In this document: in pieces, positions 1-64,000 of the stretch | Layout: the number at the start of each line of letters is the position of its first letter | Position numbering within the stretch: position 1 is the first letter of the stretch | Source of the DNA: Ruminococcus sp. | Lineage (GTDB): Bacteria; Bacillota; Clostridia; Oscillospirales; Ruminococcaceae | Reading direction: 5' to 3' | NCBI GenBank assembly: GCA_017450925.1 | Contig: JAFSSS010000081.1 | Span: forward strand, 18,090 to 82,089 | DNA length: 64,000 nucleotides | Program-made: the position numbers and the translations under genes | The notes under the pieces: model-generated | Seen by the model: only the letters and a program-made list of their open reading frames with translations | Databases searched by the model: none | Told to the model about the DNA's origin: nothing

Positions 1-25
1 GTAACGGTCATACAAGTGATAATTC

Positions 26-59
26 TATCGGAGGGACGAAAGTCTCTCCGATATTTTTT
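26..59 (+). terminator. Intrinsic terminator of the gene upstream of the window
   Basis: TATCGGAGGGAC-GAAA-GTCTCTCCGATA stem-loop followed by a T run. Confidence 0.8.
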
Positions 60-70
60 GCTGAAAGCAT

Positions 71-126
71 TGTTTACACTTTGTTAAAAACTATCCTGTG
101 AAAACAGTCCACTACCAATACAGAAG
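71..126 (+). promoter_or_regulatory. Conserved upstream motif, copy 1 (candidate ECF promoter and/or regulator box)
   Basis: TGTTTACACTTTGTTAAAAACTAT...CACTAC..ATACAGA; 20/24 identical to 3676-3699 upstream of the second ECF sigma. Confidence 0.55.
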
Positions 127-143
127 CAAAAGAAAGGAGCGGC

Positions 144-689
144 TTGTTCATGAAGGATGCAAGGCTCTTGTTTGATGACATATACAGGCGCAATCAAGCC
201 GCGGTGCTAAGGTTCATCACGGCGAAATGCCTAAGCATAAGCGATATTGATGACATTTATCAAGATACATTTCTGAATGTCTATCGCTCGCTTTGCAATA
301 CGGAAAAGCCCATAGAGAATGAAGAGGCTTGGGTCATCAGTATAGCCAAGAAGAGCATCTCGCGGTATTACGGACTGCTGGCAAAGCTGCGCGGACGGAT
401 AAGCGACAGCCTCTCGCGGCTGCCGGACAAGAAGCTGCTGGAGGAGATCCCCGCGGAGGTGGATGTGGAGATGCTTGTGGCCGACCGTTCACTCTGCGAT
501 GACATCTTTGATACGGTTAGCTCGATGCCCCCGGATGTTCAGAGGATAGTATATATGTACTTCATCCTTGACATGACTCCCGGCGAGATCGCAAGGGAGC
601 TTAAGCTTCATGAAAGCACCGTGAAAAACCGCCTCTACCGAACACTTGACAGGATAAGGAGATCATACAAAAGGAGGGAAACGCTGTGA
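144..689 (+). CDS. ECF-type sigma-70 family RNA polymerase sigma factor
   Basis: Region 2 motif DIDDIYQDTFL, region 4 HTH MTPGEIARELKLHESTVKNRLYR; RBS AAGGAG; start TTG144 or ATG150. Confidence 0.9.
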   Translation: MFMKDARLLFDDIYRRNQAAVLRFITAKCLSISDIDDIYQDTFLNVYRSLCNTEKPIENEEAWVISIAKKSISRYYGLLAKLRGRISDSLSRLPDKKLLEEIPAEVDVEMLVADRSLCDDIFDTVSSMPPDVQRIVYMYFILDMTPGEIARELKLHESTVKNRLYRTLDRIRRSYKRRETL

Positions 690-3598
690 CTGAAAAGGAA
701 CTTATCAAGACCGCGCTTGAAAGACACCTGCCGGATAGCCGGGGGCGTTTATCCTCCGAGATCATTGAGGCCGAGGCCAAGGGCGCACAGGCTCACATCA
801 GAAAGCGGCGCTTCGCTTTCGTGGGAGTGACAGTGGCCGCCGTAATGGTTGTCGGTGCGGCGGTGTTCGGCTTCGGCAGGCTCAACAGTATCGAGATCGA
901 ACCTCCCGCTGCGGAAAGCTCACAGGCCGACGAGTCGGAGACAGAGATCAGGGATAAGGATGCTGTTATCAGTCTCTGCGATTTTACAGGCAAGCAGGAG
1001 GCAAGCGGTGTTTCGATCTCCAGCAGACCCAAGAATCTGGGCGGCAGGGAGATCAAGATCACCGACCGAACAATTACCGTTGACGACAGGGAGATCATGG
1101 GTATATTTCACTACAGCGCTATAATCAAGGTCTTTACGGCGGACGTCACCGGCGACGGCAAGGCGGATGTCTGCGTTGAGTCAAAGCCTGCATTTACAGC
1201 GGACGAGAGCGTGGTGTATATGTTCGACATCAATAACGATCTGATGCAGATGTACTACGTTCCCGACAAGCTGAATTTCACCCTTACCGAAGAGGATGAC
1301 ACCTTGAAACTTGGTATGCAGGACGCCGTCACCCGGGAGACGGAATATACAGATGCGGATTTCACCGTCCCGGAGCGGTATCATAATGCAAAGACAGAGT
1401 GGCTGAAGGACGCCGCCGGCGATACAGCAGAGCGTTCAGCGTCGGTGAATATGCAGTATTCCTCCAAACCCTACGGCAGCGGCAAGACCTATATAGGGGA
1501 TGATGTTTCCTGCACAGGCAGTCTTACGATGAGTATGATCGCAGCGCTTAATATGTCCATGGACAGCAACGACCGGAGAGCGAACATCATTGACAGCATC
1601 GCCCCCGAGGGCGCAGAGCTCCAGCCGGATGACAGCCCTCTGCCTATAAGCGGCAGCACTGTCAGCTATCTTGAGGGCGCATCGGAGGAGCTGGATCTCT
1701 ATTATGCAGATAAGAACGTTCAGACTATTTTCGGTATATGTATTGCCAATGTGACCGGCGGAGAGCGCGATCTCCTTGTCACTGTCAAGGACAGATACGG
1801 CTGCGACTATGTTTCAAGGTTCACCTGCCAGTCCGCCGGGGCAGCCCCGCTGAAAAGCTTTATCAGGGACGGTGCGGCAGCCTATCAGCAGACAACATAC
1901 TATTGCAGAGACATCTCGGCGTTGGGTAATACCTCGCCCGCGCCAAGAATGCTCATATCTCCCAGCGGCAGCTTTGCCATTGCCTACCACATTGAAAAGG
2001 ACGGAGATAAGCTCTGTTTCGTGACCGACAGTATCCAGCCTGAGAGCATGAGCCCTGAAGCCGAACTGACTGTAAAGCCGATCAGCAGCGATGAGGAGCA
2101 GGTCATAAAGCCCGGCAGAACAGAGCTTTCGCTGCCGGAAAAGCAGCTGAAGGACGGCATAGAGGTCATTTGCGAAATCGCAGGAGAAAGCATTACCGAC
2201 ACCTATCAGTTCGGTGACAGCGGCTTTAACAAGGAGTTCGTTTACCTCGCGGACTTCACCCGAAGCAGCAGCGTCACCCGCCTTAACAACGGCGAACAGA
2301 TAAGGTTTGAGAAACGCCTCGGCGCCTTCCCCGACGTCAGCGTTTCGATGACCGACAGCTCTGTTACCGTGAATGTTGAGGGAGTGCCTCACCTTGTGAC
2401 CAAGGGTCAGCCCGTCACCCGCGTGTTCGCATCTGATGTGAACAGTGACGGCAAGCCGGAGGTCATCGCAGAGGTGTACAGCACTGACAGGACAAAGGAC
2501 GGCGATGTTCTGGTATATGACATCCTTTCGGATAAGCTGGAATCGGTGAGAGAGAACTTCTACAACAGGACAGGCATCTGGCTGGACAGCGTGAGAAGCT
2601 ATCTTGCAGTGTTGCGTGCCGACCCTGGCACAGCTGAAGATTTCTTTGGTATGGATGTGCCGCTGAGCAAGATCTGTTTAGCGCTAAACAACGAAAGCTT
2701 AGCGCATCAACTGCAGGACCAGCTTAAAGCCTTCACTGATGCATACCTTGCAGACCCCAAGCAGGTGCAATACCTCCTGCAGTGGGTGGACGGCAACAAC
2801 GGCAATTTATCCATCATTAGGGGCGAGCTTGCGGAGATCAATACGATATCACAGATCATAAGCGACGCGATAGCCAACGGAGAAGCTGAACAGATCGCAT
2901 TAGACGAAACAATGCAACGTTCTCTAATAAAAAACGGCGATATAGCTCTGACGGGCTTTATTGAAGACAAAAACATATCCTCCTCACAGAAGAGCTTCAT
3001 GATCTGGAATTATGAAGATAAGGTGTATATAAAGACCATGGCTGAAGAATATCATTATGATTATTTCACCTTAGTGATGAAGCTGTCTGATGCTGTTGGG
3101 CAGAAGCTCAAGGATCTTATATTCAGAAACGGTCAGCCAGTGCTGCAAAACATCACCGAGGACGGGTTAGTTTACCAGTACGCTGAAATATTTGAGCTTG
3201 ATGACTCCGGCGCGTACTCCTTTGAGCTGAATGATCTGCAAGGGTATGTGGGAATGAAGTGCAGAGCAGAATTTGATATCCCGGAAAACAAACTGACGAT
3301 ATATACAGACAAGTCAGATCTTGCCCCGGGAGTAAGTGCAGAACAATATGATATACAAATGGATATGTGGAGGCTAAACGGAGGATATGGATATACTGTT
3401 TCATATGAGCCGGTTGCTCCGATGACAGCAGGATCAACCACCGTGATAGATTATTCTGAACCCCACAGCAAAGAAGATGCCCAGATAGGCGGAGGTTGCT
3501 TCAGCATTTCGCTGACTCTGAAGCTGCCGGACGGCTCTGCGCGGATAGTCACAAGAACATACAGCTTCAATTTTATCAGCGAAGGCGATTTAGAATAA
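686..3598 (+). CDS. Putative anti-sigma factor: single-pass membrane protein with a large modular extracellular region
   Basis: GTGA overlap with the sigma gene; ~40 aa N-terminus, one TM (FAFVGVTVAAVMVVGAAVFGFG), two DVxxDGKxxV loops. Confidence 0.7.
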   Translation: MTEKELIKTALERHLPDSRGRLSSEIIEAEAKGAQAHIRKRRFAFVGVTVAAVMVVGAAVFGFGRLNSIEIEPPAAESSQADESETEIRDKDAVISLCDFTGKQEASGVSISSRPKNLGGREIKITDRTITVDDREIMGIFHYSAIIKVFTADVTGDGKADVCVESKPAFTADESVVYMFDINNDLMQMYYVPDKLNFTLTEEDDTLKLGMQDAVTRETEYTDADFTVPERYHNAKTEWLKDAAGDTAERSASVNMQYSSKPYGSGKTYIGDDVSCTGSLTMSMIAALNMSMDSNDRRANIIDSIAPEGAELQPDDSPLPISGSTVSYLEGASEELDLYYADKNVQTIFGICIANVTGGERDLLVTVKDRYGCDYVSRFTCQSAGAAPLKSFIRDGAAAYQQTTYYCRDISALGNTSPAPRMLISPSGSFAIAYHIEKDGDKLCFVTDSIQPESMSPEAELTVKPISSDEEQVIKPGRTELSLPEKQLKDGIEVICEIAGESITDTYQFGDSGFNKEFVYLADFTRSSSVTRLNNGEQIRFEKRLGAFPDVSVSMTDSSVTVNVEGVPHLVTKGQPVTRVFASDVNSDGKPEVIAEVYSTDRTKDGDVLVYDILSDKLESVRENFYNRTGIWLDSVRSYLAVLRADPGTAEDFFGMDVPLSKICLALNNESLAHQLQDQLKAFTDAYLADPKQVQYLLQWVDGNNGNLSIIRGELAEINTISQIISDAIANGEAEQIALDETMQRSLIKNGDIALTGFIEDKNISSSQKSFMIWNYEDKVYIKTMAEEYHYDYFTLVMKLSDAVGQKLKDLIFRNGQPVLQNITEDGLVYQYAEIFELDDSGAYSFELNDLQGYVGMKCRAEFDIPENKLTIYTDKSDLAPGVSAEQYDIQMDMWRLNGGYGYTVSYEPVAPMTAGSTTVIDYSEPHSKEDAQIGGGCFSISLTLKLPDGSARIVTRTYSFNFISEGDLE

Positions 3599-3618
3599 TA
3601 CGCATCAGACCACCAAGG

Positions 3619-3647
3619 ACAGGCACCCGCAAAGGTGCCTGTTTTTG
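3619..3647 (+). terminator. Intrinsic terminator
   Basis: ACAGGCACC-CGCAAA-GGTGCCTGT followed by a T tract. Confidence 0.8.
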
Positions 3648-3676
3648 TTGACATTTATAATACAACGGGTTATAAT
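3648..3676 (+). promoter_or_regulatory. Sigma-A promoter of the second ECF pair
   Basis: Perfect TTGACA-N17-TATAAT. Confidence 0.8.
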
Positions 3677-3728
3677 GTTTACAGTTAATTAACAACTATA
3701 CCTCCCGTTTTTTCACTACATATACAGA
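3676..3728 (+). promoter_or_regulatory. Conserved upstream motif, copy 2
   Basis: TGTTTACAGTTAATTAACAACTAT...CACTAC..ATACAGA, matching 71-126. Confidence 0.55.
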
Positions 3729-3735
3729 GGGGCAG

Positions 3736-4251
3736 GTGAGAGCAGTGAGCAGGTTCAAGGAAATATACGAGGAGACAAAGCTGCCGGTGCTGAAATACAT
3801 ATCCTCGAAGTGTCTGAAAATAACCGACATCGAGGAGCTGTTTCAGGAGACCTATCTGCAGGTGGGCGAGGCGCTGGACAAGGGCGCTGACCCCCGTGAG
3901 CCGGAGGCCTTTGTCATCGGCATTGCCAAGCACTGTCTGTCTCACCACTATACCGCCGTTCAGCGGCTGAAAGCGCGCATCAGCCTTAGCGGCGGCAGCA
4001 GCGGAGAGCCTGTGGATATCCCGGACAGCACCGACATTGAGGAACTCACGGCAGATAAGGCACTTTTCGATGAAGTCTTCCGGGAGATAACGGCTCTCCC
4101 CTCCGATGTGCAGAGGATGTTCTATCTTCACTATTTCTTAGAGCTTAGCCTTGAGGAGACTGCATCCCTTATGGGCGTATCCGAAAGCCGTGTCAGACAG
4201 CGGCTCTATCAAGCAGTCAGAAGGCTAAGGCGAAAATACAGAGGGAGGTAA
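3736..4251 (+). CDS. ECF-type sigma-70 family sigma factor, paralogue of 144..689
   Basis: DIEELFQETYL, LSLEETASLMGVSESRVRQRLY; collinear similarity to the first sigma (KCL.I.DI, EA.VI.IAK, P.DVQR). Confidence 0.9.
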   Translation: MRAVSRFKEIYEETKLPVLKYISSKCLKITDIEELFQETYLQVGEALDKGADPREPEAFVIGIAKHCLSHHYTAVQRLKARISLSGGSSGEPVDIPDSTDIEELTADKALFDEVFREITALPSDVQRMFYLHYFLELSLEETASLMGVSESRVRQRLYQAVRRLRRKYRGR

Positions 4252-4256
4252 CAGCT

Positions 4257-5519
4257 ATGACAGAAAAAGAACTGTTTGCAAATGCAATGAAGCAAAATAT
4301 GAAAAACCCAGCGAAGCAGTCCGCCGGGGAGATACGCGAAAGCAAAACAAAATACGGCTATGTTAGAACAAGCGGCTGGAAATACGCCGCAGCCGCCGCA
4401 GCACTGGCGGTGGCCGCAGGCGTGGGGACGGTGCTGTATCTGCATCAAAGCGATACTGCTCCGACAGCATCCGAGCCTGCAGCGCAGGCTGAAAGCATCA
4501 ATACTCCGGGCGTGAGCCGCGAATATGAAACAGCCATGGGAGTCTATCGGGACTTCTGGAATGAGGTGAAAGCCGCCCCGGAGAACTATTCTTCATGCGT
4601 GCAGATACTCGATCAGCACATCTACACCGAACCCGAATGCATCCGTTCCGTGTGGTTTGGCGAGGACAGCTACGGTCAGCCAAAGAGCGGGATAAACCAA
4701 TCCCGGGAGATATCAGAGTTCTTCGCAGGGGCGGAGGACGTTGAATATCTGGGCTTCAATCTTGTGACCGCCGACCCGGAAAGCAGGACAGAAGACATCC
4801 TTGCGAAAGAGACCCTGCCGGACAAGGGCATCATTACTCTGGTATCAAGGGCGGGCACATCGGAGAATACGGCTGTGTCTGTCAACTACTATATGGGCAA
4901 AAGGGGCGCTCTGCTGATGATACCCTCCTTCGTTAATGACGGCAAGGAGCGGGGCGAGGTAGAGAGGCTGTATTACTACCGGGTCTCCTCTCCCGACGGG
5001 AAATACCCCTGCTATGACGGCAATGCCTTCACCGTTCCCGATTGGTACACCTGCACATCCAATCAGTCATATATCACAGAAGAGAACAACATCGGCGGGG
5101 AATACCGTGTCTCCGATGCCGAGGAGCGCATAAGCTGGTCCTTCACTCCGGAATATATCACCACCCAGCCTATGGTAAGCTCCTTAGTTCCGGCAGTGAA
5201 GATCAGCGGGATGACTCTCCCGGAGGGCGTTAGCATTACAGAGGGCGAGTTCATCATCAGTGTTGTTAACGCGGATGACATCAAGCAGGACATATTTGAC
5301 GACGAATCAGACCGTACCGTTTCGATGACCGAGGATATCATCTCCGGCGGTGTGACTGTTAATCTGAACGAATTAACAGAGGTACTGCAAAGCCTTGATC
5401 ACGTCTCTCTCCGTGTGGAGGCGTATTTCAACACAAACGAGCATACCGCGGCCGACAGCGCCAAGGAACAGTCCTATGCCTACAGAACCGTGGGATATGT
5501 GGGCGTTGATCTAAGATGA
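4257..5519 (+). CDS. Putative anti-sigma factor, single-pass membrane protein
   Basis: Follows the sigma gene; starts MTEKEL like the first partner; TM YAAAAAALAVAAGVGTVLYL; extracellular part not visibly related to the first. Confidence 0.7.
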   Translation: MTEKELFANAMKQNMKNPAKQSAGEIRESKTKYGYVRTSGWKYAAAAAALAVAAGVGTVLYLHQSDTAPTASEPAAQAESINTPGVSREYETAMGVYRDFWNEVKAAPENYSSCVQILDQHIYTEPECIRSVWFGEDSYGQPKSGINQSREISEFFAGAEDVEYLGFNLVTADPESRTEDILAKETLPDKGIITLVSRAGTSENTAVSVNYYMGKRGALLMIPSFVNDGKERGEVERLYYYRVSSPDGKYPCYDGNAFTVPDWYTCTSNQSYITEENNIGGEYRVSDAEERISWSFTPEYITTQPMVSSLVPAVKISGMTLPEGVSITEGEFIISVVNADDIKQDIFDDESDRTVSMTEDIISGGVTVNLNELTEVLQSLDHVSLRVEAYFNTNEHTAADSAKEQSYAYRTVGYVGVDLR

Positions 5520-5530
5520 CCTCTTAATTT

Positions 5531-5565
5531 AAAAGCAGGGCGGAAAAATTCCGTCCTGTTTTTTT
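5531..5565 (+). terminator. Intrinsic terminator
   Basis: GCAGGGCGGAA-AAA-TTCCGTCCTGT followed by a T run. Confidence 0.8.
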
Positions 5566-5567
5566 GC

Positions 5568-5596
5568 TTGCATTTAAGGTAATTTTATGGTAGAAT
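5568..5596 (+). promoter_or_regulatory. Sigma-A promoter (extended -10)
   Basis: TTGCAT-N17-TAGAAT with TG upstream of the -10. Confidence 0.55.
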
Positions 5597-5635
5597 ATGT
5601 ATAATTGAGTTAAAACGCAAGGGAGGTGTGTTCCG

Positions 5636-6721
5636 ATGAAGAGTTTAAGACTGCTGCCGGTCATCACGGCGGTACTGATAGCGGCGGGCTGCGGCAGCGG
5701 CGAGTCGTCCATAACCGTGGTGAACACTGACAGCGAGGGGAATATCATTTCATCATCGGTGGTGGATACTGATGCTATGCCGCAGACAGTTACCGAGCCG
5801 CCTGCCGAGACCTCTGCTGCGGCCGAAACCTCGTCAGTTTCCGAAACTGCGGTTTCAAGCGAAGAAATCCCCGACAGCAGCCCTACGGAACAGGTCTTCA
5901 GCCTGTCAGCCGCTCTGAACGCGCTTGACAGCATCGGCAGCGACAGCACTCCCACGGCTTTCGGGAGCGCTTTATCAGTGCCGGAGGCTCTTAACGAACA
6001 GGTCTCCGCACTCACGTCAGCGGGACACAAGGTCTCCTTTGCAATGCTTGATCTGAACACCCTCTCCGGCATTAGCTGTAACAGCGGGTCGGGGATGTGT
6101 ACGCAGAGCGTTATAAAGGCCGCCTATATCGGCTCTCTTGCGGAAAGCGACCCCTCGGTGCTTACCTCTGAATACGAGGATATCCACGACGCTGTTGCCT
6201 ATTCCGACAACTACTCCTATATGTATCTCCGGGATAAATACGGCACCGACAGCCTGCGCAAATGGTGCGCCGAGACCGGCGTTTCACAGAGCATTGCAGA
6301 CAGCGAATACCCGGTGATGTCGGCATCGGATATGCTCCGGCTGTGGGTGAGGCTTTACAGCTTTATAAGCTCGGACGATACCGGCGCGAAGCTCGGGAAG
6401 CTCCTTGAGGCATCTGTCGGCTCGGCAGGACGGCAGCTTTTCATGGGGCAATATACTGTTCAGAGCAAATCCGGCTGGGAGTGCGGTCAAGGTGACGAGA
6501 TAAGCTACGACCCCGATGCCTCCATAGCAGAGACCCTTACCGACGGCGACCCCTTCAATGACGAATGCGCCGCCAACGATGCCGGCATCGTCTATACCGA
6601 AAACGGCACTTATATCTATGTTATCTTCACAGATATCCCCTTTGGGGTGTTTGAGGAAAACACGCCGGCGAACCCTCTGACCGGCCTGCTCTCGGAAATA
6701 AACAATGCACGTTCCCGCTGA
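5636..6721 (+). CDS. Lipoprotein serine hydrolase, class A beta-lactamase/PBP fold
   Basis: Lipobox AAGC, Ser/Thr/Glu linker, motifs SVIK (SxxK), SDN, KSG. Confidence 0.8.
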   Translation: MKSLRLLPVITAVLIAAGCGSGESSITVVNTDSEGNIISSSVVDTDAMPQTVTEPPAETSAAAETSSVSETAVSSEEIPDSSPTEQVFSLSAALNALDSIGSDSTPTAFGSALSVPEALNEQVSALTSAGHKVSFAMLDLNTLSGISCNSGSGMCTQSVIKAAYIGSLAESDPSVLTSEYEDIHDAVAYSDNYSYMYLRDKYGTDSLRKWCAETGVSQSIADSEYPVMSASDMLRLWVRLYSFISSDDTGAKLGKLLEASVGSAGRQLFMGQYTVQSKSGWECGQGDEISYDPDASIAETLTDGDPFNDECAANDAGIVYTENGTYIYVIFTDIPFGVFEENTPANPLTGLLSEINNARSR

Positions 6722-6740
6722 AAGCGAGAGCGTGCATTAT

Positions 6741-7478
6741 TCACTTTATGATCTCCTCGTACTTTGCCGAGACCTCGTCAATGTCTCCGCAGGCGATAAG
6801 CTTGCCCTTTTCAAGGATTATTGCCTTATTGCAGAGCCTGCGCACCTGCGCCAGCGAGTGGGACACGAACAGCACCGTCACACCGGCATCAAACATACCC
6901 ATTACCTTGGCCTCGGACTTCTTCTTGAACTTGGCATCTCCCACCGAAAGCACCTCGTCAAGTATCAGTATATCCGGCTCCACCTGCGTGGCTATGGAAA
7001 AGCCCAGTCGGGAACGCATTCCCGAGGAGTAGTTCTTGATAGGCACGTCGATGAACTCCTCCAGCTCGGCGAACTTCACGATCTCGTCAAACCGCTCCTG
7101 CACGAACTGCTTTGAATAGCCCAGCACCGAGCCGTAGAGGTAGATGTTCTCTCTGCCGGTGTACTGCGAATCAAAGCCGGCACCCAGCTCCAGCAGGGGA
7201 ACGAGCTTTCCGTGGCGTATTACATTTCCCTCTGTGGGCTTGAACACTCCGGCAATGACCTTCAGAAGCGTACTCTTGCCGGCGCCGTTGAGCCCGAGGA
7301 TACCTACACGGTCGCCCTTTTCCACCTTGAAGCTGACATTTTTCAGCGCCCAGAATTCGTTGTATTGTATCTGCCGCTTGAGGAACTTTATCACATATTC
7401 CTTGAGGCTGTCAACCTTTTCCTTGCTTAGGTTGAATTTCATGGAAACGTCGTTGACTTCGATAGCATATTTTGGCAT
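6741..7478 (-). CDS. tagH: Teichoic acid/polysaccharide ABC exporter ATPase (TagH/Wzt type)
   Basis: Walker A GLNGAGKST, signature YSSGM, LILDE. Confidence 0.9.
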   Translation of the reverse strand: MPKYAIEVNDVSMKFNLSKEKVDSLKEYVIKFLKRQIQYNEFWALKNVSFKVEKGDRVGILGLNGAGKSTLLKVIAGVFKPTEGNVIRHGKLVPLLELGAGFDSQYTGRENIYLYGSVLGYSKQFVQERFDEIVKFAELEEFIDVPIKNYSSGMRSRLGFSIATQVEPDILILDEVLSVGDAKFKKKSEAKVMGMFDAGVTVLFVSHSLAQVRRLCNKAIILEKGKLIACGDIDEVSAKYEEIIK

Positions 7479-7493
7479 ACGATCTTCCTTTCG

Positions 7494-8276
7494 TTATATG
7501 TGAAGAATGAAGTTATCCTGCTTCCACTTGAACAGGCCGAAGCCGATGACAAGGGTCACCAGTGAAGCGCAGAGAGGCATTATCACCCAGTAGGGGTCGG
7601 TGAACATCGAGCTTCCATAGACCGCGTCCCGGAAGATCTTGATAACGGAATAGACCGGGTTTATCCGCAGTATCCAGTCAACACCGTTTTTGAAGAGCCT
7701 TTCGGTGTCGTAGAATATAGCGCAGGTGTACATTATAAGCATCAGCGCCACATCCCAAAGGTATTCGGCATCCCGGAAGAATACCGAAACGGTCGAGAGT
7801 ATCATCCCCACTCCGAGAGTGAACATGAACAGTATGATAAGCGGGATCACCGCCGTCAGCGTCCACCAGTTAGGATAAACTCCCAGCACTATTGAAACGC
7901 CTACCAACACGATCAGCGAGATCAAGAAGATGATGAAGTTATACATAACGCTGGAAAGGGGATAGATGTATTTCGGCACATAGACCTTTTTTATCATTCC
8001 CGCGTGTGACCGTATGGACTTCATAGCCACCTTTGTGCCGTTGGAGAAGAAGCTGTAGAGCAAACGTCCCGTCAGTACATATACCGGGAAAGCCCTGTCC
8101 TTTCTGCCGTAGAAGGTCGAGAACACAAGCGTCAGCACCATCATTGTCAGCAAAGGCTCCAGCAGCGTCCATATTATCCCGAGATAGCTTCGCCTGTATT
8201 TCAGCTTGATGCCCTTTTTAACTAGCTCTCTAAGCAAGAACCTGTATTTTTTAAAGCTTTCGATATATTTTGTCAT
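7494..8276 (-). CDS. tagG: Teichoic acid/polysaccharide ABC exporter permease (TagG/Wzm type)
   Basis: KYRRSYLGIIWTLLEP motif, multiple TMs, adjacent ATPase. Confidence 0.9.
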   Translation of the reverse strand: MTKYIESFKKYRFLLRELVKKGIKLKYRRSYLGIIWTLLEPLLTMMVLTLVFSTFYGRKDRAFPVYVLTGRLLYSFFSNGTKVAMKSIRSHAGMIKKVYVPKYIYPLSSVMYNFIIFLISLIVLVGVSIVLGVYPNWWTLTAVIPLIILFMFTLGVGMILSTVSVFFRDAEYLWDVALMLIMYTCAIFYDTERLFKNGVDWILRINPVYSVIKIFRDAVYGSSMFTDPYWVIMPLCASLVTLVIGFGLFKWKQDNFILHI

Positions 8277-10243
8277 TTCATTCCTGCCTTTCGGTCTGCC
8301 GGAAGTGAGCAGATCAGTTCAACAGCCTCGGCCTTGTATTTTTCATACAGCCCCTTGTCTGCCGGCGGGATATCGAAAACACTGCTGTCAGCGATAAGCT
8401 TTCCGGCGGGAGCTTCGGGAGCATATCCGGAATAGAACGTTCCCACGGCGGGGCCGGCAGTAAGCAGCAGCTCGTCAGCGGCAGAGCCGCCGGAGCGTGC
8501 ATCTGCGCCAAGGAGCGCGGCTGCCGTTTCAAGACCCGAGCCGCCCTCGTAGGGATAAACGAACCTGCCGCACTCCTTCATAAGCAGCAGAGGTATCTCT
8601 CTTCCGGGCAGCACCGTTATCCTGTCATCCGAAAGCCTTGCAGCGTCAGCCTCTCCGTCCGTCAGTACGCAGAGGTACATTCTTGCCGAGGGCTTGTCGG
8701 CAGCGTATTCATTGAAAAGCTCGCAGAGCGTTCCTGCATCCTCCATATCCCTTGCGATGCAGAGGGTGTTCTCGCAGCTTTTGTCGAGCATCGGGATCAG
8801 CCTGCAGCCCACCGGGGCAGCCGGTGAGGGAAGCAGCGCTAAGAGCCTGCGTTCTCCGTCGCTGAAAACAAGAGGCTCGGGTCTTTCGTCGGCAGCGGTC
8901 TCCCAGCCGCTCCAGAGAGCAGCGGGCATTTTGCCGCTGTGGGCAAGCTTCACCCCGCCGCCCTTGAACAGCAGCGTTCTGTCATAGGTGTGGTTTATAA
9001 GGTCGGTGAGCATAGCCGGGTCGGGATAATCCTCCAGCAGCTCTCTTTCGCTCGGAGCCGCAAATATCCGCAGCGGAGCGTTCATGCTTGCTGCAAACCT
9101 GTGGCGGAAAGGGTTCACTGTATTGAACACGATCACCGCATCAAAGCTGTCGCTTCCGAGGGAGCGCAGCACCTCGTATTTCCAGATCGTTTTCTCGCTG
9201 ACCTCGTCCGTATCGGCAGCCTGCATTTCCATGTCAGCGGCGGAGAAGGTGTAATCATCCTTTTGGATGATCCTTGTTCCGCTGCCAAATCCGCTGCAGA
9301 AGCCGGAGCTTGAGGTGGCAAAGGCAAACACAGTCACGCTGTATTTTTCCTTGTCGATAAGGTCGCAGAAATTCCTAAGAGCGTGATTATAGCTTGTTGA
9401 CAAGCCCAAATAGGCCGTTACGGCGATCCTCGGTTTCTCGGAGCGGGGATATTCCACATAGCTCCCCTCGCCGAAGAACAAAGCGCCGATGATGCTTTCA
9501 AGGGATGTCTTTCTGTCCGGCACCTCACCGGGGATCGGATTCAGCGGCTTTTCTTCGGCAGCCTTCTCCTCGGAGGGGGCGTATCTTGACATAAGCTCCG
9601 CGATCCTCTCCGGGGAGTATTTCGCGCTGCTTTCAGCAGGAGCCTCCTCGGTGACGGCAGGCTCCGCGCCGTAAAAGGCCGGCTCTGCCGCACGGATAAG
9701 CCTGCCCGTATAGAAGCTGTCAAGAAACAGCTTGCTGTTCATTAGTTCCATTACGTTTTCATTTGCACAGAGCATCAAGTCAGTCATGGGAACAAGGCGT
9801 GAAAGCTCCTTGAATATTCTCGCCCGATAATTGCCTTTTTCGTCCTCGTCAAAGAGAAGCCTGTTTTGGTTGAAGAGGCAAAGATGCTTCTGACCTGCCG
9901 GCCGGATATAATACAGCGGCAGCCGCCCGTCAGAGATAAGATATCTCGCCTTGGCCAGTGCCTTTATATATTCGTCGGAGTCAAATGCAGTAAACCGAAT
10001 ATCAAGCTCGGAAAAGCTTTCCTTAAAGTCCTTGAATCTGTCGCCGAAATTAGGCACCGCCACAATGTGGGTGAACCTATCTGCAAAGCCCGAGGCAGCT
10101 ATCTCTCTGAAAAGGAGTTCAACGTTCCCCTTGCCTGAGAGCATATTCCTCGCTGAATAGAAAATAGTCCTGTCCTCTGTCCTTCCCTGCATAGAGGAAT
10201 TGAACAGGCAGACCCGGTGCAGCTTTTTTTCTTCGTTTGTCAT
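8273..10243 (-). CDS. Degenerate CDP-glycerol glycerophosphotransferase/GT-B-like protein
   Basis: KALAKARYLISD aligns with KLLAKAKYLITD of 16514..18883, but the WHGTPLK motif is replaced by LFNQNRL. Confidence 0.6.
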   Translation of the reverse strand: MTNEEKKLHRVCLFNSSMQGRTEDRTIFYSARNMLSGKGNVELLFREIAASGFADRFTHIVAVPNFGDRFKDFKESFSELDIRFTAFDSDEYIKALAKARYLISDGRLPLYYIRPAGQKHLCLFNQNRLLFDEDEKGNYRARIFKELSRLVPMTDLMLCANENVMELMNSKLFLDSFYTGRLIRAAEPAFYGAEPAVTEEAPAESSAKYSPERIAELMSRYAPSEEKAAEEKPLNPIPGEVPDRKTSLESIIGALFFGEGSYVEYPRSEKPRIAVTAYLGLSTSYNHALRNFCDLIDKEKYSVTVFAFATSSSGFCSGFGSGTRIIQKDDYTFSAADMEMQAADTDEVSEKTIWKYEVLRSLGSDSFDAVIVFNTVNPFRHRFAASMNAPLRIFAAPSERELLEDYPDPAMLTDLINHTYDRTLLFKGGGVKLAHSGKMPAALWSGWETAADERPEPLVFSDGERRLLALLPSPAAPVGCRLIPMLDKSCENTLCIARDMEDAGTLCELFNEYAADKPSARMYLCVLTDGEADAARLSDDRITVLPGREIPLLLMKECGRFVYPYEGGSGLETAAALLGADARSGGSAADELLLTAGPAVGTFYSGYAPEAPAGKLIADSSVFDIPPADKGLYEKYKAEAVELICSLPADRKAGMK

Positions 10244-10752
10244 CCTTCTGCACCGTTCCTTTCCGCACCGCCGGATATTGCTGACAGAGCAGCCTCAAGC
10301 TCCTCGCCGCTGCAGCCGATTATCAGCACGGCTTTATCCGAGCCTCCTGCGCGGCTAAGCTTATAGAATGCTCCCGAGTCGCTGTCGGGGACCGACAGCA
10401 CAAAGCTGCTGTATCTCTCTGCGGTTTCAGCGGCCTCGTCAGAGCAGATCACGCAGACATCCTTGACCTGTTCGGTTACAGCTGTCCTGCGGATCCTTTC
10501 CGCGAACAGCTCATCCACATGGAAGCAGGCATATATCTCCGCGCCCTCCTGCTGCAGCTTGGCAACGGCCTTGACGACCGCTTTCAGACAGCTGTCAGAA
10601 CCGTTTTTCGCTGAAACGAGCAGCTGCGTTCCGCTGCTGTGGACTGCGACAGCCTCATCCACCCGGACGGAGCCACCCGCATCCTGCGCACTTGTTATAA
10701 TATAGCGGACATCATCCCGTCCGCTGACAGTCAGTTCCTTAATCATCATCAT
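10240..10752 (-). CDS. Hypothetical protein, possibly a degenerate GT4 C-terminal domain
   Basis: Overlaps both neighbouring genes in the operon; LKAVVKAVAKL...IYACFHVD...IRRTAVTEQVKDVCVIC weakly resembles a GT-B C-lobe. Confidence 0.5.
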   Translation of the reverse strand: MMMIKELTVSGRDDVRYIITSAQDAGGSVRVDEAVAVHSSGTQLLVSAKNGSDSCLKAVVKAVAKLQQEGAEIYACFHVDELFAERIRRTAVTEQVKDVCVICSDEAAETAERYSSFVLSVPDSDSGAFYKLSRAGGSDKAVLIIGCSGEELEAALSAISGGAERNGAEG

Positions 10753-11968
10753 ATCCCTTTATCACGATCGGTTCAAGATGCTCCTGCGGGATCATTTCTC
10801 TGATCTCGTCAGCAAGAGCGGCGTTTCCCTCGCGTCTGATAACATCCAGCATACAGCCCAGAATATCCGGGTCAAAGCAAAGTCCCAGACCGAGCCTGTA
10901 GTTCTTCATAAGCTTTTCACGGTAGGGCGCTAAGGCTGCCGAAAGCTCGTCATACCGCCCCTCCCGCTGCATTGCAAGCAGCTCCTTTTTTATGGGAGCA
11001 TACTGCTCGTAGAGTTCAAAGCGGTCGCCGGTCCGGAAAAGAAGATCCCAGTAGTGCTTGATGATATCCACCTTAGACTGACCCTCACGCTGCTTGCGGA
11101 TATATCTTTCCCTGTCGGCGATATACCTTTTCAGCGGCAGACCCGCCTCGGCGATCTCTTTCAGATAATCCTTATAGGGTATCTCTGTATCAGCTATGAT
11201 ATATTCTGTCATCTTTCTTCCCGGCAGCCTGTGGTTCATATACCCCTTGCCGTAGAGCGAGACAAAATACTCCTTTGCCGGCACCGGGAAGCTGTGTCCC
11301 TCAAGTGTAGTCATGACCGGCTCTTCAAACCAGCTTTTCTGAAAATGGTGACGGGCTGTCCTAAAACACTTGGAGAAGCATCTTTCTGCGCCGGGGTTGT
11401 TATAGACGGTGCAGAACTCCTCGAACATTTTCCGGGTGAACTCAAGGCTGCTCTCGGGAGTTTTCAGCTTGGGTCTTACAAGCCTCTCGCAAAGCTCATA
11501 TTTCTTGGACTCGGCTCTTGCTCCCTCGGCAAAGGTCATCTCAAAGCCTATCTCCTTTGCGGTGACAAGCTTGGATCTTACCCGGCTCGCCGGGAAGTCC
11601 CTAAGAACATTTATCCTTACCGCAAAGCCGTATTTTCTGTAGTGGTGATAGTTGGGCAGGTCGAGGAAAAGCGTGTCCTCGTTTACATATCTGCATCCGA
11701 AGTCACCGTAGCCGGCTTCGTTCCGCCAGCTTTCCAGTGAACGGTGCGGCGGTTTTTCCTTTTTAAAGCAGCTCATGAATTTCAGCATATCCGGAACGCT
11801 CATCAGCACCTCTGCGATCATGCGCTCCTCGCCCATGTGGTTATGCTGTACAGCTTCAAGAGCCGTGTTTTCATGCAGGAAGTATGTAATGCCGTACTTT
11901 TTGCAGATCGCATCCACCTCTGTCAGCAGTGTGAAGAGAGTCTTCTGTATTTCAGTCATTCTGTTCAC
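10739..11968 (-). CDS. LicD-fold protein lacking the catalytic motif
   Basis: N-terminus QKTLFTLLTEVDAICKKYGITYFL matches LicD, but GGTxLGA...PWDDD is replaced by HENTALEA...EERMIAEV. Confidence 0.7.
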   Translation of the reverse strand: MNRMTEIQKTLFTLLTEVDAICKKYGITYFLHENTALEAVQHNHMGEERMIAEVLMSVPDMLKFMSCFKKEKPPHRSLESWRNEAGYGDFGCRYVNEDTLFLDLPNYHHYRKYGFAVRINVLRDFPASRVRSKLVTAKEIGFEMTFAEGARAESKKYELCERLVRPKLKTPESSLEFTRKMFEEFCTVYNNPGAERCFSKCFRTARHHFQKSWFEEPVMTTLEGHSFPVPAKEYFVSLYGKGYMNHRLPGRKMTEYIIADTEIPYKDYLKEIAEAGLPLKRYIADRERYIRKQREGQSKVDIIKHYWDLLFRTGDRFELYEQYAPIKKELLAMQREGRYDELSAALAPYREKLMKNYRLGLGLCFDPDILGCMLDVIRREGNAALADEIREMIPQEHLEPIVIKGYDDD

Positions 11969-11975
11969 ACTCCTC

Positions 11976-13613
11976 TTACAGCAGCGGTGCGTCTTTTACG
12001 ACCTGCTCATCTACGCCGAGTGAGAGCAGCTTCTTGCGCATCTCGTTGAGAATAATACCGTTGCGTGTATTTGCTCTTGCAGTCAGATAGGCGGCCACGG
12101 CCTCTTCCTCGTGACCCAGCTTCAGCAGGGCATCGCCCTTGAGCTTCATAAGCTCGCCGTCGCCGGGGTGTCTGTCTATCTGCTTTTGAGCATCATTTAC
12201 GATATCGTAAAGTGCTTTGTTGTCTCCGGCCTTGCGGATGCGTGCCAAAAGGTCACAGCGAATAAGGTCGATGACATCGGGATACTGCCCGAACCACATC
12301 CCGCAGATGCGTTCGGCCTCGGCTATATCCTTGTGATCGTATATAGCGATCGAGATATTTCTCACCGCGTTCATCAGCGATTCTGCCTCGAGGATATCCT
12401 CCCCCGGCTCACGGTTGAAGCGGTATATTTTAAGTATCTTTCTTGCTTGATGATATTTCCCTTCGGTGATAAGCAGCATAAGCGCGGTATAGATGATCTC
12501 GTCATCCACGTCGATGAATATCTGCCACTTGTTGAAATCTCCCGAAAGCTGTGCAGCGAGATATCTTCCGAGGGCAGTTCTAAGCTCTCTGTATCTTCTC
12601 TGACGGAGCAGTCCCTTCAAGTCGATGCCCTCAAGCTCCCGCTGTATGCGCATCCTGTGCTTTACTGCCAGCATCCGCAGACGGTTCTGATTATTCTTTT
12701 CCCTGTCGTAGAGTATCTCGACTCTGTCCTTCTTGTACTCCCAGTAATCCGCCAAAGCCTTTTCCTTGTCCATGAAGAGCAGATAGTCGTCGATATAGTT
12801 CACATAGCTAAGTGTCAGGCTGTGCAGCGAGGTATGTGTTTCCTGCTCCTGCACCTCGGGGATGTACATCCATGTGTCGCCGTAGGCCTCTCTGAAAATG
12901 CCCTCGGCACAGCTGCCCACAGGCACCAGTACGTCCTCGAACTGTTCAAGGCGGGGAGTGCCGTAGTTCTTTCTTTCGTACATCAGTATGCGAAGTCCCC
13001 ACCTTAGGCAGTAGTAATCGCATTCCTCGTCGGTATCGCTGTAGGAGAAGATCTTGTCCTCGAGAAGCCCCAGAACATAGGCTCTGCCTTTTTCCTCCAT
13101 AAGATCAAGGTAGTATCTGTAGGTGTCATAGTCAAAGTCGGAATCCTTATTGACTACCTGTCTGTTGACCACGAAATAGGAGGTCAGCAGCTCGGTATAT
13201 ACAAGCATGAGCCTCCTGAATTCCTTATACTTTTCGGGATCTTTCGGAACGGGATCCATTACCATGAATTCAACGTGCTGACCGCAGGCGGCGCCAGCCA
13301 GCGCCTGAGAGCGGTAGATCGTGGTGGTGTTCTTATCCACATACCGCAGTATCGGGTTGCGGTACAGCTCGTTGCGGTCGGTTGAGGCATAGCCGCGGTC
13401 CGGCCTGATCTCGCTGTCGATGACCTTCTCTAATTTCTTCCAGTTCTCACGGGTGATATAGAGATCCATATCATCGTCCCACGGCAGAAAGCCGTTATTG
13501 CGGACAGCGCCCAGCGCCGTTCCGCCTGCGAGATAATATGTTATATCATGCTTTTTGCAGATAGCGTCGATCTCCTTGAGCAATTTAAGCAGATTTTTCT
13601 GAACAGGAGTCAA
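11976..13613 (-). CDS. LicD-family phosphotransferase with a C-terminal helical/TPR-like region
   Basis: YYLAGGTALGAVRNNGFLPWDDDMDL; TTG start after GGAGGAGG. Confidence 0.88.
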   Translation of the reverse strand: MTPVQKNLLKLLKEIDAICKKHDITYYLAGGTALGAVRNNGFLPWDDDMDLYITRENWKKLEKVIDSEIRPDRGYASTDRNELYRNPILRYVDKNTTTIYRSQALAGAACGQHVEFMVMDPVPKDPEKYKEFRRLMLVYTELLTSYFVVNRQVVNKDSDFDYDTYRYYLDLMEEKGRAYVLGLLEDKIFSYSDTDEECDYYCLRWGLRILMYERKNYGTPRLEQFEDVLVPVGSCAEGIFREAYGDTWMYIPEVQEQETHTSLHSLTLSYVNYIDDYLLFMDKEKALADYWEYKKDRVEILYDREKNNQNRLRMLAVKHRMRIQRELEGIDLKGLLRQRRYRELRTALGRYLAAQLSGDFNKWQIFIDVDDEIIYTALMLLITEGKYHQARKILKIYRFNREPGEDILEAESLMNAVRNISIAIYDHKDIAEAERICGMWFGQYPDVIDLIRCDLLARIRKAGDNKALYDIVNDAQKQIDRHPGDGELMKLKGDALLKLGHEEEAVAAYLTARANTRNGIILNEMRKKLLSLGVDEQVVKDAPLL

Positions 13614-13710
13614 CCTCTCCTCCTCCTTTTTTGTTCACGCTGCGCGCCACTTTGGGACGCTTGGATTTGTTTCGTGCTGTGATTGATGTACCGCGTCGCG
13701 GACGGCGGAC

Positions 13711-14667
13711 TTATACCCAGAATTTATCTGTCGGGGGATCAAGGCTGATCTCGGTGCCTGCATTTCCGCACATCTCGTAAACCCGGTTCGCAAAGTTCAT
13801 GTCGTGCATGGAAAGCCCAACGTTGTAGGCAATGATCCTTTCGCTGTCGTTCTCTCTGCCCTTAGCCCTGCCGGTGATGACCTCGGCCACCTCGGCGTGA
13901 TACTTCCACTTGTCATAATACTTGAAGCCCCTAACGTGAGCATCGTCATCACAGAACACCTTGTCAAAGGCCAGATCGCAGCCGAGGAAGCCTCTTAGAT
14001 GCACCGCATCCACCAGCACGCCCTCCTTGAAGCAGTCAGCAGAGCAGAAATCGTCGTCAGTGTAGGTAACAGCCGAAATGATAACGTCACTGCCTCTTAC
14101 TACATCCTCGTAGCTGTCAACATATACGAATTCGGCATTGGGATAGTTCTTTCCGTCCTCGCCCTTGAAATATCTTGTGTAAAGCTCGTGCTGATCCTTG
14201 TACTTCAGCACCTTGATCTTCAGCGGACGCTCGGGATACATAGCCAGCAGCACCTTCATGGCAGCTCTGCCGGTGTTTCCCAGACCCATAACGCCTATCT
14301 CGTAAAAATCCTTGACTGCCAGCGTCTTAATGGTGTGTGCCGCAACTGCACCCGTGCGCATGGTGGTTATCCAGTTACCGTCCATGATCGCCTTTGGGGT
14401 GCCGGTCTCGTAGTCATAAAGCACGATCTGACTGTCAAGCGAGGGAACACGTCCCAAGTGGCGTGTGATGACCTTTACTCCGCCTGCATCGAACTGCGGC
14501 AGCAGACAGGGCATGACGTTGAAGAACGCATCGTTCTCCAGATGCAGGCTTATCTTCGCCGGCAATATCGCATCGTTTTTGTGCATGAGCATTTCCTCGA
14601 CCCATTCATAGCACTTTACGGGCGAGATGTTGAGCTTTTTGATGTCGTTGAATGTGATGACCTTCAT
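13711..14667 (-). CDS. Ornithine cyclodeaminase/mu-crystallin family NAD(P)-dependent enzyme
   Basis: GVKVITR, MDGNWITTMRTGA, Rossmann GVMGLGNTG, NVGLSMHD. Confidence 0.85.
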   Translation of the reverse strand: MKVITFNDIKKLNISPVKCYEWVEEMLMHKNDAILPAKISLHLENDAFFNVMPCLLPQFDAGGVKVITRHLGRVPSLDSQIVLYDYETGTPKAIMDGNWITTMRTGAVAAHTIKTLAVKDFYEIGVMGLGNTGRAAMKVLLAMYPERPLKIKVLKYKDQHELYTRYFKGEDGKNYPNAEFVYVDSYEDVVRGSDVIISAVTYTDDDFCSADCFKEGVLVDAVHLRGFLGCDLAFDKVFCDDDAHVRGFKYYDKWKYHAEVAEVITGRAKGRENDSERIIAYNVGLSMHDMNFANRVYEMCGNAGTEISLDPPTDKFWV

Positions 14668-14683
14668 ATCCGTTGACCTCCGT

Positions 14684-15745
14684 TTATTTCAGAACTTTCT
14701 TGAACAGATCTATAAGCATGATGTTGTCCTCAACAGTGTGATTGCCGAGGTGACCTACCCTAATAACGGTCTTTGCCAGATCGCCGCCGTTGGGAGTTAC
14801 AAAAACATCATATTCCTTTTTCAGCGTTTCATAGACCTCATAAGCGTTCCCGTCGGGGAAGAAGAGGGGAGTTACTGCATTTGAAAGCGGATAATCCGGC
14901 AGCGTAAGACCTGTGCCGTTAAGCCTTGCGCGGAAGTCGGCAGCGACCTCCTTCATGTGAGCCAGCTTGTTTTCAAGTCCGATCTCATCCACATATCTGA
15001 GCATATCCTGCAGCTCATATATAAGCCTTACCGCAGGGGTGAAGGGTGTCTGACCCCGCTTGCCGTTTTCAATGTGGCTGTTGAAATCAAGATACATGGT
15101 AACGGGCTTTCTGTCCCTTACCCTCTGCTCGTACATCCTGCTGCTCAAAAGGACCACCGAAAGCCCCGGAGCCAGTGCCAGTGATTTCTGTGAGGAGAAG
15201 ATCATAGCGTCGATGCCGAGCGCCTCCATGTCGAGCGGGTCGGCAAGGAACGAGCTGATAGCATCCACAACGAACACCATGCCGTTTCTTTTGCAGAACT
15301 CCGAGAGCATCTGAGCATCATAGAGCTGACCGGTAGAGGTCTCGTCAATATTTACGAGCAGGCCTGTATAGCCTTTGCCGTCAAACTCATATACCATTTC
15401 TTTGGTCAGCGCCTTGCCGTAGGGTACCTTCACGGCATCGTAGGGAACACCGTGGATGTCGCATATCTGTGTGAATCTGTGACCGAAGGATCCGCCGTCT
15501 ATCACAAGCAGTCTGTCACTGCTGTCAAAGCAGTTGAGGACGGTGGCCTCCATAGCGCCGGTGCCGGAACAGGTGAGGAATACGGTCTTTGCACCCTCGC
15601 CGGCGTGAGCGAACTTTTCAAGCAGCCTTTCACATTCCAGCACGACCTCGGAAAACTCGGGCGTTCTGAAATAAGGCACCTGTTTTTTTGCGATCTCGAA
15701 TGTCCTGTCATACATTTCAACAGGACCCAGTGTAAACAGTTTCAT
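14684..15745 (-). CDS. PLP-dependent class V aminotransferase-fold enzyme
   Basis: LFTLGPV, SGTGAME, ETSTG, VVDAISS, SSQK (PLP lysine), QTPFTP. Confidence 0.88.
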   Translation of the reverse strand: MKLFTLGPVEMYDRTFEIAKKQVPYFRTPEFSEVVLECERLLEKFAHAGEGAKTVFLTCSGTGAMEATVLNCFDSSDRLLVIDGGSFGHRFTQICDIHGVPYDAVKVPYGKALTKEMVYEFDGKGYTGLLVNIDETSTGQLYDAQMLSEFCKRNGMVFVVDAISSFLADPLDMEALGIDAMIFSSQKSLALAPGLSVVLLSSRMYEQRVRDRKPVTMYLDFNSHIENGKRGQTPFTPAVRLIYELQDMLRYVDEIGLENKLAHMKEVAADFRARLNGTGLTLPDYPLSNAVTPLFFPDGNAYEVYETLKKEYDVFVTPNGGDLAKTVIRVGHLGNHTVEDNIMLIDLFKKVLK

Positions 15746-15781
15746 ATCATATCTACTCCCTTTGTAAATTATGGGCTGCTG

Positions 15782-16498
15782 TCAGCCCTCTGTCTTTTCC
15801 GTCTGATCTATGTAGTTGAGTATCCTCTGATAGTCGTCAAAATAGTCGATCTCCGACCAGAACATACCGTCCACGTCAAGGGTGTGGATGCGGCGGTTAT
15901 CTGCCAGTGTGTAGAGTACCTCCTCCCACCAGCAGCCGTGCTTCTGCTCGTCGATAAGCTTGTCCAGCTGCTTGCGGAACACAGGCACAAAGCTCTTTCT
16001 TATTTTGGCAAGCCCCACATATTCGCAGTCACGCTCCTCAAGGGGAATGTCCTTGCCGTACTTTTTGACGCAGTTGTTCTTGCCGAGTGCAAAGAAGTAA
16101 TCGCCGGTCGCTGTACGGGATTTGTCGCTGGCAAGAATGACCGGCCTTTCGTCAGCCAGAAGTTTGTGAAGAATGTCGGTAGAGAAGAACACGTCCGCAT
16201 TCATGACGATCAGATCGTCGTCAAGCTCATCTCTTGCGAACCACAGCGATGCGATGCTGTTCGTTACATCATAAAACGGGTTGTAAAAGAACTTCACGGG
16301 AAGCCCCTCCAGCGCCTCATACACCTTTTCGTACTTGTAGCCCACGCATACGATAGGTTCGATGCCCTCTGCGATCATCATTTCAACTGTCCGCCTTATA
16401 AGGGGCTTGTCCCCGATAGGCAGGGTGCTTTTCGGGATCTCCTGTATCCTCTTGGATATCCTTGTTCCGCGGCCTGCCGCCAAAAGTACAGCTTTCAT
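15782..16498 (-). CDS. LicC-like phospho-alcohol cytidylyltransferase (NTP transferase)
   Basis: LLAAGRGTR, PK, NPFYDVTNSIASL, WSEIDYFDD. Confidence 0.85.
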   Translation of the reverse strand: MKAVLLAAGRGTRISKRIQEIPKSTLPIGDKPLIRRTVEMMIAEGIEPIVCVGYKYEKVYEALEGLPVKFFYNPFYDVTNSIASLWFARDELDDDLIVMNADVFFSTDILHKLLADERPVILASDKSRTATGDYFFALGKNNCVKKYGKDIPLEERDCEYVGLAKIRKSFVPVFRKQLDKLIDEQKHGCWWEEVLYTLADNRRIHTLDVDGMFWSEIDYFDDYQRILNYIDQTEKTEG

Positions 16499-16513
16499 AA
16501 CACTAATCCTCCC

Positions 16514-18883
16514 TCAGCCGTCAAGCAGCTGTTCAAACTGCGCGACTGCGTTTTTATTGTATTGTTCATAATCAACATTCATTGCCTTGACCTCGCCGCG
16601 CATAAAGGCCTCCATGCCCTCATATATGCCCTCGGCGCTGCAGGGAACCATATATCCGCCGCGCTTTTCAAGAAAGCTCCGGGGCCCCGGTATGTCGGTG
16701 GAGATCAGCGGTACTCCCAGCGTGTCAGCCTCCAGCATTGTCAGCCCCATCGCCTCATAGCGTGAGGAAAGCACGAACAGATCGCACCTTTTCAGCACCG
16801 GCATCGGATTGAACATGGTCTTTATCAGTATGATCTTATCCCTCGCAGGCGAGCTCTCGGCCAGTGCCTTTGTGGATTCATACAGCTTGCCGTAGCCGCC
16901 GATTATTATAAGCCGGCTGTCCGGGTGAGCGGCTGCAAATCTGCCATATGCCTCTATCAGCATATCATGACCCTTTTCTGCGGAAAAGCGCCCGATGTTT
17001 ATGATCTTCACCGTATTGCTGTCAAGCACCCTGTTCAGCTCTTCAAGGGTCACATTTGAGCGGGTAACGTCATCGAACTGTACATCCCTATCCGCTCTTG
17101 CAAGAACGTGCTTATAGGCGTGGCAGTTATAGACGATCCTGATGTTGTCCGTCCTGCCGCTGATCTCGCTTGTCGGCTTTATCATGCCCTCGGTAACAGC
17201 CGCAACATTTGTATAGGTGTTGTAGGCAGTTTTCAGCGAGAGTCTGTGCTGATTGTTCTTGGTGGCAAGCTCCTGCACCATATCGCTGTGAACGAATATC
17301 GTTGAGGGGCAGTCGAACATTCTGAACAGATGTATCATATTCTTGCCGTAGCCTTGATACTGAACGATGTGGTCAAAGTCGATCCCGTAGAAGAATTTCC
17401 TTGCCTCGCGGCGGCACATTTTCTCAACGCTTTTGAAAGCGAGCTTTAGGTTCAGCTTGTAGAACAGCACCTGTGCCAAGGCCTCGGTCACGGTGTACTG
17501 CGGCTTTGTACTCATGGGAAACACATTTATATCCCGCGGTATAAGATTGCACCGAAGCGGATCCTTCCGCAGGGTAGGCTGCTGGAACGTGATGAAATAC
17601 CGCCGCTTTGAGGCATCAAGGTTCTCGATCAGATTAAGCGCCGCAGTGGTGATGCCGTTCTTGGAAAGGTCTCCCGTAAAGATCAGCACATTCTGCTTTG
17701 AGCTGTCGTATATCCGTTCCTCGCTGCAGACCCTTTCGCCGTCGATGACCCGTTTGAGGATGCACTCTGCCGCCTCCGGCCTTTCATAGGTGCAGCATTC
17801 CTTGATGAACTGCGTGTCGTCGTAATCCTTCGGGCTGCGCATTTCAGCCACAAGCTCCGGGACTGTACGCACCTTGGGGAAGGGAAGCTCCTCCAGCGAA
17901 ACATACATCCCTCTCTCGGCGATATAATCCTCCTCGTCATAAGCAAAGAGAATGATCTTCTTCCGGGTGTTGGCAAAATCGTAGAACACGCTGGAATAGT
18001 CGGTGATAAGCCCGTCCGCGCTGTTGAGGACATCGTAGGGATCAAAGCCCTCCTTCATGGGGACGATGTGCTTATACTGCGAGTAATCCAGATCGGCGCT
18101 CATAAAGGGATGCAGCTTTGCGATGACGATCTCGCTGTCATCAAGGCTTTCGTCAAGCTGTGCAAGATATCCCTTGAGTATGCCCAGCTGATCCTCGGTC
18201 TTTATCCTTGCAAGGTTGCCCCGCCAGGTGGGCATATATACGAACATCCTTTTGTCTGCAAGCCCCAAAGCCTCTCTGGTCTTTGCAGCCCTTTCGGTAT
18301 CAAAGAAAACACAGTTGCGGGGATAGCCCTCGTTGAGGATAGTTCCCTTGTAAACGCCCTCCAGCATAAAGGCGCTCACCATTTTTTCCTTCATGTAGTC
18401 GTTGGGATAGAGCAGGAAATCCGCAAAAAGCAGATTTCGCTGTATGTTTCCCATAGCATATACATCGCTGGCAACGTCGCGCCCCATTACCTTGAGCGGA
18501 GTCCCGTGCCAGGTGTTGAGTATCACCTGTCCCTCCTTCTTGATGTATCTTGTCGTGAACGAGGTATCGGTGATAAGGTATTTAGCTTTAGCCAGCAGCT
18601 TGAAATACTTGGCGCTCATTATCCTTACGGGGGTGACGTTCTTCACTCCGTACTGATTTAGCAGACCGAGTATCCTTTCCTTCTGCTTCTTGGCATAGAC
18701 CAGATATATCTTGAACCTGCTGCTGTAATCCCTGTCCAGAAGCTTGAGCAGCGTGAAGATGTTCCCGGCCAGATCGGCGCCGTGCTTCGATTCCAGCAGG
18801 ATGCAGCTGCTGTCGAGCTTTGCATGATAATACTTTCTCACATAATATGTATTGGCAAGGGCATCCGCAGCGCATTGCTTCAA
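16514..18883 (-). CDS. CDP-glycerol glycerophosphotransferase (TagF-like) fused to a GT4 glycosyltransferase
   Basis: NTWHGTPLK, GYPRN, YMPTWR, KLHP, ITDYSS; C-terminal GRFSAEKG and SRYEAMGLTMLEA. Confidence 0.88.
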   Translation of the reverse strand: MKQCAADALANTYYVRKYYHAKLDSSCILLESKHGADLAGNIFTLLKLLDRDYSSRFKIYLVYAKKQKERILGLLNQYGVKNVTPVRIMSAKYFKLLAKAKYLITDTSFTTRYIKKEGQVILNTWHGTPLKVMGRDVASDVYAMGNIQRNLLFADFLLYPNDYMKEKMVSAFMLEGVYKGTILNEGYPRNCVFFDTERAAKTREALGLADKRMFVYMPTWRGNLARIKTEDQLGILKGYLAQLDESLDDSEIVIAKLHPFMSADLDYSQYKHIVPMKEGFDPYDVLNSADGLITDYSSVFYDFANTRKKIILFAYDEEDYIAERGMYVSLEELPFPKVRTVPELVAEMRSPKDYDDTQFIKECCTYERPEAAECILKRVIDGERVCSEERIYDSSKQNVLIFTGDLSKNGITTAALNLIENLDASKRRYFITFQQPTLRKDPLRCNLIPRDINVFPMSTKPQYTVTEALAQVLFYKLNLKLAFKSVEKMCRREARKFFYGIDFDHIVQYQGYGKNMIHLFRMFDCPSTIFVHSDMVQELATKNNQHRLSLKTAYNTYTNVAAVTEGMIKPTSEISGRTDNIRIVYNCHAYKHVLARADRDVQFDDVTRSNVTLEELNRVLDSNTVKIINIGRFSAEKGHDMLIEAYGRFAAAHPDSRLIIIGGYGKLYESTKALAESSPARDKIILIKTMFNPMPVLKRCDLFVLSSRYEAMGLTMLEADTLGVPLISTDIPGPRSFLEKRGGYMVPCSAEGIYEGMEAFMRGEVKAMNVDYEQYNKNAVAQFEQLLDG

Positions 18884-18893
18884 ATACTTGATG

Positions 18894-19310
18894 TTAATCT
18901 TTTTTCCCTCCGGTCATGACTGACATTTTCAAGTCGCTTTTGATCTGCGTGGTTGAGATCTCGGGAGTCCTCGGCAGATAAACTACCTCGCAAAGCTCCG
19001 CAAGCTCGTCGAACTTGCCCTTCCAGTCATCTCCCATGACAAAGGTATCCACTCTGAATTCCTTGATGTCAGATCTCTTCTGCTCCCAGTTTTCCTCCGG
19101 TATCACCAGATCCACATATCTGATAGCCTCCAGCAGGCTCTTTCTTTCTTCATAGGAGAAGTAGCATTTTTTATGCTTTTCGTTCCAGTTGAATTCATCC
19201 GTCGAGAGCGCCACGATCAGATAATCCCCCAGCGCCTTGGCGCGTCTTAGCAGATTTATGTGACCGTAATGCAGCAGATCAAAGGTGCCGTAGGTAATGA
19301 TCTTTTTCAT
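18894..19310 (-). CDS. tagD: Glycerol-3-phosphate cytidylyltransferase
   Basis: ITYGTFDLLHYGH, MGDDW, RTPEISTT. Confidence 0.95.
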   Translation of the reverse strand: MKKIITYGTFDLLHYGHINLLRRAKALGDYLIVALSTDEFNWNEKHKKCYFSYEERKSLLEAIRYVDLVIPEENWEQKRSDIKEFRVDTFVMGDDWKGKFDELAELCEVVYLPRTPEISTTQIKSDLKMSVMTGGKKD

Positions 19311-19327
19311 ATTTCTCTCCTGTTTGT

Positions 19328-20461
19328 TCACATTGTTATCCCGACAGCGTCAAGTATCCTTTTGCAGGCACTGCCGGACTGGCTGCTGTTTGCCAGTTCG
19401 TTTACACGTTTTCTTTCCTCTTTCCAGCCGTCCCTGCCCTTGGCTGCTTTGATGATAAACTCCCGCAGCTGCTCAAAGCTTTTCAGCTTGTCTCCGGGCA
19501 TCAGTGCCTCGGGGTCATCCACCACAAAGCCCCGCTCGTCCTCGTACTGCTCGATATCGCCCAGCGTAAATCCGATAGGCCTGTTCAGCAGCAGATAGTC
19601 AAAATATACCGACGAGTAATCCGTGATAAGAGCGCGGCTGCGCTTCATCAGGTCGTAAATATCCATATTCTTCCGTTCAAGCCCCCGCTGGGTAGTGAGC
19701 ATAATGTTTTCAAGGCTCTTGACCCCGTGGCTGATGTCCTGCATGGGGTGCGGCTTTATCAGCAGCTTGTATCCCAGCTCGCCGAGCAGGCTGTCAATCT
19801 CTCTTAGCTGCTCCTCGGTATCAATAAGCGGAAAGCCGGTCTCGTTTTTGACATCGGCATTTACGCTCCCCAGCTTCTGTGAAGAACGGTAGGTGGGCAG
19901 CCAGAGGATCAGCTTCTTTTCATTCACATCCTTGTCAAAAAGCTTGTCGCACTTCGGCTGACCCGTCAGCAGTACCTTGTCCTCATCCACCTCAAAGCAT
20001 CTCTGCATTATCTGCGAGAAAAAGGGCGAGGTGGCTATGATGTGATCGAAGTAGCATTTTCCGTCAAAGTCCGCACCCTTTTCAAGAGCGCCTATGGTCT
20101 TCAGCGGCATCCCGTGCCAAAGGTTCACCACCTGCTGCTTTGGGCTGGGCTTAATGGGGAATTTCCCGAAGCTGTAAAACATAAAGCTGCACCGCAGGAA
20201 TTTTCTAAGCCCCTTGCCCGTGCTTACGAACTTGACGTTCTCGGGAGCGTCTTTTTTCCAGAAGCGGTAGTCGCTGCAGCTGCAGACGATCTTGTATTTC
20301 TTGTTGTAGCCAAGCTGTATCATATGATCATATATCGCCTTAGCGTTATCTCTGAAGCCGAGATTTGAATAGATTAGCACCAGCCTTTTGTTTTTCGGTA
20401 TTATGCGGTTGAGAGGCGTAAGCGGTGCCGACAGCTTTTTCAGTATCCGTTTTATCCCCAT
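19328..20461 (-). CDS. CDP-glycerol glycerophosphotransferase (TagB/TagF family)
   Basis: NLWHGMPLK, TGQPK, WLPTYR, KPHP, ITDYSS. Confidence 0.88.
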   Translation of the reverse strand: MGIKRILKKLSAPLTPLNRIIPKNKRLVLIYSNLGFRDNAKAIYDHMIQLGYNKKYKIVCSCSDYRFWKKDAPENVKFVSTGKGLRKFLRCSFMFYSFGKFPIKPSPKQQVVNLWHGMPLKTIGALEKGADFDGKCYFDHIIATSPFFSQIMQRCFEVDEDKVLLTGQPKCDKLFDKDVNEKKLILWLPTYRSSQKLGSVNADVKNETGFPLIDTEEQLREIDSLLGELGYKLLIKPHPMQDISHGVKSLENIMLTTQRGLERKNMDIYDLMKRSRALITDYSSVYFDYLLLNRPIGFTLGDIEQYEDERGFVVDDPEALMPGDKLKSFEQLREFIIKAAKGRDGWKEERKRVNELANSSQSGSACKRILDAVGITM

Positions 20462-20467
20462 ATCTTA

Positions 20468-21295
20468 TTATCGTCTCTTCCTTAAAAATGTTTTGTAAAG
20501 CTTTTCTCTTGCCTTTTCGGGCGAAAGCGCAAACACGGTAAAGGCGCTCATCCGTTTCAGATATTCCCCTTTTGAGCAGAAGCCCCTTTGCAGCTTATAC
20601 TGCTCCATTCTTCGGGCGCATTTCAGATAATCCCTGCCGCCGCGGCGCGAATACATCCCGCCGCCCGTTCTCATAAGCAGCAGCGCCTTGGCGATGTTAT
20701 GCCCCCTTGCGCCGTCCGACAGCATCTTCACCCATAGCTGATAGTCCTCAAAGAACCGATAGCTCTCATATCCGCACGCCTTCAGTACAGCCTCTTTTCT
20801 GAACATTACACAGGGGTGGTTGAAGGGATTGCGGGTGCGGGCATATTCAAGTATTTCCTTGTGGGAAACGGGAAGCGTCTTATAAGCCTCGATGACCTTC
20901 GGGTCCTCAATGAATTCAGCCACGGTGGCCGAGCAGATATCCGAGCCGTGCTTGTGCATCGACTTGAGCTGCAGCTCGCATCTTTCCGGCAGAGAGATGT
21001 CATCGGTATCCATTCGTGCGACGTATTCATATCTGCACTCCTTCAGCCCCGCGTTCAGTGCCTCGGCAAGGCCGCGGTTCTCCGGCAGTCTGACAACATC
21101 CACCAGCCCTGCATTGGCCGACTCAAAACGATATACCTCCCGGTCAAGCTCCGCCGTCAGAGGCCCGTCGCATACGAGGACGATCTGCGAGGGCTTAACG
21201 CTTTGCTTTATCATGCTTTCCGCGGCCGTTCTGAAAAAAGCCGGCCGTTCCTTCTGATAGACGGACATAAGCACACAATATTCATTTATAGCCAT
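20468..21295 (-). CDS. GT2 glycosyltransferase (AmsE-like)
   Basis: VLMSVY, LVCDG, ARMDTDD, NPFNHP, FEDY. Confidence 0.88.
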   Translation of the reverse strand: MAINEYCVLMSVYQKERPAFFRTAAESMIKQSVKPSQIVLVCDGPLTAELDREVYRFESANAGLVDVVRLPENRGLAEALNAGLKECRYEYVARMDTDDISLPERCELQLKSMHKHGSDICSATVAEFIEDPKVIEAYKTLPVSHKEILEYARTRNPFNHPCVMFRKEAVLKACGYESYRFFEDYQLWVKMLSDGARGHNIAKALLLMRTGGGMYSRRGGRDYLKCARRMEQYKLQRGFCSKGEYLKRMSAFTVFALSPEKAREKLYKTFLRKRR

Positions 21296-21617
21296 TTTGT
21301 CCGCCTCCCTCAAGTTTTCACATACATTATTTATTATAGCATATCCCGCCTTTTATGTCAAGCAAATAAAGTGCCAATTATACAAATTAAAGCCCGGATT
21401 TCAGTGCATAATGCACAATATGTCAGAGCCTTTCTACAAACAGTTATTCCATGAACCACGGCATTTTATTCTCTCGGTGAAGTTTATTTGTGAACAGCCC
21501 GGTTTTGCGCAGTTTCACTGTGTCGGGAGCGAAAATACAAATAGAACGCCTTTGCTAAATTGTACCTTTTGTATAAAATGACCAACAGTGTGGAAAAATA
21601 TTAGTCTTATATGTGCA

Positions 21618-21646
21618 TTGTAATCAAAGGAAAAATCTGCTATAAT
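21618..21646 (+). promoter_or_regulatory. Sigma-A promoter of the GH13 gene
   Basis: TTGTAA-N17-TATAAT with TG extension. Confidence 0.6.
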
Positions 21647-21711
21647 AGATTTGTTGTATCAGTGAAACAAATTCGCACCGATGCAATTATTTGCGAAGGG
21701 AGAAAATACCA

Positions 21712-23022
21712 ATGTGGGCTTATGAAAGTGTATTCTATCAGATCTATCCTTTAGGGTTCTGCGGAGCGCCGTTTGAGAACGACGGCATTCAAGAGCATCG
21801 CATCCTCAAGGTGCTGGACTGGATAGACCATATCAAGGAGACAGGCTGCAATGCCGTATATTTTTCGCCGGTGTTTGAGTCGGATACTCACGGCTACAAT
21901 ACCCGCGACTACTCTAAGATCGACTGCCGCCTCGGCACCAACGAGGATTTCAAGAAGGTCTGCGATGCGCTCCACGCAGCGGGCATCAGGGTCGTCCTTG
22001 ACGGAGTTTTCAATCATGTCGGCCGCGGCTTCTGGGCGTTTAAGGATGTCCTCGAAAAGCGCTGGGACTCACCCTATAAGGATTGGTTCAATATCAGCTT
22101 TGACGGCAATTCCAACTATAACGACGGCCTCTGGTACGAGGGCTGGGAGGGGCATTACGACCTTGTCAAGCTCAACCTTAGGAACCCCGCCGTCACCGAG
22201 CATATCTTCAGCTGCGTCCGTCAGTGGAGAGAGGAGTTCGGCATCGACGGACTGCGTCTTGATGTGGCCTATTGCCTCGACTTCGATTTTCTGAAAAATC
22301 TGCATAACGTCTGCAAGTCCCTTGACCCCGAGTTCTTCATTCTTGGCGAGCTTCTCCACGGGGATTACTCCCGCTGGGTCAACCCGGAAATGCTGGACTC
22401 CGCCACCAATTACGAGTGCTATAAGGGGCTTCATTCCAGCTTCAATTCCATGAATATGTTCGAGATATGCCACTCTCTCAAAAACCAGTTCGGCCCCGAG
22501 CAGTGGTGCCGCTACAGAGGGATGCATCTGCTGGCGTTCGTGGATAATCACGATGTTTCCCGTATCGCATCGGTGCTGCAGAACGAAAAGCATCTGCCGC
22601 TGATATATGCGCTGATGTTCGGTATGCCCGGAATACCCTGTATCTACTACGGCTCCGAGTGGGGCACCAAGGCCGATAAAAAGGACGGCGACCCCGCTCT
22701 GCGCGTTTCCTTTGATGCACCCGAGAAAAACGAGCTTACGGAATGGATATCCAAGCTTGCGAAGATTCACCGGGAGAGCAAGGCTCTCTGCCACGGCTCT
22801 ATCGCAGTTCCGGTGCTTACAAACAAGCAGTGCATTATCGAGCGCCAGTTTGAGGACGAGCGCGTGATGATAGCGATCAATGCAGACGGCGAGGCATACA
22901 CTGCCCACTTCGACGCACGCTGCGGCCGCGCCGAGGATCTGATAAACGGCGGCTGGCACGACTTCGGCGGCGGCAGCACCCTGCCCCCGTATTCTGCTGC
23001 TGTGTGGAAATGCGAGAGATAA
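21712..23022 (+). CDS. Intracellular GH13 alpha-amylase/cyclomaltodextrinase-like glycosidase
   Basis: DGVFNH, GLRLDVA, GELLHG, FVDNHD; no signal peptide. Confidence 0.9.
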   Translation: MWAYESVFYQIYPLGFCGAPFENDGIQEHRILKVLDWIDHIKETGCNAVYFSPVFESDTHGYNTRDYSKIDCRLGTNEDFKKVCDALHAAGIRVVLDGVFNHVGRGFWAFKDVLEKRWDSPYKDWFNISFDGNSNYNDGLWYEGWEGHYDLVKLNLRNPAVTEHIFSCVRQWREEFGIDGLRLDVAYCLDFDFLKNLHNVCKSLDPEFFILGELLHGDYSRWVNPEMLDSATNYECYKGLHSSFNSMNMFEICHSLKNQFGPEQWCRYRGMHLLAFVDNHDVSRIASVLQNEKHLPLIYALMFGMPGIPCIYYGSEWGTKADKKDGDPALRVSFDAPEKNELTEWISKLAKIHRESKALCHGSIAVPVLTNKQCIIERQFEDERVMIAINADGEAYTAHFDARCGRAEDLINGGWHDFGGGSTLPPYSAAVWKCER

Positions 23023-23037
23023 ACGTTTGATATCTGA

Positions 23038-23078
23038 CAGCAAAAGGAGTGCAAAGGCGCGCTCCTTGCTGCTGTTTT
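23038..23078 (+). terminator. Probable intrinsic terminator
   Basis: AAGGAGTGC/GCGCTCCTT stem extended by CAGCA/TGCTG, then TTTT. Confidence 0.55.
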
Positions 23079-23120
23079 GCACCCGGTGGTTTTGTTAAAA
23101 TAAAAAATTATTAAAACCGC

Positions 23121-23149
23121 TTGCAATTTGTGAAGAAGTGTGTTATAAT
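23121..23149 (+). promoter_or_regulatory. Sigma-A promoter of SRP RNA/dnaX
   Basis: TTGCAA-N17-TATAAT with TG extension. Confidence 0.75.
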
Positions 23150-23155
23150 AAGATG

Positions 23156-23325
23156 TACCGAAGATCGGGTGTAGATTATTGTTCCTCATCGATCCGAGAT
23201 ATAGGTGTGCGGGTCCTGCGCAATGAAGCGCTGTGAACCATGTCAGGCGGGGAACCGAGCAGCATTAAGCGGTCTGTTTCGTGTGACGCAGTTTCGCCTG
23301 CACATCTATATGTCGGATCGATTTT
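23156..23325 (+). ncRNA. ffs: Signal recognition particle RNA
   Basis: Domain IV motif TCAGG-CGG-GGAA-CCG-AGCAG inside a long hairpin (ATCGATCCGA...TCGGATCGAT, 23188-23322); directly upstream of dnaX, the usual Firmicutes synteny. Confidence 0.92.
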
Positions 23326-23354
23326 GATTGTATGGACTTGAAGGAGGTCATGGG

Positions 23355-24953
23355 ATGTATCAGGCGCTTTACCGTAAGTGGCGGCCTATGTCTTTCGATG
23401 ACGTTGTCTCTCAGCCCCATATAACCACTACTCTGAAAAATCAGATCGCCGGCGGCAAGACCGCTCACGCCTATCTGTTTACAGGGTCAAGAGGAACAGG
23501 AAAGACCACCTGCGCAAGGATCTTCGCCAAGGCTGTAAACTGTTTGGATCCTAAGGACGGCGAGCCCTGCCTTGAATGTGAGATCTGTAAGAATGCAGAT
23601 AAGGGTGCGCTGGCCGATATAATCGAGATCGACGCTGCCTCAAATTCTCGAGTTGACGATATCCGCGACCTGCGGGAGGGTGTGGCTTATACCCCCGAAA
23701 TGTGCAGGTATAAGGTCTATATCATCGACGAGGTGCATATGCTTTCCGCCGGCGCCTTCAATGCGCTGCTGAAAACAATGGAGGAGCCGCCTCCGCACGT
23801 TAAGTTCATCCTCGCTACCACCGAGGTGCATAAGGTGCCGGAAACAATAGTTTCTCGCTGCCAGCACTTCGATTTCCACCGCATCCGTACAGAGGATATC
23901 GTTGCAAGGCTTAGCTATATCGCGGAGCAGGAGGGGCTTACACTTCATCAAGATGCTGCCCGGCTTATCGCAAGGATCTCTGACGGCGGTATGCGTGACG
24001 CTCTTTCGCTGCTGGATCAGTGCGTTGCCTATTCCGACGAGATCACTGTCGAGACTGTTTCCGGCGCCGCGGGCATCGCGGGAAGAGATCATCTGTTTGA
24101 TATCCTCGAGGCTGCCTTTGCCGGTGACGCAGGAAGTATGATAAGGATCATCGACGAGCTGTATGACCGCAGCAAGGATCTTGCAGTGCTTTGCTCCGAG
24201 CTGATAACACAGATGCGGAACGTTATGATACTTATGTCCGGTCAGAATGCAGAGGATCTTATTGTCTGCCTGCCCGAGGAATTGGCAAGGCTCAAAAAGA
24301 TCGCAGCCGGTACGGATATAGATACGGTACTGTTTTTTATTTCCACACTGCAGGCAGCATCGGAAAGATTTTCGCGCAGCGCCAATAAGTGCATAGAAAT
24401 GGAAATGTGCGCTGTGAGGATGTGCAGCGGCAGAGAGACCAAGGGCGGCAGCAGCACTGCCTCCGCGATCTCACAGAATGTGGTCACTTCCTTTAACGAG
24501 CGTATCTCAAAGCTGGAAAAGGCGTTGCAGAGCGGCAGGATGCCTGCCCCTGCGGCAGAAGAGGATAAGCCAAAGCCGCTTCCTCCCAAGCCGCTGAAAA
24601 AATTCGACCCGAATAATTTTACCCCTCTTGAGGACTGGACGAAGATACTTGAACAGATCAATGCCCAGATCCCGGCGATAGGCGCGTTTCTGCAAAACAG
24701 CGCAGCCTGTATCGAGGGTGAGATGTTCTATCTGATCGTCGCCAGCAGCTTTGCCTTGAAAAAGTTCAAGGCTCGTCCCGACGACGCTGCCAAGCTGAAA
24801 CAGATCGTAAATAATTATTATGGAAAAAACTTCGGCTTTATGCTTTTCAGCTCCCACGATGTAGAGCTTGAGGATCAGGATAATCCGATCAAAACTCTTA
24901 TCAACCGGGCTAAAAGCGCTGAAATAGATGTCGAGGTAAAGAAAAATATATAA
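23355..24953 (+). CDS. dnaX: DNA polymerase III subunit gamma/tau
   Basis: YQALYRKWRP, GSRGTGKTT, IIDEVHML, SRC. Confidence 0.97.
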   Translation: MYQALYRKWRPMSFDDVVSQPHITTTLKNQIAGGKTAHAYLFTGSRGTGKTTCARIFAKAVNCLDPKDGEPCLECEICKNADKGALADIIEIDAASNSRVDDIRDLREGVAYTPEMCRYKVYIIDEVHMLSAGAFNALLKTMEEPPPHVKFILATTEVHKVPETIVSRCQHFDFHRIRTEDIVARLSYIAEQEGLTLHQDAARLIARISDGGMRDALSLLDQCVAYSDEITVETVSGAAGIAGRDHLFDILEAAFAGDAGSMIRIIDELYDRSKDLAVLCSELITQMRNVMILMSGQNAEDLIVCLPEELARLKKIAAGTDIDTVLFFISTLQAASERFSRSANKCIEMEMCAVRMCSGRETKGGSSTASAISQNVVTSFNERISKLEKALQSGRMPAPAAEEDKPKPLPPKPLKKFDPNNFTPLEDWTKILEQINAQIPAIGAFLQNSAACIEGEMFYLIVASSFALKKFKARPDDAAKLKQIVNNYYGKNFGFMLFSSHDVELEDQDNPIKTLINRAKSAEIDVEVKKNI

Positions 24954-24965
24954 GGAGTTTTACAA

Positions 24966-25316
24966 ATGAAAGCAAGATTACCACAGGGTATGGGCAAGGG
25001 TCCGTCAAACAATATGAACCAGATGCTCAAGCAGGCTCAAAAAATGCAGGACGAGATCACCGCTCTTCAAGCTGATCTGGAGGAGAGAGAGTTCTCTGCT
25101 TCCGTAGGCGGCGGCGCAGTTGATGTTACTATCAACGGAAAGAGACAGGTTCTCAAGCTCAACATCAAGCCCGAGGTCGTTGATCCCGAGGACGTTGAGA
25201 TGCTGCAGGATCTTATCATGAGTGCTTTCAACGAGGCTGTAAGAGTTCTTGATGAGACCTCTGATGCTGAAATGAGCAAGCTTACCGGCGGCGTTTCATT
25301 CCCCGGCCTGTTCTGA
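24966..25316 (+). CDS. ebfC: YbaB/EbfC nucleoid-associated protein
   Basis: [27 protein letters not shown]; lies between dnaX and recR. Confidence 0.93.
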
Positions 25317-25918
25317 TGGCTGATATAGGTGCTTTGCCGCTGACACTGCTTTCGGAGCAGTTTGCCAAGCTGCCCGGCATAGGCATGAAGTCCGCCCAGC
25401 GGCTGGCTTACCATGTCATGGAAATGTCTGACTCCGAAGCAAGGGCTTTGGCACAGGCTATCCTTGATGCCAAGAAAAAAGTGCATACCTGCGCAATCTG
25501 CTGCAATTTTACCGAGAACGAGCGCTGCCGTTTCTGCTCCGACCCAAGGCGGGATCAAGGGACAGTCTGCGTTGTTGAGGCTCCCCGGGATATTGCAGCC
25601 TTTGAACGCACCAAGGAATACAAGGGCGTGTATCATGTGCTGCACGGACTGATCTCTCCTATCGACGGCATCGGCCCCGATAAGTTGAGGATCAAGGAGC
25701 TGCTTTCGAGAGTCAATTCCGGGACGGTGAACGAGGTCATTATGGCTACCAATCCCACTGTTGAGGGCGAAGCCACAGCTATGTATATCTGCAAGCTGCT
25801 TAAGCCTTTCGGCGTTAAGGTCACAAGGCTCGCTTTCGGTCTGCCGATCGGCGGAATGCTGGAGTATGCCGACGAGATAACGCTCTACAAGGCTCTGCAG
25901 AACAGATCGGAAATCTGA
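25316..25918 (+). CDS. recR: Recombination mediator RecR
   Basis: [14 protein letters not shown]4 zinc finger, [12 protein letters not shown]. Confidence 0.97.
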
Positions 25919-25928
25919 TGAAAAATAT

Positions 25929-25961
25929 AAGAGGTGTCTGCTTGAAGCAGGCACCTCTTTT
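25929..25961. terminator. Terminator between convergent recR and pyrF
   Basis: AAGAGGTGTCTGCT-TGA-AGCAGGCACCTCTT. Confidence 0.8.
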
Positions 25962-25977
25962 GTCTGTTGTGCTGATA

Positions 25978-26913
25978 TCAATCCGGCAGCTTGATCTTCG
26001 GCAGGAAGGAAATGATGTCCTCCTTCATGCGGATGACCTCTCTGCGGGCTGCCTTTGCAAAATCGTGAGGATCGCATTCCTCCTTTTTGTAGGCACACAT
26101 GACCGCGCGGGAGGAGTTCACTATCGCACCGAGCCCGTTTTCGTCAAAGCCCTTGGATACGCCCTCTGCTCCGCCGCCCTGTGCGCCGTAGCCGGGTACA
26201 AGGAAGAATGTGTGGGGTAGAGCCTTGCGCATTTCAGCCAGCTGCTCGGGATAGGTCGCTCCAACAACTGCACCGACACCGCTGTAGCCGTATTTGCCCA
26301 TGACCTCGGAGCCCCATTTTTCGCACATATCGCCCATAGTGGCATAAACCGTTTTGTCGCCGATCTTCAGATCCTGCAGCTCGCCCGAGGACTTGTTTGA
26401 GGTCTTTACCAGTACGAAAATGCCCTTGTCGTAGGCTCGGCATTTTTCCAGCAGGGGAGAGATGCCGTCAGTGCCGAGATAGCCGTTCACTGTCAGTGCG
26501 TCAGCGCCGAAGGCCGGAATGTTCTCGCCGCCCACCTCGGTAAAGCCAAGATGTGCCGTTGCATAAGCGTCCATAGTAGCGCCGATATCGTTGCGCTTTC
26601 CGTCGGTCATTACGAACATACCCTTGCCCTGCGCATATTCGATAGTCTTGTAAAGGGTCTTGACACCCTCCCAGCCGTACATCTCGTAGTATGCCGCCTG
26701 TGGCTTGATAGCAGGGCAGATGTCGTGTATCTCGTCGATGATCGCCTTGTTAAAATCAAGTATCGCCTTGGATGCAGCTTTCAGGGTCTTGCCATATTTC
26801 TTGATCTTCTTTGACACGATGTATTCGGGAACATATTCAAGCCGCGGGTCAAGACCCACGACCGAAGGGTTCTGTGTCCTTACAATGTTTTCAATAAGTC
26901 TGTCAAATGACAT
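25978..26913 (-). CDS. pyrF: Orotidine-5'-phosphate decarboxylase
   Basis: VGLDP, KPQ, DGKRNDIG, VGATYP, LVPGYGAQGG, NSSR. Confidence 0.96.
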   Translation of the reverse strand: MSFDRLIENIVRTQNPSVVGLDPRLEYVPEYIVSKKIKKYGKTLKAASKAILDFNKAIIDEIHDICPAIKPQAAYYEMYGWEGVKTLYKTIEYAQGKGMFVMTDGKRNDIGATMDAYATAHLGFTEVGGENIPAFGADALTVNGYLGTDGISPLLEKCRAYDKGIFVLVKTSNKSSGELQDLKIGDKTVYATMGDMCEKWGSEVMGKYGYSGVGAVVGATYPEQLAEMRKALPHTFFLVPGYGAQGGGAEGVSKGFDENGLGAIVNSSRAVMCAYKKEECDPHDFAKAARREVIRMKEDIISFLPKIKLPD

Positions 26914-26923
26914 AATAATTCTC

Positions 26924-28198
26924 CTATCCTTCAGCTTCAAATACGATTTTTCCGCGGCAGACGGTGTAAAGGTTTCTGCCCTTCAGCCTCTCGCCCTTGA
27001 AAACGCTGTTTTTGCTCCGGGAGTGGAGCTTTTCGGGCTCGACCACCCATTCAGCGTCCGGGTCAAAAATGCAGAGGTCAGCCTCGCTGCCGACCTTTAT
27101 CTCCGAAAGGGGCAGCCCCATTATTTTCCTCGGATTGACCGACATTACCTCGGCTATCCTGCTTAAAGACATTTTTCCGGTGTGATACAGCTGTGTAAGC
27201 GTTACGGCAAGAGATGTCTCAAGACCCACTACGCCGTTGGGGGCTTTCTCAAAGTCAGCCTTTTCCTCGGCGGTGTGCGGAGCATGGTCGGTGATGATGC
27301 AGTCGATAGTTCCGTCAAGGACAGCCTCCTCAACTGCTTTTCTGTCCCGCTCTGTCCTAAGCGGGGGAGACATACGGTAGTCTGCATCCCGGCTAAGCAG
27401 CTTTTCATCGGTATATGTGAAGTAATGGGGAGCAGTCTCACAGGTGACCTTTACGCCTTCCCGCTTTGCAGCCCGTATTATATTTACCGAGCCGTAGGTA
27501 GAAACGTGGCAGATGTGAACTCTCGCATCGCAGGATGCCGCAAGGGTTATCTCACGGGCGGTAATGCTGTCCTCACTGGCTCTGTCCATACCTCTGACAC
27601 CCAGCTTTTCTGACACCTCACCCTTGTTGATTATTCCGCCGTTGATGATGTCCAGATCCTCGCAGTGAGAGGTAAGTATAAGACCGTTAGCATTGGTCTG
27701 CTCCAGCGCCTGCCGCATAAGCTCTGCATTCTTGACAGGCTTTCCGTCATCGGAGATAGCAACGATCCCGGCTTTTTTCAGAGCCTCGTAATCGCAAAGC
27801 TCCCTGCCCTCCATGCCCTTGGTAACGCAGGCATAGGGTATAACTCTTATGCCGGTCTGCTCCGCCTTGTCAAAAACATAGCGAACCAGCTCCGGCGAGT
27901 CGATAGGCGGCTTTGTATTCGGCATACAGGCCACACCGGTAAAGCCTCCCGCCTTAGCAGCAGCAGCCCCGGTGAGTATATCCTCCTTGTGGGTCAGTCC
28001 CGGGTCACGGAAATGGACGTGCATATCAAAAAGCCCCGGCATAGCTACAAGCCTGCCTTTACCGTCGATAACTCTGTCGGCAGACTTTTCCTCACTGCCG
28101 ATATAGGCGATACTCTCGTTTTCAGTCAGTATATTGGTCACGCAGTCGAGCCCTTGAGTGGGATCGACCGCGTGAACGTTTTTAAACAGTATTTTCAT
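26924..28198 (-). CDS. pyrC: Dihydroorotase
   Basis: DMHVHFRDPG, MPNTKP, HCED, TDHAPH. Confidence 0.95.
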   Translation of the reverse strand: MKILFKNVHAVDPTQGLDCVTNILTENESIAYIGSEEKSADRVIDGKGRLVAMPGLFDMHVHFRDPGLTHKEDILTGAAAAKAGGFTGVACMPNTKPPIDSPELVRYVFDKAEQTGIRVIPYACVTKGMEGRELCDYEALKKAGIVAISDDGKPVKNAELMRQALEQTNANGLILTSHCEDLDIINGGIINKGEVSEKLGVRGMDRASEDSITAREITLAASCDARVHICHVSTYGSVNIIRAAKREGVKVTCETAPHYFTYTDEKLLSRDADYRMSPPLRTERDRKAVEEAVLDGTIDCIITDHAPHTAEEKADFEKAPNGVVGLETSLAVTLTQLYHTGKMSLSRIAEVMSVNPRKIMGLPLSEIKVGSEADLCIFDPDAEWVVEPEKLHSRSKNSVFKGERLKGRNLYTVCRGKIVFEAEG

Positions 28199-28210
28199 TC
28201 CGGCCTGCCT

Positions 28211-28765
28211 TTATACCTTCTTGGCAGAGAAGTGCTGACCGTGCGAATAAAGCTCCAAGGTCTTTTCGGGCATTATCATGTTAAGTACAACGCCTTGATT
28301 GTCCTTGGTGTTCTTGATAAGGAATGTACACTTGGGAGAATCCTCCTTAGCGTAGATCTCCTTGTTTACGTTCTTGGGGTCTTTTGTGGTGTTCTTTGCG
28401 TCGGACAGATTTGAGTAGGAGATCTGTGCAAAGAAGAACAGGTTGACGTGCTGATCGAAGGCCTCGGTATGATGTCCCGGAAGCATGAAAAGCTTGATAG
28501 CCTTTCTTGATTCATCCATTCTGTAAAATCCGTCAGCAATGACCTCGCCGGACTTGTTCTCGGAATATTTGAACTTTCCGTTTTCGTCCAGCTCCAGCTT
28601 CTTGTCGCTTTTCTCGTCGATCCATGCGCCGGAGATCATCAGTCTGCCGTCACTGCCCGCATCGGTGTTGGGCGATGCAAACACATAGCTTCCCACGATG
28701 ATGCCGCACACTACGATCAGAATGAAAATGATTACGAGAAATATCTGTAGGATCCTTTTAGCCAT
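28211..28765 (-). CDS. Hypothetical membrane-anchored protein
   Basis: N-terminal hydrophobic helix, RBS GAGG, position within the operon. Confidence 0.7.
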   Translation of the reverse strand: MAKRILQIFLVIIFILIVVCGIIVGSYVFASPNTDAGSDGRLMISGAWIDEKSDKKLELDENGKFKYSENKSGEVIADGFYRMDESRKAIKLFMLPGHHTEAFDQHVNLFFFAQISYSNLSDAKNTTKDPKNVNKEIYAKEDSPKCTFLIKNTKDNQGVVLNMIMPEKTLELYSHGQHFSAKKV

Positions 28766-28804
28766 TTTTGATTACCTCTTTCTGTATATGTTCCAGAGCT
28801 TACC

Positions 28805-30472
28805 TTAGCCCTGCTTGAGTATCGCGCCGGTGTTTGCCGAAGTAACAAGCGAAGCATATCTTGCAAGGTATCCGGTGGTGATCCGGGGCTCTCTGGGCTG
28901 CCACTTTGCTTTTCTGGCCGCCAGCTCCTCGTCAGAGACCTTGACGTTTATCTTGTTGGCAGGAATGTCTATGGAGATCATGTCTCCCTCCTCGATAAGA
29001 GCGATAGGACCGCCCACCGCTGCCTCGGGAGAAACGTGACCGATAGAAGCGCCTCTTGTGGCACCGCTGAAGCGTCCGTCAGTGATAAGCGCCACAGACG
29101 AGCCCAGTCCCATTCCCGCGATAGCGGATGTAGGGTTGAGCATCTCTCTCATTCCGGGGCCGCCCTTGGGGCCCTCGTAGCGGATGACCACCACATCTCC
29201 GGGATTGATCTTTCCGCCTCTGATAGCCGCGATAGCGTCCTCCTCCGAGTCAAATACTCTTGCGGGGCCCTCATGCACCAGCATTTCGGGAGCAACGGCC
29301 GAGCGCTTTACAACGCAGCTGTCGGGAGCGATATTTCCTCTAAGCACCGCGATGCCGCCTGTTTTGGAATAAGGATTGTCGAGCGGTCTGATGACCTCGG
29401 GATCACGGTTCCTAACACCCTTGATATTCTCTCCGACGGTCTTTCCCGTAGCGGTTATGCAGTCGGTGTTCAGCAGTCCTGCCTCTGACAGCTCGTTCAT
29501 TACAGCATAAACGCCGCCGGCCTCGTTAAGATCCTCCATATAGGTAGGACCCGCAGGAGCAAGGTGGCATACATTCGGTGTCCTCGAAGAGATCTCGTTA
29601 GCAATGTCGAGATTAAGGTCGATGCCGCACTCGTGGGCGATAGCCGGCAGATGCAGCATTGAGTTGGTGGAGCAGCCGAGAGCCATATCCACGGTGAGAG
29701 CGTTCATAAATGCCTTCTCGGTCATTATATCCCTCGGGCGGATATTCTTTCTGTAAAGCTCCATTACCTGCATTCCTGCGTGCTTGGCGAGCTTCAGTCT
29801 TTCCGAATATACAGCCGGGATAGTTCCGTTTCCTCTAAGACCCATGCCCAGCACTTCAGTCAGACAGTTCATTGAGTTTGCGGTGTACATACCCGAGCAG
29901 CTTCCGCAGGTGGGGCACACCTTGTTCTCGAATTCCTCCACGTCCTCGGCGGTCATCTTTCCGGCATCATACGAGCCTACTGCCTCGAACATACTGGAGA
30001 GGGATCTCTTCTCGCCCTTTACATGACCCGCCAGCATAGGGCCGCCTGAAACGAACACGGTAGGAACATTAACTCTTGCCGCCGCCATAAGCAGGCCGGG
30101 AACATTCTTGTCGCAGTTGGGTATCATTACCAGAGCGTCGAAGTGATGAGCCAGCGCCATGCATTCTGTGCTGTCAGCGATAAGGTCGCGGGTGACAAGG
30201 GAATACTTCATTCCCTGATGCCCCATTGCTATGCCGTCGCAGACTGCGATAGCCGGGAAAACGATAGGCGTACCGCCTGCCATAGCCACGCCCAGCTTGA
30301 CGGCCTCAACGATCTTGTCGATGTTCATGTGACCCGGAACGATCTCGTTGTAGCTCGAAACGATGCCTACCAGCGGCCTTGACATTTCTTCCTTTGTCAT
30401 TCCGAGAGCATTGAAAAGCGATCTCTGGGGAGCCTTGTCAACGCCCTCGCAGAAATAATTTTGTTCAGACAT
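28805..30472 (-). CDS. ilvD: Dihydroxy-acid dehydratase
   Basis: [46 protein letters not shown]. Confidence 0.97.
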
Positions 30473-30496
30473 TTTATTTACCTCCGATTTCATTTA

Positions 30497-31450
30497 TCAG
30501 TGTGAAAGACCCAGGAACGCCGCGCCGATGATGCCGGCATCGTTGCCGAGCTTGGCAATAACGATCTCGGTATTCTTTGCGCTGTTCTTGGTGTAAACCT
30601 CCTTGGCTACAAGCTCCTTCAGCGGCAGCAGCAGCGGGTCGCCCTCGTTGCAGACGCCTCCGCCGATACAGAGGATATCAGGCTGGAAAATGTTGATCGT
30701 GTTGGCGATGCCGCAGGCCAGATAGCGGATGTACTTGTCAACTACCTCCTTGCCGGTCTTGTCGCCGGCACGCATAGCGTTGAAGGCTGTCCTTGCAGAG
30801 ACCTTGCCGTCCTCCTCGTTCATCTTCCACATAACGGAGCTTTTGTCATCATACATTGCTTCCTTTGTCATCCTTATAAGTCCCGTAGCAGAGGAGAACA
30901 CCTCAAAGCAGCCTTTTCTGCCGCAGGTGCATTCCGGGCCGTTGGGGTCGATAACGGTGTGACCGATCTCTGCACCGGCAAAGTTTGAGCCGGAGTAGAT
31001 CTTTCCGTCGATGATGATGCCGCCGCCCACGCCTGTTCCGAGAGTGATGCATACAGCGTTCTGTGCGCCCTTTGCGGCTCCTGCCACATATTCGCCGTAG
31101 GCTGCCGCGTTCGCATCGTTCTCAACATAGCAGGGCTTGTCGATAAAGGTTTTCATCAGATCGACAACGTGGAAATCGAGGAATCCTAAGTTGTTGGAAT
31201 ATTCGATGATGCCCTTTTCACTGTTGGCGGTTCCGGGAGTGCCGATGCCGACAGCCTCGATCTGCTCAAGGGACAGTCCTGCCTTTTCAACAGCTTCAAG
31301 AGCCACCTTTGCCATGTCCTTGCAGATAGCCTCTGCCGGTCTGGGAAGGTTGGTCTTGCAGGAGGCCTTTGCGATGATCTCGAACTCATCGCTCACAACT
31401 CCCGCCTTGATGTTGGTACCGCCTAAGTCTATGCCTATGTAGTATTTCAT
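30497..31450 (-). CDS. glk: ROK-family glucokinase
   Basis: GIDLGGT, ENDANAAA, GTGVGGG, GAEIGH, CTCGRKGCFE. Confidence 0.88.
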   Translation of the reverse strand: MKYYIGIDLGGTNIKAGVVSDEFEIIAKASCKTNLPRPAEAICKDMAKVALEAVEKAGLSLEQIEAVGIGTPGTANSEKGIIEYSNNLGFLDFHVVDLMKTFIDKPCYVENDANAAAYGEYVAGAAKGAQNAVCITLGTGVGGGIIIDGKIYSGSNFAGAEIGHTVIDPNGPECTCGRKGCFEVFSSATGLIRMTKEAMYDDKSSVMWKMNEEDGKVSARTAFNAMRAGDKTGKEVVDKYIRYLACGIANTINIFQPDILCIGGGVCNEGDPLLLPLKELVAKEVYTKNSAKNTEIVIAKLGNDAGIIGAAFLGLSH

Positions 31451-31470
31451 GTCAATGCTTCCTTTACAAA

Positions 31471-32430
31471 TTATTTTCCGATCTTGGTAAGAACAGCCTT
31501 GCATTTTCCGTTCACGGTGTATTTTCCTGTTCCTGCCGTGATGAAGATGCTGTCGCCCTTTTTGAACTCAACGCAGTCGCCGCCGCTAACAGTGCCCTCG
31601 CCCTCAAGGAACAGCAGGTTATTGAAGCTGTCTCCGCCTGCCTCAAGCTCCGCCTTGCCATCTATGTCAAGGATATATGTGGAGAAGTATTCACACTCCG
31701 CCATAAGCTTTGAGGTATAGCCCTCGTGCTTTTCAACAGGTGTTTCCGGGTACTTCTTGGCGGGAGCCAGCCTTGTAACGTCCTTGGCCTTTTCAACGTG
31801 AAGCTCTCTCGGCTTGCCGTCCTTGCCGACACGTCCGTAATCGTAGATGCGGTAGGTGGTATTTGAGTTCTGCTGTATCTCGGCGATAAGTATGCCCTTG
31901 CCGATAGCGTGGAGCGTGCCTGCCTCGATGAAGAACACATCCCCCTTATGCACCGGGACGCTGTTGGTCACCTCCAGCAGAGTATTGTCCGCAATCCTCC
32001 GGGCAAACTCGTCCTTGCTTATTTCCTTCTTGAAGCCGTAGAGAAGCTCGGCTCCCTCATCGCAGTCCACAACGTACCACATCTCGGTCTTGCCGTACTC
32101 TCCCTCGACTCTAAGCGCATACTCATTGTTCGGATGCACCTGCACCGAAAGATTGTCCTTTGCGTCGATAAGCTTTATCAGAATGGGGAAGCTTTCAAAT
32201 CTCCCGCAGTTTGTTCCGAGAACTTCCTTGCCGTACTTGTCGATATACTGCTGGAGCGTAAGCCCCTTGTCCTTGCCCTCTGCCACCACCGAGGGGCCGT
32301 CCTTGTGACAGGAAAGCTCCCAGCTCTCCGCCACCTTGTCGAAGTCGCACCTTTTGCCGAAATCATCCCGGAGCCGTGTACCGCCCCAGATATAGTCCTT
32401 GAACGCTGGTTCAAGCTTGATAACTGCCAT
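31471..32430 (-). CDS. manA: Class I mannose-6-phosphate isomerase
   Basis: IWGG, AESWE, LSVQVHP, GKTEMW, GTLHAIG, EIQQNS. Confidence 0.93.
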   Translation of the reverse strand: MAVIKLEPAFKDYIWGGTRLRDDFGKRCDFDKVAESWELSCHKDGPSVVAEGKDKGLTLQQYIDKYGKEVLGTNCGRFESFPILIKLIDAKDNLSVQVHPNNEYALRVEGEYGKTEMWYVVDCDEGAELLYGFKKEISKDEFARRIADNTLLEVTNSVPVHKGDVFFIEAGTLHAIGKGILIAEIQQNSNTTYRIYDYGRVGKDGKPRELHVEKAKDVTRLAPAKKYPETPVEKHEGYTSKLMAECEYFSTYILDIDGKAELEAGGDSFNNLLFLEGEGTVSGGDCVEFKKGDSIFITAGTGKYTVNGKCKAVLTKIGK

Positions 32431-32565
32431 ATATACCCTCCTTGCACAATCATCCTATTATACTTTATTATTATATCACAGCTTGTAGCTCCATGTCAAT
32501 AAAAAAGGGGTTACAAATTTAACTTTTTGTGAAGAATAAAAAGAGCAGAAAACGAAGAGCAAAAA

Positions 32566-32664
32566 AACAGCGAACGGTCAAAGCGTCCGCCCTGCGGACA
32601 GATCAAAAGGATCGTCGCCGCAGGCGTTGCCTTGACTATTCGCTGTTCACTGTTCATTACTCAC
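32566..32664. repeat. Long imperfect palindrome with a heptamer-repeat arm
   Basis: AACAGCGAACGGTCAA pairs with TTGACTATTCGCTGTT; inner CCTGCGG/CCGCAGG and GATC/GATC; heptamers TATTCGC TGTTCAC TGTTCAT TACTCAC. Confidence 0.7.
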
Positions 32665-34051
32665 TAAGGATGCCGTGTCCCTTCGCCTTGATGACCTCTA
32701 CCACCTTGTCAACGAGCCGCTGGCAGGTATCTTGTGCGGGAGCCTCAACCATTACTCTCACAAGGGGCTCTGTGCCGCTCTCGCGCACGAGTATGCGCCC
32801 GGAGCGTCCAAGCTCCTCACTTACAGCCTCAACGGCCTTTTGCACATCGGGATCCTCCTGCGCAGCCTTTTTGTCCTTTACCTTGACATTCACAAGCACC
32901 TGCGGATAGATCGTCAGCGGTTCAGCCAGCTCGGAGAGCTTTTTCTTCCGTGCCATCATGACCTCCATGATCTTCATGCTGGTGAGGATGCCGTCGCCGG
33001 TGGAGGCGTATTTGGAGAAGATGATGTGTCCCGACTGCTCGCCGCCCAGACGGCAGCCATTCTTTATCATGTATTCATAAACGTATTTGTCACCGACCTT
33101 GGTCTTTGCATAGTCTATGCCGAACTCGTCAAAGGCCTTGTAGAGTCCGAAGTTTGACATCACCGTGGTAACGACGGTGTTGTTCAGCAGCTTGCCCCTC
33201 TCCTTCATGTATCTTCCGTAGATGTAGAGGATGTGGTCGCCGGTGATGACATTGCCCTTTTCATCTACGCAGAGACAGCGGTCGGCATCGCCGTCATAGG
33301 CAAAGCCCACGTCCATGCCGTGTTCTACAACATATTTGCACAGCCCCTCAATGTGTGTCGAGCCTGCATTGTTGTTTATGTTCACTCCGTTGGGCTCGGC
33401 GTTGATAACGCTTGTGGATGCTCCCAGTGCGTCGAATACGGATTTTGCAATGTTCCATGATGCTCCGTTGGCACAGTCAAGAGCCACCTTGACGCCTCTG
33501 AAGGAATACATACCCAAAGAGATCAGATATCCGATATAGCGGTTTCTTCCCGAGACATAGTCAACAGTGCAGCCGATATGCTCCTTTTCCGCAAAGGGTA
33601 TCTCCTCCCATTTCTTTCCGAAGACCTCAAGCTCTCCGTCAAGATAAGCCTCCACCAGCTCGATAGTCTCCTCGCTCATTTTCTCGCCGTTGCGGTTGAT
33701 AAGCTTGATGCCGTTATCGTAATAGGGATTGTGGCTGGCAGAGATCATGATCCCGCAGTCAAAGTCATCTACTCTTGCAACATAAGCCACGGAGGGGGTG
33801 GTGGTAACGTGGAGCAGATAAGCGTCGGCACCGGAGGCAGTCAGACCGCCTACCAGCGAGTATTCAAACATATAGCTTGAACGTCTTGTGTCCTTGCCGA
33901 TGACTATCTTGGCAGGCTCACTTTCCCCTGCACGGCGCTTCAGCTCACCGAAATACCAGCCCAGAAATCTGCCTACCCTGTAAGCATGGTCGGCAGTAAG
34001 AGTAACGTTGGCTTCGCCCCGGAAGCCGTCAGTACCGAAATATTTACCCAT
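32657..34051 (-). CDS. glmM: Phosphoglucosamine mutase
   Basis: YFGTDG, ISASHNP, DGDADR, GGEQSGH, RESGTEP. Confidence 0.95.
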   Translation of the reverse strand: MGKYFGTDGFRGEANVTLTADHAYRVGRFLGWYFGELKRRAGESEPAKIVIGKDTRRSSYMFEYSLVGGLTASGADAYLLHVTTTPSVAYVARVDDFDCGIMISASHNPYYDNGIKLINRNGEKMSEETIELVEAYLDGELEVFGKKWEEIPFAEKEHIGCTVDYVSGRNRYIGYLISLGMYSFRGVKVALDCANGASWNIAKSVFDALGASTSVINAEPNGVNINNNAGSTHIEGLCKYVVEHGMDVGFAYDGDADRCLCVDEKGNVITGDHILYIYGRYMKERGKLLNNTVVTTVMSNFGLYKAFDEFGIDYAKTKVGDKYVYEYMIKNGCRLGGEQSGHIIFSKYASTGDGILTSMKIMEVMMARKKKLSELAEPLTIYPQVLVNVKVKDKKAAQEDPDVQKAVEAVSEELGRSGRILVRESGTEPLVRVMVEAPAQDTCQRLVDKVVEVIKAKGHGILSE

Positions 34052-34081
34052 TTTATGCACTCTCCAGTATATAGAATTATA

Positions 34082-34741
34082 TCAGAACTTCTTTGCAATA
34101 TCGTCCGGCGCCTTGTAGATGCTGTTGGCCGGAACGACCCCTCTCACCCTTGACAGAGGATAAATGTTGGTGTTCCTGCCGATGACAGTCCCGGGGTTCA
34201 GCACGCTGTTGCAGCCCACTTCAACGAAATCCGCCAGCATTGCACCGAACTTTTTCAGACCTGTCTCTATAGGCTCTCCCTCACCCTTAACTACAACAAG
34301 GGTCTTATCCGACTTGACGTTTGAGGTGATAGAGCCCGCGCCCATATGCGACCTGTATCCGATTATGCTGTCGCCCACATAGTTGTAATGCGGCACCTGT
34401 ACATTGTCGAATATGATAACATTCTTCAGTTCCACCGAATTGCCGACAACGCAGTTGTTCCCCACAAGAGCCGAGCCTCTGATAAAGGCGCAGTGCCTTA
34501 CCTCCGTTTCCGCACCGATGATACAGGGCGCTCCGATATAAGCAGACGGGAACACCTTAGCGGTCTTGTGTACCCATACCTGCGGGCTGACCTCTGTATA
34601 AAGCTCCTTGTCCAGCCTTTCGCCGAGCCTGACGATAAGCTCCTTTATGCCTCCGAGAGCCTCCCACGGGTAAGTGAATCCGCCGAGGTACTCCTTTGCC
34701 AGTGTATGTTCCAGATCGTACATTTCAGAAATCTTAAGCAT
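34082..34741 (-). CDS. Stand-alone left-handed beta-helix acyltransferase (like the GlmU C-terminal domain)
   Basis: Hexapeptide repeats, VGNSVELKN, PHYNYVGDS, GAGSITSN; no NTP-transferase domain. Confidence 0.8.
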   Translation of the reverse strand: MLKISEMYDLEHTLAKEYLGGFTYPWEALGGIKELIVRLGERLDKELYTEVSPQVWVHKTAKVFPSAYIGAPCIIGAETEVRHCAFIRGSALVGNNCVVGNSVELKNVIIFDNVQVPHYNYVGDSIIGYRSHMGAGSITSNVKSDKTLVVVKGEGEPIETGLKKFGAMLADFVEVGCNSVLNPGTVIGRNTNIYPLSRVRGVVPANSIYKAPDDIAKKF

Positions 34742-34848
34742 TGATACAGCCTCTTTCCGATTATTTCGTGCTATGCATACTGCATATACCATAACATTAT
34801 AGCACAGCCGCCTTGAAATGTCAACTTAAAATGCCTGTTCCGATATAC

Positions 34849-34876
34849 AAAAAACGGCGCAGAAAACCGCGCCGTT
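34849..34876 (-). terminator. Intrinsic terminator
   Basis: AACGGCGC/GCGCCGTT stem with an A tract on + (U tract on -). Confidence 0.65.
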
Positions 34877-34888
34877 CTGTAAAATGTT

Positions 34889-36616
34889 CTATTGATCTAT
34901 CCTTATCCTGCCCACCGGGTTACGCCTGTAGTCGGTGTAATCTGCGTTGTAGTTCAAGTCGAAGTTCTTGGCCTCGGCAAAGAGCGGGTCGTAAAGACGG
35001 CCGTTCAGGGTCAGCCAGCCGTGAGAGGTGTCATGACATACATAGATGTCGCTATAGCCTATCTCAAGAAAGAGGAACGCCGCCGCGCAGGCGTCTGAAA
35101 TGCAGCAGCCCCGGCCTTTGTCAAAGATGTCGTTGGCAAAGTCAACATCCCATTCGTCCGTATAGGGATAGAGGTTCGACAGCAGCCTCCACCTAAAATA
35201 TGGATGCTTGCTGTACTCCCATACGAATACCTTATAGCGCTTTGTCTCCATGCTGTCGGAGGGGTTCGTTACCTCCTGCACCACCTTGTGGGCTTTCATC
35301 ATGACCTCGATGCGCTTCCTGCCGTAGTCTGTCAGCGAAACAGCCTTGCCGCTCTTATCCACCTTGATCTTGTTCACGGTGGTGTTCGTCACCAGCTTGC
35401 CGGAAATGCGGTCGAAGCAGTAGTAGCTGCCGTTTATCTCCTGCCAGCCCGTCTGCATAACGCCCTTGGCATCATAGTAATAGGTGGCACCGTTTTTAGT
35501 TACCATTCCCGCTCCCGCGATCTTGAAGGTCTTGGAAAAGGAACCTGTATAGTTTCCCTTGCCGGTGACTGTAATCGTCGCCGTGCCCTTGGCAGTATTG
35601 TTTTTGTAGGACACTGTAAAGTCCTTACCCTTGACGAGCGTTTCCGTCTTGTATTTCAGCGTCGGAACAGGAGTCACCGCTGCTCCGGTATAGCCGTAGG
35701 TGTCAGCCAGCCCGGATACTGCCGCCCCGGAGATGTCTGCCGGAACAACATAGAATATCTTCTTCCCGGTGCCGGTGTAAAGACCCTTCCCCGTTACGGT
35801 GATAGTTGCCGTGCCCACGTTGCAGCAGTTGGCGATAGTGTAGGTGTAATCCTTATTGAAAGTCAGCTTGTTTCCGTCGGTGTCCCGGACGGTGACGGTG
35901 GGCTTCAGATCTCTGCATCTGTAAGCGTAATTCAGCGTTGGAACAGTTATCTTCCCGATGCCGCCCTTTACCGTCTTGGATCTAAGGGAGCTGTAGTTTC
36001 CGTATCTGACGCCGTCCTTGGTGACAAATGCGCGCATTTTGATATAGTATTTTTCTCCCGGCTCGGGAATGTTTTTTAGGTTGACATAGGTCCTGCCCGA
36101 GCTTGCCCAAACTGTAGTGCTGTGCTGATCGGTGAAGTCCCTGTTCTTGCTGTAGAGTATCTGATAGCCCTCCGCCGACGGGTCAGCCTCCCAGTTCACA
36201 ACGATGTTGCCTTTACCCGTCTCGAGAGTGGTTATCGCAATGGTAGCGGGCTTGACAATAAAAGTTCTGCTGACACTGCCCTCGTAATCGCCGATGCCTA
36301 CAGCTGTCAGCCCGGCAATGCCCGGTCGGTCGTTGTCGGTATAGACAAGCCTGTAGTCAACATTCTTTGTCAGCTTCTTTCCGTCAAGCTTGACAGTAAC
36401 CTCGTCAGCACCGTTCCTTGTATCCGGGGTAACAGGAACACCCTTGTAGGTGTAGGAGGCGTATCTAAGCGTGATCTTAGCAGACTCTATAGACTGCTTT
36501 TGCTCCGTGATTATGGGTACGATCTCCGTTTCGGAGTCAACGGCACAGGCTGGAACAGCAGCGGCGCTTCCCAATGCAGACACAACTGCCAGCAGTGCTA
36601 TCAGTTTTTTCTTCAT
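34889..36616 (-). CDS. Secreted surface protein: Ig-like repeats, FN3-like domain, cell-wall-binding repeats, transglutaminase-like C-terminal domain
   Basis: Signal peptide; three Y.Y...KDY....N...GTATITVTGKG.Y-type repeats; YYYDAKGVMQTGWQ; GRGCC...SHGW...YDP. Confidence 0.8.
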   Translation of the reverse strand: MKKKLIALLAVVSALGSAAAVPACAVDSETEIVPIITEQKQSIESAKITLRYASYTYKGVPVTPDTRNGADEVTVKLDGKKLTKNVDYRLVYTDNDRPGIAGLTAVGIGDYEGSVSRTFIVKPATIAITTLETGKGNIVVNWEADPSAEGYQILYSKNRDFTDQHSTTVWASSGRTYVNLKNIPEPGEKYYIKMRAFVTKDGVRYGNYSSLRSKTVKGGIGKITVPTLNYAYRCRDLKPTVTVRDTDGNKLTFNKDYTYTIANCCNVGTATITVTGKGLYTGTGKKIFYVVPADISGAAVSGLADTYGYTGAAVTPVPTLKYKTETLVKGKDFTVSYKNNTAKGTATITVTGKGNYTGSFSKTFKIAGAGMVTKNGATYYYDAKGVMQTGWQEINGSYYCFDRISGKLVTNTTVNKIKVDKSGKAVSLTDYGRKRIEVMMKAHKVVQEVTNPSDSMETKRYKVFVWEYSKHPYFRWRLLSNLYPYTDEWDVDFANDIFDKGRGCCISDACAAAFLFLEIGYSDIYVCHDTSHGWLTLNGRLYDPLFAEAKNFDLNYNADYTDYRRNPVGRIRIDQ

Positions 36617-36717
36617 GCGGCATCTCTCCTTACTGAAATGATCTGTATCTATTATAACATAAACCGGCCTGTCATGTCAATTGGAAGTTATTGTTTAGGG
36701 TGATATATGTTGACCTG

Positions 36718-36746
36718 TTGACAAACTGTTCTGAATGTGTTAAAAT
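36718..36746 (+). promoter_or_regulatory. Sigma-A promoter upstream of the two-component operon
   Basis: TTGACA-N17-TAAAAT with TG extension. Confidence 0.6.
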
Positions 36747-36763
36747 GTTATCAGAATGTTTTA

Positions 36764-36782
36764 ATTTGACCAACGGTCAAAT
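36764..36782. promoter_or_regulatory. Perfect palindrome, candidate repressor operator
   Basis: ATTTGACC-AAC-GGTCAAAT just downstream of the promoter. Confidence 0.5.
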
Positions 36783-36990
36783 GTTAGGTCTTTGTGAGTT
36801 TAAATAACATTTTTTGACATCATTTTGTGGCGGCATTGTTAAATATAACAAATGGTTTTATTAAGTTTACAATCTGTTAATAATTCGTTAATCATATATG
36901 CAATATTAGTGTAGCCTCTTTTGGTATAATTAGAATATATATTATAAACAAATTTTGAATGAAGAAATATATTATTCTGGAGGGATGAAT

Positions 36991-37695
36991 ATGTCATTGG
37001 GTAGAGTTCTTGTGGTCGATGATGATAAGAATATCTGTGAGCTTCTCCGACTCTATCTCGACAAAGACGGTTACGGTGTTATTCTTGCACATGACGGAGA
37101 GGAAGCTTTGGTCAAGTTCAATGCACTTAAACCCGATATTATCCTGCTCGATATCATGCTCCCGGGCATTGACGGCTGGCAGGTGTGCAGAGAGATAAGA
37201 AAGAAATCCAATGTACCTATTATTATGGTGACTGCAAAGCAGGAGACCTTTGATAAGGTCCTCGGCCTTGAGCTGGGTGCCGATGACTATATCGTTAAGC
37301 CTTTTGATACCAAAGAAGTCATTGCAAGGATCAAGGCGGTCTACCGCCGCGTAGGTCAGACCTCGGGTGAGCAGGAGGTCAAGGAGGTCAAGTACGATAA
37401 GCTGTCTGTCAACATGACCAGATATGAGCTTCGCGTTGACGGAAAGGTCGTAGATACTCCTCCTAAGGAGCTGGAGCTGCTTTTCCACCTTGCTTCCAAT
37501 CCGAACAGAGTTTATACCCGCGATCAGCTTCTTGATGAAGTCTGGGGCTTTGAGTATTACGGCGATTCAAGAACTATCGACGTTCATGTAAAAAGGCTCC
37601 GCGAAAAGCTCGAGGGTGTATCCGATAAGTGGGCTCTCAAGACCGTTTGGGGCGTAGGCTATAAGTTTGAAGTCGCCGAAGGCGCACATGAGTAA
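36991..37695 (+). CDS. OmpR/PhoB-family response regulator (WalR/SrrA-like)
   Basis: VVDDD, LLDIMLP, GADDYIVKPF, DSRTIDVHVKRLREK, TVWGVGY. Confidence 0.95.
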   Translation: MSLGRVLVVDDDKNICELLRLYLDKDGYGVILAHDGEEALVKFNALKPDIILLDIMLPGIDGWQVCREIRKKSNVPIIMVTAKQETFDKVLGLELGADDYIVKPFDTKEVIARIKAVYRRVGQTSGEQEVKEVKYDKLSVNMTRYELRVDGKVVDTPPKELELLFHLASNPNRVYTRDQLLDEVWGFEYYGDSRTIDVHVKRLREKLEGVSDKWALKTVWGVGYKFEVAEGAHE

Positions 37696-39106
37696 CCGCA
37701 AAAGCATATTCCTAAAATACTTTGTGATCTATTCAGCAGTAATACTCATAAGCTTTATTTGCTTAGGCGCAGTATTACTGCTTGTTTCTTCAAGGTACTT
37801 TCTTCAAGAGAAAAAGGATCTCCTTGACCGCAATACACTTACGGCTGCCGACGGCGTTGCTCAAATGATCGAGGAGTCGCCGACCGGCTGGCGTGAGACT
37901 ACCGCATGGAGTATGCGTGAGCTGGCATCAAGAAGCGGTATTGATGTTATCCTCTGCGATAAGAACGGAAAGATAATCGCTTCCTCGGATACCGCAGGAA
38001 GACTTTTCGGGATATCGCTTAGCAGCAGTATGCTGGAAAGATTTGGCTCTGAACCGGTCTATCTTATGAGCAGCTTCGAGGGAACGTATGAGGAATGTCA
38101 TGTTTCCGGCATGAAGTTTTCTGTCAACGGGCCGGAGTATTATATCATTTCCCTTACGCCTAAATCTGCTCAGGATGACTATGTCTGGGAGATCATGAAG
38201 ATTTTTCTCATCTCTATGTTGGTTGTATATATCGCTGTCATCATAGCCGTATATTTCATAGCCAAAAGGCTTTCTGCTCCTATAATCGAGATAGCCGAGG
38301 TCTCACGCGAGATCGGCAAGGGAAACTTTTCTGTCAAGCTGCCGGAGTATAATATCTATGAAATGCAGGAGCTTAGCAACGCCTTCAACGAAATGGCGGC
38401 TTCTCTGAAAAGCTATGATACCATGCGTAACAGCTTCGTGGCAAATGTCTCTCATGAATTGAGAACACCCATGACCTCTATCGGCGGCTTTGTTGACGGT
38501 ATGCTGGATAAGACGATCCCGCCCGAGGAGTATGACCATTACTTGAAGATAATTTCCTCTGAAGTCAGCCGACTCACAAGGCTTGTTAGGTCTATGCTCA
38601 ATTTGGCTAAGATCGAGGCCGGCGAGCTGCAGCCGAATTTAACAAGATTCTCGGTGCTTGATCCGATCGTGGATACCCTTGTGACCTTTGAATCAAGGCT
38701 TGAGGCAAAGAATATAGATGTAAGAGGCCTCGATATCGACAGTACGTACCTTTATGCCGATAATGACTTGATACATCAAGTTATGTACAACCTTATCGAA
38801 AATGCTATCAAATTCGTGGATAATAACGGTTATATCGAGTTCAGCTTCAACAGCGTCGGATATATGACCGTTATCTCTATCAAGAACAGCGGCGAGGGAT
38901 TAAGCGAGGATGAACTGCCGCTGGTGTTCGACAGATTTTATAAGACGGATAAATCCCGCGGACTTGACACTACAGGCGTAGGGCTGGGTCTCAATATCGT
39001 AAGATCTATCATCCGCCTCCACGGCGGCAAGATCATGGTAAGAAGCGTCAAGGGCGAATATACCGAATTCGTCTTCAGCGTCCCTAACAGAAAGATAGGC
39101 AAGTAG
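37688..39106 (+). CDS. HAMP-domain sensor histidine kinase
   Basis: Two TMs, SHELRTP, NLIENAIK, FDRFYK, GVGLGL. Confidence 0.95.
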   Translation: MSNRKSIFLKYFVIYSAVILISFICLGAVLLLVSSRYFLQEKKDLLDRNTLTAADGVAQMIEESPTGWRETTAWSMRELASRSGIDVILCDKNGKIIASSDTAGRLFGISLSSSMLERFGSEPVYLMSSFEGTYEECHVSGMKFSVNGPEYYIISLTPKSAQDDYVWEIMKIFLISMLVVYIAVIIAVYFIAKRLSAPIIEIAEVSREIGKGNFSVKLPEYNIYEMQELSNAFNEMAASLKSYDTMRNSFVANVSHELRTPMTSIGGFVDGMLDKTIPPEEYDHYLKIISSEVSRLTRLVRSMLNLAKIEAGELQPNLTRFSVLDPIVDTLVTFESRLEAKNIDVRGLDIDSTYLYADNDLIHQVMYNLIENAIKFVDNNGYIEFSFNSVGYMTVISIKNSGEGLSEDELPLVFDRFYKTDKSRGLDTTGVGLGLNIVRSIIRLHGGKIMVRSVKGEYTEFVFSVPNRKIGK

Positions 39107-39130
39107 CTACCCCGGAAAGGAGGCAGGAGC

Positions 39131-40546
39131 ATGGATGAACAGGATTTGAAGGAAAACGAAGCCTCCCGGGCAGTCTGCGAAGAGGTGACGGAGGAGACTG
39201 ATGATAATGCAGCCCTTGAGGAAGCAGAGCAGCAGGCTCACGATTTCGTGAAGAATGCTCCCACCGTTCCGCCTGTCCCGGAGGAAAAGGTAAGAGGCAC
39301 TGCCTACAGCGACCCTTTCTTTAATATCCCGCCTGTTCTCGGAGCAATGGACGGCCTCGACCGCGAGACCTTCTGGAGCGAGGTCGCATCGGCAAGACCT
39401 AAGCGCAAAAAGCCCTCGGCAGCACTGATAATCCTTGCAGTGCTTATGCTGATTTTCATGACGCTGGCTTTTATAACCGCTATCAACGGAAAAGGCTGGC
39501 TGCTTAAATTCCTGAACGGCGGTAAGAGCATCGAGTTTACCCTGCCTACTGCCGAAAAGCCGCGGCTTGACGATAACAGGTATCAAGCAGACGGAAGATA
39601 TACTATCGAGGGCGTGGCTGATGCGGTATCGGCATCAGTAGTGTCTATAGAGATTTATAATGCCGAGACGGCTCTGCTGCCAAGCAGCCAGGGCAGCGGT
39701 ATAATCATGACGACAGACGGATATATCGTCACCAATGCCCACGTTATCGAGGATGCTGCAAGGATCAAGGTGGTGCTGCATGACAGGACGGAGTTTTCCG
39801 CCGATGTGGTCGGCAGCGACCCGGGCAGCGATATCGCCGTGATTAAGATCGGCGCAAAGGATCTGTCTCCTGCTGAATACGGTGACTCCGATAAGGTCGA
39901 GGTGGGCGAGGATGTGGTCTGCATAGGCTCTCCTGCCGGATTTTACGGCAGTGTTACAAAGGGGATAGTCTCGGGTACAAATAGGCTTATCAAGGTGGAA
40001 AGCTTTTCCACTCCCATGCGCTGCATACAGGTGGATGCCGCGATAAACCCCGGTAATTCGGGAGGCGCTCTGCTGAATATGTGGGGACAGGTCGTCGGTA
40101 TAACCAGCTCAAAGCTGTCCAATACCAAATATGACGGCATAGGCTTCGCTATCTCTATCAACGCCGCAAGACCTATCATTGAAGAGCTTGTCTCTGCCGG
40201 CTATATGACCGACCGCCCGAGAATAGGCGTGACCTATTATATCGTAACACAGGAGACGGCAGATAAGGCCGGTGTCAAGCCGGGTATGCTTATCGTTGCG
40301 GTCGATGAAAAGTGCGATATCGCCGGCAGCGGCCTGCAGGCCGGAGATATTATCAATACTCTCGAGGGGCAGGTCATCACCGATACAGATTCTGTCAGAA
40401 AAATGCTGGAGGAGCATTCTCCCGGCGATACCCTTACCGGCCATGTCTATCGCCCGAACGAGGACGGCTCCGCCGGTACGGAATTTGATATAACATTCAA
40501 GCTTGAAAAGGACGAAAGCTCCTTTATCGAGGCAGACAGCAAGTAA
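39131..40546 (+). CDS. htrA: Membrane-anchored HtrA/DegP serine protease with a PDZ domain
   Basis: TNAHV, SDIAV, DAAINPGNSGGAL. Confidence 0.93.
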   Translation: MDEQDLKENEASRAVCEEVTEETDDNAALEEAEQQAHDFVKNAPTVPPVPEEKVRGTAYSDPFFNIPPVLGAMDGLDRETFWSEVASARPKRKKPSAALIILAVLMLIFMTLAFITAINGKGWLLKFLNGGKSIEFTLPTAEKPRLDDNRYQADGRYTIEGVADAVSASVVSIEIYNAETALLPSSQGSGIIMTTDGYIVTNAHVIEDAARIKVVLHDRTEFSADVVGSDPGSDIAVIKIGAKDLSPAEYGDSDKVEVGEDVVCIGSPAGFYGSVTKGIVSGTNRLIKVESFSTPMRCIQVDAAINPGNSGGALLNMWGQVVGITSSKLSNTKYDGIGFAISINAARPIIEELVSAGYMTDRPRIGVTYYIVTQETADKAGVKPGMLIVAVDEKCDIAGSGLQAGDIINTLEGQVITDTDSVRKMLEEHSPGDTLTGHVYRPNEDGSAGTEFDITFKLEKDESSFIEADSK

Positions 40547-40551
40547 TTATT

Positions 40552-40583
40552 TGCAGAGAGCGGCTTTGCTCTCTGCATTTTTT
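40552..40583 (+). terminator. Intrinsic terminator
   Basis: TGCAGAGAGC/GCTCTCTGCA followed by T6. Confidence 0.8.
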
Positions 40584-40599
40584 CGGAGGTCAGATATTT

Positions 40600-41493
40600 G
40601 TGGAAGCGTTCAGAATAATCATGACACTGGTCATTAGCGGACTTATCGGTTATTTCACCAATTTCATCGCGGTGAAGATGCTCTTCCGTCCGCGGACAGA
40701 AAAGCATATCTTCGGCAGGCGTGTGCCCTTTACACCCGGAGTCATCCCCAAGAACAAGCCCCGGCTCGCCAAGGCTCTCGGCAGGGCGGTAGGGGAGCAG
40801 CTGCTGACCGGCAGCGACCTTAAAGAAGCCCTTTCCTCCGACAGAACCGCAGATGCCGCCGTTAAAAGGGTCACAGAGGGCGTATTCTCTGATAAGCCTG
40901 TAAGCGAAGTCCTTGACGGCATTACCGGCGGGAACTCTGCTGCCGTGAGGGAGGCGGCCGCCCTACGGCTTACTGCCCTTGTGACGGAAAAGATACGTCA
41001 AGCTGATATTTCGGCTGTTATAGTCAGTGAGGGCAAGGAGGCAATAAAGCAAAAGGTGGCAGGAAGTATGCTGGCGATGTTTGTCAATGACGAGCTTATC
41101 GCATCCTTCGCAGCGCCCCTTGCCCAGCGCATCGACAGCTATCTTGACGAAAATGCAGAGCCCGCTGTCTCAAAGGCCGTCAGCGAGGAGCTGGACAGGC
41201 TGATGTGTTCCTCTCCGGCACAGCTGCTTGAAGGCTCCGGCATGACCCGCGAGCGTACCGAAAAAGCCCTTTCAGAGCTGATAAAGAAGGCAGCCCGTGA
41301 GTCTTTGGACGATATCATCGCTTCGGTTGATATCCCCGCGATAGTTGAGGACAGAGTCAACGCTATGTCCGTTGAGCAGGTGGAGGAGCTGGTGATGTCT
41401 GTCATGAAGCACGAGCTTAATGCCGTTATAAGTCTCGGCGGCATTATAGGCGTCCTGATCGGCGTGCTGAATGTAATAGTGCAAAGAATATGA
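40600..41493 (+). CDS. DUF445 (YheB-like) membrane protein
   Basis: IGYFTNFIAVKMLFRP, PFTPGVIPK, C-terminal EL..I..LGG.IG. Confidence 0.88.
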   Translation: MEAFRIIMTLVISGLIGYFTNFIAVKMLFRPRTEKHIFGRRVPFTPGVIPKNKPRLAKALGRAVGEQLLTGSDLKEALSSDRTADAAVKRVTEGVFSDKPVSEVLDGITGGNSAAVREAAALRLTALVTEKIRQADISAVIVSEGKEAIKQKVAGSMLAMFVNDELIASFAAPLAQRIDSYLDENAEPAVSKAVSEELDRLMCSSPAQLLEGSGMTRERTEKALSELIKKAARESLDDIIASVDIPAIVEDRVNAMSVEQVEELVMSVMKHELNAVISLGGIIGVLIGVLNVIVQRI

Positions 41494-41609
41494 AATATCA
41501 GAAATGTATTGTACGATAATCGGTACTTTTGCGCTTGACTAAAATGTCGGAATATGCTATAATATACAATTGACCGAATAAAATTAAAATTGTATGGAGA
41601 GTGGTACTT

Positions 41610-43016
41610 TTGACCTTCAGTTCGGTGATATTCCTGTTTGTCTTCTTCCCGGTGGTGTTCCTGCTTTATGCGCTCATCCCCCAGAAGACCGTCCGCAATG
41701 TGATACTTGCTGCCGCAAGCCTTGTTTTCTACGCTTTCGGAGAGCCTATCGCCGTTATCATAATGGTGATATCCATTATATTCAACTATTTCTTCGGACG
41801 TGCCGCAGCAGGGGAAAAGCACGACAAACTGGCTGTGTTTCTGGCAGTGCTTGTGAATATCGGCCTGCTTATCGGGTATAAATATACCGGATTCTTTGCC
41901 GAGACCTTCAACAGCATTACCGGCCTTGGCATACCCGTTCCGCAGATAAGACTTCCTATAGGCATATCCTTCTTCACCTTCCAGGGGCTTAGCTATGTCA
42001 TCGACGTTTACAGGGACAAAAAGAGCGTGCAGAAGAGCCTGTTTTCGGTGCTGCTGTATATCTCCTTCTTCCCGCAGCTTATCGCCGGCCCTATCGTAAG
42101 ATACGAGGATATCGCCAAACAGCTGGATGAACGAGAGTTCACCGCTGACAGGATCGCAAGGGGCATCAACCGCTTTATCTACGGCCTCGGCAAAAAGGTG
42201 CTTATCGCAAATCAAATGGGCATCGTGGCCGATACCGTGTTCGGGTTCTCGCCCTCGGATGTGGGAATGCTGCCCTCGTGGCTGGGTGCCGTATGCTACA
42301 CTCTCCAGATCTTCTTCGACTTCTCCGGCTACAGCGATATGGCTATCGGCCTTGGCTGTATGTTCGGCTTTGACTTCAGAGAGAACTTCGATTATCCTTT
42401 TATAGCGCCCAATATCCAGAACTTTTGGCGGCGCTGGCATATCTCCCTTTCGACATGGTTCAAGGAGTATGTCTATATCCCTCTCGGCGGAAACCGCAAG
42501 GGCAAGGCAAGAACGACCGTAAACAAGCTGATCGTTTTCTTCCTCACCGGCTTCTGGCACGGCGCAAACTTCACCTTCATAGTTTGGGGTATGCTCCACG
42601 GCGTATGTCAGATGCTTGAGACCTATCAGATCATTCCCACCAAGAAAAAATGGTTCCGCCCGATAGGACATATATACACGCTGCTGGTAGTCATACTGGC
42701 TTTCGTCCTCTTCCGCGCAGATACGCTGACACAAGGCTTCAGCCTTATCGGGAATATGTTCTCGGGTGCTTCGGGCACCGCCGCAGTCAATGCCGAGATC
42801 ATGTCCATGACTTCGGTGATGTTTATGATCTCACTGGCATTTGCAGTGATACTGTCAACGCCTGTGTTCAAGGTCATCAGAGCAAAGGTGAGCAAAACAG
42901 GTGCCGCAGAGGCCTACAACTACGTTTCCTATATCGGCTCGCTGCTGATTTTCCTGCTCTGCATTCTGTCACTTGTTTCCAGCAAGTATAATCCGTTCAT
43001 ATATTTCAGATTCTGA
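41610..43016 (+). CDS. MBOAT O-acyltransferase (AlgI/PatA type)
   Basis: LPIGISFFTFQ, FFPQLIAGPI, DFSGYSDMAIG, FWRRWHISL, GFWHGA, NPFIYFRF. Confidence 0.93.
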   Translation: MTFSSVIFLFVFFPVVFLLYALIPQKTVRNVILAAASLVFYAFGEPIAVIIMVISIIFNYFFGRAAAGEKHDKLAVFLAVLVNIGLLIGYKYTGFFAETFNSITGLGIPVPQIRLPIGISFFTFQGLSYVIDVYRDKKSVQKSLFSVLLYISFFPQLIAGPIVRYEDIAKQLDEREFTADRIARGINRFIYGLGKKVLIANQMGIVADTVFGFSPSDVGMLPSWLGAVCYTLQIFFDFSGYSDMAIGLGCMFGFDFRENFDYPFIAPNIQNFWRRWHISLSTWFKEYVYIPLGGNRKGKARTTVNKLIVFFLTGFWHGANFTFIVWGMLHGVCQMLETYQIIPTKKKWFRPIGHIYTLLVVILAFVLFRADTLTQGFSLIGNMFSGASGTAAVNAEIMSMTSVMFMISLAFAVILSTPVFKVIRAKVSKTGAAEAYNYVSYIGSLLIFLLCILSLVSSKYNPFIYFRF

Positions 43017-43033
43017 TACAGAAAGGGATAGCA

Positions 43034-44488
43034 ATGAAAAAAGCATTCAAAATCGCATATGCGGCGCTGTTCTTGGCTGTATGCGCCACACCGCTGGCTC
43101 TGATGCCATTTGTACAGAGCAACGCGGAGATAGAAAAAAAGGCTCTGACGGAAATGCCTGCATTTGTCAAGGACGGCAAGATAAATACGGATTTCTCAAC
43201 ACAGTTCGAGTCATGGTTCAATGACCGCCTTCCTTTGAGATCTGAACTGCTGTCCGCAGCAAACCTTGTCAAGGGCGAGCTGCTCACATCCCCGTCCTCT
43301 AACGTTATCAGCGGCAGCGACGGCTGGATATTCTTCGATACCGACAAGCTGGACTATATGAATACCAATGCCCTTACAGACAATCAGATCCGCTCTATCG
43401 CGGTGACACTTTCTCTTATCCAGGAGAATGTTAAGGGCAAGCAGGGCTCGTTCACCTTTGTGCCTATGCCCAATAAGGCAGGGGTCTATGATGAATACTT
43501 CCCCTCCTGCTACCGCAAGGCCGACGAGAACAACTACTCCCGTCTCTGCGCCCAGCTGAATGACCTCGGCGTAAACTACGTCGATATGCTCAAGCTTATG
43601 CGCGAGCATAAGGATGCGGGGATCTACCATAAGCGGGACAGCCACTGGAATTATCTCGGAGCCCTTATTGGCTACAACGCGATCATGGACAGCCTCGGAA
43701 AGCCCCATAAGACCTATGACGGCGCCTCCTATAAGTATGAAAAGGACTGGCGCGGCGACCTTGATAAGCTGCTCTATCCCTCCGGCGGGTTCATGGACTA
43801 TCAGTATCATTTCAATATCGAGTATCAGCCCTTCAGATTTACCGCCCCCGTGGGCGTGGGAGATGTTCAGTCCCAGCTGGAGACCTTTATGAGCGATAAG
43901 GAGGAGAATGACTCCCGTATCGGCACCGCCAGCATGGGTACGGTCGATAACGCAAGGCTCTATATGGTTCGTGACTCCTTCGGCAGAGCGCTCCTGCCCT
44001 TTATGATCGACAACTACAAGAATGCAATGTTCGTCCGCACCGATTGTCCCGAGCTGCCGCAGGTGGCACAGGGTGCTGATATGGTCTATGAAATAGTCGA
44101 GAGAAACTTCCAAAACCTTATCGCAACAGCTCCCTTTATGTTTGCTCCCGAAAGGGACAGCGTCCCCGCTGATGCGGCGGACGGCGGTATGATCGAGACT
44201 ACCTGCTCCGACGAGGGCTACGCGATCAGAGTTTACGGCACACTTCCCGACGATCTGCCTGTGGGCGACGGCAGGATGTATGTCAAGCTATCCGGCGGAA
44301 ACGGAGATCATATCTTCGAGGCCTTCCCGATCTACGAAAAGAAGCTCCTTAAAGGCGAGGGCAGGAACGGTTTCTCTATGATGATCGACCCCTCACTGGG
44401 TATGTCGGGGGATTTTGATGTGACCGTATATGCCGGAGAAAAGGTCTTTTCTGGCACAAAAACGACAATTACTGCCGATGAGCAGTGA
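43034..44488 (+). CDS. AlgJ/AlgX-like (DHHW-type) extracellular acyltransferase
   Basis: N-terminal TM, VISGSDGWIF, PNK, RDSHWN (DxH), RDSFG; follows the MBOAT gene. Confidence 0.8.
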   Translation: MKKAFKIAYAALFLAVCATPLALMPFVQSNAEIEKKALTEMPAFVKDGKINTDFSTQFESWFNDRLPLRSELLSAANLVKGELLTSPSSNVISGSDGWIFFDTDKLDYMNTNALTDNQIRSIAVTLSLIQENVKGKQGSFTFVPMPNKAGVYDEYFPSCYRKADENNYSRLCAQLNDLGVNYVDMLKLMREHKDAGIYHKRDSHWNYLGALIGYNAIMDSLGKPHKTYDGASYKYEKDWRGDLDKLLYPSGGFMDYQYHFNIEYQPFRFTAPVGVGDVQSQLETFMSDKEENDSRIGTASMGTVDNARLYMVRDSFGRALLPFMIDNYKNAMFVRTDCPELPQVAQGADMVYEIVERNFQNLIATAPFMFAPERDSVPADAADGGMIETTCSDEGYAIRVYGTLPDDLPVGDGRMYVKLSGGNGDHIFEAFPIYEKKLLKGEGRNGFSMMIDPSLGMSGDFDVTVYAGEKVFSGTKTTITADEQ

Positions 44489-44520
44489 TATGTATATCTG
44501 TGAAAAAAAGGAGGATAAAA

Positions 44521-45384
44521 ATGAAAGTCAAAGCCGTTTTAATAGCAGCGCTGTCGGTACTGTGTCTGACTGCCTGCGGCAATTCCGACAGCAGCTCCGG
44601 CGCTGAGGGCATCGTTACGATCCAGACAACTACCGCCCCGGCCGATTCGTCATCCGCTGCCGAGACTACTGCTTCATCTACCACAGCAGCTACTACGAAG
44701 GAGACGACCAAGGCAACCACCAAGGAGACTAAAAAGACAACTAAGGCTACCACAAAGGCTACCACAAAGGCTGCCACCAAAGCTGCCACCAAGGAGACTA
44801 CCGAGCAGCAGACCTCCGCTCAGGAGGTAGTTACTCAGGCTCCTCCCATAACCAAAGCCACCGAGCAGCAGACACAGGCTCAAACAGTAAACACCACTGT
44901 TGAGACCACCAAGGCTCCCGAGCCCGCCGGTCCGGACCTTTCCACCTTCAGGGGCAAGGCTATGGTGAACTATAAGGGCTTTATCTTCGGCACGGGCGAG
45001 AATATCAATGACATCAAGAGCAAGCTGGGCAAGGAGTCCGCTCCTATGTCGGAGGCTCCCAACTGCTATACCGGCGAGACCAGTCCTATCTACTACTACG
45101 AGGGTTTGGAGATCGAGACCACCTATGCCGGAAGGATATTCGCTGTCCGTATGGGAAACTCCTTGACGTATCCCGGGACCAATGTTCAGACGGCGTCAGG
45201 CATAAAGATCGGTGATCCCGAAAGCACTCTGACCAGCACCTTCGGCGATCCCGTCGAGAAGGATGATTACGGCATGAGAGAATTCAGGGACGGAGGTCTT
45301 TTTGTTACAGCGTTTGTATTTGACGGAGCGGTCGATACTATCCAGATCATCGATGTTAAAGCCAGATCACCGATTGATGAGTAA
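44521..45384 (+). CDS. Lipoprotein with a Thr/Lys-rich linker
   Basis: Lipobox LTAC; TTKA repeats; C-terminal domain paralogous to the next gene. Confidence 0.82.
   Translation: MKVKAVLIAALSVLCLTACGNSDSSSGAEGIVTIQTTTAPADSSSAAETTASSTTAATTKETTKATTKETKKTTKATTKATTKAATKAATKETTEQQTSAQEVVTQAPPITKATEQQTQAQTVNTTVETTKAPEPAGPDLSTFRGKAMVNYKGFIFGTGENINDIKSKLGKESAPMSEAPNCYTGETSPIYYYEGLEIETTYAGRIFAVRMGNSLTYPGTNVQTASGIKIGDPESTLTSTFGDPVEKDDYGMREFRDGGLFVTAFVFDGAVDTIQIIDVKARSPIDE
44692..44802 (+). repeat. Degenerate 12-bp coding tandem repeat (TTKA/TTKE)
   Basis: TTKETTKATTKETKKTTKATTKATTKAATKAATKETT. Confidence 0.8.
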
Positions 45385-45413
45385 GTTTGAAAAACGATAA
45401 GGAGTGTATTAAA

Positions 45414-46058
45414 ATGAAAATGAAGATCACAGCAGCAGCGGTCATCGCTGCCGCCGCAGTAATGCTTGCAGGCTGCGGCTCTGACAGTTCCTCCAAGGCG
45501 GACACCTCCGCAGCAGCACCTGCCACACAGAGCCAGGCCGACACAGTCGCATCGCAGGCAGAGGAAAGCACTGCTCCCGCAGCCGAGGAGTCCAAGGCAG
45601 AAGAGTCACAGGCCGATGCTCCCGCAGTATCTGCATTCACTGCTGACAACGCAGCCGTAAAGTACAACGGCGCAGAGATCAAGGTCGGTCAGAACATCGA
45701 CGATGTAAAGGGAAGTCTCGGCACCGAGGCTGCTCCTGCATCACAGGCACCCTCCTGCCTCTCGGGTAATACTATCAACGAGTATTATTACCCCGGCATG
45801 ACAATCCAAGCAAACACCAGCGGTGTTATCTTCTCAATCGAGCTGACCAATGCCCTTTATGCAGGCGGCGACGGCACTACCGCTGACGGCCTCAAGGTAG
45901 GCGACAAGATCGACGACTTCAAGGCCAAGCTTGGCGAGCCCACCGAGACCAAGGGCACCAGCCCCGTTTACACTGCCGGAACTGTTTCCATGCAGGCAAG
46001 CGGCTCACCCTCCGGCGTTGAGTCGATCTGGATCTCCGACAGCTCTATCGACAACTGA
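45414..46058 (+). CDS. Lipoprotein, paralogue of 44521..45384
   Basis: Lipobox LAGC; shared G.NI.D.K..LG.E.AP.S.AP.C..G.T...YYY.G and T..G.K.GD motifs. Confidence 0.82.
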   Translation: MKMKITAAAVIAAAAVMLAGCGSDSSSKADTSAAAPATQSQADTVASQAEESTAPAAEESKAEESQADAPAVSAFTADNAAVKYNGAEIKVGQNIDDVKGSLGTEAAPASQAPSCLSGNTINEYYYPGMTIQANTSGVIFSIELTNALYAGGDGTTADGLKVGDKIDDFKAKLGEPTETKGTSPVYTAGTVSMQASGSPSGVESIWISDSSIDN

Positions 46059-46081
46059 TATCCGGCTCTGTTCGCTTTAAT

Positions 46082-46118
46082 AGGCGCTTCTGCTTTTCTT
46101 TAGCAGAAGTGCCTTTTT
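46082..46118 (+). terminator. Intrinsic terminator
   Basis: AGGCGCTTCTGCT/AGCAGAAGTGCCT followed by a T run. Confidence 0.8.
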
Positions 46119-46120
46119 AT

Positions 46121-46304
46121 AATTGACATTTGATAATGGATAGTTGATAAAGAAGGAGAGTGCCTTATGCACACAAATGCCCATTCGGGCACTGCGGTGA
46201 GAATAGGATCACAACGTATCCGCTCTTCTCAAGCTGCGGTGCCCGAATGGGCTATATTGCGCCATGCGGGCGCCTCTTTGTTATCAGCTGTCAATTATCA
46301 ACTA
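46121..46304 (+). other. ~180-nt rod-like hairpin with heptamer-repeat arms (structured RNA or palindromic element)
   Basis: Outer 20-bp stem 46131-46150/46281-46300; perfect 14-bp inner stem 46179-46192/46239-46252; further TGAGAA/TTCTCA and GGAT/ATCC pairing. Confidence 0.7.
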
Positions 46305-47429
46305 AATCGCGTTGTCTGCGATCATGCTGTAGCTCCCGAGGAATTTGAAGTAGGAAAGCTCGTATTCCAGCTCTGCCAAAAGCTTGGCTACAGGTGGAGA
46401 CTGCAGCGAGCCCTCAAAGTCAAGATAGAATACTACGTCAAAATCCGTGTTCGCAATGGGACGTGATTCTATCATCGTAAGGTTCAGCCCCGCCGCAGAG
46501 AATTTCGTCAGCAGACGGTACAGCGAGGAGGATTCGTGGGGCAGCGCCAGCGATACCGATACGGTGTCCGCATCCGCAGGGCAGAGGGTCTTCTTCGAGA
46601 TCAAGATGAACCGAGTATAGTTCTGGTCGGCATTGGCAATGCCCCGGGCAATGACCTCAAGCCCCTGTTCGGCTGCGCATTCCTCCGAACAGATAGCGCC
46701 GCAGGGCTTGCTGCTTTCAGCCACAAGCTTTGCCGCAAGAGAGGTGTTCTCGCAGCGGTGGGGATGCAGCCCCTTTTCGGAGATGAACTGTGAGCATTGC
46801 ATCAGCGCTTGATCGTGGCTCCATACCTCCTTTATATCCTCCGCACTCACGCCTTTTTTCGCCGCAAGGCAGTGGGATATTTTCAGCTTGCAGGTTGAGC
46901 AGATCTTCAGATCAAATTCTCTAAGCAGCTCGTAGGTCTGTCCCACAGAGCCCGCAGTCGAGTTGACTATAGGAACTACGCCGAATGCCGCCTCTCCGCT
47001 GTCAACGGCTCTGAAAACCTCAGGGAAGGAGTCATAGAACCTCGGCGTGAATTTATCCGAAAACTTTCTGCAGGCAAAATGTGAGTATGCCCCGCTTATT
47101 CCCGGCACAGCGCAGACCGCCGGCCTTGTCAGGTCAAGCGGCTCGCTCTTCGGCGGCTTACGGTCACTGAATACCCGCTCAAACTGCAGGGTCTTTGAAA
47201 TGTCCATGATCGTAGTGAACAGCACACCGGCTCCGCCCTTTAGCTCCTCCGGCATATCGCCCCTTACACGTTCAAGTATTTCGTTTTCCCGCCCTGCCTG
47301 AAACACCGGCAGACCGTTTTTCAGCTTGTATTCCGCCACATCGCAGCACAGACCCATACGCTTGACAAACAATTCCTCTATCTGCCTGTCGATCTCGTTA
47401 ATTCCCTGTCTTATTTCGTTTAGCTCCAT
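46302..47429 (-). CDS. pheA: Bifunctional chorismate mutase/prephenate dehydratase
   Basis: LNEIRQGINEID, GAYSH, PIVNSTAG, SHDQALMQC, NYTRF, ACT IESRP. Confidence 0.93.
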   Translation of the reverse strand: MELNEIRQGINEIDRQIEELFVKRMGLCCDVAEYKLKNGLPVFQAGRENEILERVRGDMPEELKGGAGVLFTTIMDISKTLQFERVFSDRKPPKSEPLDLTRPAVCAVPGISGAYSHFACRKFSDKFTPRFYDSFPEVFRAVDSGEAAFGVVPIVNSTAGSVGQTYELLREFDLKICSTCKLKISHCLAAKKGVSAEDIKEVWSHDQALMQCSQFISEKGLHPHRCENTSLAAKLVAESSKPCGAICSEECAAEQGLEVIARGIANADQNYTRFILISKKTLCPADADTVSVSLALPHESSSLYRLLTKFSAAGLNLTMIESRPIANTDFDVVFYLDFEGSLQSPPVAKLLAELEYELSYFKFLGSYSMIADNAI

Positions 47430-47433
47430 AATA

Positions 47434-48084
47434 TCATTCCTTTTCCAATAGACCGATTACCCTGTCAAGGCTTTCACAGCAGCCGTAAAGCAGCGGCCTT
47501 ATATCCTCCGTCGGTTCTGTCTGATCGGGTATCATCACTACGTTCAGCCCTGCAGTGGCCGCAGAGATCACGCCGTTGGGCGAGTCCTCCAGCGCAAGAC
47601 ATTCCCGTGGGTCAAGCCCCAGCCTTTCGCAGGCGTTTATGTAGATGTAGGGTGCGGGCTTGCCGACCTTGACCATGTTCCCGCAGATAAGCTCGTCAAA
47701 CTTGTCAAGCACTCCGACCTCCGTCAGGTATTTCTTTGTCTGCTCAATGTCGGTATTAGTGCATACGGCTCTTTTTATGCCGTTATCCTTGAGCCAGTCC
47801 AGCAGCTTGTCCAGCCCCTTTTTCTTGGGGATGCCATGCTCTGCCAAATATGCGTTCATAAGCTCTATCCGATGCGCCCTCACAGCTTGATAGTCGAAAT
47901 CCTCTCCCAGCTCCCTTTTCAGATAGGGCTCGGAGTAATATCTGCACATCGACCTTATAGCCAGCGGATGATGCGGCTTCATTTCAAAGCCGAAGTCAGC
48001 AGAGGCCTGCCGCCAGAAGCGGTTGAGTATCACCTCAGTGTCCAGCATAAGGCCGTCCATATCAAAAATGACTGCTTTTATCAT
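47434..48084 (-). CDS. HAD-family phosphatase (beta-PGM-like)
   Basis: IFDMDGLMLDTE, GKPAP, LEDSPNG. Confidence 0.9.
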   Translation of the reverse strand: MIKAVIFDMDGLMLDTEVILNRFWRQASADFGFEMKPHHPLAIRSMCRYYSEPYLKRELGEDFDYQAVRAHRIELMNAYLAEHGIPKKKGLDKLLDWLKDNGIKRAVCTNTDIEQTKKYLTEVGVLDKFDELICGNMVKVGKPAPYIYINACERLGLDPRECLALEDSPNGVISAATAGLNVVMIPDQTEPTEDIRPLLYGCCESLDRVIGLLEKE

Positions 48085-48199
48085 ATTTCCCCCTTGGATG
48101 ACTGCTTTCTGATCGTATCAGTTTTACACATTCCTGCAAGTCCGTGCATGAAAGAGCATAAAACACAAATACGGCAGGGAAGACCTGCCGCAGCTGTGA

Positions 48200-49450
48200 T
48201 TATTCGTCGTCGTCAACCTCTGTGCTTACGCCGTCAACTCTGCGTCTGCCGACCGGCCACTGTCTGTAGTCAGTGTAGTCAGCGTTGTAGTTGCTGTCGA
48301 AGTCCTTGGCCTCTGCAAACAACGGGTCAAACAGCTTGCCCTCGACCGTGAACCAGCAGTGAGAGGTGTCGTGGCAGATATAGATGTTCTTGTAGCCTAT
48401 CTCTCTGATAAGGAACGCCGCCGCCGAGGAGTCGGATACGCAGCAGCCGCTGCCGCGCTCAAAGATATCGTTGGCAAAGGTGATCTCCCAGTCGGGGGAG
48501 GTATCGTATATCTCGGACAGCAGTCTCCAGCGGTGATAGCCGTGTTCGTACATCTCCCAATTGAACAGCTTGAGGCGCTTTTCCTCCATAGTGTCGGTCG
48601 GCTCGGTCTGCTCCAGCATGATCTTGTGAGCCGTCATCATGGTGGTGATCTTATATACGTTGTAATCAGAGATCTCCGCCTTGCCCTCGGCATCAACATT
48701 GATCCCGTCCACCTGTCCGTCGGTCATCATAAAGCCGTCGATACGGTCAAAGCAGTAGTAGTCGTCCCCGACCTTCTGCCAGCCGGTCTGCATAACGCCG
48801 TCCTCGTCGAAGAAGTATTTCTCTCCCTCTATCTCGGTGATGCCCTTGCTAAGCTCGCCGTTGTAGTAGTATTTAAGGCCGTCCTTTTCCTCCCAGCCCA
48901 CGCGGTTGATCTTAAAGGTCTTTACCAGGGTGTTCTTGAAGTCGCCCTTGCCGGTAACGGTGATCGTCGCCTCGCCCGGCTCGGTGTTGTTCTCGATCGT
49001 CATGGTGTAGTCCTTGTTGACGGTCAGTGCCTCGTCATGGAGCATTACAATGATCTCGGGAACGATAGCCTCACCCGTATATTGATAGGACTCCTCAAGA
49101 CCGTTCAGCACTGCACCGCCGATATCGTCATATGGGCGCATCAGCTTGGGAGTGATCTCGTCTTTGTACTCGTCCCCGCAGACCGAGCATTTGTGCAGTG
49201 TATAGCCCTCCTCGTCATAGGTGGGCTCTACCACTGTTTCAACATACTTGTGCGTCTTGGGGATGATGTCTTCATAGGTCTGTCCGCACTCGGTGCAGAT
49301 ATAGTCCGCCAGACCCTCGTGAGTGCAGTCAGCCTCCTTGATCGCCTTATAGGTGTATTGATGAATGTGTTTCTTTCCATATACCGAGATACCCACTGCA
49401 GCACCTACTGCAGAGATTATAACGATCAGAGCCAGAATAGCCTTCTTCAT
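48200..49450 (-). CDS. Membrane-anchored surface protein with Cys/His repeats, an Ig-like repeat, wall-binding repeats and a transglutaminase-like domain
   Basis: N-terminal TM; H..Y...CT..G...Y.C..CG repeats; GSGCC...SHCW...FDP; C-terminus paralogous to 34889..36616. Confidence 0.8.
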   Translation of the reverse strand: MKKAILALIVIISAVGAAVGISVYGKKHIHQYTYKAIKEADCTHEGLADYICTECGQTYEDIIPKTHKYVETVVEPTYDEEGYTLHKCSVCGDEYKDEITPKLMRPYDDIGGAVLNGLEESYQYTGEAIVPEIIVMLHDEALTVNKDYTMTIENNTEPGEATITVTGKGDFKNTLVKTFKINRVGWEEKDGLKYYYNGELSKGITEIEGEKYFFDEDGVMQTGWQKVGDDYYCFDRIDGFMMTDGQVDGINVDAEGKAEISDYNVYKITTMMTAHKIMLEQTEPTDTMEEKRLKLFNWEMYEHGYHRWRLLSEIYDTSPDWEITFANDIFERGSGCCVSDSSAAAFLIREIGYKNIYICHDTSHCWFTVEGKLFDPLFAEAKDFDSNYNADYTDYRQWPVGRRRVDGVSTEVDDDE

Positions 49451-49679
49451 TTCTCAACCCTCTTTTGTGTTCATTACTTTCCTGTATGACTGTTTGTGTA
49501 TGCGTAATTTTAACATATCTTTTATTATAGTATATTCCGAGGCTTTTGTCAAGAGAAAATGCGGCTGTCGGATAACTTCCGAAGCAAAAAATATTTCCCT
49601 GTCCGTATTGAAAAATCCGACAGGATATGCTATAATATATGATGTATAATTATTTCACAGCAAAAGAGGTAATCCTTTT

Positions 49680-51173
49680 ATGAACAATTTCGACGTTATC
49701 ATTGTCGGCTGCGGAGCCGCGGGACTTTACGGCGCTTTGAATCTTGATCCCTCTCTGAAGGTGCTGGTGCTTTCAAAAAGGGAGCTGACACTCTGCAATT
49801 CCTCCCTTGCTCAAGGCGGTATCGCCGGCGTTTACAACAGCCCCGAGGATTCTCCCGAGCTTCACAAGCACGATACCTTCATCGCCGGCGGCTATGAAAA
49901 CGACCCTGTCTCTACAGATGTCCTTGTCAACGAGGCAAAAATAGATATCGCAAGGATAATCGAGCTGGGCTGCGATTTCGATAAGCTCCCCAACGGCGAT
50001 TATCACCGCACCTTAGAGGGCGGCCACGGTATGCACCGCATCTTCCACCATAAGGACGCTACCGGCTTCGAGATCGAGACCACGCTCCTCCGCAACGTTC
50101 AGCAAAAGGAAAATGTCACTATCTGGGAAAATGCAGTCATGACCCGTATCCGCCGTACAAAAACGGGCTTTTCCCTGCTGGTGCTCAAAGACGATGATTT
50201 CGTCCCCTGCGCCTGTCATTTCTGTATTTTTGCTACCGGCGGTATCGGCAGAGTGTATGAATATACCACCAACTCCGCTATTGCCACCGGCGACGGCATT
50301 GCTGCGGCCTACCGCCTCGGTGCCGAGATAAAGAATCTAAGCTATATCCAGTTCCACCCAACAGCCTTCAATAACCGCCACACCCGGGAGTGCTTCCTGA
50401 TCTCCGAGGCGGTAAGAGGTGAGGGCGCTTACTTGAAAAACTGTCACCTTGAACGGTTCATGCAGAACTATGACAAGCGGCTCGAGCTGGCTCCGAGAGA
50501 TGTGGTCTCCCACTCGATCATATTCGAGTCAAAAAAGACCGGCAGCGACGAGTTCTATCTTGATATTTCCCATAAGGACCCGGAGTTCGTTAAAAACCGC
50601 TTCCCCATGATCTATAAGAACCTCCTTGAAGCCGGCTACGATATGACCAAGGAGCCTGTGCCGATCTTCCCATGTCAGCACTACCTTATGGGCGGCATCA
50701 AGGTGGATATCTATTCCCGCACCACTATCGACAAGCTCTATGCCTGCGGCGAATGCTCCTGTACAGGCGTTCACGGGAATAACCGCCTCGCCAGCAATTC
50801 TCTGCTTGAAGCTCTTGTGTTTTCGAGAAGAGCTGCCGGAGATATCAATTCACGCGCCGTCGGTATGCCGCAGGATTATGTTGACTATAAGTTCACCATG
50901 CCCACCTCCGAGGAGCATATCCCCAAGGGCATCCGCACCGAGATCAGACATATCATGCAGTCGGCCTATTTCGTTATGCCCGATATCAAAGCCCTTGCCG
51001 ACGGCTACGAGCGCATAATCGAGATAAAGCAGCTCCTTGACCGGGGCAGCTTTAAGCTCGACCGTGACTATGTCGAGGCGAGGAGCCTTGCCACTGTCGC
51101 CTTTATCGTCCTCGGCGAGGCTTATCAGATCGCCTTCGGCAGTGTGGATATCGACTACGAATCGGGCTTCTGA
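49680..51173 (+). CDS. nadB: L-aspartate oxidase
   Basis: GCGAAG, SSLAQGG, EGGH, QFHPT, LISEAVRGEG, ELAPRD, GVHGNNRLASNSLLE. Confidence 0.94.
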   Translation: MNNFDVIIVGCGAAGLYGALNLDPSLKVLVLSKRELTLCNSSLAQGGIAGVYNSPEDSPELHKHDTFIAGGYENDPVSTDVLVNEAKIDIARIIELGCDFDKLPNGDYHRTLEGGHGMHRIFHHKDATGFEIETTLLRNVQQKENVTIWENAVMTRIRRTKTGFSLLVLKDDDFVPCACHFCIFATGGIGRVYEYTTNSAIATGDGIAAAYRLGAEIKNLSYIQFHPTAFNNRHTRECFLISEAVRGEGAYLKNCHLERFMQNYDKRLELAPRDVVSHSIIFESKKTGSDEFYLDISHKDPEFVKNRFPMIYKNLLEAGYDMTKEPVPIFPCQHYLMGGIKVDIYSRTTIDKLYACGECSCTGVHGNNRLASNSLLEALVFSRRAAGDINSRAVGMPQDYVDYKFTMPTSEEHIPKGIRTEIRHIMQSAYFVMPDIKALADGYERIIEIKQLLDRGSFKLDRDYVEARSLATVAFIVLGEAYQIAFGSVDIDYESGF

Positions 51174-51174
51174 T

Positions 51175-51594
51175 ATGAATAACAATTCTGTAAAACGTGC
51201 GATAGTCACACTGTTCGCTGTCAGCTATTATATGCTTTATGCGCTTTTGCTGGTGATACTTGAACCGTTCATCGTTGTGAAGATACTGCTGATGCTTCCC
51301 TTTGCATTCATCGCCCATGGGCTCCAGCTTTTCCTGACTATCGGCAGCAAGGATAAGTCCGCACCCTTTACGGTGTTAGACATCGGCTCCTTCGGCATGA
51401 TGATGCCGGCGATAATATATCTGCTGCTCGGACTGTTCAACTTTGCAAATCTGCGCTGGACTCTTGTGCTGACAGCCGTGACAGCTTTTTTTACTCTGAT
51501 ATTCGACAGCTTTCTTGAAGCAGTCTCCGGCCGCAGAAGGTTTAACGATGACGGCGGGGATGATGATAATGATAAAGACAATAAAGGAGAATAA
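51175..51594 (+). CDS. Small four-TM hypothetical membrane protein
   Basis: ATG 1 nt after the nadB stop; four hydrophobic segments; acidic tail. Confidence 0.7.
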   Translation: MNNNSVKRAIVTLFAVSYYMLYALLLVILEPFIVVKILLMLPFAFIAHGLQLFLTIGSKDKSAPFTVLDIGSFGMMMPAIIYLLLGLFNFANLRWTLVLTAVTAFFTLIFDSFLEAVSGRRRFNDDGGDDDNDKDNKGE

Positions 51595-51597
51595 CTG

Positions 51598-52437
51598 ATG
51601 AGACTTATGCAGTTTCAGATCGACGATATCATAAAGACCGCGCTGAATGAAGATATCAATTACATCGACGTTACCACCGATTATCTGGTGGATGACAGCG
51701 CAGTCGCCACGGCCAAATATGTTGCCAAGGACAGCGGCATCCTATGCGGTATAGATATCGCGCTAAGAGTTTTTACCCTGCTGGACGATACCGCCTCCTT
51801 TGAGGTGTTCATCCGTGACGGCGAAGAGGTGAAAAAGGGCGACATCATCGCTAAGATCACCTGCCATACCCGGGCGCTCCTTAAGGGAGAAAGAACAGCC
51901 CTCAATCTGATACAGCACCTCTCCGGCATCGCTACCGAGACAAACCGCTGTGTCCGCCTTGTTGAGGGCACAAAGGCATCTGTCGCCGACACGAGAAAAA
52001 CACTGCCGGGGCTGCGCGTCCTTCAGAAATATGCCGTTACCGTCGGGGGAGGGAAGAACCACCGCTATAACCTCTCTGACTGCGCAATGCTTAAAGATAC
52101 TCACCTTGATGCCTACGGCTCGATGACCGGTGCAGTAAATGCACTTCGTGAGAAAATGGGTCATACTGTCAAGATTGAGGTAGAGGTCGCTGACCTCGAT
52201 GAACTGAGGGAGGCTCTTGATCTCGGCGTCGAGATCATCATGCTTGACAATATGTCCTGCGAGGAGATGTCTAAGGCTGTACAGCTCACCGCCGGACGCG
52301 CCAAGCTTGAAGCCTCCGGCAACGTTACTCACGATACCATAAGAGCGATCGCCGAGACAGGCGTTGACATAATCTCCATGGGTGCGCTGACCCATTCCGT
52401 CAAGGCCTTTGACATCAGTATGAAGATAGACAAATGA
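51598..52437 (+). CDS. nadC: Nicotinate-nucleotide diphosphorylase (carboxylating)
   Basis: GERTALN, DTRKTLPG, NHR, EVEV, IMLDNM, EASG, GALTHS. Confidence 0.96.
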   Translation: MRLMQFQIDDIIKTALNEDINYIDVTTDYLVDDSAVATAKYVAKDSGILCGIDIALRVFTLLDDTASFEVFIRDGEEVKKGDIIAKITCHTRALLKGERTALNLIQHLSGIATETNRCVRLVEGTKASVADTRKTLPGLRVLQKYAVTVGGGKNHRYNLSDCAMLKDTHLDAYGSMTGAVNALREKMGHTVKIEVEVADLDELREALDLGVEIIMLDNMSCEEMSKAVQLTAGRAKLEASGNVTHDTIRAIAETGVDIISMGALTHSVKAFDISMKIDK

Positions 52438-52991
52438 GCAGATACAGAAGTTCAAAGCCCATGACCCGCCGGGGTAAGATCGCCCTCTGCGTTTTTACGT
52501 TGATCTTCGGTCTGATATTTGCCACTGTGGGCGGTGTCGTCATCGGCGGATATATTGGTGAAAAGAACCGCTGTACCTTTGAGACGCAGGGCGTGGTGGT
52601 CGAGCTTAAGGCCTATACCACCTCCTCAAGAAAAAGCTCACACCGCACCTCTTATCATCCAGTGTATTCCTACGAGTATAACGGCCAGACCTATACGCAT
52701 ACCGATCAGGTCGGCTCAAATCCTCCCGCCTTTACTGCGGGGCAGAGGCTTACGATAATGGTCAATCCCGACGACCCGACAGAGATCTACGTTCCCGACA
52801 GCAAGGCCGGCTGGTTTGCCGGAGGTGCGTTTGCGGCTATAGGCTTGGTCGTTATGCTGGTGTCCTTTATCATTATGATAAGGATACTCAAAAGACCCGA
52901 CAAATATATGACTATCGAGGACGAGCTGAAGGAATACAGCCGGGAGAGAGAACAGACCCGCTATCCCGACCCCGACGACTATTTCAAGTGA
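52434..52991 (+). CDS. DUF3592-type membrane protein
   Basis: TM - (G.VV...Y.P.Y.Y..NG..Y...G....I.VNP.DP) - TM. Confidence 0.75.
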   Translation: MSRYRSSKPMTRRGKIALCVFTLIFGLIFATVGGVVIGGYIGEKNRCTFETQGVVVELKAYTTSSRKSSHRTSYHPVYSYEYNGQTYTHTDQVGSNPPAFTAGQRLTIMVNPDDPTEIYVPDSKAGWFAGGAFAAIGLVVMLVSFIIMIRILKRPDKYMTIEDELKEYSREREQTRYPDPDDYFK

Positions 52992-53004
52992 AAGGAGCAT
53001 CTGT

Positions 53005-53793
53005 ATGGGTGGAATACTTGACGGCGAAAGACAGTATCATATACAAACTCTTCCCGAAGAGGTGGGAAGATATGTTATCCTTGCCGGCGACCCCGGCAGG
53101 ATACCTAAGATAATCAGCTATTTTAACAACGCCGTGCAGGTGGCCTACAACCGGGAATACAACGTATATACCGGCACCCTTGACGGCGTTAAGGTCACAG
53201 CCTGCTCCACGGGCATCGGCGGCCCCTCTTCGGCTATCGCTGTGGAGGAGCTTGTCAAGTGCGGAGCAGATACATTCATCCGTGTCGGGACCGCCGGCGG
53301 CATCGCAGACCAGGTTCGCGGCGGAGACCTTGTGATCGCATCAGCCGCTGTATGCGGTGAGGGCACCAGCCGGGAATATCTCCCCTCGGGCTATCCCGCT
53401 GCCGCTGATTTTGACGTGACCTATCACTTGGGTCTTGCCGCAAGGGAGCTTAGCGAGGATAAGGACGGCTGCCGCTGTCATGTGGGCATTGTCCATTCCA
53501 AGGACAGCTTTTACGGACAGGTAGCGCCGGAGACCTCTCCCGTATCCTATCTGCTGCACAACCGCTGGGAGAGCTATAAACGCCTCGGCTGTCTCTGCTC
53601 CGAAATGGAATGTGCCTCGATCTATGCCGTAGGACTTGCCCGCAGGGTGCGCTGCGGCGCGGTGCTGCTGGCAATATGGAATATGGAGCGTACCTATTCC
53701 GGCGAGGATGATACCAAGAACCTTGACACCGACCGGGCTATCCGCTGCGCTGTTGAGGCGGTAAGAAAGCTGATCGCTGCTGACAGAAAATAA
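53005..53793 (+). CDS. udp: Uridine/nucleoside phosphorylase
   Basis: YHI, GDPGR, STGIGGPS, IRVGTAG, DSFYGQ, EME. Confidence 0.85.
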   Translation: MGGILDGERQYHIQTLPEEVGRYVILAGDPGRIPKIISYFNNAVQVAYNREYNVYTGTLDGVKVTACSTGIGGPSSAIAVEELVKCGADTFIRVGTAGGIADQVRGGDLVIASAAVCGEGTSREYLPSGYPAAADFDVTYHLGLAARELSEDKDGCRCHVGIVHSKDSFYGQVAPETSPVSYLLHNRWESYKRLGCLCSEMECASIYAVGLARRVRCGAVLLAIWNMERTYSGEDDTKNLDTDRAIRCAVEAVRKLIAADRK

Positions 53794-53798
53794 AATAA

Positions 53799-53833
53799 GC
53801 CCTCACAGCTTCGCAGCCGTGAGGGCAGTTTTT
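53799..53833. terminator. Terminator between convergent genes
   Basis: GCCCTCACAGCT-TCGC-AGCCGTGAGGGC. Confidence 0.7.
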
Positions 53834-53836
53834 GTA

Positions 53837-54598
53837 TCACGAATAATCAACAACATCTATCCAGCGCAGCAGAAATTCCTTTTCAGATTCAATGCCCTTG
53901 TCAAGCTGTGCCGCCGCAACGATAGGCAGCCACTGCTGAACATAGCGCTTTGAGGTGGAGGTCCTTACGCAGTATTTCTCAAGAAATGCATCAGCGATCT
54001 CCGGCATATGCAGCTTCAGCAGCAGATAGGTCTTTGCAGCGTCCGCCGAGGCGTTTCCCTGTCGGGCGTGTCCCCAGTTGATAACATAGGTCCCCTGATC
54101 GTTTATGATAACATTTTTCGGCTCAAAGCTGTTGTGGCAGAGCTTAATGTGCTTGGGCATGGAGTCAAGACGGGTCAGCAGCTCGTACTTCTTGATCTCG
54201 TCGATCTGCCCGAGGCTCTTGATCTGGCGGGACATCTTGTCCTTTAGCTTGGAAAGCAGCGGCATATACTGATCGTGGATCTCTACCTGTACGTCGATCA
54301 GCTTGTCAAGATAGGTGTCCATTTTGTCGGGGTTCTTTTTCATCAGCTGTTCGAGAGTGTCACCCTCTATCCAGTCCATTACGTTGCACCATTTTCCGTC
54401 GATGACCATTACCTCGTGCAGCGTAGCCATTTTAATGGTTGAGTTGCAGAGAGTGGTCTCAACTCTTGCATGGGTCAAGGCAGCGTAAAGGCACTTCTCC
54501 TTATACTCCGGCTTCTTATAGACGTTGACAGCGCTTCCGTCCGAGGATTTGTAGATGTCATAGAAATCGTTTTGAGCGATAAGTTCCTTCAGTTCCAT
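53837..54598 (-). CDS. APH/choline-kinase-fold protein with substituted catalytic motifs
   Basis: LCHNSFEPKNV (normally HGD..P.N) and INW (normally IDW); GNASADAAKTYL. Confidence 0.75.
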   Translation of the reverse strand: MELKELIAQNDFYDIYKSSDGSAVNVYKKPEYKEKCLYAALTHARVETTLCNSTIKMATLHEVMVIDGKWCNVMDWIEGDTLEQLMKKNPDKMDTYLDKLIDVQVEIHDQYMPLLSKLKDKMSRQIKSLGQIDEIKKYELLTRLDSMPKHIKLCHNSFEPKNVIINDQGTYVINWGHARQGNASADAAKTYLLLKLHMPEIADAFLEKYCVRTSTSKRYVQQWLPIVAAAQLDKGIESEKEFLLRWIDVVDYS

Positions 54599-54864
54599 TA
54601 TGATACTCCTTTACATATATCTTTATATATATTGTAGCACAAAATCTTGAAAAGTCAAGTGATTTTTGTAGAATTTGATAATGTTTATTATTGCATAATA
54701 CCCTGTTTACTATTCGTTATCATATATGACCGAAAGCATGACTATTATGCCGGAGAAGTAATATCAAACCGCGAAAATGCGCCGATATGCATACTTTCTG
54801 GGGACTTTGTGAATAATGAATAAGAAAGGAGTTCAAAAAAAAATAAAGGTGTGCAAAAAGGGAA

Positions 54865-54893
54865 TTGACAAAAAAATAACAAACTGATATAAT
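54865..54893 (+). promoter_or_regulatory. adhE sigma-A promoter overlapped by a Rex-like box
   Basis: TTGACA-N17-TATAAT with TG extension; TTGACAA-AAAA-ATAACAA (54865-54882) resembles TTGTTAA-N4-TTAACAA. Confidence 0.65.
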
Positions 54894-54973
54894 AAGTGTA
54901 GAATGAAAAAAGAGTATGTTGAGCCGATCCGGTGACGGTAAAAGAATATTATTTGTATGGAGGTTAGTGTCTT

Positions 54974-57583
54974 ATGGCAGAGATCAAGGCCACAGGCATC
55001 GTTGACAGCGTCGAGGCGCTGGAAGAAAAGCTCAGGCAGGTAAAGGAAGCGCAGAGAATATTTTCCACCTATACTCAAGAGCAGGTGGATAGGATCTTCA
55101 AGGCTGCAGCGATAGCTGCAAATATGGCGCGTATCCCGCTGGCTAAATTGGCAGTTGAGGAGACAGGCATGGGCGTTGTTGAGGACAAGGTCATCAAGAA
55201 CAATTTCGCCGCCGAGTACATCTATAACAAGTATAAGAATACCCAGACCTGCGGTATCGTCGAGGAAAACAAGTCCTACGGCACCAAGAAGGTTCTGGAG
55301 CCTATCGGCGTAGTTGCCGCTGTTATTCCTACCACCAACCCCACATCCACCGCGATATTCAAAACGATGCTCTGTCTCAAGACCAGAAACGGCATAATCA
55401 TCAGCCCCCACCCGAGAGCGAAGAAAAGCACTATCGAGGCTGCCCGAATCGTCTATGAAGCAGCCGTAAAGGCAGGCGCTCCCGAGCATATCATCGGCTG
55501 GATAGATGCCCCCTCGCTGGAAATGACCAACCTTGTCATGAAGGAGGCAGATATAATCCTCGCCACCGGCGGCCCCGGAATGGTGAAGAGCGCCTATTCC
55601 AGCGGCAAGCCTGCTATCGGCGTGGGCGCAGGAAATACTCCCGCCATCATCGACGAGACTGCCGACATCAAGCTTGCAGTCAACTCTATCATCCATTCCA
55701 AGACCTTTGATAACGGCATGATATGCGCCTCCGAGCAGTCGGTCATTATCGAGAAGAGCGTGTATGAAGCCGCAAAGGCCGAGTTTATTGCCCGCGGCTG
55801 CCACGTCTGCACCCCCGAGGAATGCGATAAGGTAAGACATACGATAATCATCAACGGCGCACTTAACGCGAAGATCGTCGGTCAGTCAGCTTATAAGATC
55901 GCCCAGCTTGCAGGCTTTGAGGTGCCGACATCTACCAAGATCCTTATCGGAGAGGTGGAAAGAGTCGATCTCGATGAGGAGTTCGCTCACGAAAAGCTCT
56001 CGCCTGTTTTGGCTATGTATAAGGCCGACAGCTTCGAGGACGCTATGGAAAAGGCCGACAGGCTTATACAGGACGGCGGCTTCGGCCACACCTCGTCCCT
56101 CTATGTGGACGCTGTGACCCAGACCGACAAGATCGACCGCTTCGCAGAGAAGATGAAGACCTGCCGTATCCTTGTTAATACACCCTCCTCCCACGGCGGC
56201 ATCGGCGACCTTTACAACTTCAACCTTACTCCGTCCCTTACACTGGGCTGCGGTTCGTGGGGCGGAAACTCTGTTTCCGAAAACGTGGGTGTAAAGCACC
56301 TGCTTAATGTCAAAACAGTTGCCGAGAGGAGAGAGAATATGCTTTGGTTCAGAGCGCCGGAAAAGGTCTATTTCAAGAGAGGATGTCTGCCTGTTGCACT
56401 GGAGGAGCTTAAAAACGTCCTCGGCAAAAAGCGTGCATTCATCGTTACAGACAGCTTCCTGTTCAAGAACGGCTTTACCAAGCCGGTCACCGACAAGCTG
56501 GATGAGCTGGGCATCGTTCACGAGACCTTCTCGGATGTAGCCCCCGATCCCTCGCTTTCCTGCGCTATGGAGGGCGTTCAGCTGCTTAGGAATTTTGAGC
56601 CCGATACTATCATCGCTATCGGCGGCGGCTCTGCAATGGACGCAGCCAAGATCATGTGGGTGATGTACGAGCATCCCGAGGCTGATTTCTATGACATGGC
56701 GATGCGCTTTATCGACATCAGAAAGAGAGTATATACCTTCCCGAAAATGGGCGAAAAGGCATATATGATCTGTGTTCCGACTTCATCGGGAACAGGCTCC
56801 GAGGTAACTCCGTTCGCTGTCATCACTGATGACAAGACAGGTCATAAATATCCTCTTGCCGACTATGAGCTGATGCCTAACATGGCTATCATAGATGCCG
56901 ATCTGATGATGAGCGCTCCCAAGGGCCTCACCGCCGCCTCCGGCCTCGACTGCATGGTACACGACCTTGAGGCTCTGGCCTCTGTCATGGCTACCGATTT
57001 CACTGACGGCATAGCGCTCCAGTCGCTGAAGCAGACCTTTGACAATCTTCCCGAATGTGTCGAGCATGGCCAGACCGCCTACAGAGCAAGAGAGAATATG
57101 GCTCACGCCGCAACAATGGCCGGCATGGCATTTGCCAACGCATTCCTCGGCATCGGCCACTCGCTGGCTCACAAGCTGGGCGCTTATCACCACCTGCCCC
57201 ACGGCATCTGCTGCGCCCTCGTTATCACCGAGGTCATGAAGTTCAATGCCGATCCCGCTCCTGCCAAAATGGGCACCTTCCCACAGTATGAATATCCCAA
57301 CACGCTGGCAAAGTACGCCCAGACCGCACGCTATCTCGGCATTACAGGCAAGGACGATAAGGAGTGCTTCGACAAACTCTGCGATAAGGTGGAGGAGCTC
57401 AAGGAAACTGTTGGCTGCAAGAAAACGATCGCAGATTACGGCGTTTCTGAGGAGGACTTCCTCGCAACTCTCGACAAGATGTCCGAGGATGCCTTCGACG
57501 ATCAGTGTACCGGCGCAAATCCCCGCTATCCCCTCATCGAGGAGCTTAAAGAGATCTACAAAAAGTGCTATTACGGAAAGTAA
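54974..57583 (+). CDS. adhE: Bifunctional acetaldehyde-CoA/alcohol dehydrogenase
   Basis: PTTNPTST, ATGGPGMV, FDNGMICASEQ, TLGCGSWGGNS, GGGSAMDAAK, GTGSEVT. Confidence 0.97.
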   Translation: MAEIKATGIVDSVEALEEKLRQVKEAQRIFSTYTQEQVDRIFKAAAIAANMARIPLAKLAVEETGMGVVEDKVIKNNFAAEYIYNKYKNTQTCGIVEENKSYGTKKVLEPIGVVAAVIPTTNPTSTAIFKTMLCLKTRNGIIISPHPRAKKSTIEAARIVYEAAVKAGAPEHIIGWIDAPSLEMTNLVMKEADIILATGGPGMVKSAYSSGKPAIGVGAGNTPAIIDETADIKLAVNSIIHSKTFDNGMICASEQSVIIEKSVYEAAKAEFIARGCHVCTPEECDKVRHTIIINGALNAKIVGQSAYKIAQLAGFEVPTSTKILIGEVERVDLDEEFAHEKLSPVLAMYKADSFEDAMEKADRLIQDGGFGHTSSLYVDAVTQTDKIDRFAEKMKTCRILVNTPSSHGGIGDLYNFNLTPSLTLGCGSWGGNSVSENVGVKHLLNVKTVAERRENMLWFRAPEKVYFKRGCLPVALEELKNVLGKKRAFIVTDSFLFKNGFTKPVTDKLDELGIVHETFSDVAPDPSLSCAMEGVQLLRNFEPDTIIAIGGGSAMDAAKIMWVMYEHPEADFYDMAMRFIDIRKRVYTFPKMGEKAYMICVPTSSGTGSEVTPFAVITDDKTGHKYPLADYELMPNMAIIDADLMMSAPKGLTAASGLDCMVHDLEALASVMATDFTDGIALQSLKQTFDNLPECVEHGQTAYRARENMAHAATMAGMAFANAFLGIGHSLAHKLGAYHHLPHGICCALVITEVMKFNADPAPAKMGTFPQYEYPNTLAKYAQTARYLGITGKDDKECFDKLCDKVEELKETVGCKKTIADYGVSEEDFLATLDKMSEDAFDDQCTGANPRYPLIEELKEIYKKCYYGK

Positions 57584-57593
57584 GCAAAATAAT

Positions 57594-57628
57594 ACCGCCG
57601 ATGTCTTTTCCGACATCGGCGGTTTTTT
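57594..57628. terminator. Terminator between adhE and azlD
   Basis: ACCGCCGATGTC/GACATCGGCGGT followed by a T run. Confidence 0.85.
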
Positions 57629-57631
57629 CAG

Positions 57632-57949
57632 CTATTTTATCCACCCTATGATAAGCTCTGCAATAAACGCCGCTCCGCTGGCGGTAAGCGCCACTATAAG
57701 CAGAGATCGTCCGAAGAAGGTCAGTATGAACGCCGCCGCCAGTCCCACTGACGCGGAGATGACATTTCCCGTGGCATAGAATACCGCCGGTATCGTCATA
57801 GCTCCGAGAACCGCATAAGGCACATAATAAAGGAAGCTCTGCATGAACTGCGACTTTATCTTCCGGCGAAAGACCATAAGCGGCAGCATCCTTACAAGAT
57901 ATGTCACCCCAGCCATTACGGCAATGTAGAGGAGCAGTCTTGTGTTCAT
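57632..57949 (-). CDS. azlD: AzlD branched-chain amino acid exporter, small subunit
   Basis: MAGVTYLVRMLP, FLYYVPYAVL; overlaps azlC. Confidence 0.88.
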   Translation of the reverse strand: MNTRLLLYIAVMAGVTYLVRMLPLMVFRRKIKSQFMQSFLYYVPYAVLGAMTIPAVFYATGNVISASVGLAAAFILTFFGRSLLIVALTASGAAFIAELIIGWIK

Positions 57950-58671
57950 CCCTCACCGCCCCCTTTCTCCTGCCTGACAGGGAAGAGCAGCGCTCCGAGG
58001 GCAGCTGCGATTACTGTGCAGATAATGATGATGAAGCCGTCGGATATGAAATCGAACACGGGTATGTATTTCAGACAGCAGCTTGCCGTCACTGCTATGA
58101 CAACGACTACCAGAACTCCCACGGCCTTTCTTGCCGCAGGGACAAAGATAGCCACGAACATTCCGTATATCGCAATGCCGAGAGCCGCCTTCAGCTTTTC
58201 GGGAAGTATCTCTCCGGCCGCCGCTCCGAGGAATGTGCCGAGCGCCCAGCCGACCCAGGGAAGCGAGATCAGTCCCGCCATATAGTGCTTTGAGACCTCT
58301 CCCGAGCGTCCCGAGGCCACGGCGAATATCTCGTCTGTGATACCGAAGGATACCGCCAGCCTCGACAGGGGAGTGAATTTCCCGTCCAGCTTCTGCGAGA
58401 GCGAAAGGCTCATCAGCGAATAACGCAGGTTGATAACGAACTGCGCAACAGCCATTTCGATCATTCCGCCGTTTGAAGCGATGACAGTAAGCCCTGCCAC
58501 CTGCCCGGCAGAGGTGAGATTTGTCATTGAGATAAGCACGGCTGCGAAGATCGACAGCCCGTTTGAGACAGCCATTATCCCGAATCCGAAGGATACCGAA
58601 AGATACCCCAGCGCTATGGGAATGCCGTCCTTTATGCCGCCTAAGAATTCGCGGCGAGGTCCGGTTGACAT
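57946..58671 (-). CDS. azlC: AzlC-family permease
   Basis: PIALGY, SAGQ, INLRY.LMS, FGITDEIFA. Confidence 0.9.
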   Translation of the reverse strand: MSTGPRREFLGGIKDGIPIALGYLSVSFGFGIMAVSNGLSIFAAVLISMTNLTSAGQVAGLTVIASNGGMIEMAVAQFVINLRYSLMSLSLSQKLDGKFTPLSRLAVSFGITDEIFAVASGRSGEVSKHYMAGLISLPWVGWALGTFLGAAAGEILPEKLKAALGIAIYGMFVAIFVPAARKAVGVLVVVVIAVTASCCLKYIPVFDFISDGFIIIICTVIAAALGALLFPVRQEKGGGEG

Positions 58672-58785
58672 TGTTTCTCTCCTTTGATGCATATTTTTGG
58701 TACAAGACCGCATACTAATAAAGTATAGCACATCACATAATAAAAATCAAGAAGTTTTTTACTGTGAAATGTAACCGTTTCTTAA

Positions 58786-58814
58786 TTGACTTGATGAAAT
58801 AAATGTTGTATAAT
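58786..58814 (+). promoter_or_regulatory. Sigma-A promoter of the SH3 gene
   Basis: TTGACT-N17-TATAAT. Confidence 0.65.
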
Positions 58815-58878
58815 AAATTTGAACGTCGAATTATGCACAGATAAATATAAATGTAATTCGTGTGAAAGGAGTTTACTG

Positions 58879-59427
58879 ATGAGTACCAAGAAAAGAAGAC
58901 CTGCCCCTCACCCCCGTCATGAGGTCGTGGAGGAAGACGCCAAGGTTGCTGTCAGCTCTAATATCAAAGGCATTATTGCCATTATGATAACCGCTCTTGT
59001 TGTAATTATCGTAGTTATGCTTTTTGCAAAGAGCCTTTTCGTTTCTACCGAAACACAGGAAAAGCAGACCGGCAGGCTTACTACCCCCCCGAATTACACT
59101 ACAGTTGCCACAACTACTACCGAAACGGTCACAACCACTAAGAAGAAGAAAACCACTAAAGCTACCAGCGATACCGAGGATCCCTATAAGGATAATATGC
59201 TCAACGCCGGTGCTACAGATATGTCCTGTACTGGTGCGGTCTGGCTGCATCCCGAGCCCAATTCCAAGACCGCTAATCTTGCTCTTATCCCCGCAGGCGC
59301 TAACGTCAAGGCCTATGCCGTTGTCAACGGAAACTGGATATATGTTGATTACAACGGACAAAAGGGCTATGCTTACGGTGACTATTTCAGCGGAACAAGA
59401 CCCACCGCTACCTCTGTTCCCTCGTGA
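58879..59427 (+). CDS. Single-pass membrane protein with a Thr-rich linker and a C-terminal SH3b domain
   Basis: TM, then WLHPEP...IPAG..V......GNWIYVDYNGQKGYAYGDYF. Confidence 0.82.
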   Translation: MSTKKRRPAPHPRHEVVEEDAKVAVSSNIKGIIAIMITALVVIIVVMLFAKSLFVSTETQEKQTGRLTTPPNYTTVATTTTETVTTTKKKKTTKATSDTEDPYKDNMLNAGATDMSCTGAVWLHPEPNSKTANLALIPAGANVKAYAVVNGNWIYVDYNGQKGYAYGDYFSGTRPTATSVPS

Positions 59428-59449
59428 GGGCTTACAGTCATTGATGAAC

Positions 59450-59483
59450 GGCACTTCTGCTTTCTTCGGCAGAAGTGCTTTTT
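59450..59483 (+). terminator. Intrinsic terminator
   Basis: GCACTTCTGC/GCAGAAGTGC followed by T5. Confidence 0.8.
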
Positions 59484-59656
59484 GGTGGATAGAACAGGGC
59501 TTTTGTTAAGATTATCATTGCAAGTAACAAAAAATTAACTGTTTTGCCTGCGATTTTGTTTGACAAATCCCTGTCCCTGTGCTATAATTTATGTGTTGTT
59601 AAACGCACTTTAAAGCATTAAAACTTAAAAGTGAAAAAGAGAAAGGAACTGATAGT

Positions 59657-60631
59657 ATGAAAGAAATATCCAAGCTGCTTGATTACCGTCCCGATATAAA
59701 GGTGGTAGATGCCACCTTGAGAGACGGCGGACTGGTCAACGATTTCTTCTTTTCCGATGAATTCGTAAAGGCACTTTATACAGCAAACCTCCGCTCCGGC
59801 GTTGATTATATGGAGTTCGGCTATAAGGCAGACAGAGAGCTTTTCGACGAGGAGAAGTTCGGCAAATGCAAGTTCTGTGACGATGACTACATCCGCTCTA
59901 TCGTGGGCGAGAACAATACCGATCTGAAGATCGCGGTCATGGCTGATGTGGGCAGATGCAACTATAAGGAGGATATCCACGACAGATCGGAGTGCCCTAT
60001 CGACCTTATCCGTGTTGCTACCTATCTGCATACTATCCCTACCGCCGTTCATATGATCGAGGATGCCAAGAAAAAGGGCTACGAGGTAAGCTGCAATATC
60101 ATGGCTATCTCCAACACCCAGGAGGGTGACCTTCGTGCAGCCCTTGACATTTTGGGACGTTCCCCGGTGGATGTTATCTACATCGTTGACAGCTTCGGCG
60201 CTCTCTATCCCGAGCAGATACAGCGTCTTGTAAGCATCTTTGAGGAGTTCTCCACCAAGTACAGCAAAAAGCTGGGCATTCACGCTCACAATAACCAGCA
60301 GCTTGCCTTTGCCAACACTATCGAGGCTGTCGGCGACGGAGTTGACTGGCTGGACGCTACCTACAGCTCAATGGGCAGAGGCGCAGGCAACTGCGCTATG
60401 GAAATGCTCCTTAGCTTCTTGAAAAACCCGAAATACAACGTTTTCCCGATCATCAAGTTCATCGAGCAGTATATGAACCCCTTGAAGGAGCAGGGCGTTG
60501 TATGGGGCTATGACCTCCAGTACCTGATGACAGGCATCCTTAACCGCCACCCGAGAAGCGCTATCGCTTTCACCAATGAAAAGCGCAAGGATTATGCCGA
60601 GTTCTACAAGGAGATAATCGCCCTCGACTGA
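59657..60631 (+). CDS. DRE-TIM metallolyase, 4-hydroxy-2-oxovalerate aldolase-like
   Basis: DATLRDGG, YIVDSFG, HAHNN, MGRGAGN. Confidence 0.82.
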   Translation: MKEISKLLDYRPDIKVVDATLRDGGLVNDFFFSDEFVKALYTANLRSGVDYMEFGYKADRELFDEEKFGKCKFCDDDYIRSIVGENNTDLKIAVMADVGRCNYKEDIHDRSECPIDLIRVATYLHTIPTAVHMIEDAKKKGYEVSCNIMAISNTQEGDLRAALDILGRSPVDVIYIVDSFGALYPEQIQRLVSIFEEFSTKYSKKLGIHAHNNQQLAFANTIEAVGDGVDWLDATYSSMGRGAGNCAMEMLLSFLKNPKYNVFPIIKFIEQYMNPLKEQGVVWGYDLQYLMTGILNRHPRSAIAFTNEKRKDYAEFYKEIIALD

Positions 60632-60642
60632 TAAAAATATTC

Positions 60643-60679
60643 AAGCCGCAGCTTTCACGACAGAAAGCTGCGGCTTTTT
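60643..60679. terminator. Terminator between convergent genes
   Basis: AAGCCGCAGCTTTC/GAAAGCTGCGGCTT followed by a T run. Confidence 0.85.
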
Positions 60680-60694
60680 GCTGTATGGGAATTA

Positions 60695-62491
60695 TCAGAA
60701 GAGGCTCTCCATTTCCTTGATAAGCTCTCCGAACATTTTCAAAGCGTCGGCTACGGGCTTTTCGGTAGCCATATCCACGCCTGCACCCCTAAGCAGGGTT
60801 ATGGGGTCGGCCGAGCAGCCACCGGAAAGGAAGCCGAGGTAATCCTTTACAGCGCTCTCTCCTTCCTTCAGTATTCGCTGCGACAGGGCGATAGCCGCCG
60901 AATAGCCGGTAGCGTACTGATATACATAATAGTCATAGTAGAAGTGAGGTATTCGCGCCCATTCAAGGTCGATCTCGTCGTCGATAACGATGCCCTCGCC
61001 AAAGTAGAGCTTATTCAGCTCGCGGTAGATGCCGTTCAGCACCTCTGCGGTCAGTGTTTCGCTCTCGGCTGACAGCTCGTTTATCTTCAGCTCAAACTCC
61101 GCGAACATGGTCTGTCTGTAAAGAGTGGTTCTGAACTGCTCCAGAAAATAGTTTATCAGATAAGCCTTTTCACGCTTGTCTGTGGTGTTTTTAAGCAGAT
61201 ACTGCATCAGCAGAGACTCGTTGCAGGTGGAGGCCACCTCTGCCACGAAGATGACGTAATCGGAATACACCACCGGCTGATTTTTGTTTGAAAGATATGA
61301 GTGTATCGCATGACCCATTTCATGCGCCAGCGTGAACATACAGTTCAGCGTATCCTTGTGGTTCAGCAGTACATAAGGGTGAACTCTTGCGCCCGCCGAA
61401 TATGCCCCCGAGGTCTTGCCCTCGTTTTCGTAAACATCTATCCAGCGTTCGCTGAAGCCCTTGCGTATAAGCGAGAGGTATTCCTCGCCCATAGGCGCCA
61501 GCGCCTTGAGTACGGTCTCCTTTGCCTCTTCAAAGCTGATCTTCATGTCCAGATCGGACACGATAGGCGTGTAGAGATCGTAGAAATGCAGCTCGTCAAC
61601 TCCCATGAGCTTTTTGCGCAGAGCCACATAGTCATACATATAACCCATGTTCTCGTGAACAGCCTTGATCAGATTGTGATAGACCTCTACCGGCACTTCA
61701 TTTGCTGAAAGCGCCGCCTCCAGCGAGGAGCCGTATCTCCGCGCCTTTGAGTAGAACTGCACTGCCTTTACCTGCGCGTTAAGGGTGGATGCACAGGTGT
61801 TCTTGAACTTGTCATAGGTGTGATACATGGATTCAAAGGCTGACCTGCGCAGGGCTCTGTCCGAGGACTGTACCAGCGGGATGTAAGACCCGTGTGTCAC
61901 TTGATGCGCCGCACCGTCCTTGTCAACTGCATCCGGGAATTTCAGATCGGCATCAGAAAACATATTGAAAATGTTCTCCGGCGACTGTGACATCTCTCCC
62001 GCCAGCGCCAGTATCCGTTCCTCGGCCTCTGACAGAACGTGATCCTTTTTAAGCCTAATCCTGTCAATAGCCCGTTTGTAGAGCCTCAAGTCCTCACATT
62101 CTGAATAGAACCTTTCAAGCGTTTCTTCGGGAATGGATATGGTCTCCGGCGTCTCAAAGCTGCCTGCGGCATTAAGCTCCACATATGCATTCATAAGCTG
62201 CCCCACCATTCCTTGGTAGAGGGTATTAGCGGTGTCCTCGTCAGAACGCCGCTGTGCATAGTTCCCGAGACTGTCCGCCAGCACGGATATCTCGTCCGAA
62301 AGCTTGAGAAAGCCAAGCAGGGTTTCAGCACCTTCCGCCAGCCTGCCCTTGTAGGATGCAACCTTTTCGGGAAGCTTCTGCATCTTGGCAAGATCAGCCC
62401 TCCACGCATCGTCGGAAGCATAAATGTCCTCGATTGCCCACTTGTATTCCTCCGGCACCTCGGATCTCTTAGGTATTCTTTCTTCGCTCAT
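60695..62491 (-). CDS. pepF: Oligoendopeptidase F (M3B)
   Basis: R.EVPEEYKW, WIDVYENEGK.SGAYS, HEMGH, AEVAST, WARIPHFY. Confidence 0.96.
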   Translation of the reverse strand: MSEERIPKRSEVPEEYKWAIEDIYASDDAWRADLAKMQKLPEKVASYKGRLAEGAETLLGFLKLSDEISVLADSLGNYAQRRSDEDTANTLYQGMVGQLMNAYVELNAAGSFETPETISIPEETLERFYSECEDLRLYKRAIDRIRLKKDHVLSEAEERILALAGEMSQSPENIFNMFSDADLKFPDAVDKDGAAHQVTHGSYIPLVQSSDRALRRSAFESMYHTYDKFKNTCASTLNAQVKAVQFYSKARRYGSSLEAALSANEVPVEVYHNLIKAVHENMGYMYDYVALRKKLMGVDELHFYDLYTPIVSDLDMKISFEEAKETVLKALAPMGEEYLSLIRKGFSERWIDVYENEGKTSGAYSAGARVHPYVLLNHKDTLNCMFTLAHEMGHAIHSYLSNKNQPVVYSDYVIFVAEVASTCNESLLMQYLLKNTTDKREKAYLINYFLEQFRTTLYRQTMFAEFELKINELSAESETLTAEVLNGIYRELNKLYFGEGIVIDDEIDLEWARIPHFYYDYYVYQYATGYSAAIALSQRILKEGESAVKDYLGFLSGGCSADPITLLRGAGVDMATEKPVADALKMFGELIKEMESLF

Positions 62492-62566
62492 AATTGACCT
62501 CCTTGAAATATGTTGTCATAAGTATTATATCACAAACAGAAATGGATTTCAAGCTTTGGCAGCGTC

Positions 62567-62595
62567 TTGACAAAAAGCCCTGTGTGTGGTATCAT
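62567..62595 (+). promoter_or_regulatory. Sigma-A promoter of the edge gene
   Basis: TTGACA-N17-TATCAT with TG extension; predicted start site ~62602. Confidence 0.75.
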
Positions 62596-62609
62596 GTTAT
62601 TAAACACCC

Positions 62610-62700
62610 GGGGGACGGCACCCATAACAAAAAACAGGCAGGATGTTAAAAACCAAATACAGTATCGCTGCGAGGGGGAGGACACCCATGGAAAAAAACA
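62610..62700 (+). repeat. Two 27-nt direct repeats, each a GGG-loop-CCC hairpin; the second spans the RBS and start codon
   Basis: GGGGGACGGCACCCATAACAAAAAACA (62610-62636) vs GGGGGAGGACACCCATGGAAAAAAACA (62674-62700), 22/27 identical. Confidence 0.75.
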
Positions 62701-64000
62701 TCATCGTAACGAACAGAAACGGAAAAGTCATCGGCTCTACTTACCCGAAAAGGGCAAGAGGGCTTGTAAAGAACGGTCGGGCAGAGTATGTCAGTGACCG
62801 CGAAATATGTCTTTTGCATACTCATCCTCCGGCCGTGGATAATAAAACTACGGAGGTAAATACAATGAGTAAAACAATAGATTTCAATGCAAGAGAATTC
62901 AGATTTGACGAGACCTGTCAGAGCCTTGATAATACGCCGGTCAATGCAGGCCAGCGGGCTTTTGTCACAATGAGCTTCGGCAATACCGAAGTGTGGGAGA
63001 TAGGCGACTGGCAGTGGACCTGGTCTCAGATCAGACAGGATATCAGACTGGAAAAGAATACCGCGTATTCTTTCAGATTCTCTATGGAAGGCGGCATCTG
63101 CTCAACGGATGACGCTGTTACTGTGGCTCACATCGTTCCCAAGGGTAAATGGGAGGAACGCTATACCTTCCTGCTGGACCATAACAAGTTCATGCCGGAG
63201 GTATGTGTTCAGGACGGAAAAGACTTGCTTAGGACCTTTGAGTTGCCCTTCGATTCCGGCGAAGATGAGGAATGGATCATCTATCTTGCGGCACAGCACG
63301 CTGTGACAAGGTTCTTTGCTCCTGTCAGCTATGAAACAGTCAGCAGGATGCAGCCTGTGAGCTATTTGCAGTTCGTCGGCGGAGAGAGCAGGGAAGAGAA
63401 GTACGCAAAGGCTGCCAGCAGTATCAATGTGTCAGTTGAGAACCGGTCCTTCGACGAGTCAAGCTTTGCCAAGAAGCTGTCAGCTATAGGAGCAGGCAGC
63501 AATGCGGCCTTTGAGAATGTTACAGTAAAGCCGGATGCCCGGCTTGCCGAGCTGGATGCCGGCGTTCCTGCCGAGGGATGCAATCTCGCCTTTGAGAACT
63601 GCACGATCACCAGCCGGGCGATGTCGCTGATAATATCCAAGCTCGGAAACGGCTGCAACATAGGGATGGAGAATGTAACTGTCACCGAGGACGGCTTTGA
63701 CGATCTTGTTGATATCGGTGAGGAGATCGAAGGTGCGAACATCGCCCTTGAAAATGTCACCCTCCCTAAAGCACTCATAGACCTGTTCTATGATAAAATG
63801 GGCGACGGATGTACATTTTCCGAGGAAGGCGCAGAGGATTACGAGGTCTATGAAGACCTTCCAGGCGACCTTGTGGCTGTTGATACCGAGACCGGCGAGA
63901 TCTCACCTCTCACCAAGGAGGAGCTTGAGAAAGCGGAAAAAGCTCTTGCAGATAAACTTGAAGCGTCAGAGAAAGCTCTTGCAGATAAGCTCATTGAAGA
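62688..64000 (+). CDS. Partial hypothetical cytoplasmic protein (>437 aa): N-terminal PLMP/RRXRR-like domain, Trp-rich domain, solenoid repeats
   Basis: Hand translation is open to the window end: MEKNIIVTNRNGKVIGSTYPKRARGLVKNGRAEYVSDREICL...; absent from the ORF track because it has no stop in the window. Confidence 0.85.
   Translation, partial: MEKNIIVTNRNGKVIGSTYPKRARGLVKNGRAEYVSDREICLLHTHPPAVDNKTTEVNTMSKTIDFNAREFRFDETCQSLDNTPVNAGQRAFVTMSFGNTEVWEIGDWQWTWSQIRQDIRLEKNTAYSFRFSMEGGICSTDDAVTVAHIVPKGKWEERYTFLLDHNKFMPEVCVQDGKDLLRTFELPFDSGEDEEWIIYLAAQHAVTRFFAPVSYETVSRMQPVSYLQFVGGESREEKYAKAASSINVSVENRSFDESSFAKKLSAIGAGSNAAFENVTVKPDARLAELDAGVPAEGCNLAFENCTITSRAMSLIISKLGNGCNIGMENVTVTEDGFDDLVDIGEEIEGANIALENVTLPKALIDLFYDKMGDGCTFSEEGAEDYEVYEDLPGDLVAVDTETGEISPLTKEELEKAEKALADKLEASEKALADKLIE

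Follow-up and report, generated by a model that had tools for sequence, protein, structure and literature searches.

A teichoic-acid-type operon with a five-gene cassette

The window, a 64-kb stretch of DNA from a Ruminococcus-like bacterium, carries on its minus strand a 13-gene operon of the tagD/tagF/tagGH type; all coordinates below refer to that strand. The first gene, which codes for a GT2 glycosyltransferase (20468..21313; PF00535), is preceded at a distance of 20 bases by a putative sigma-70 promoter (21333..21361), recognized purely as a consensus match (12/12, with an extended -10). The GT2 gene is followed by those for a TagF-type CDP-glycerol glycerophosphotransferase (19328..20461; PF04464, E 3e-53), a TagD glycerol-3-phosphate cytidylyltransferase (18894..19331; TIGR01518, 204 bits against a cut-off of 165), and a TagF-GT4 fusion (16514..18883; PF04464 and PF00534), which is likely to be the polymerase of a glycosyl-glycerol-phosphate chain. 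The distal end of the operon codes for a conserved 170-aa protein (10240..10752), a divergent TagF-like protein of 656 aa (8273..10243; PF04464, E 7e-5 over residues 20-169), a TagG/Wzm ABC-2 permease (7494..8276; PF01061), and a TagH/Wzt ABC ATPase (6741..7478), the top NCBIfam matches of which are TagH models, below cut-off. The 170-aa protein is retained in loci L001-L006; it has no Pfam or NCBIfam matches, and an Atlas search gave no usable one. TagG is the sole membrane protein of the operon in a hydropathy scan. TagD, a TagF-type polymerase, and a TagG/TagH exporter together mark the operon as one for a teichoic-acid-like, ABC-exported polymer.

Embedded in this setting are five co-oriented genes, coding in order for a MobA/LicC-type cytidylyltransferase (238 aa; 15782..16498; PF12804), a class V PLP enzyme (353 aa; 14684..15745; PF00266, matching 3F0H with E 1.6e-110), an OCD/mu-crystallin reductase (318 aa; 13711..14667; PF02423; hereafter, the OCD), a LicD protein (LicD1, 545 aa; 11976..13613; PF04991), and a second protein with the LicD fold in which the catalytic motif is missing (LicD2, 409 aa; 10739..11968). 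The genes are separated by 36, 16, 97, and 7 bases, most of them are preceded by a ribosome-binding site, and their GC content of 50-52% is that of the remaining operon. The first-pass annotation had correctly recognized the tagD/tagF/tagGH setting, and the families and minus-strand coordinates that it gave stand; it counted four contiguous genes, but there are five, the second LicD-fold gene (11968-10739) having been overlooked. As it stated, there is no LicA kinase in the locus, choline kinase being absent from the genome itself (66.6% complete) and present in one of five close carriers, elsewhere than at the locus. PEP mutase is likewise absent from the genome and exceeds its cut-off in none of the five close carriers, and neither does an SbnA-type partner in those five. 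With PEP mutase absent, the head group is predicted to be a phosphate ester instead of a phosphonate.

The cassette recalls the Lic phosphocholine pathway, in which a PF12804 enzyme activates an amino-alcohol phosphate with CTP and LicD transfers it to a wall glycan (PMC6697681), and like Lic-1 it joins a LicC-type cytidylyltransferase to a LicD with an intact catalytic motif. It differs in having, within the operon, no kinase or Lic-type transporter gene and, as the presumed substrate source, a PLP enzyme; in having Asn in place of LicC Asp105; and in the addition of the reductase and the motif-less LicD partner.

Signatures and relatives of the cassette enzymes

The OCD belongs to the OCD/mu-crystallin superfamily by its PF02423 match, Rossmann motif, fold, and [R/K]-K-R-D tetrad, retained as K38-K65-R104-D289. 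Its predicted model (pLDDT 93.8) reaches a TM score of 0.86 to 6T3E, yet identity to solved family members is at most 26%, and among 15 profile matches the true OCD 1U7H comes last, while by fold it ranks 23-25. When cyclodeaminase positions are mapped through an alignment with the A. fulgidus alanine dehydrogenase, Glu56 of the cyclization residues Glu56-Asp228-Lys232 (PMC4141209) and Arg52 of the archaeal-type alanine dehydrogenase residues Arg52-Asp219-Lys223 both correspond to Asn50, Asp228 and Asp219 both correspond to Arg225, and R69 and H223 are added. Scores also fall below the cut-offs for the ornithine cyclodeaminase equivalog (PRK07589, 31.5 bits versus 350), alanine dehydrogenase (TIGR02371, 92.6 versus 409), and SbnB (TIGR03944, 84 versus 327). 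With the signature residues of both absent, the enzyme is very unlikely to be a plain ornithine cyclodeaminase or alanine dehydrogenase, the outcome that the first-pass annotation had named as counting against its reading. To judge from its sequence, it represents a distinct, uncharacterized subfamily, which we found in at least 255 species genomes; no close relatives were found on plasmids (best identity, 29%) and none among predicted viral structures at E 0.001. The aligned amine pocket (N50, R69, H223, R225) is basic and would suit a phosphorylated amine. The OCD lineage linked to class V enzymes has residues of its own, F49/L224; an origin of these on two occasions, each with class V, was considered and dropped, as L086 groups, weakly, in the same lineage.

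The nearest functional precedents are the tauropine and strombine dehydrogenases, which are OCD-family enzymes (PMC4141209), and CpIM1, an OCD-family alkylaminase that forms an (S) product from pyruvate with NADPH (PMC8446579). These and mu-crystallin have the fold of the OCD, and they use NAD(P)H to condense 2-oxo acids with primary amines, one of which, taurine, closely resembles ethanolamine phosphate. They differ in being eukaryotic, in acting on free amines, and in having no role in glycans. Context and precedent together make it likely that the OCD is an opine-type N-carboxyalkylase.

The class V enzyme belongs to the subfamily of 3F0H from Eubacterium rectale and is likely to make the amino-alcohol phosphate. 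Its named solved relatives are, with one exception, labeled aminotransferases. It is not SerC (TIGR01364, 29 bits versus 444), and all five carriers tested have a separate SerC, four over the cut-off and one split across contigs; with this, the idea that the OCD serves as a SerC bypass lost its support. A route in which CDP-glycerol is oxidized and then aminated was likewise rejected: it is inapplicable to the window, which has no Gfo domain, and is further disfavored by degenerate motifs in 49 full-length copies of that domain, by a Bacteroides locus in which the class V partner is a TagD-like gene standing alone, and by at least 4-6 switches of partner type on a quick class V tree. The Campylobacter jejuni enzymes Cj1436 and Cj1437 belong to class I/II of the PLP enzymes, in contrast to class V here. 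They convert phosphoserine to ethanolamine phosphate and DHAP to (S)-serinol phosphate for a surface glycan; Cj1438 attaches the amine through an amide bond, the amine is dephosphorylated, and a CDP step is absent from the pathway (PMC11800397).

The cytidylyltransferase retains the metal ligands D102, E217, and D219 and has as its best solved matches the PntC-AEPT enzyme (Tde1415, PDB 6PD1) and LicC (1JYK); its Asn100 aligns with the reference residues Glu104 of PntC and Asp105 of LicC (PMC6697681). The Pnt and FrbH systems also place a cytidylyltransferase with a PLP enzyme (the two are fused in protein P0151 of our survey) beside LicD, but they differ from the cassette in having PEP mutase and, as predicted, in making a phosphonate where the cassette would make a phosphate ester. 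The main text of the Pnt tailoring paper contains no occurrence of OCD.

LicD1, a long and soluble protein, retains its catalytic motif and has a TPR-like part at the C terminus. It has no membrane helix, and transfer would thus take place on the cytoplasmic face, before export by TagGH. A predicted LicD1-LicD2 complex scores an ipSAE of 0.81 (best control, 0.00), and LicD2 is accordingly modeled as a partner subunit of LicD1.

Neighborhoods of the reductase and the proposed pathway

The neighborhoods of the best 80 of the 255 OCD loci link the reductase to head-group synthesis. A source of amino-alcohol phosphate is present in 61 of the 80, within 2 kb in 58, and it is of three unrelated types: a cytidylyltransferase-CobD fusion (49 loci), a cytidylyltransferase-kinase fusion (8), and a class V enzyme (7). 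A cytidylyltransferase is found in 64 of these best 80 loci and LicD or TagF in 57. This was the survey proposed beforehand as a test, and the OCD does occur with LicC/LicD-type genes. The CobD-type fusion, which has 6OUX as its best solved match, matches a gene annotated as a serine-O-phosphate decarboxylase. Five loci combine the OCD with the kinase route and have no PLP enzyme; two of these, in Collinsella, have in addition, at 22-24 bases from the OCD, an ethanolamine permease that exceeds the TIGR00908 cut-off. Direct fusions unite the OCD with LicD (P0257) and with a LicC-type enzyme (P0396), and a third joins a cytidylyltransferase to a class V enzyme (P0151). In the same slot, other loci carry further amine-tailoring genes, namely a methyltransferase (5 loci), an ATP-grasp enzyme (5), or an acetyltransferase (8); the best match of the methyltransferase is a phosphoethanolamine N-methyltransferase, though a modest one (30 bits for the best stretch). 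In an unselected set of 398 genomes from the class, 13 carry genes of the two PLP families and 6 carry the OCD. Four of these six OCDs directly adjoin one of the two PLP families, one sits at a contig end, and the last is part of a flagellar glycosylation island that has an ATP-grasp ligase but lacks a cytidylyltransferase.

On balance, we favor the view that the five genes form a kinase-free head-group cassette, and we infer each of its chemical steps as follows. The class V enzyme would make an amino-alcohol phosphate de novo, and the cytidylyltransferase would convert it with CTP to its CDP-activated form. Before or after this activation, the OCD would form an imine from the amine and a 2-oxo acid and then reduce it. 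LicD1, with the motif-less LicD2 as its predicted partner, would then move the N-carboxyalkylated product to the glycerol-phosphate wall polymer. This outline, first drawn in the first-pass annotation, withstood all comparative tests and is, overall, partly supported. Evidence on the amine is divided, as all but one of the named solved relatives of the class V enzyme are labeled aminotransferases, whereas the other partners of the OCD point to ethanolamine. Within this pathway, serinol phosphate, formed from DHAP by transamination, is slightly favored and has about an even chance; ethanolamine phosphate, formed from phosphoserine by decarboxylation, is a serious candidate, and some other amine a minor one. 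Pyruvate would be the most likely 2-oxo acid, with family precedent as the sole guide; an (S) configuration of the new stereocenter and NADPH as the cofactor are probable.

We found no solved polymer structure for any carrier and, in the literature searched, no enzymes of such an opine-type surface decoration. A Proteus O antigen of serogroup O14 bears N-[(R)-1-carboxyethyl]ethanolamine phosphate. This substituent, reported in its (R) form from Proteus mirabilis (PMC9630907), shows that the predicted kind of head group occurs in nature. The parallel, drawn already at the outset, holds as an analogy; given the (S) product of CpIM1, the Proteus substituent is probably a different molecule, and an octopine-type enzyme would account for its (R) form more readily than the OCD. 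The main text on the Proteus O-antigen clusters (PMC5560731) names no genes for the substituent; its supplements may list them.

Octopine-type dehydrogenases, a poly-G tract, and alternative readings

Octopine-type dehydrogenases (best match, 3C7A) fill the same slot as the OCD. They lie beside the cytidylyltransferase-CobD fusion in two of six genomes that have this fusion and no OCD, and they are encoded in three of the 84 class V loci. In four loci (L039, L042, L066, and L086), intact genes for both reductases stand side by side, which implies that they do not simply replace each other; the OCD could use the product of the octopine-type enzyme as its substrate or act at a later step. This bears on a rather unlikely reading in which the OCD catalyzes another redox step of the head-group pathway, inverting or remodeling an octopine-type opine or aminating a keto-phosphate such as phosphohydroxypyruvate or DHAP with ammonia. 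The OCD family does include ammonia-using dehydrogenases (PMC4141209), and the basic pocket, as aligned, could equally hold a phosphorylated keto compound. However, an octopine-type gene is missing from 73 of the 80 OCD loci, all five carriers tested have their own SerC, and the five kinase-route loci without a PLP enzyme (two of them with the permease) need no amination.

The loci with two reductases are also distinguished by a G7-G9 tract at the GG-V-K codons of the OCD gene, present in five of the six assessable ones as against 1 of 73 others. These tracts are spread over five separate branches; a sign test, with just three independent pairs, gives p 0.25. L086 has no internal tract, and neither does the OCD of the window. 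In a Bullifex isolate the tract is in frame. Bridging contigs from three studies have one base less in it, the sole gap of the matched stretch; as these contigs have many substitutions in common, they may represent one lineage. Runs X3, X6, and X14 yielded no bridging contig, X2 stops 9 bases from the tract, and a short, low-depth contig from X9 spans it with another insertion. Such in- and out-of-frame forms suggest phase variation of a surface product and match an enzyme that modifies the surface in an on/off manner better than one with a supply role. Broken OCD genes occur beside octopine-type genes in three of seven cases and in none of the 73 others. We had read this as decay through redundancy, which gave way to phase variation or assembly error, as two of the three breaks fall in homopolymer tracts. 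A match in G241 resembling a broken gene with three stops was dismissed in view of an intact 298-aa frame.

That the polymer bears a plain amino-alcohol phosphate, with the OCD accompanying the cassette and leaving the head group untouched, we consider improbable. The OCD is missing from 82 of the 84 class V loci, and in this respect it is an optional add-on that the first description of the cassette did not recognize; it is also missing from six of nine genomes with the cytidylyltransferase-CobD fusion, and 10 of the 62 well-flanked OCD loci lack an amino-alcohol source nearby. Against this, its active-site residues are retained across several phyla (although the search pattern itself partly accounts for the retention of H223/R225 in the 80 loci), its fusion partners include LicD and a LicC-type enzyme, its class V-linked lineage has the distinctive F49/L224, and in some relatives its gene carries the putative poly-G switch.

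It is quite improbable that the OCD makes a free opine, such as alanopine, to be amide-linked to a glycan by another enzyme independently of LicD. Providencia O antigens do bear alanopine and carboxyethyl-lysine amides (PMC10609480), and the OCD is paired with an ATP-grasp ligase in L186, the flagellar island, and in L153, but both of these OCDs have lost R225, which that of the window retains, and the ATP-grasp gene is absent from the operon, from its own genome by tblastn, and from all 80 OCD loci.

BhcA/BhcD form a pair of a class V enzyme and an OCD. This precedent, although both models match far below cut-off, the database names of the OCD, and the need of a transaminase for an amino donor speak for ornithine cyclodeaminase or alanine dehydrogenase activity, either to supply proline or to recycle the donor. 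Such a role is very unlikely given the missing signature residues and the weak match to 1U7H, and 49 of the 80 loci have a decarboxylase-type partner and five a kinase only, neither of which needs a donor. An aminoethylphosphonate pathway of AEP transaminase and PntC can practically be set aside: 6PD1 is the top solved match of the cytidylyltransferase and a good one of the PLP enzyme, but PEP mutase is missing as described, the TIGR03301 score of 141 bits is below the cut-off of 361, and PntC Glu104 is replaced by Asn.

Returning to the favored pathway of CDP activation and N-carboxyalkylation, a wider and doubtful extension of it would be that, in gut and rumen bacteria, the undescribed OCD subfamily and the octopine-type dehydrogenases, of unrelated folds, put carboxyethyl groups of opposite handedness on CDP-activated amino-alcohol head groups, with the OCD poly-G switch flipping the surface between both forms. 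The window would then represent the class V branch, in which a LicD/pseudo-LicD heterodimer would decorate a teichoic-acid-like polymer with an undescribed N-(carboxyethyl)serinol phosphate. The favored pathway itself, if true, would assign a function to three widespread misannotated families, namely the OCD subfamily, the 3F0H-type class V enzymes, and the long LicD pair, and would provide candidate genes for opine-phosphate substituents so far known only from glycan chemistry. It also predicts that the walls of gut commensals carry a new anionic-zwitterionic head group, of relevance to phage binding and immune recognition; to judge from the poly-G polymorphism, this group may be under diversifying selection.

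A wall-polymer operon and its LicD pair

The cassette belongs to a run of 13 co-oriented genes on the minus strand (21313 to 6741; intergenic gaps of at most 97 bases) downstream of a putative sigma-70 promoter (21361-21333, minus strand; 12/12 consensus match): GT2, TagF, TagD (above the TIGR01518 cut-off), TagF-GT4, cytidylyltransferase, class V PLP enzyme, OCD-family reductase, LicD1, LicD2, a 170-aa protein, a divergent TagF-like protein, TagG, and TagH. The first-pass annotation had placed four contiguous genes at 16498-10739; all the families it named are there, although the genes number five with the addition of LicD2. We lean, with modest confidence, toward a head-group pathway in which an amino-alcohol phosphate (serinol-phosphate or ethanolamine-phosphate) is CDP-activated, N-carboxyalkylated by the OCD enzyme, and moved by LicD to the wall polymer. 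CDP activation followed by LicD transfer would be as in the Lic and Pnt pathways; however, the window lacks the kinase of the former and the PEP mutase of the latter, placing the cassette outside both. The absence of these enzymes and of an SbnA-type partner from the locus, as first annotated, extends further: no choline kinase, PEP mutase, or SerC was found in the window's own genome (66.6% complete), and neither PEP mutase nor SbnA reaches its cut-off in five close carriers of the cassette, one of which encodes a choline kinase elsewhere in its genome. A separate SerC is present in all five carriers tested. Cytidylyl activation may precede the PLP step, since FrbH is described as cytidylylating an amino acid (PMC6697681).

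Precedent for the reductive step is provided by the tauropine and strombine dehydrogenases, described as OCD-family enzymes (PMC4141209), and by CpIM1, for which NADPH-dependent conversion of pyruvate to (S)-N-alkyl amino acids is reported (PMC8446579). The product class originally proposed, the N-carboxyethyl ethanolamine-phosphate type of Proteus, is indeed described there, in the (R) form (PMC9630907), and the (S)-carboxyethyl opines described in Providencia are present as amides (PMC10609480). The full-text literature covered, largely outside subscription journals, contained neither a reported OCD-LicD link nor genes assigned to an opine-phosphate substituent. Among named relatives, Ruminococcaceae FB2012 is closest (96% OCD identity). 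Within the genus, the OCD is present in seven of 26 other genomes; it is in none of 34 further relatives searched.

LicD1 bears the GTxLG...WDDDxD motif, which LicD2 lacks, and the same arrangement, long LicD first and motif-less LicD second, is kept in nine surveyed loci (L001-L007, L153, L169). No membrane helix was found in either. Their predicted complex supports binding of LicD1 to LicD2: ipSAE is 0.81 against 0.00 for the best control, a mark reached by 116/157 solved complexes and 2/215 mismatched pairs, with at least 96% contact agreement between runs and partner pLDDT of at least 88. The prediction used custom alignments, and a paralogous pair may score well simply because it resembles a homo-oligomer; FKRP, the best solved match, is one such. 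The 170-aa protein without a known family (10240-10752) and the highly divergent TagF-like protein (8273-10243) that follow the LicD pair recur in L001-L006 at 23-70% identity versus 75-98% for the enzymes, a much faster divergence. Judged from translations only, two tandem ECF-type sigma factor/anti-sigma-like gene pairs lie at 144-5519 on the plus strand.

The OCD subfamily and its gene neighborhoods

The window OCD is, by sequence, a subfamily separate from the known family members. No NCBIfam model of the OCD family reaches its cut-off with it, and the fold matches of its predicted structure (pLDDT 93.8) include 6T3E, SbnB, and alanine dehydrogenase, all at 22-26% identity, with true OCD ranking 23-25 by fold and weakest among 15 profile matches. 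The tetrad holding the 2-oxo acid is intact (K38, K65, R104, D289). On the other hand, the positions tied to cyclodeaminase and alanine dehydrogenase activity, Glu56/Arg52 and Asp228/Asp219 (PMC4141209), become Asn50 and Arg225 in alignment with the A. fulgidus enzyme, which speaks against a simple cyclodeaminase or alanine dehydrogenase. Given these replacements and the conserved R69 and H223, we read the four residues as a putative basic pocket for a phosphorylated amine (N50 in 80/84 alignment rows, R69 in 82/84, H223 in 83/84, and R225 in 81/84, the last two partly set by one of two search patterns). Y156 occupies the position of the NAD-specific Asp in the profile alignment (the single-sequence alignment is ambiguous), and thus NADPH is the likely cofactor. 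Two low-complexity, AT-rich-looking members, P0276 and P0277, carry an N-terminal extension of 120 aa without a known family. The subfamily also occurs in Saccharibacteria genome bins (L046, L052, L053), in two of three without any partner gene.

The neighborhoods of the best 80 of 255 OCD relatives (tblastn) bear out the expected co-occurrence, with a cytidylyltransferase in 64 and LicD or TagF in 57. At least one source of amino-alcohol phosphate is present in 61: a cytidylyltransferase fused to a CobD-type PLP domain in 49, a cytidylyltransferase-kinase fusion with an amidohydrolase in eight, and the window-type class V enzyme in seven. When only the 62 loci with 3 kb of flank in each direction are counted, a source is present in 52 and absent from 10. 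For the CobD-type domain the closest match is 6OUX, and a plasmid gene with the annotation serine-O-phosphate decarboxylase matches it at 34%. In two Collinsella loci an ethanolamine permease (over cut-off) directly precedes the OCD, with no PLP enzyme; these (L051, L057; ~6700-14400) encode the kinase fusion, permease, OCD, amidohydrolase-3, a second LicC-type enzyme, and LicD. An amidohydrolase is common to all eight kinase loci. In a control whose sampling did not depend on score, 398 further genomes from the class (two more were unscored), the CobD fusion occurred in nine, class V in four, and OCD in six. Of these six OCDs, four are direct neighbors of a fusion or class V gene and one falls at the end of a contig. 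The sixth is encoded in a flagellar glycosylation island, next to an ATP-grasp ligase and with no cytidylyltransferase. In that island (L186, genome G309; 6882-11844) the OCD, with R225 replaced by Met, sits between the ligase and a probable amino-sugar aminotransferase, a candidate route to an alanopine-type amide. Six genomes have the fusion without OCD; beside it are an octopine-type dehydrogenase in two, an ATP-grasp ligase in one, and nothing comparable in three. Gene fusions of OCD with LicD (P0257), OCD with a LicC type (P0396, the sole match of the longer-protein search), and cytidylyltransferase with class V (P0151) tie the families together. Several cassettes (L012, L036, L043, L062, L078, L193) have beside them a gene that joins a YidC-like domain to a sulfatase-like or TagF-like one, often where LicD is absent; the transferase role of LicD may be taken over by TagF-like proteins.

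The proposed pathway core and the candidate amines

The class V subfamily includes the uncharacterized 3F0H (TM 0.98). Across 84 class V loci (the best 80 of at least 584 metagenome matches plus four genomes), the partner is a TagD-like::Gfo-domain fusion in 52, with seven more partial, and a window-type cytidylyltransferase in 12, and 43 of the loci have short LicDs. OCD is found in only two, and other amine-tailoring genes appear instead: acetyltransferase (eight), ATP-grasp (five), methyltransferase (five), and octopine-type (three). Thus, the core is PLP enzyme, cytidylyltransferase, and LicD, and OCD is one optional tailoring step. The methyltransferases adjoining the class V enzyme (L090, L091, L098, L110, L138) resemble the plant phosphoethanolamine N-methyltransferase and might allow a methylated head group to be made de novo, with no need to import choline.

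Both candidate amines have precedent in Campylobacter, as first annotated, in the reactions of Cj1436 and Cj1437 (PMC11800397). For serinol-phosphate we count three observations: 35 of the 36 solved class V relatives listed bear an aminotransferase label, the other being a tRNA-ligase fusion; the window-type cytidylyltransferase has Asn in 12/12 surveyed copies and P0151 at the position given as Glu104 in PntC (PMC6697681), which is Glu in the 12 CobD fusions shown; and the OCDs linked to class V group in a lineage of their own, marked by residue L224 (support 99, with 12 labeled rows, four labeled indirectly, and 20 unlabeled rows chosen for L224, leaving out the tentative class V-linked P0029 with T224). 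On the ethanolamine-phosphate side, the OCD's other partners converge on this amine, its pocket residues are otherwise the same across partner types, and the class V-locus methyltransferase has phosphoethanolamine N-methyltransferase as its best solved match (E = 3e-12).

Poly-G tracts in the OCD gene

An octopine-type gene (best match 3C7A) accompanies the OCD in seven of the best 80 of 255 loci. The only three broken OCDs of the 80 are all among these seven, and a fourth has a truncated octopine-type gene. A run of G7-G9 at the Gly-Gly-Val codons of OCD is found in 5/6 assessable two-reductase loci (L039, L042, L066, L070, L072) versus 1/73 others (Fisher p = 1.6e-6, with kin not independent); none was found in the window's own OCD. 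Three tracts are G9 in frame, one is G8 out of frame, and one is G7 in frame, in a gene that shifts frame close to a T7 run slightly upstream. The five loci fall on five branches, at least three forced by starred branches, and three independent pairs all agree with the association when L033, L086, and L069 are coded as without partner or left out (p = 0.25, significance being unreachable at n = 3). In L086 both genes are in fact intact, without an internal tract.

Relatives of the L066 tract (10191-10199) were examined in eight of 20 listed runs. Contigs from X1, X4, and X7, from three studies, bridge it with one base fewer there, the sole gap versus 11-53 substitutions; all may stem from a single lineage, and mixed populations would not be visible in contigs. 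The X2 contig has the same omission and ends nine bases from the tract, the short X9 contig has another insertion, and in X3, X6, and X14 the tract is outside coverage. Since it occurs in and out of frame in close relatives, the tract is probably an on/off switch for phase variation. Such switchability, beside an octopine-type gene, argues that what the OCD alters is an exposed structure, and that the OCD and the octopine-type enzyme make different products, for example opposite epimers.

Follow-up and report, generated by a model that had tools for sequence, protein, structure and literature searches.

A candidate translational autoregulatory cassette in Clostridia combining a predicted PLMP-fold leader domain with repeated junction RNAs

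Introduction

Ribosomal protein leaders, the non-AUG start of infC, the ermC leader, and the kinetic trap of the MS2 maturation gene are translational autorepressors or attenuators. PLMP domains were reportedly noted on some non-nuclease enzymes in the original IscB papers, and nuclease-free fusions as such may therefore be known. In a study of IsrB, the PLMP domain contacts tandem hairpins that hold the Shine–Dalgarno sequence (SD), and autoregulation is suggested by its authors (PMC9581776). A study of OgeuIscB describes a PLMP domain that grips hairpins mainly without sequence specificity (PMC9640706). The PLMP domain was lost between IscB and Cas9, and the proposal of self-control by IsrB is entangled with nuclease function.

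The window analyzed here is a stretch of 64,000 nucleotides of Ruminococcus sp. DNA. The original prediction, made from its letters, held that a nuclease-free PLMP-like domain encoded at the end of the window binds hairpins in its own mRNA and that two isoforms are made from two starts, the whole forming a portable cassette of translational control. In this study, we compared the locus with its homologs and found this autoregulatory interpretation, taken as a whole, partly supported.

Results

Layout of the locus

The features of the locus are collected in Table 1. Two 27-nt direct repeats (62610-62636 and 62674-62700), 64 nt apart and identical at 22 of 27 positions (81%), form the top-ranking direct repeat in the region; the coordinates given for them originally hold, including an RBS next to the ATG in copy 2 and an ATA in its place in copy 1 (62624), which lies in a different frame owing to the 64-nt offset. 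Transcription is predicted to start near 62602, and the leader from promoter to ATG is 86 nt long. The ORF stop is followed by a terminator-like hairpin and a T run, and the gene is monocistronic. No paralogue of the 441-aa ORF was found in its own genome, the assembly of which is 67% complete. A divergent oligopeptidase F gene (60695-62491, minus strand) has its own 11/12 sigma-A promoter (62524-62552, minus strand) back to back with the cassette promoter; oligopeptidase F is not conserved as a neighbor. At the other end of the locus, 63925-64000 encodes a C-terminal helix in which the stretch EKALADKL is duplicated, a feature that close homologs lack.

Table 1. Features of the cassette locus in the window
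Feature	Position	Strand	Description
Sigma-A type promoter	62567..62595	+	TTGACA-17-TATCAT with TG extension, 11/12 match
RNA unit 1	62603..62647	+	P0 62603-08 with 62641-47 (weak here), duplex -5.1 kcal/mol; core with P1 GGG 62612-14 / CCC 62621-23, hexaloop, AUA, A-run plus C 62629-35
RNA unit 2	62665..62712	+	P0 62665-73 with 62704-12 (codons 6-9), -8.9 kcal/mol; P1 62676-78 / 62685-87; SD and start codon inside the unit
RBS 1 and start 1	62674..62690	+	Copy 2: GGGGGAGG at 62674-81, ATG 62688
Whole ORF, 441 aa	62688..64000	+	Stop at window-equivalent 64013, 13 nt outside the window
PLMP-fold leader domain, aa 1-45	62688..62822	+	Predicted beta-beta-alpha-beta-beta, pLDDT 92
Switch segment 1 (codons 29-35)	62773..62791	+	Alternative partners: segment 3, leaving start 2 open, and segment 2
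Switch segment 2	62789..62800	+	Pairs locally with segment 1 in the masked state
Switch segment 3	62816..62836	+	Anti-SD and anti-AUG strand; encodes disordered linker
RBS 2 and start 2, switch segment 4	62851..62871	+	GGAGG 62852-56, in-frame ATG 62865 (Met60), AGTA after
Cargo domain 1, aa 62-212	62871..63323	+	Jelly-roll, CBM/galactose-binding-like fold
Cargo domain 2, aa 244-388	63417..63851	+	Predicted beta-helix-like repeat

The repeats as RNA units

The core of the repeat has a three-base-pair stem, P1, which is near-invariant (GGG/CCC in 170 and GAG/CTC in 3 of 173 units), and a hexaloop R-N-G-R-Y-A with G3 in 173/173, A6 in 172/173, A1 in 82/173, and G4 in 90/173. The GGG/CCC hairpin proposed originally is conserved across loci, but the lone stem is marginal, the 5′ UTR of the window folding like shuffled sequences (z = 0.27), and an outer stem had been overlooked. 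The case for the core hairpin therefore comes from comparative data and not from single-sequence folding.

The flanks of the core form this outer stem, P0, which is 5 to 10 bp long and changes freely in sequence. Pairing between arms of the same unit was stronger than between swapped arms, whether in copies at the start, in upstream copies, or in a sister family (-7.7 versus -4.1, -6.1 versus -4.0, and -8.6 versus -5.0 kcal/mol in 57, 63, and 54 units, respectively), and the observed means were reached in 0 of 2000 permutations. With P0 held in one fixed register, 63% of the cells pair, with 54 double-sided changes against 29 in shuffles. RNAalifold did not recover P0 from sequence-only alignments because the pairing register shifts between loci; arm-swap tests and subfamily alignments were used in place of that consensus. 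The sister family inserts a further hairpin, P2, between CCCAUAG and the A-run of the core, and all five of its base pairs covary (49 cells versus 14 when shuffled). These comparisons support the view that every repeat forms the center of a larger junction, which the covarying P0 closes from outside, and since P0 and the inserted P2 covary around the same core, the motif is RNA, not DNA.

A search of Rfam gave no match over the unit at E ≤ 5. Our covariance model of the unit, against which unit 1 of the window scores 43 bits as one of its training members, matched neither omega-RNA 3′ ends nor sequences upstream of IscB genes, and the idea that the unit and omega-RNA ends are homologous was dropped for want of such a match.

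Starts and selection in homologous loci

From 100 loci, 59 representatives with less than 85% similarity, including the window, were taken for comparison; they are related by descent, and counts among them exaggerate their independence. Two or three core copies are present in 58 of these loci, one of them placed precisely over the SD and start in 57. In 50 loci, a promoter matching at least 9/12 positions precedes the first unit by 6 to 56 nt; that unit often starts at the predicted +1, and no unit lies upstream of it. An in-frame SD and second start at codons 54 to 68 occur in 58/59 loci, and in the window they are found at Met60 with its GGAGG, as had been described.

ATA and ATG starts had been listed originally as a feature to look for in homologs, and the frequency of non-AUG starts had been overlooked: the first start codon is ATG in 27, ATA in 27, and ATC in 5 loci. 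The following codons 2 to 4 are fixed at the nucleotide level (GAA 42/42, AAA 58/58, AAC 57/57). Leader pN/pS is 0.21/0.71 in the 32 non-AUG loci and 0.21/0.74 in the 27 AUG loci, and 13 of the former have no alternative in-frame start. Given this equal purifying selection and these 13 loci, AUA and AUC are very likely used as first starts. Purifying selection on the Met1 region likewise argues that Met60 is not the sole start in use.

Two other candidates were rejected. Unit 1 as a conserved uORF start was set aside, its frames and lengths being scattered, and so was a hairpin in codons 19 to 23, as codons 5 to 27 are more structured than synonymous controls in just 8/59 loci. Departures from the common layout were also seen. 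In two Ruminococcus albus-type loci (L079 and L081), unit 2 and its ATG lie 29 nt upstream of the leader ATG and out of frame. The RNA core is kept with an apparent TTG start, one base over, in L263 (G555); units precede a frameshifted and truncated leader in L112/L264 (G181); and the leader is reduced to its second half ahead of helical-type cargo in L113 (G408) and L115 (G232). In public RNA data, which consist of contigs with small shares and carry no information on transcript starts or ends, one RNA contig of a relative starts inside unit 1; we give it no weight as evidence.

Predicted fold of the leader domain

A model of the leader domain was built from an alignment of 16 leaders. A Foldseek search placed IscB/IsrB chains at each of ranks 1 to 9 (TMq 0.77-0.83, E 0.02-0.15). 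A wide structural search (VIA) returned PLMP domains of IscB/IsrB as its top five (Z 6.0-8.1, rmsd 1.1-1.6, 44-45 aa), followed by the next unrelated fold at Z 3.8, with IF3-N (1tif) at Z 3.2. Pfam RRXRR (PF14239) aligned aa 6-38 of the window leader with model positions 2-34 at E = 0.017, which is below the cut-off, and sub-threshold matches were obtained for 11 of the 16 leader members (E 0.003-0.017). The leader matched TbaIscB at E 0.012, hhalign of the leader profile against six Clostridia IscB N-termini gave a probability of 94%, and RRXRR clusters came first in the Atlas comparison (0.94 for P0001). The P-L-M-P tetrapeptide is missing; the aligned letters are VIGS, xIGx, or EYEA. The PLMP/RRXRR likeness, noticed originally by eye, is therefore real, weak by sequence and strong by predicted fold. 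For residues 1 to 45, the predicted fold resembles the PLMP domain of IscB/IsrB, with a sheet and one helix in an IF3-N-like manner. This fold, the co-occurrence of RNA and domain described below, and the analogy with IsrB suggest that the leader domain likely binds unit RNA.

Among 1.84 billion representatives, the leader profile retrieved 1,023 protein clusters with E ≤ 0.001. PLMP-like N-termini are likewise present on DUF4325, FtsK-gamma, QueH, and HNH proteins (Atlas rows; P0169, P0022).

Co-occurrence of the RNA unit and the domain

Conservation of the hairpin together with the domain had been put forward originally, and it was seen in two kinds of search. In a set of 401 class-level genomes, the strict core pattern occurs 15 times, spread over 9 genomes and each time at a leader, and the reversed control gave 0; one additional carrier genome has variant core copies. 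The covariance model matched 27 of 150 order-level genomes, namely, the window, 23 others, and three weak matches. The 23 strong non-self matches (E ≤ 4.4e-5), three of which are training loci, all lie directly before a leader, one of them truncated; the three weak ones have no leader alongside. A model scan of 149 other phylum-level genomes gave no strong match and one weak one, and the model found no second unit site in the genome of the window. As regards a possible IS200/605 element context, one cassette locus is present per genome, and its neighbors vary.

The plasmid scan for the core gave no match. In viral scans, seven of eight strict matches represent one clade of the same gene and one is without a leader, and 26 loose-pattern matches have neither P1 nor a leader. 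Seven viral-collection contigs (L158-L164) carry near-identical copies of one family member with an ATA start; the viral-collection copies are possibly host DNA flanking prophages. Weak HMM matches (L116-L120) were unrelated.

A predicted two-state fold over start 2

Synonymous controls fold less well than the region from codon 28 to the linker in 47 of 59 loci; for cargo controls, the count is 7. Segments 1 and 3 pair better with their own than with swapped arms (-21.7 versus -16.7), and the arms co-vary between subfamilies. In the R subfamily, 3 of 10 pairs of this stem are double-changed, a level matched by 0-1 of 500 shuffles; the E subfamily shows modest covariation by three measures (19-32 of 500 shuffles). 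RNAalifold gave no consensus for the 1:3 stem on the mixed alignment because registers shift, and it recovered the masking helix 3:4 unaided in both subfamilies. The two states are mutually exclusive: helix 1:3 leaves RBS 2 open, whereas helices 1:2 and 3:4 together mask RBS 2 and its AUG. Both states are available in 49/59 loci, compared with 20% of 708 synonymous controls.

Computed energies for the window are -26.0 kcal/mol for the open form and -30.7 kcal/mol for the masked form. Helix 1:3 forms first in 59/59 prefix folds. The full-length fold masks RBS 2 in 36 of the 59 loci, and in 23, computation gives the open form as the ground state; a heuristic estimate of the refolding barrier is ~19 kcal/mol. 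Of 34 E-type loci, 33 use AGT for Ser2 of the cargo, a codon with a background of 10%. These results, obtained with folding models on related sequences, predict that RBS 2 and AUG 2 lie under a conserved two-state fold built from leader codons. The original prediction had recognized the in-frame RBS 2 and overlooked the fold above it.

Cargo proteins and a sister family

The full-length model was that of P0001, a 441-aa protein differing from the window at one leader residue. Residues 46-59 are disordered in the model (pLDDT < 50) and the cargo fold begins at Met60; the product of start 2 is likely the cargo without the leader domain. Cargo domain 1 is a jelly-roll with structural matches up to Z 10.1, and cargo domain 2 matched a pectate lyase (Z 8.7, rmsd 2.9, 118 aligned). 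No Pfam or NCBIfam family was found for the cargo. A homodimer prediction for P0001 scored 0.00, which speaks neither for nor against a dimer.

Among the cargo of ~230 sequences, 135 are helical, 80 are jelly-roll, and the rest are singletons, and the large groups are unrelated to one another. Across three unrelated cargo classes, the domain is the only common part; such cargo and the lack of synteny support the portability that was claimed. The domain is also free of a nuclease, as had been stated: no RuvC or HNH follows it, the cargo being a jelly-roll with a beta-helix, helical, or a two-transmembrane (2TM) protein. The commonest cargo among the top matches, accounting for these 135 sequences, is an unnamed helical domain with an RETTN-type motif and no Pfam or NCBIfam family (L011-L013, L016, L082-L102, and 120 further proteins). 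One-off cargo (a sortase-type tail, membrane or beta-rich domains) is found in P0114, P0121, P0173, and P0221, which may be recent captures or assembly chimeras.

The sister family (L114/G389, L165-L244), traced from a weak match, comprises 60 proteins with a GETFxRRARQLVKQQRA leader and 2TM PF13239 cargo. In 54 of its 63 representative loci, a single unit with the inserted hairpin lies 34-176 nt upstream of the start. This unit folds spontaneously, and SD access was unchanged in folding models (0.46 versus 0.47). No obvious internal restart was seen in the family. Pairing of its CACCC with a downstream GAGGUG SD was rejected (1/52). The SD contains GGTG in 32/63 sister-family loci versus 175/921 in the own genome, a comparison between different genomes. 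A leader tree of 43 columns was mostly unresolved, its cargo labels followed a rough rule with at least two mislabeled, and we claim no order of events from it.

Discussion

We propose, with a probability of roughly 0.55, that the long isoform binds the units and represses start 1, and that the two-state fold couples start 2 positively to this control. In this mechanism, two to three units would follow the promoter, the last one covering RBS 1 and an often weak AUA or AUC start, and the predicted PLMP-fold domain of the long isoform would bind unit RNA and close RBS 1; upstream copies may add avidity or capacity. The masked form would be the usual ground state over start 2. The open form would fold first, on emergence from RNA polymerase or behind a ribosome translating the leader, so that leader translation would keep start 2 open. 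Once the long isoform is bound, leader ribosomes would stop, the RNA would relax to the masked form, and both products would fall. Start 2, served by a strong RBS, would yield the domain-less cargo as the amplified product, with the rare long isoform as its built-in gauge. The positive sign of the coupling is weakened by those loci (23/59) whose computed ground state is the open form. The masking of the RBS assumed originally agrees with the unit over the SD and start in nearly all loci, but the single unit of the sister family is off the RBS, and RBS masking is therefore not the whole story.

The two-state fold could also act as an isoform timer, in which a leader-translating ribosome sits over segment 1 and tips the RNA toward the masked state, the long isoform being made first and then shutting start 1 and opening start 2. 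Blocking segment 1 in the models reduced SD-2 openness from 0.43 to 0.22, with a fall of more than 0.2 in 24/59 loci and a rise in 0, and the open ground state of 23 loci points the same way. However, the ribosome would need to dwell on codons 29-35, where no stall motif is evident, and the masked form is the ground state in 36/59 loci and in the window, which makes this order of events unlikely in our judgment. It is less probable still that the domain captures its own mRNA in a lasting RNP for 5′ protection, localization, or membrane tethering of the 2TM cargo, RBS masking being secondary. The distant and spontaneously folding sister-family unit, with SD access unaffected, would fit such a complex, as would a first unit often placed at the predicted +1 and the role of PLMP in IscB/IsrB as an RNP-assembly domain, yet 57/59 loci hold a unit over the SD and start despite fixed codons 2-4 and a non-AUG start.

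A compact junction with invariant G3/A6 and an A-run plus C would suit a tandem metabolite- or ion-sensing riboswitch with the PLMP-like domain as a passenger; the invariant loop and A-run plus C are reminiscent of preQ1-I, and ACGR-like loops in 37/174 units recall guanidine-II. We give this little credence: no Rfam model, those of preQ1-I and guanidine-II included, matched the unit at E ≤ 5, the cargo is unrelated among families, and in the genomes scanned the unit is found only before the leader domain, never before transporters, enzymes, or the cognate metabolic genes of these two riboswitches. That the repeats are DNA operators recognized by the protein, or sites of -1 frameshifting (A AAA AAC), is highly improbable. 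Direct repeats just downstream of a promoter with borderline helical phasing (Rayleigh p 0.05-0.24) are what operators might look like, and the heptamer is in frame at codons 2-4, but the stems covary with strand-specific G-U pairs, a variable hairpin is inserted in the middle of the motif, the motif never lies upstream of the predicted +1, its spacing ranges over 41-132 nt, and the A-run is also kept in non-coding copies and in all frames.

We give even odds to the broader proposal that a nuclease-free PLMP domain and a three-way-junction RNA form a previously undescribed plug-in module on unrelated Clostridia proteins, in which a rare isoform gauges and gates an abundant domain-less isoform through a bistable fold. 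Literature searches for the motif or the peptides found no description of it, and the motif strings were absent from 6 of 8 supplementary files of PMC8040213 searched. If the proposal is true, the module would reveal what the domain did ancestrally, independent of any nuclease, before IscB employed it to hold omega-RNA. Since the domain (45 aa) and the RNA (45 nt) stand by themselves in the cassette, the autoregulation proposed for IsrB would become simple to test. The covariation-supported RNA motif is new to Rfam, and the leader family comprises ~1,000 protein clusters, which gene callers often mis-start because of the AUA and AUC codons. The RNA structure appears to dictate protein sequence in codons 2-9, codons 29-38, the linker, and the Met-Ser of the cargo. 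With its expandable RNA site, such a 45-aa binder could be put to use as an RNA tag or a compact repressor of translation.

Compared with the PLMP domain of IscB/IsrB (PMC9581776; PMC9640706), the cassette domain is likewise N-terminal, has a basic helix, and is encoded just downstream of SD-containing RNA at its own start. The cassette differs in having no PLMP tetrapeptide, RuvC, HNH, bridge helix, omega-RNA, guide, or conserved neighbors; no omega-RNA of 200-400 nt with a guide is present in its 86-nt leader, which has no Rfam match. Its RNA is instead a repeated 45-nt junction, and an in-frame restart drops the domain. With ANTAR targets, as described in PMC3369931 and 10.1101/660928, the cassette shares tandem short stems, hexaloops, a 5′ leader position, and a small domain fused to varied partners, as well as translational repression, here proposed, through overlap with the start. 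Unlike ANTAR systems, it has a different fold, a G3/A6 rather than A1/G4 loop, an outer stem, and an A-run, and its target is apparently only its own mRNA, at one locus per genome. The protein gave no Pfam match to an ANTAR domain, from which its predicted fold differs. Self-feedback at an RBS, a weak non-AUG start, and exclusive helices over a downstream RBS recall the ribosomal protein, infC, ermC, and MS2 systems, whereas the cassette leader has no stop and encodes a folded domain fused in frame to cargo, and the switch would therefore choose between two isoforms of one gene. By analogy, the cassette, which is neither an OMEGA system nor an ANTAR target, would work like ANTAR- or ribosomal protein leader-type feedback built on a PLMP-fold domain.
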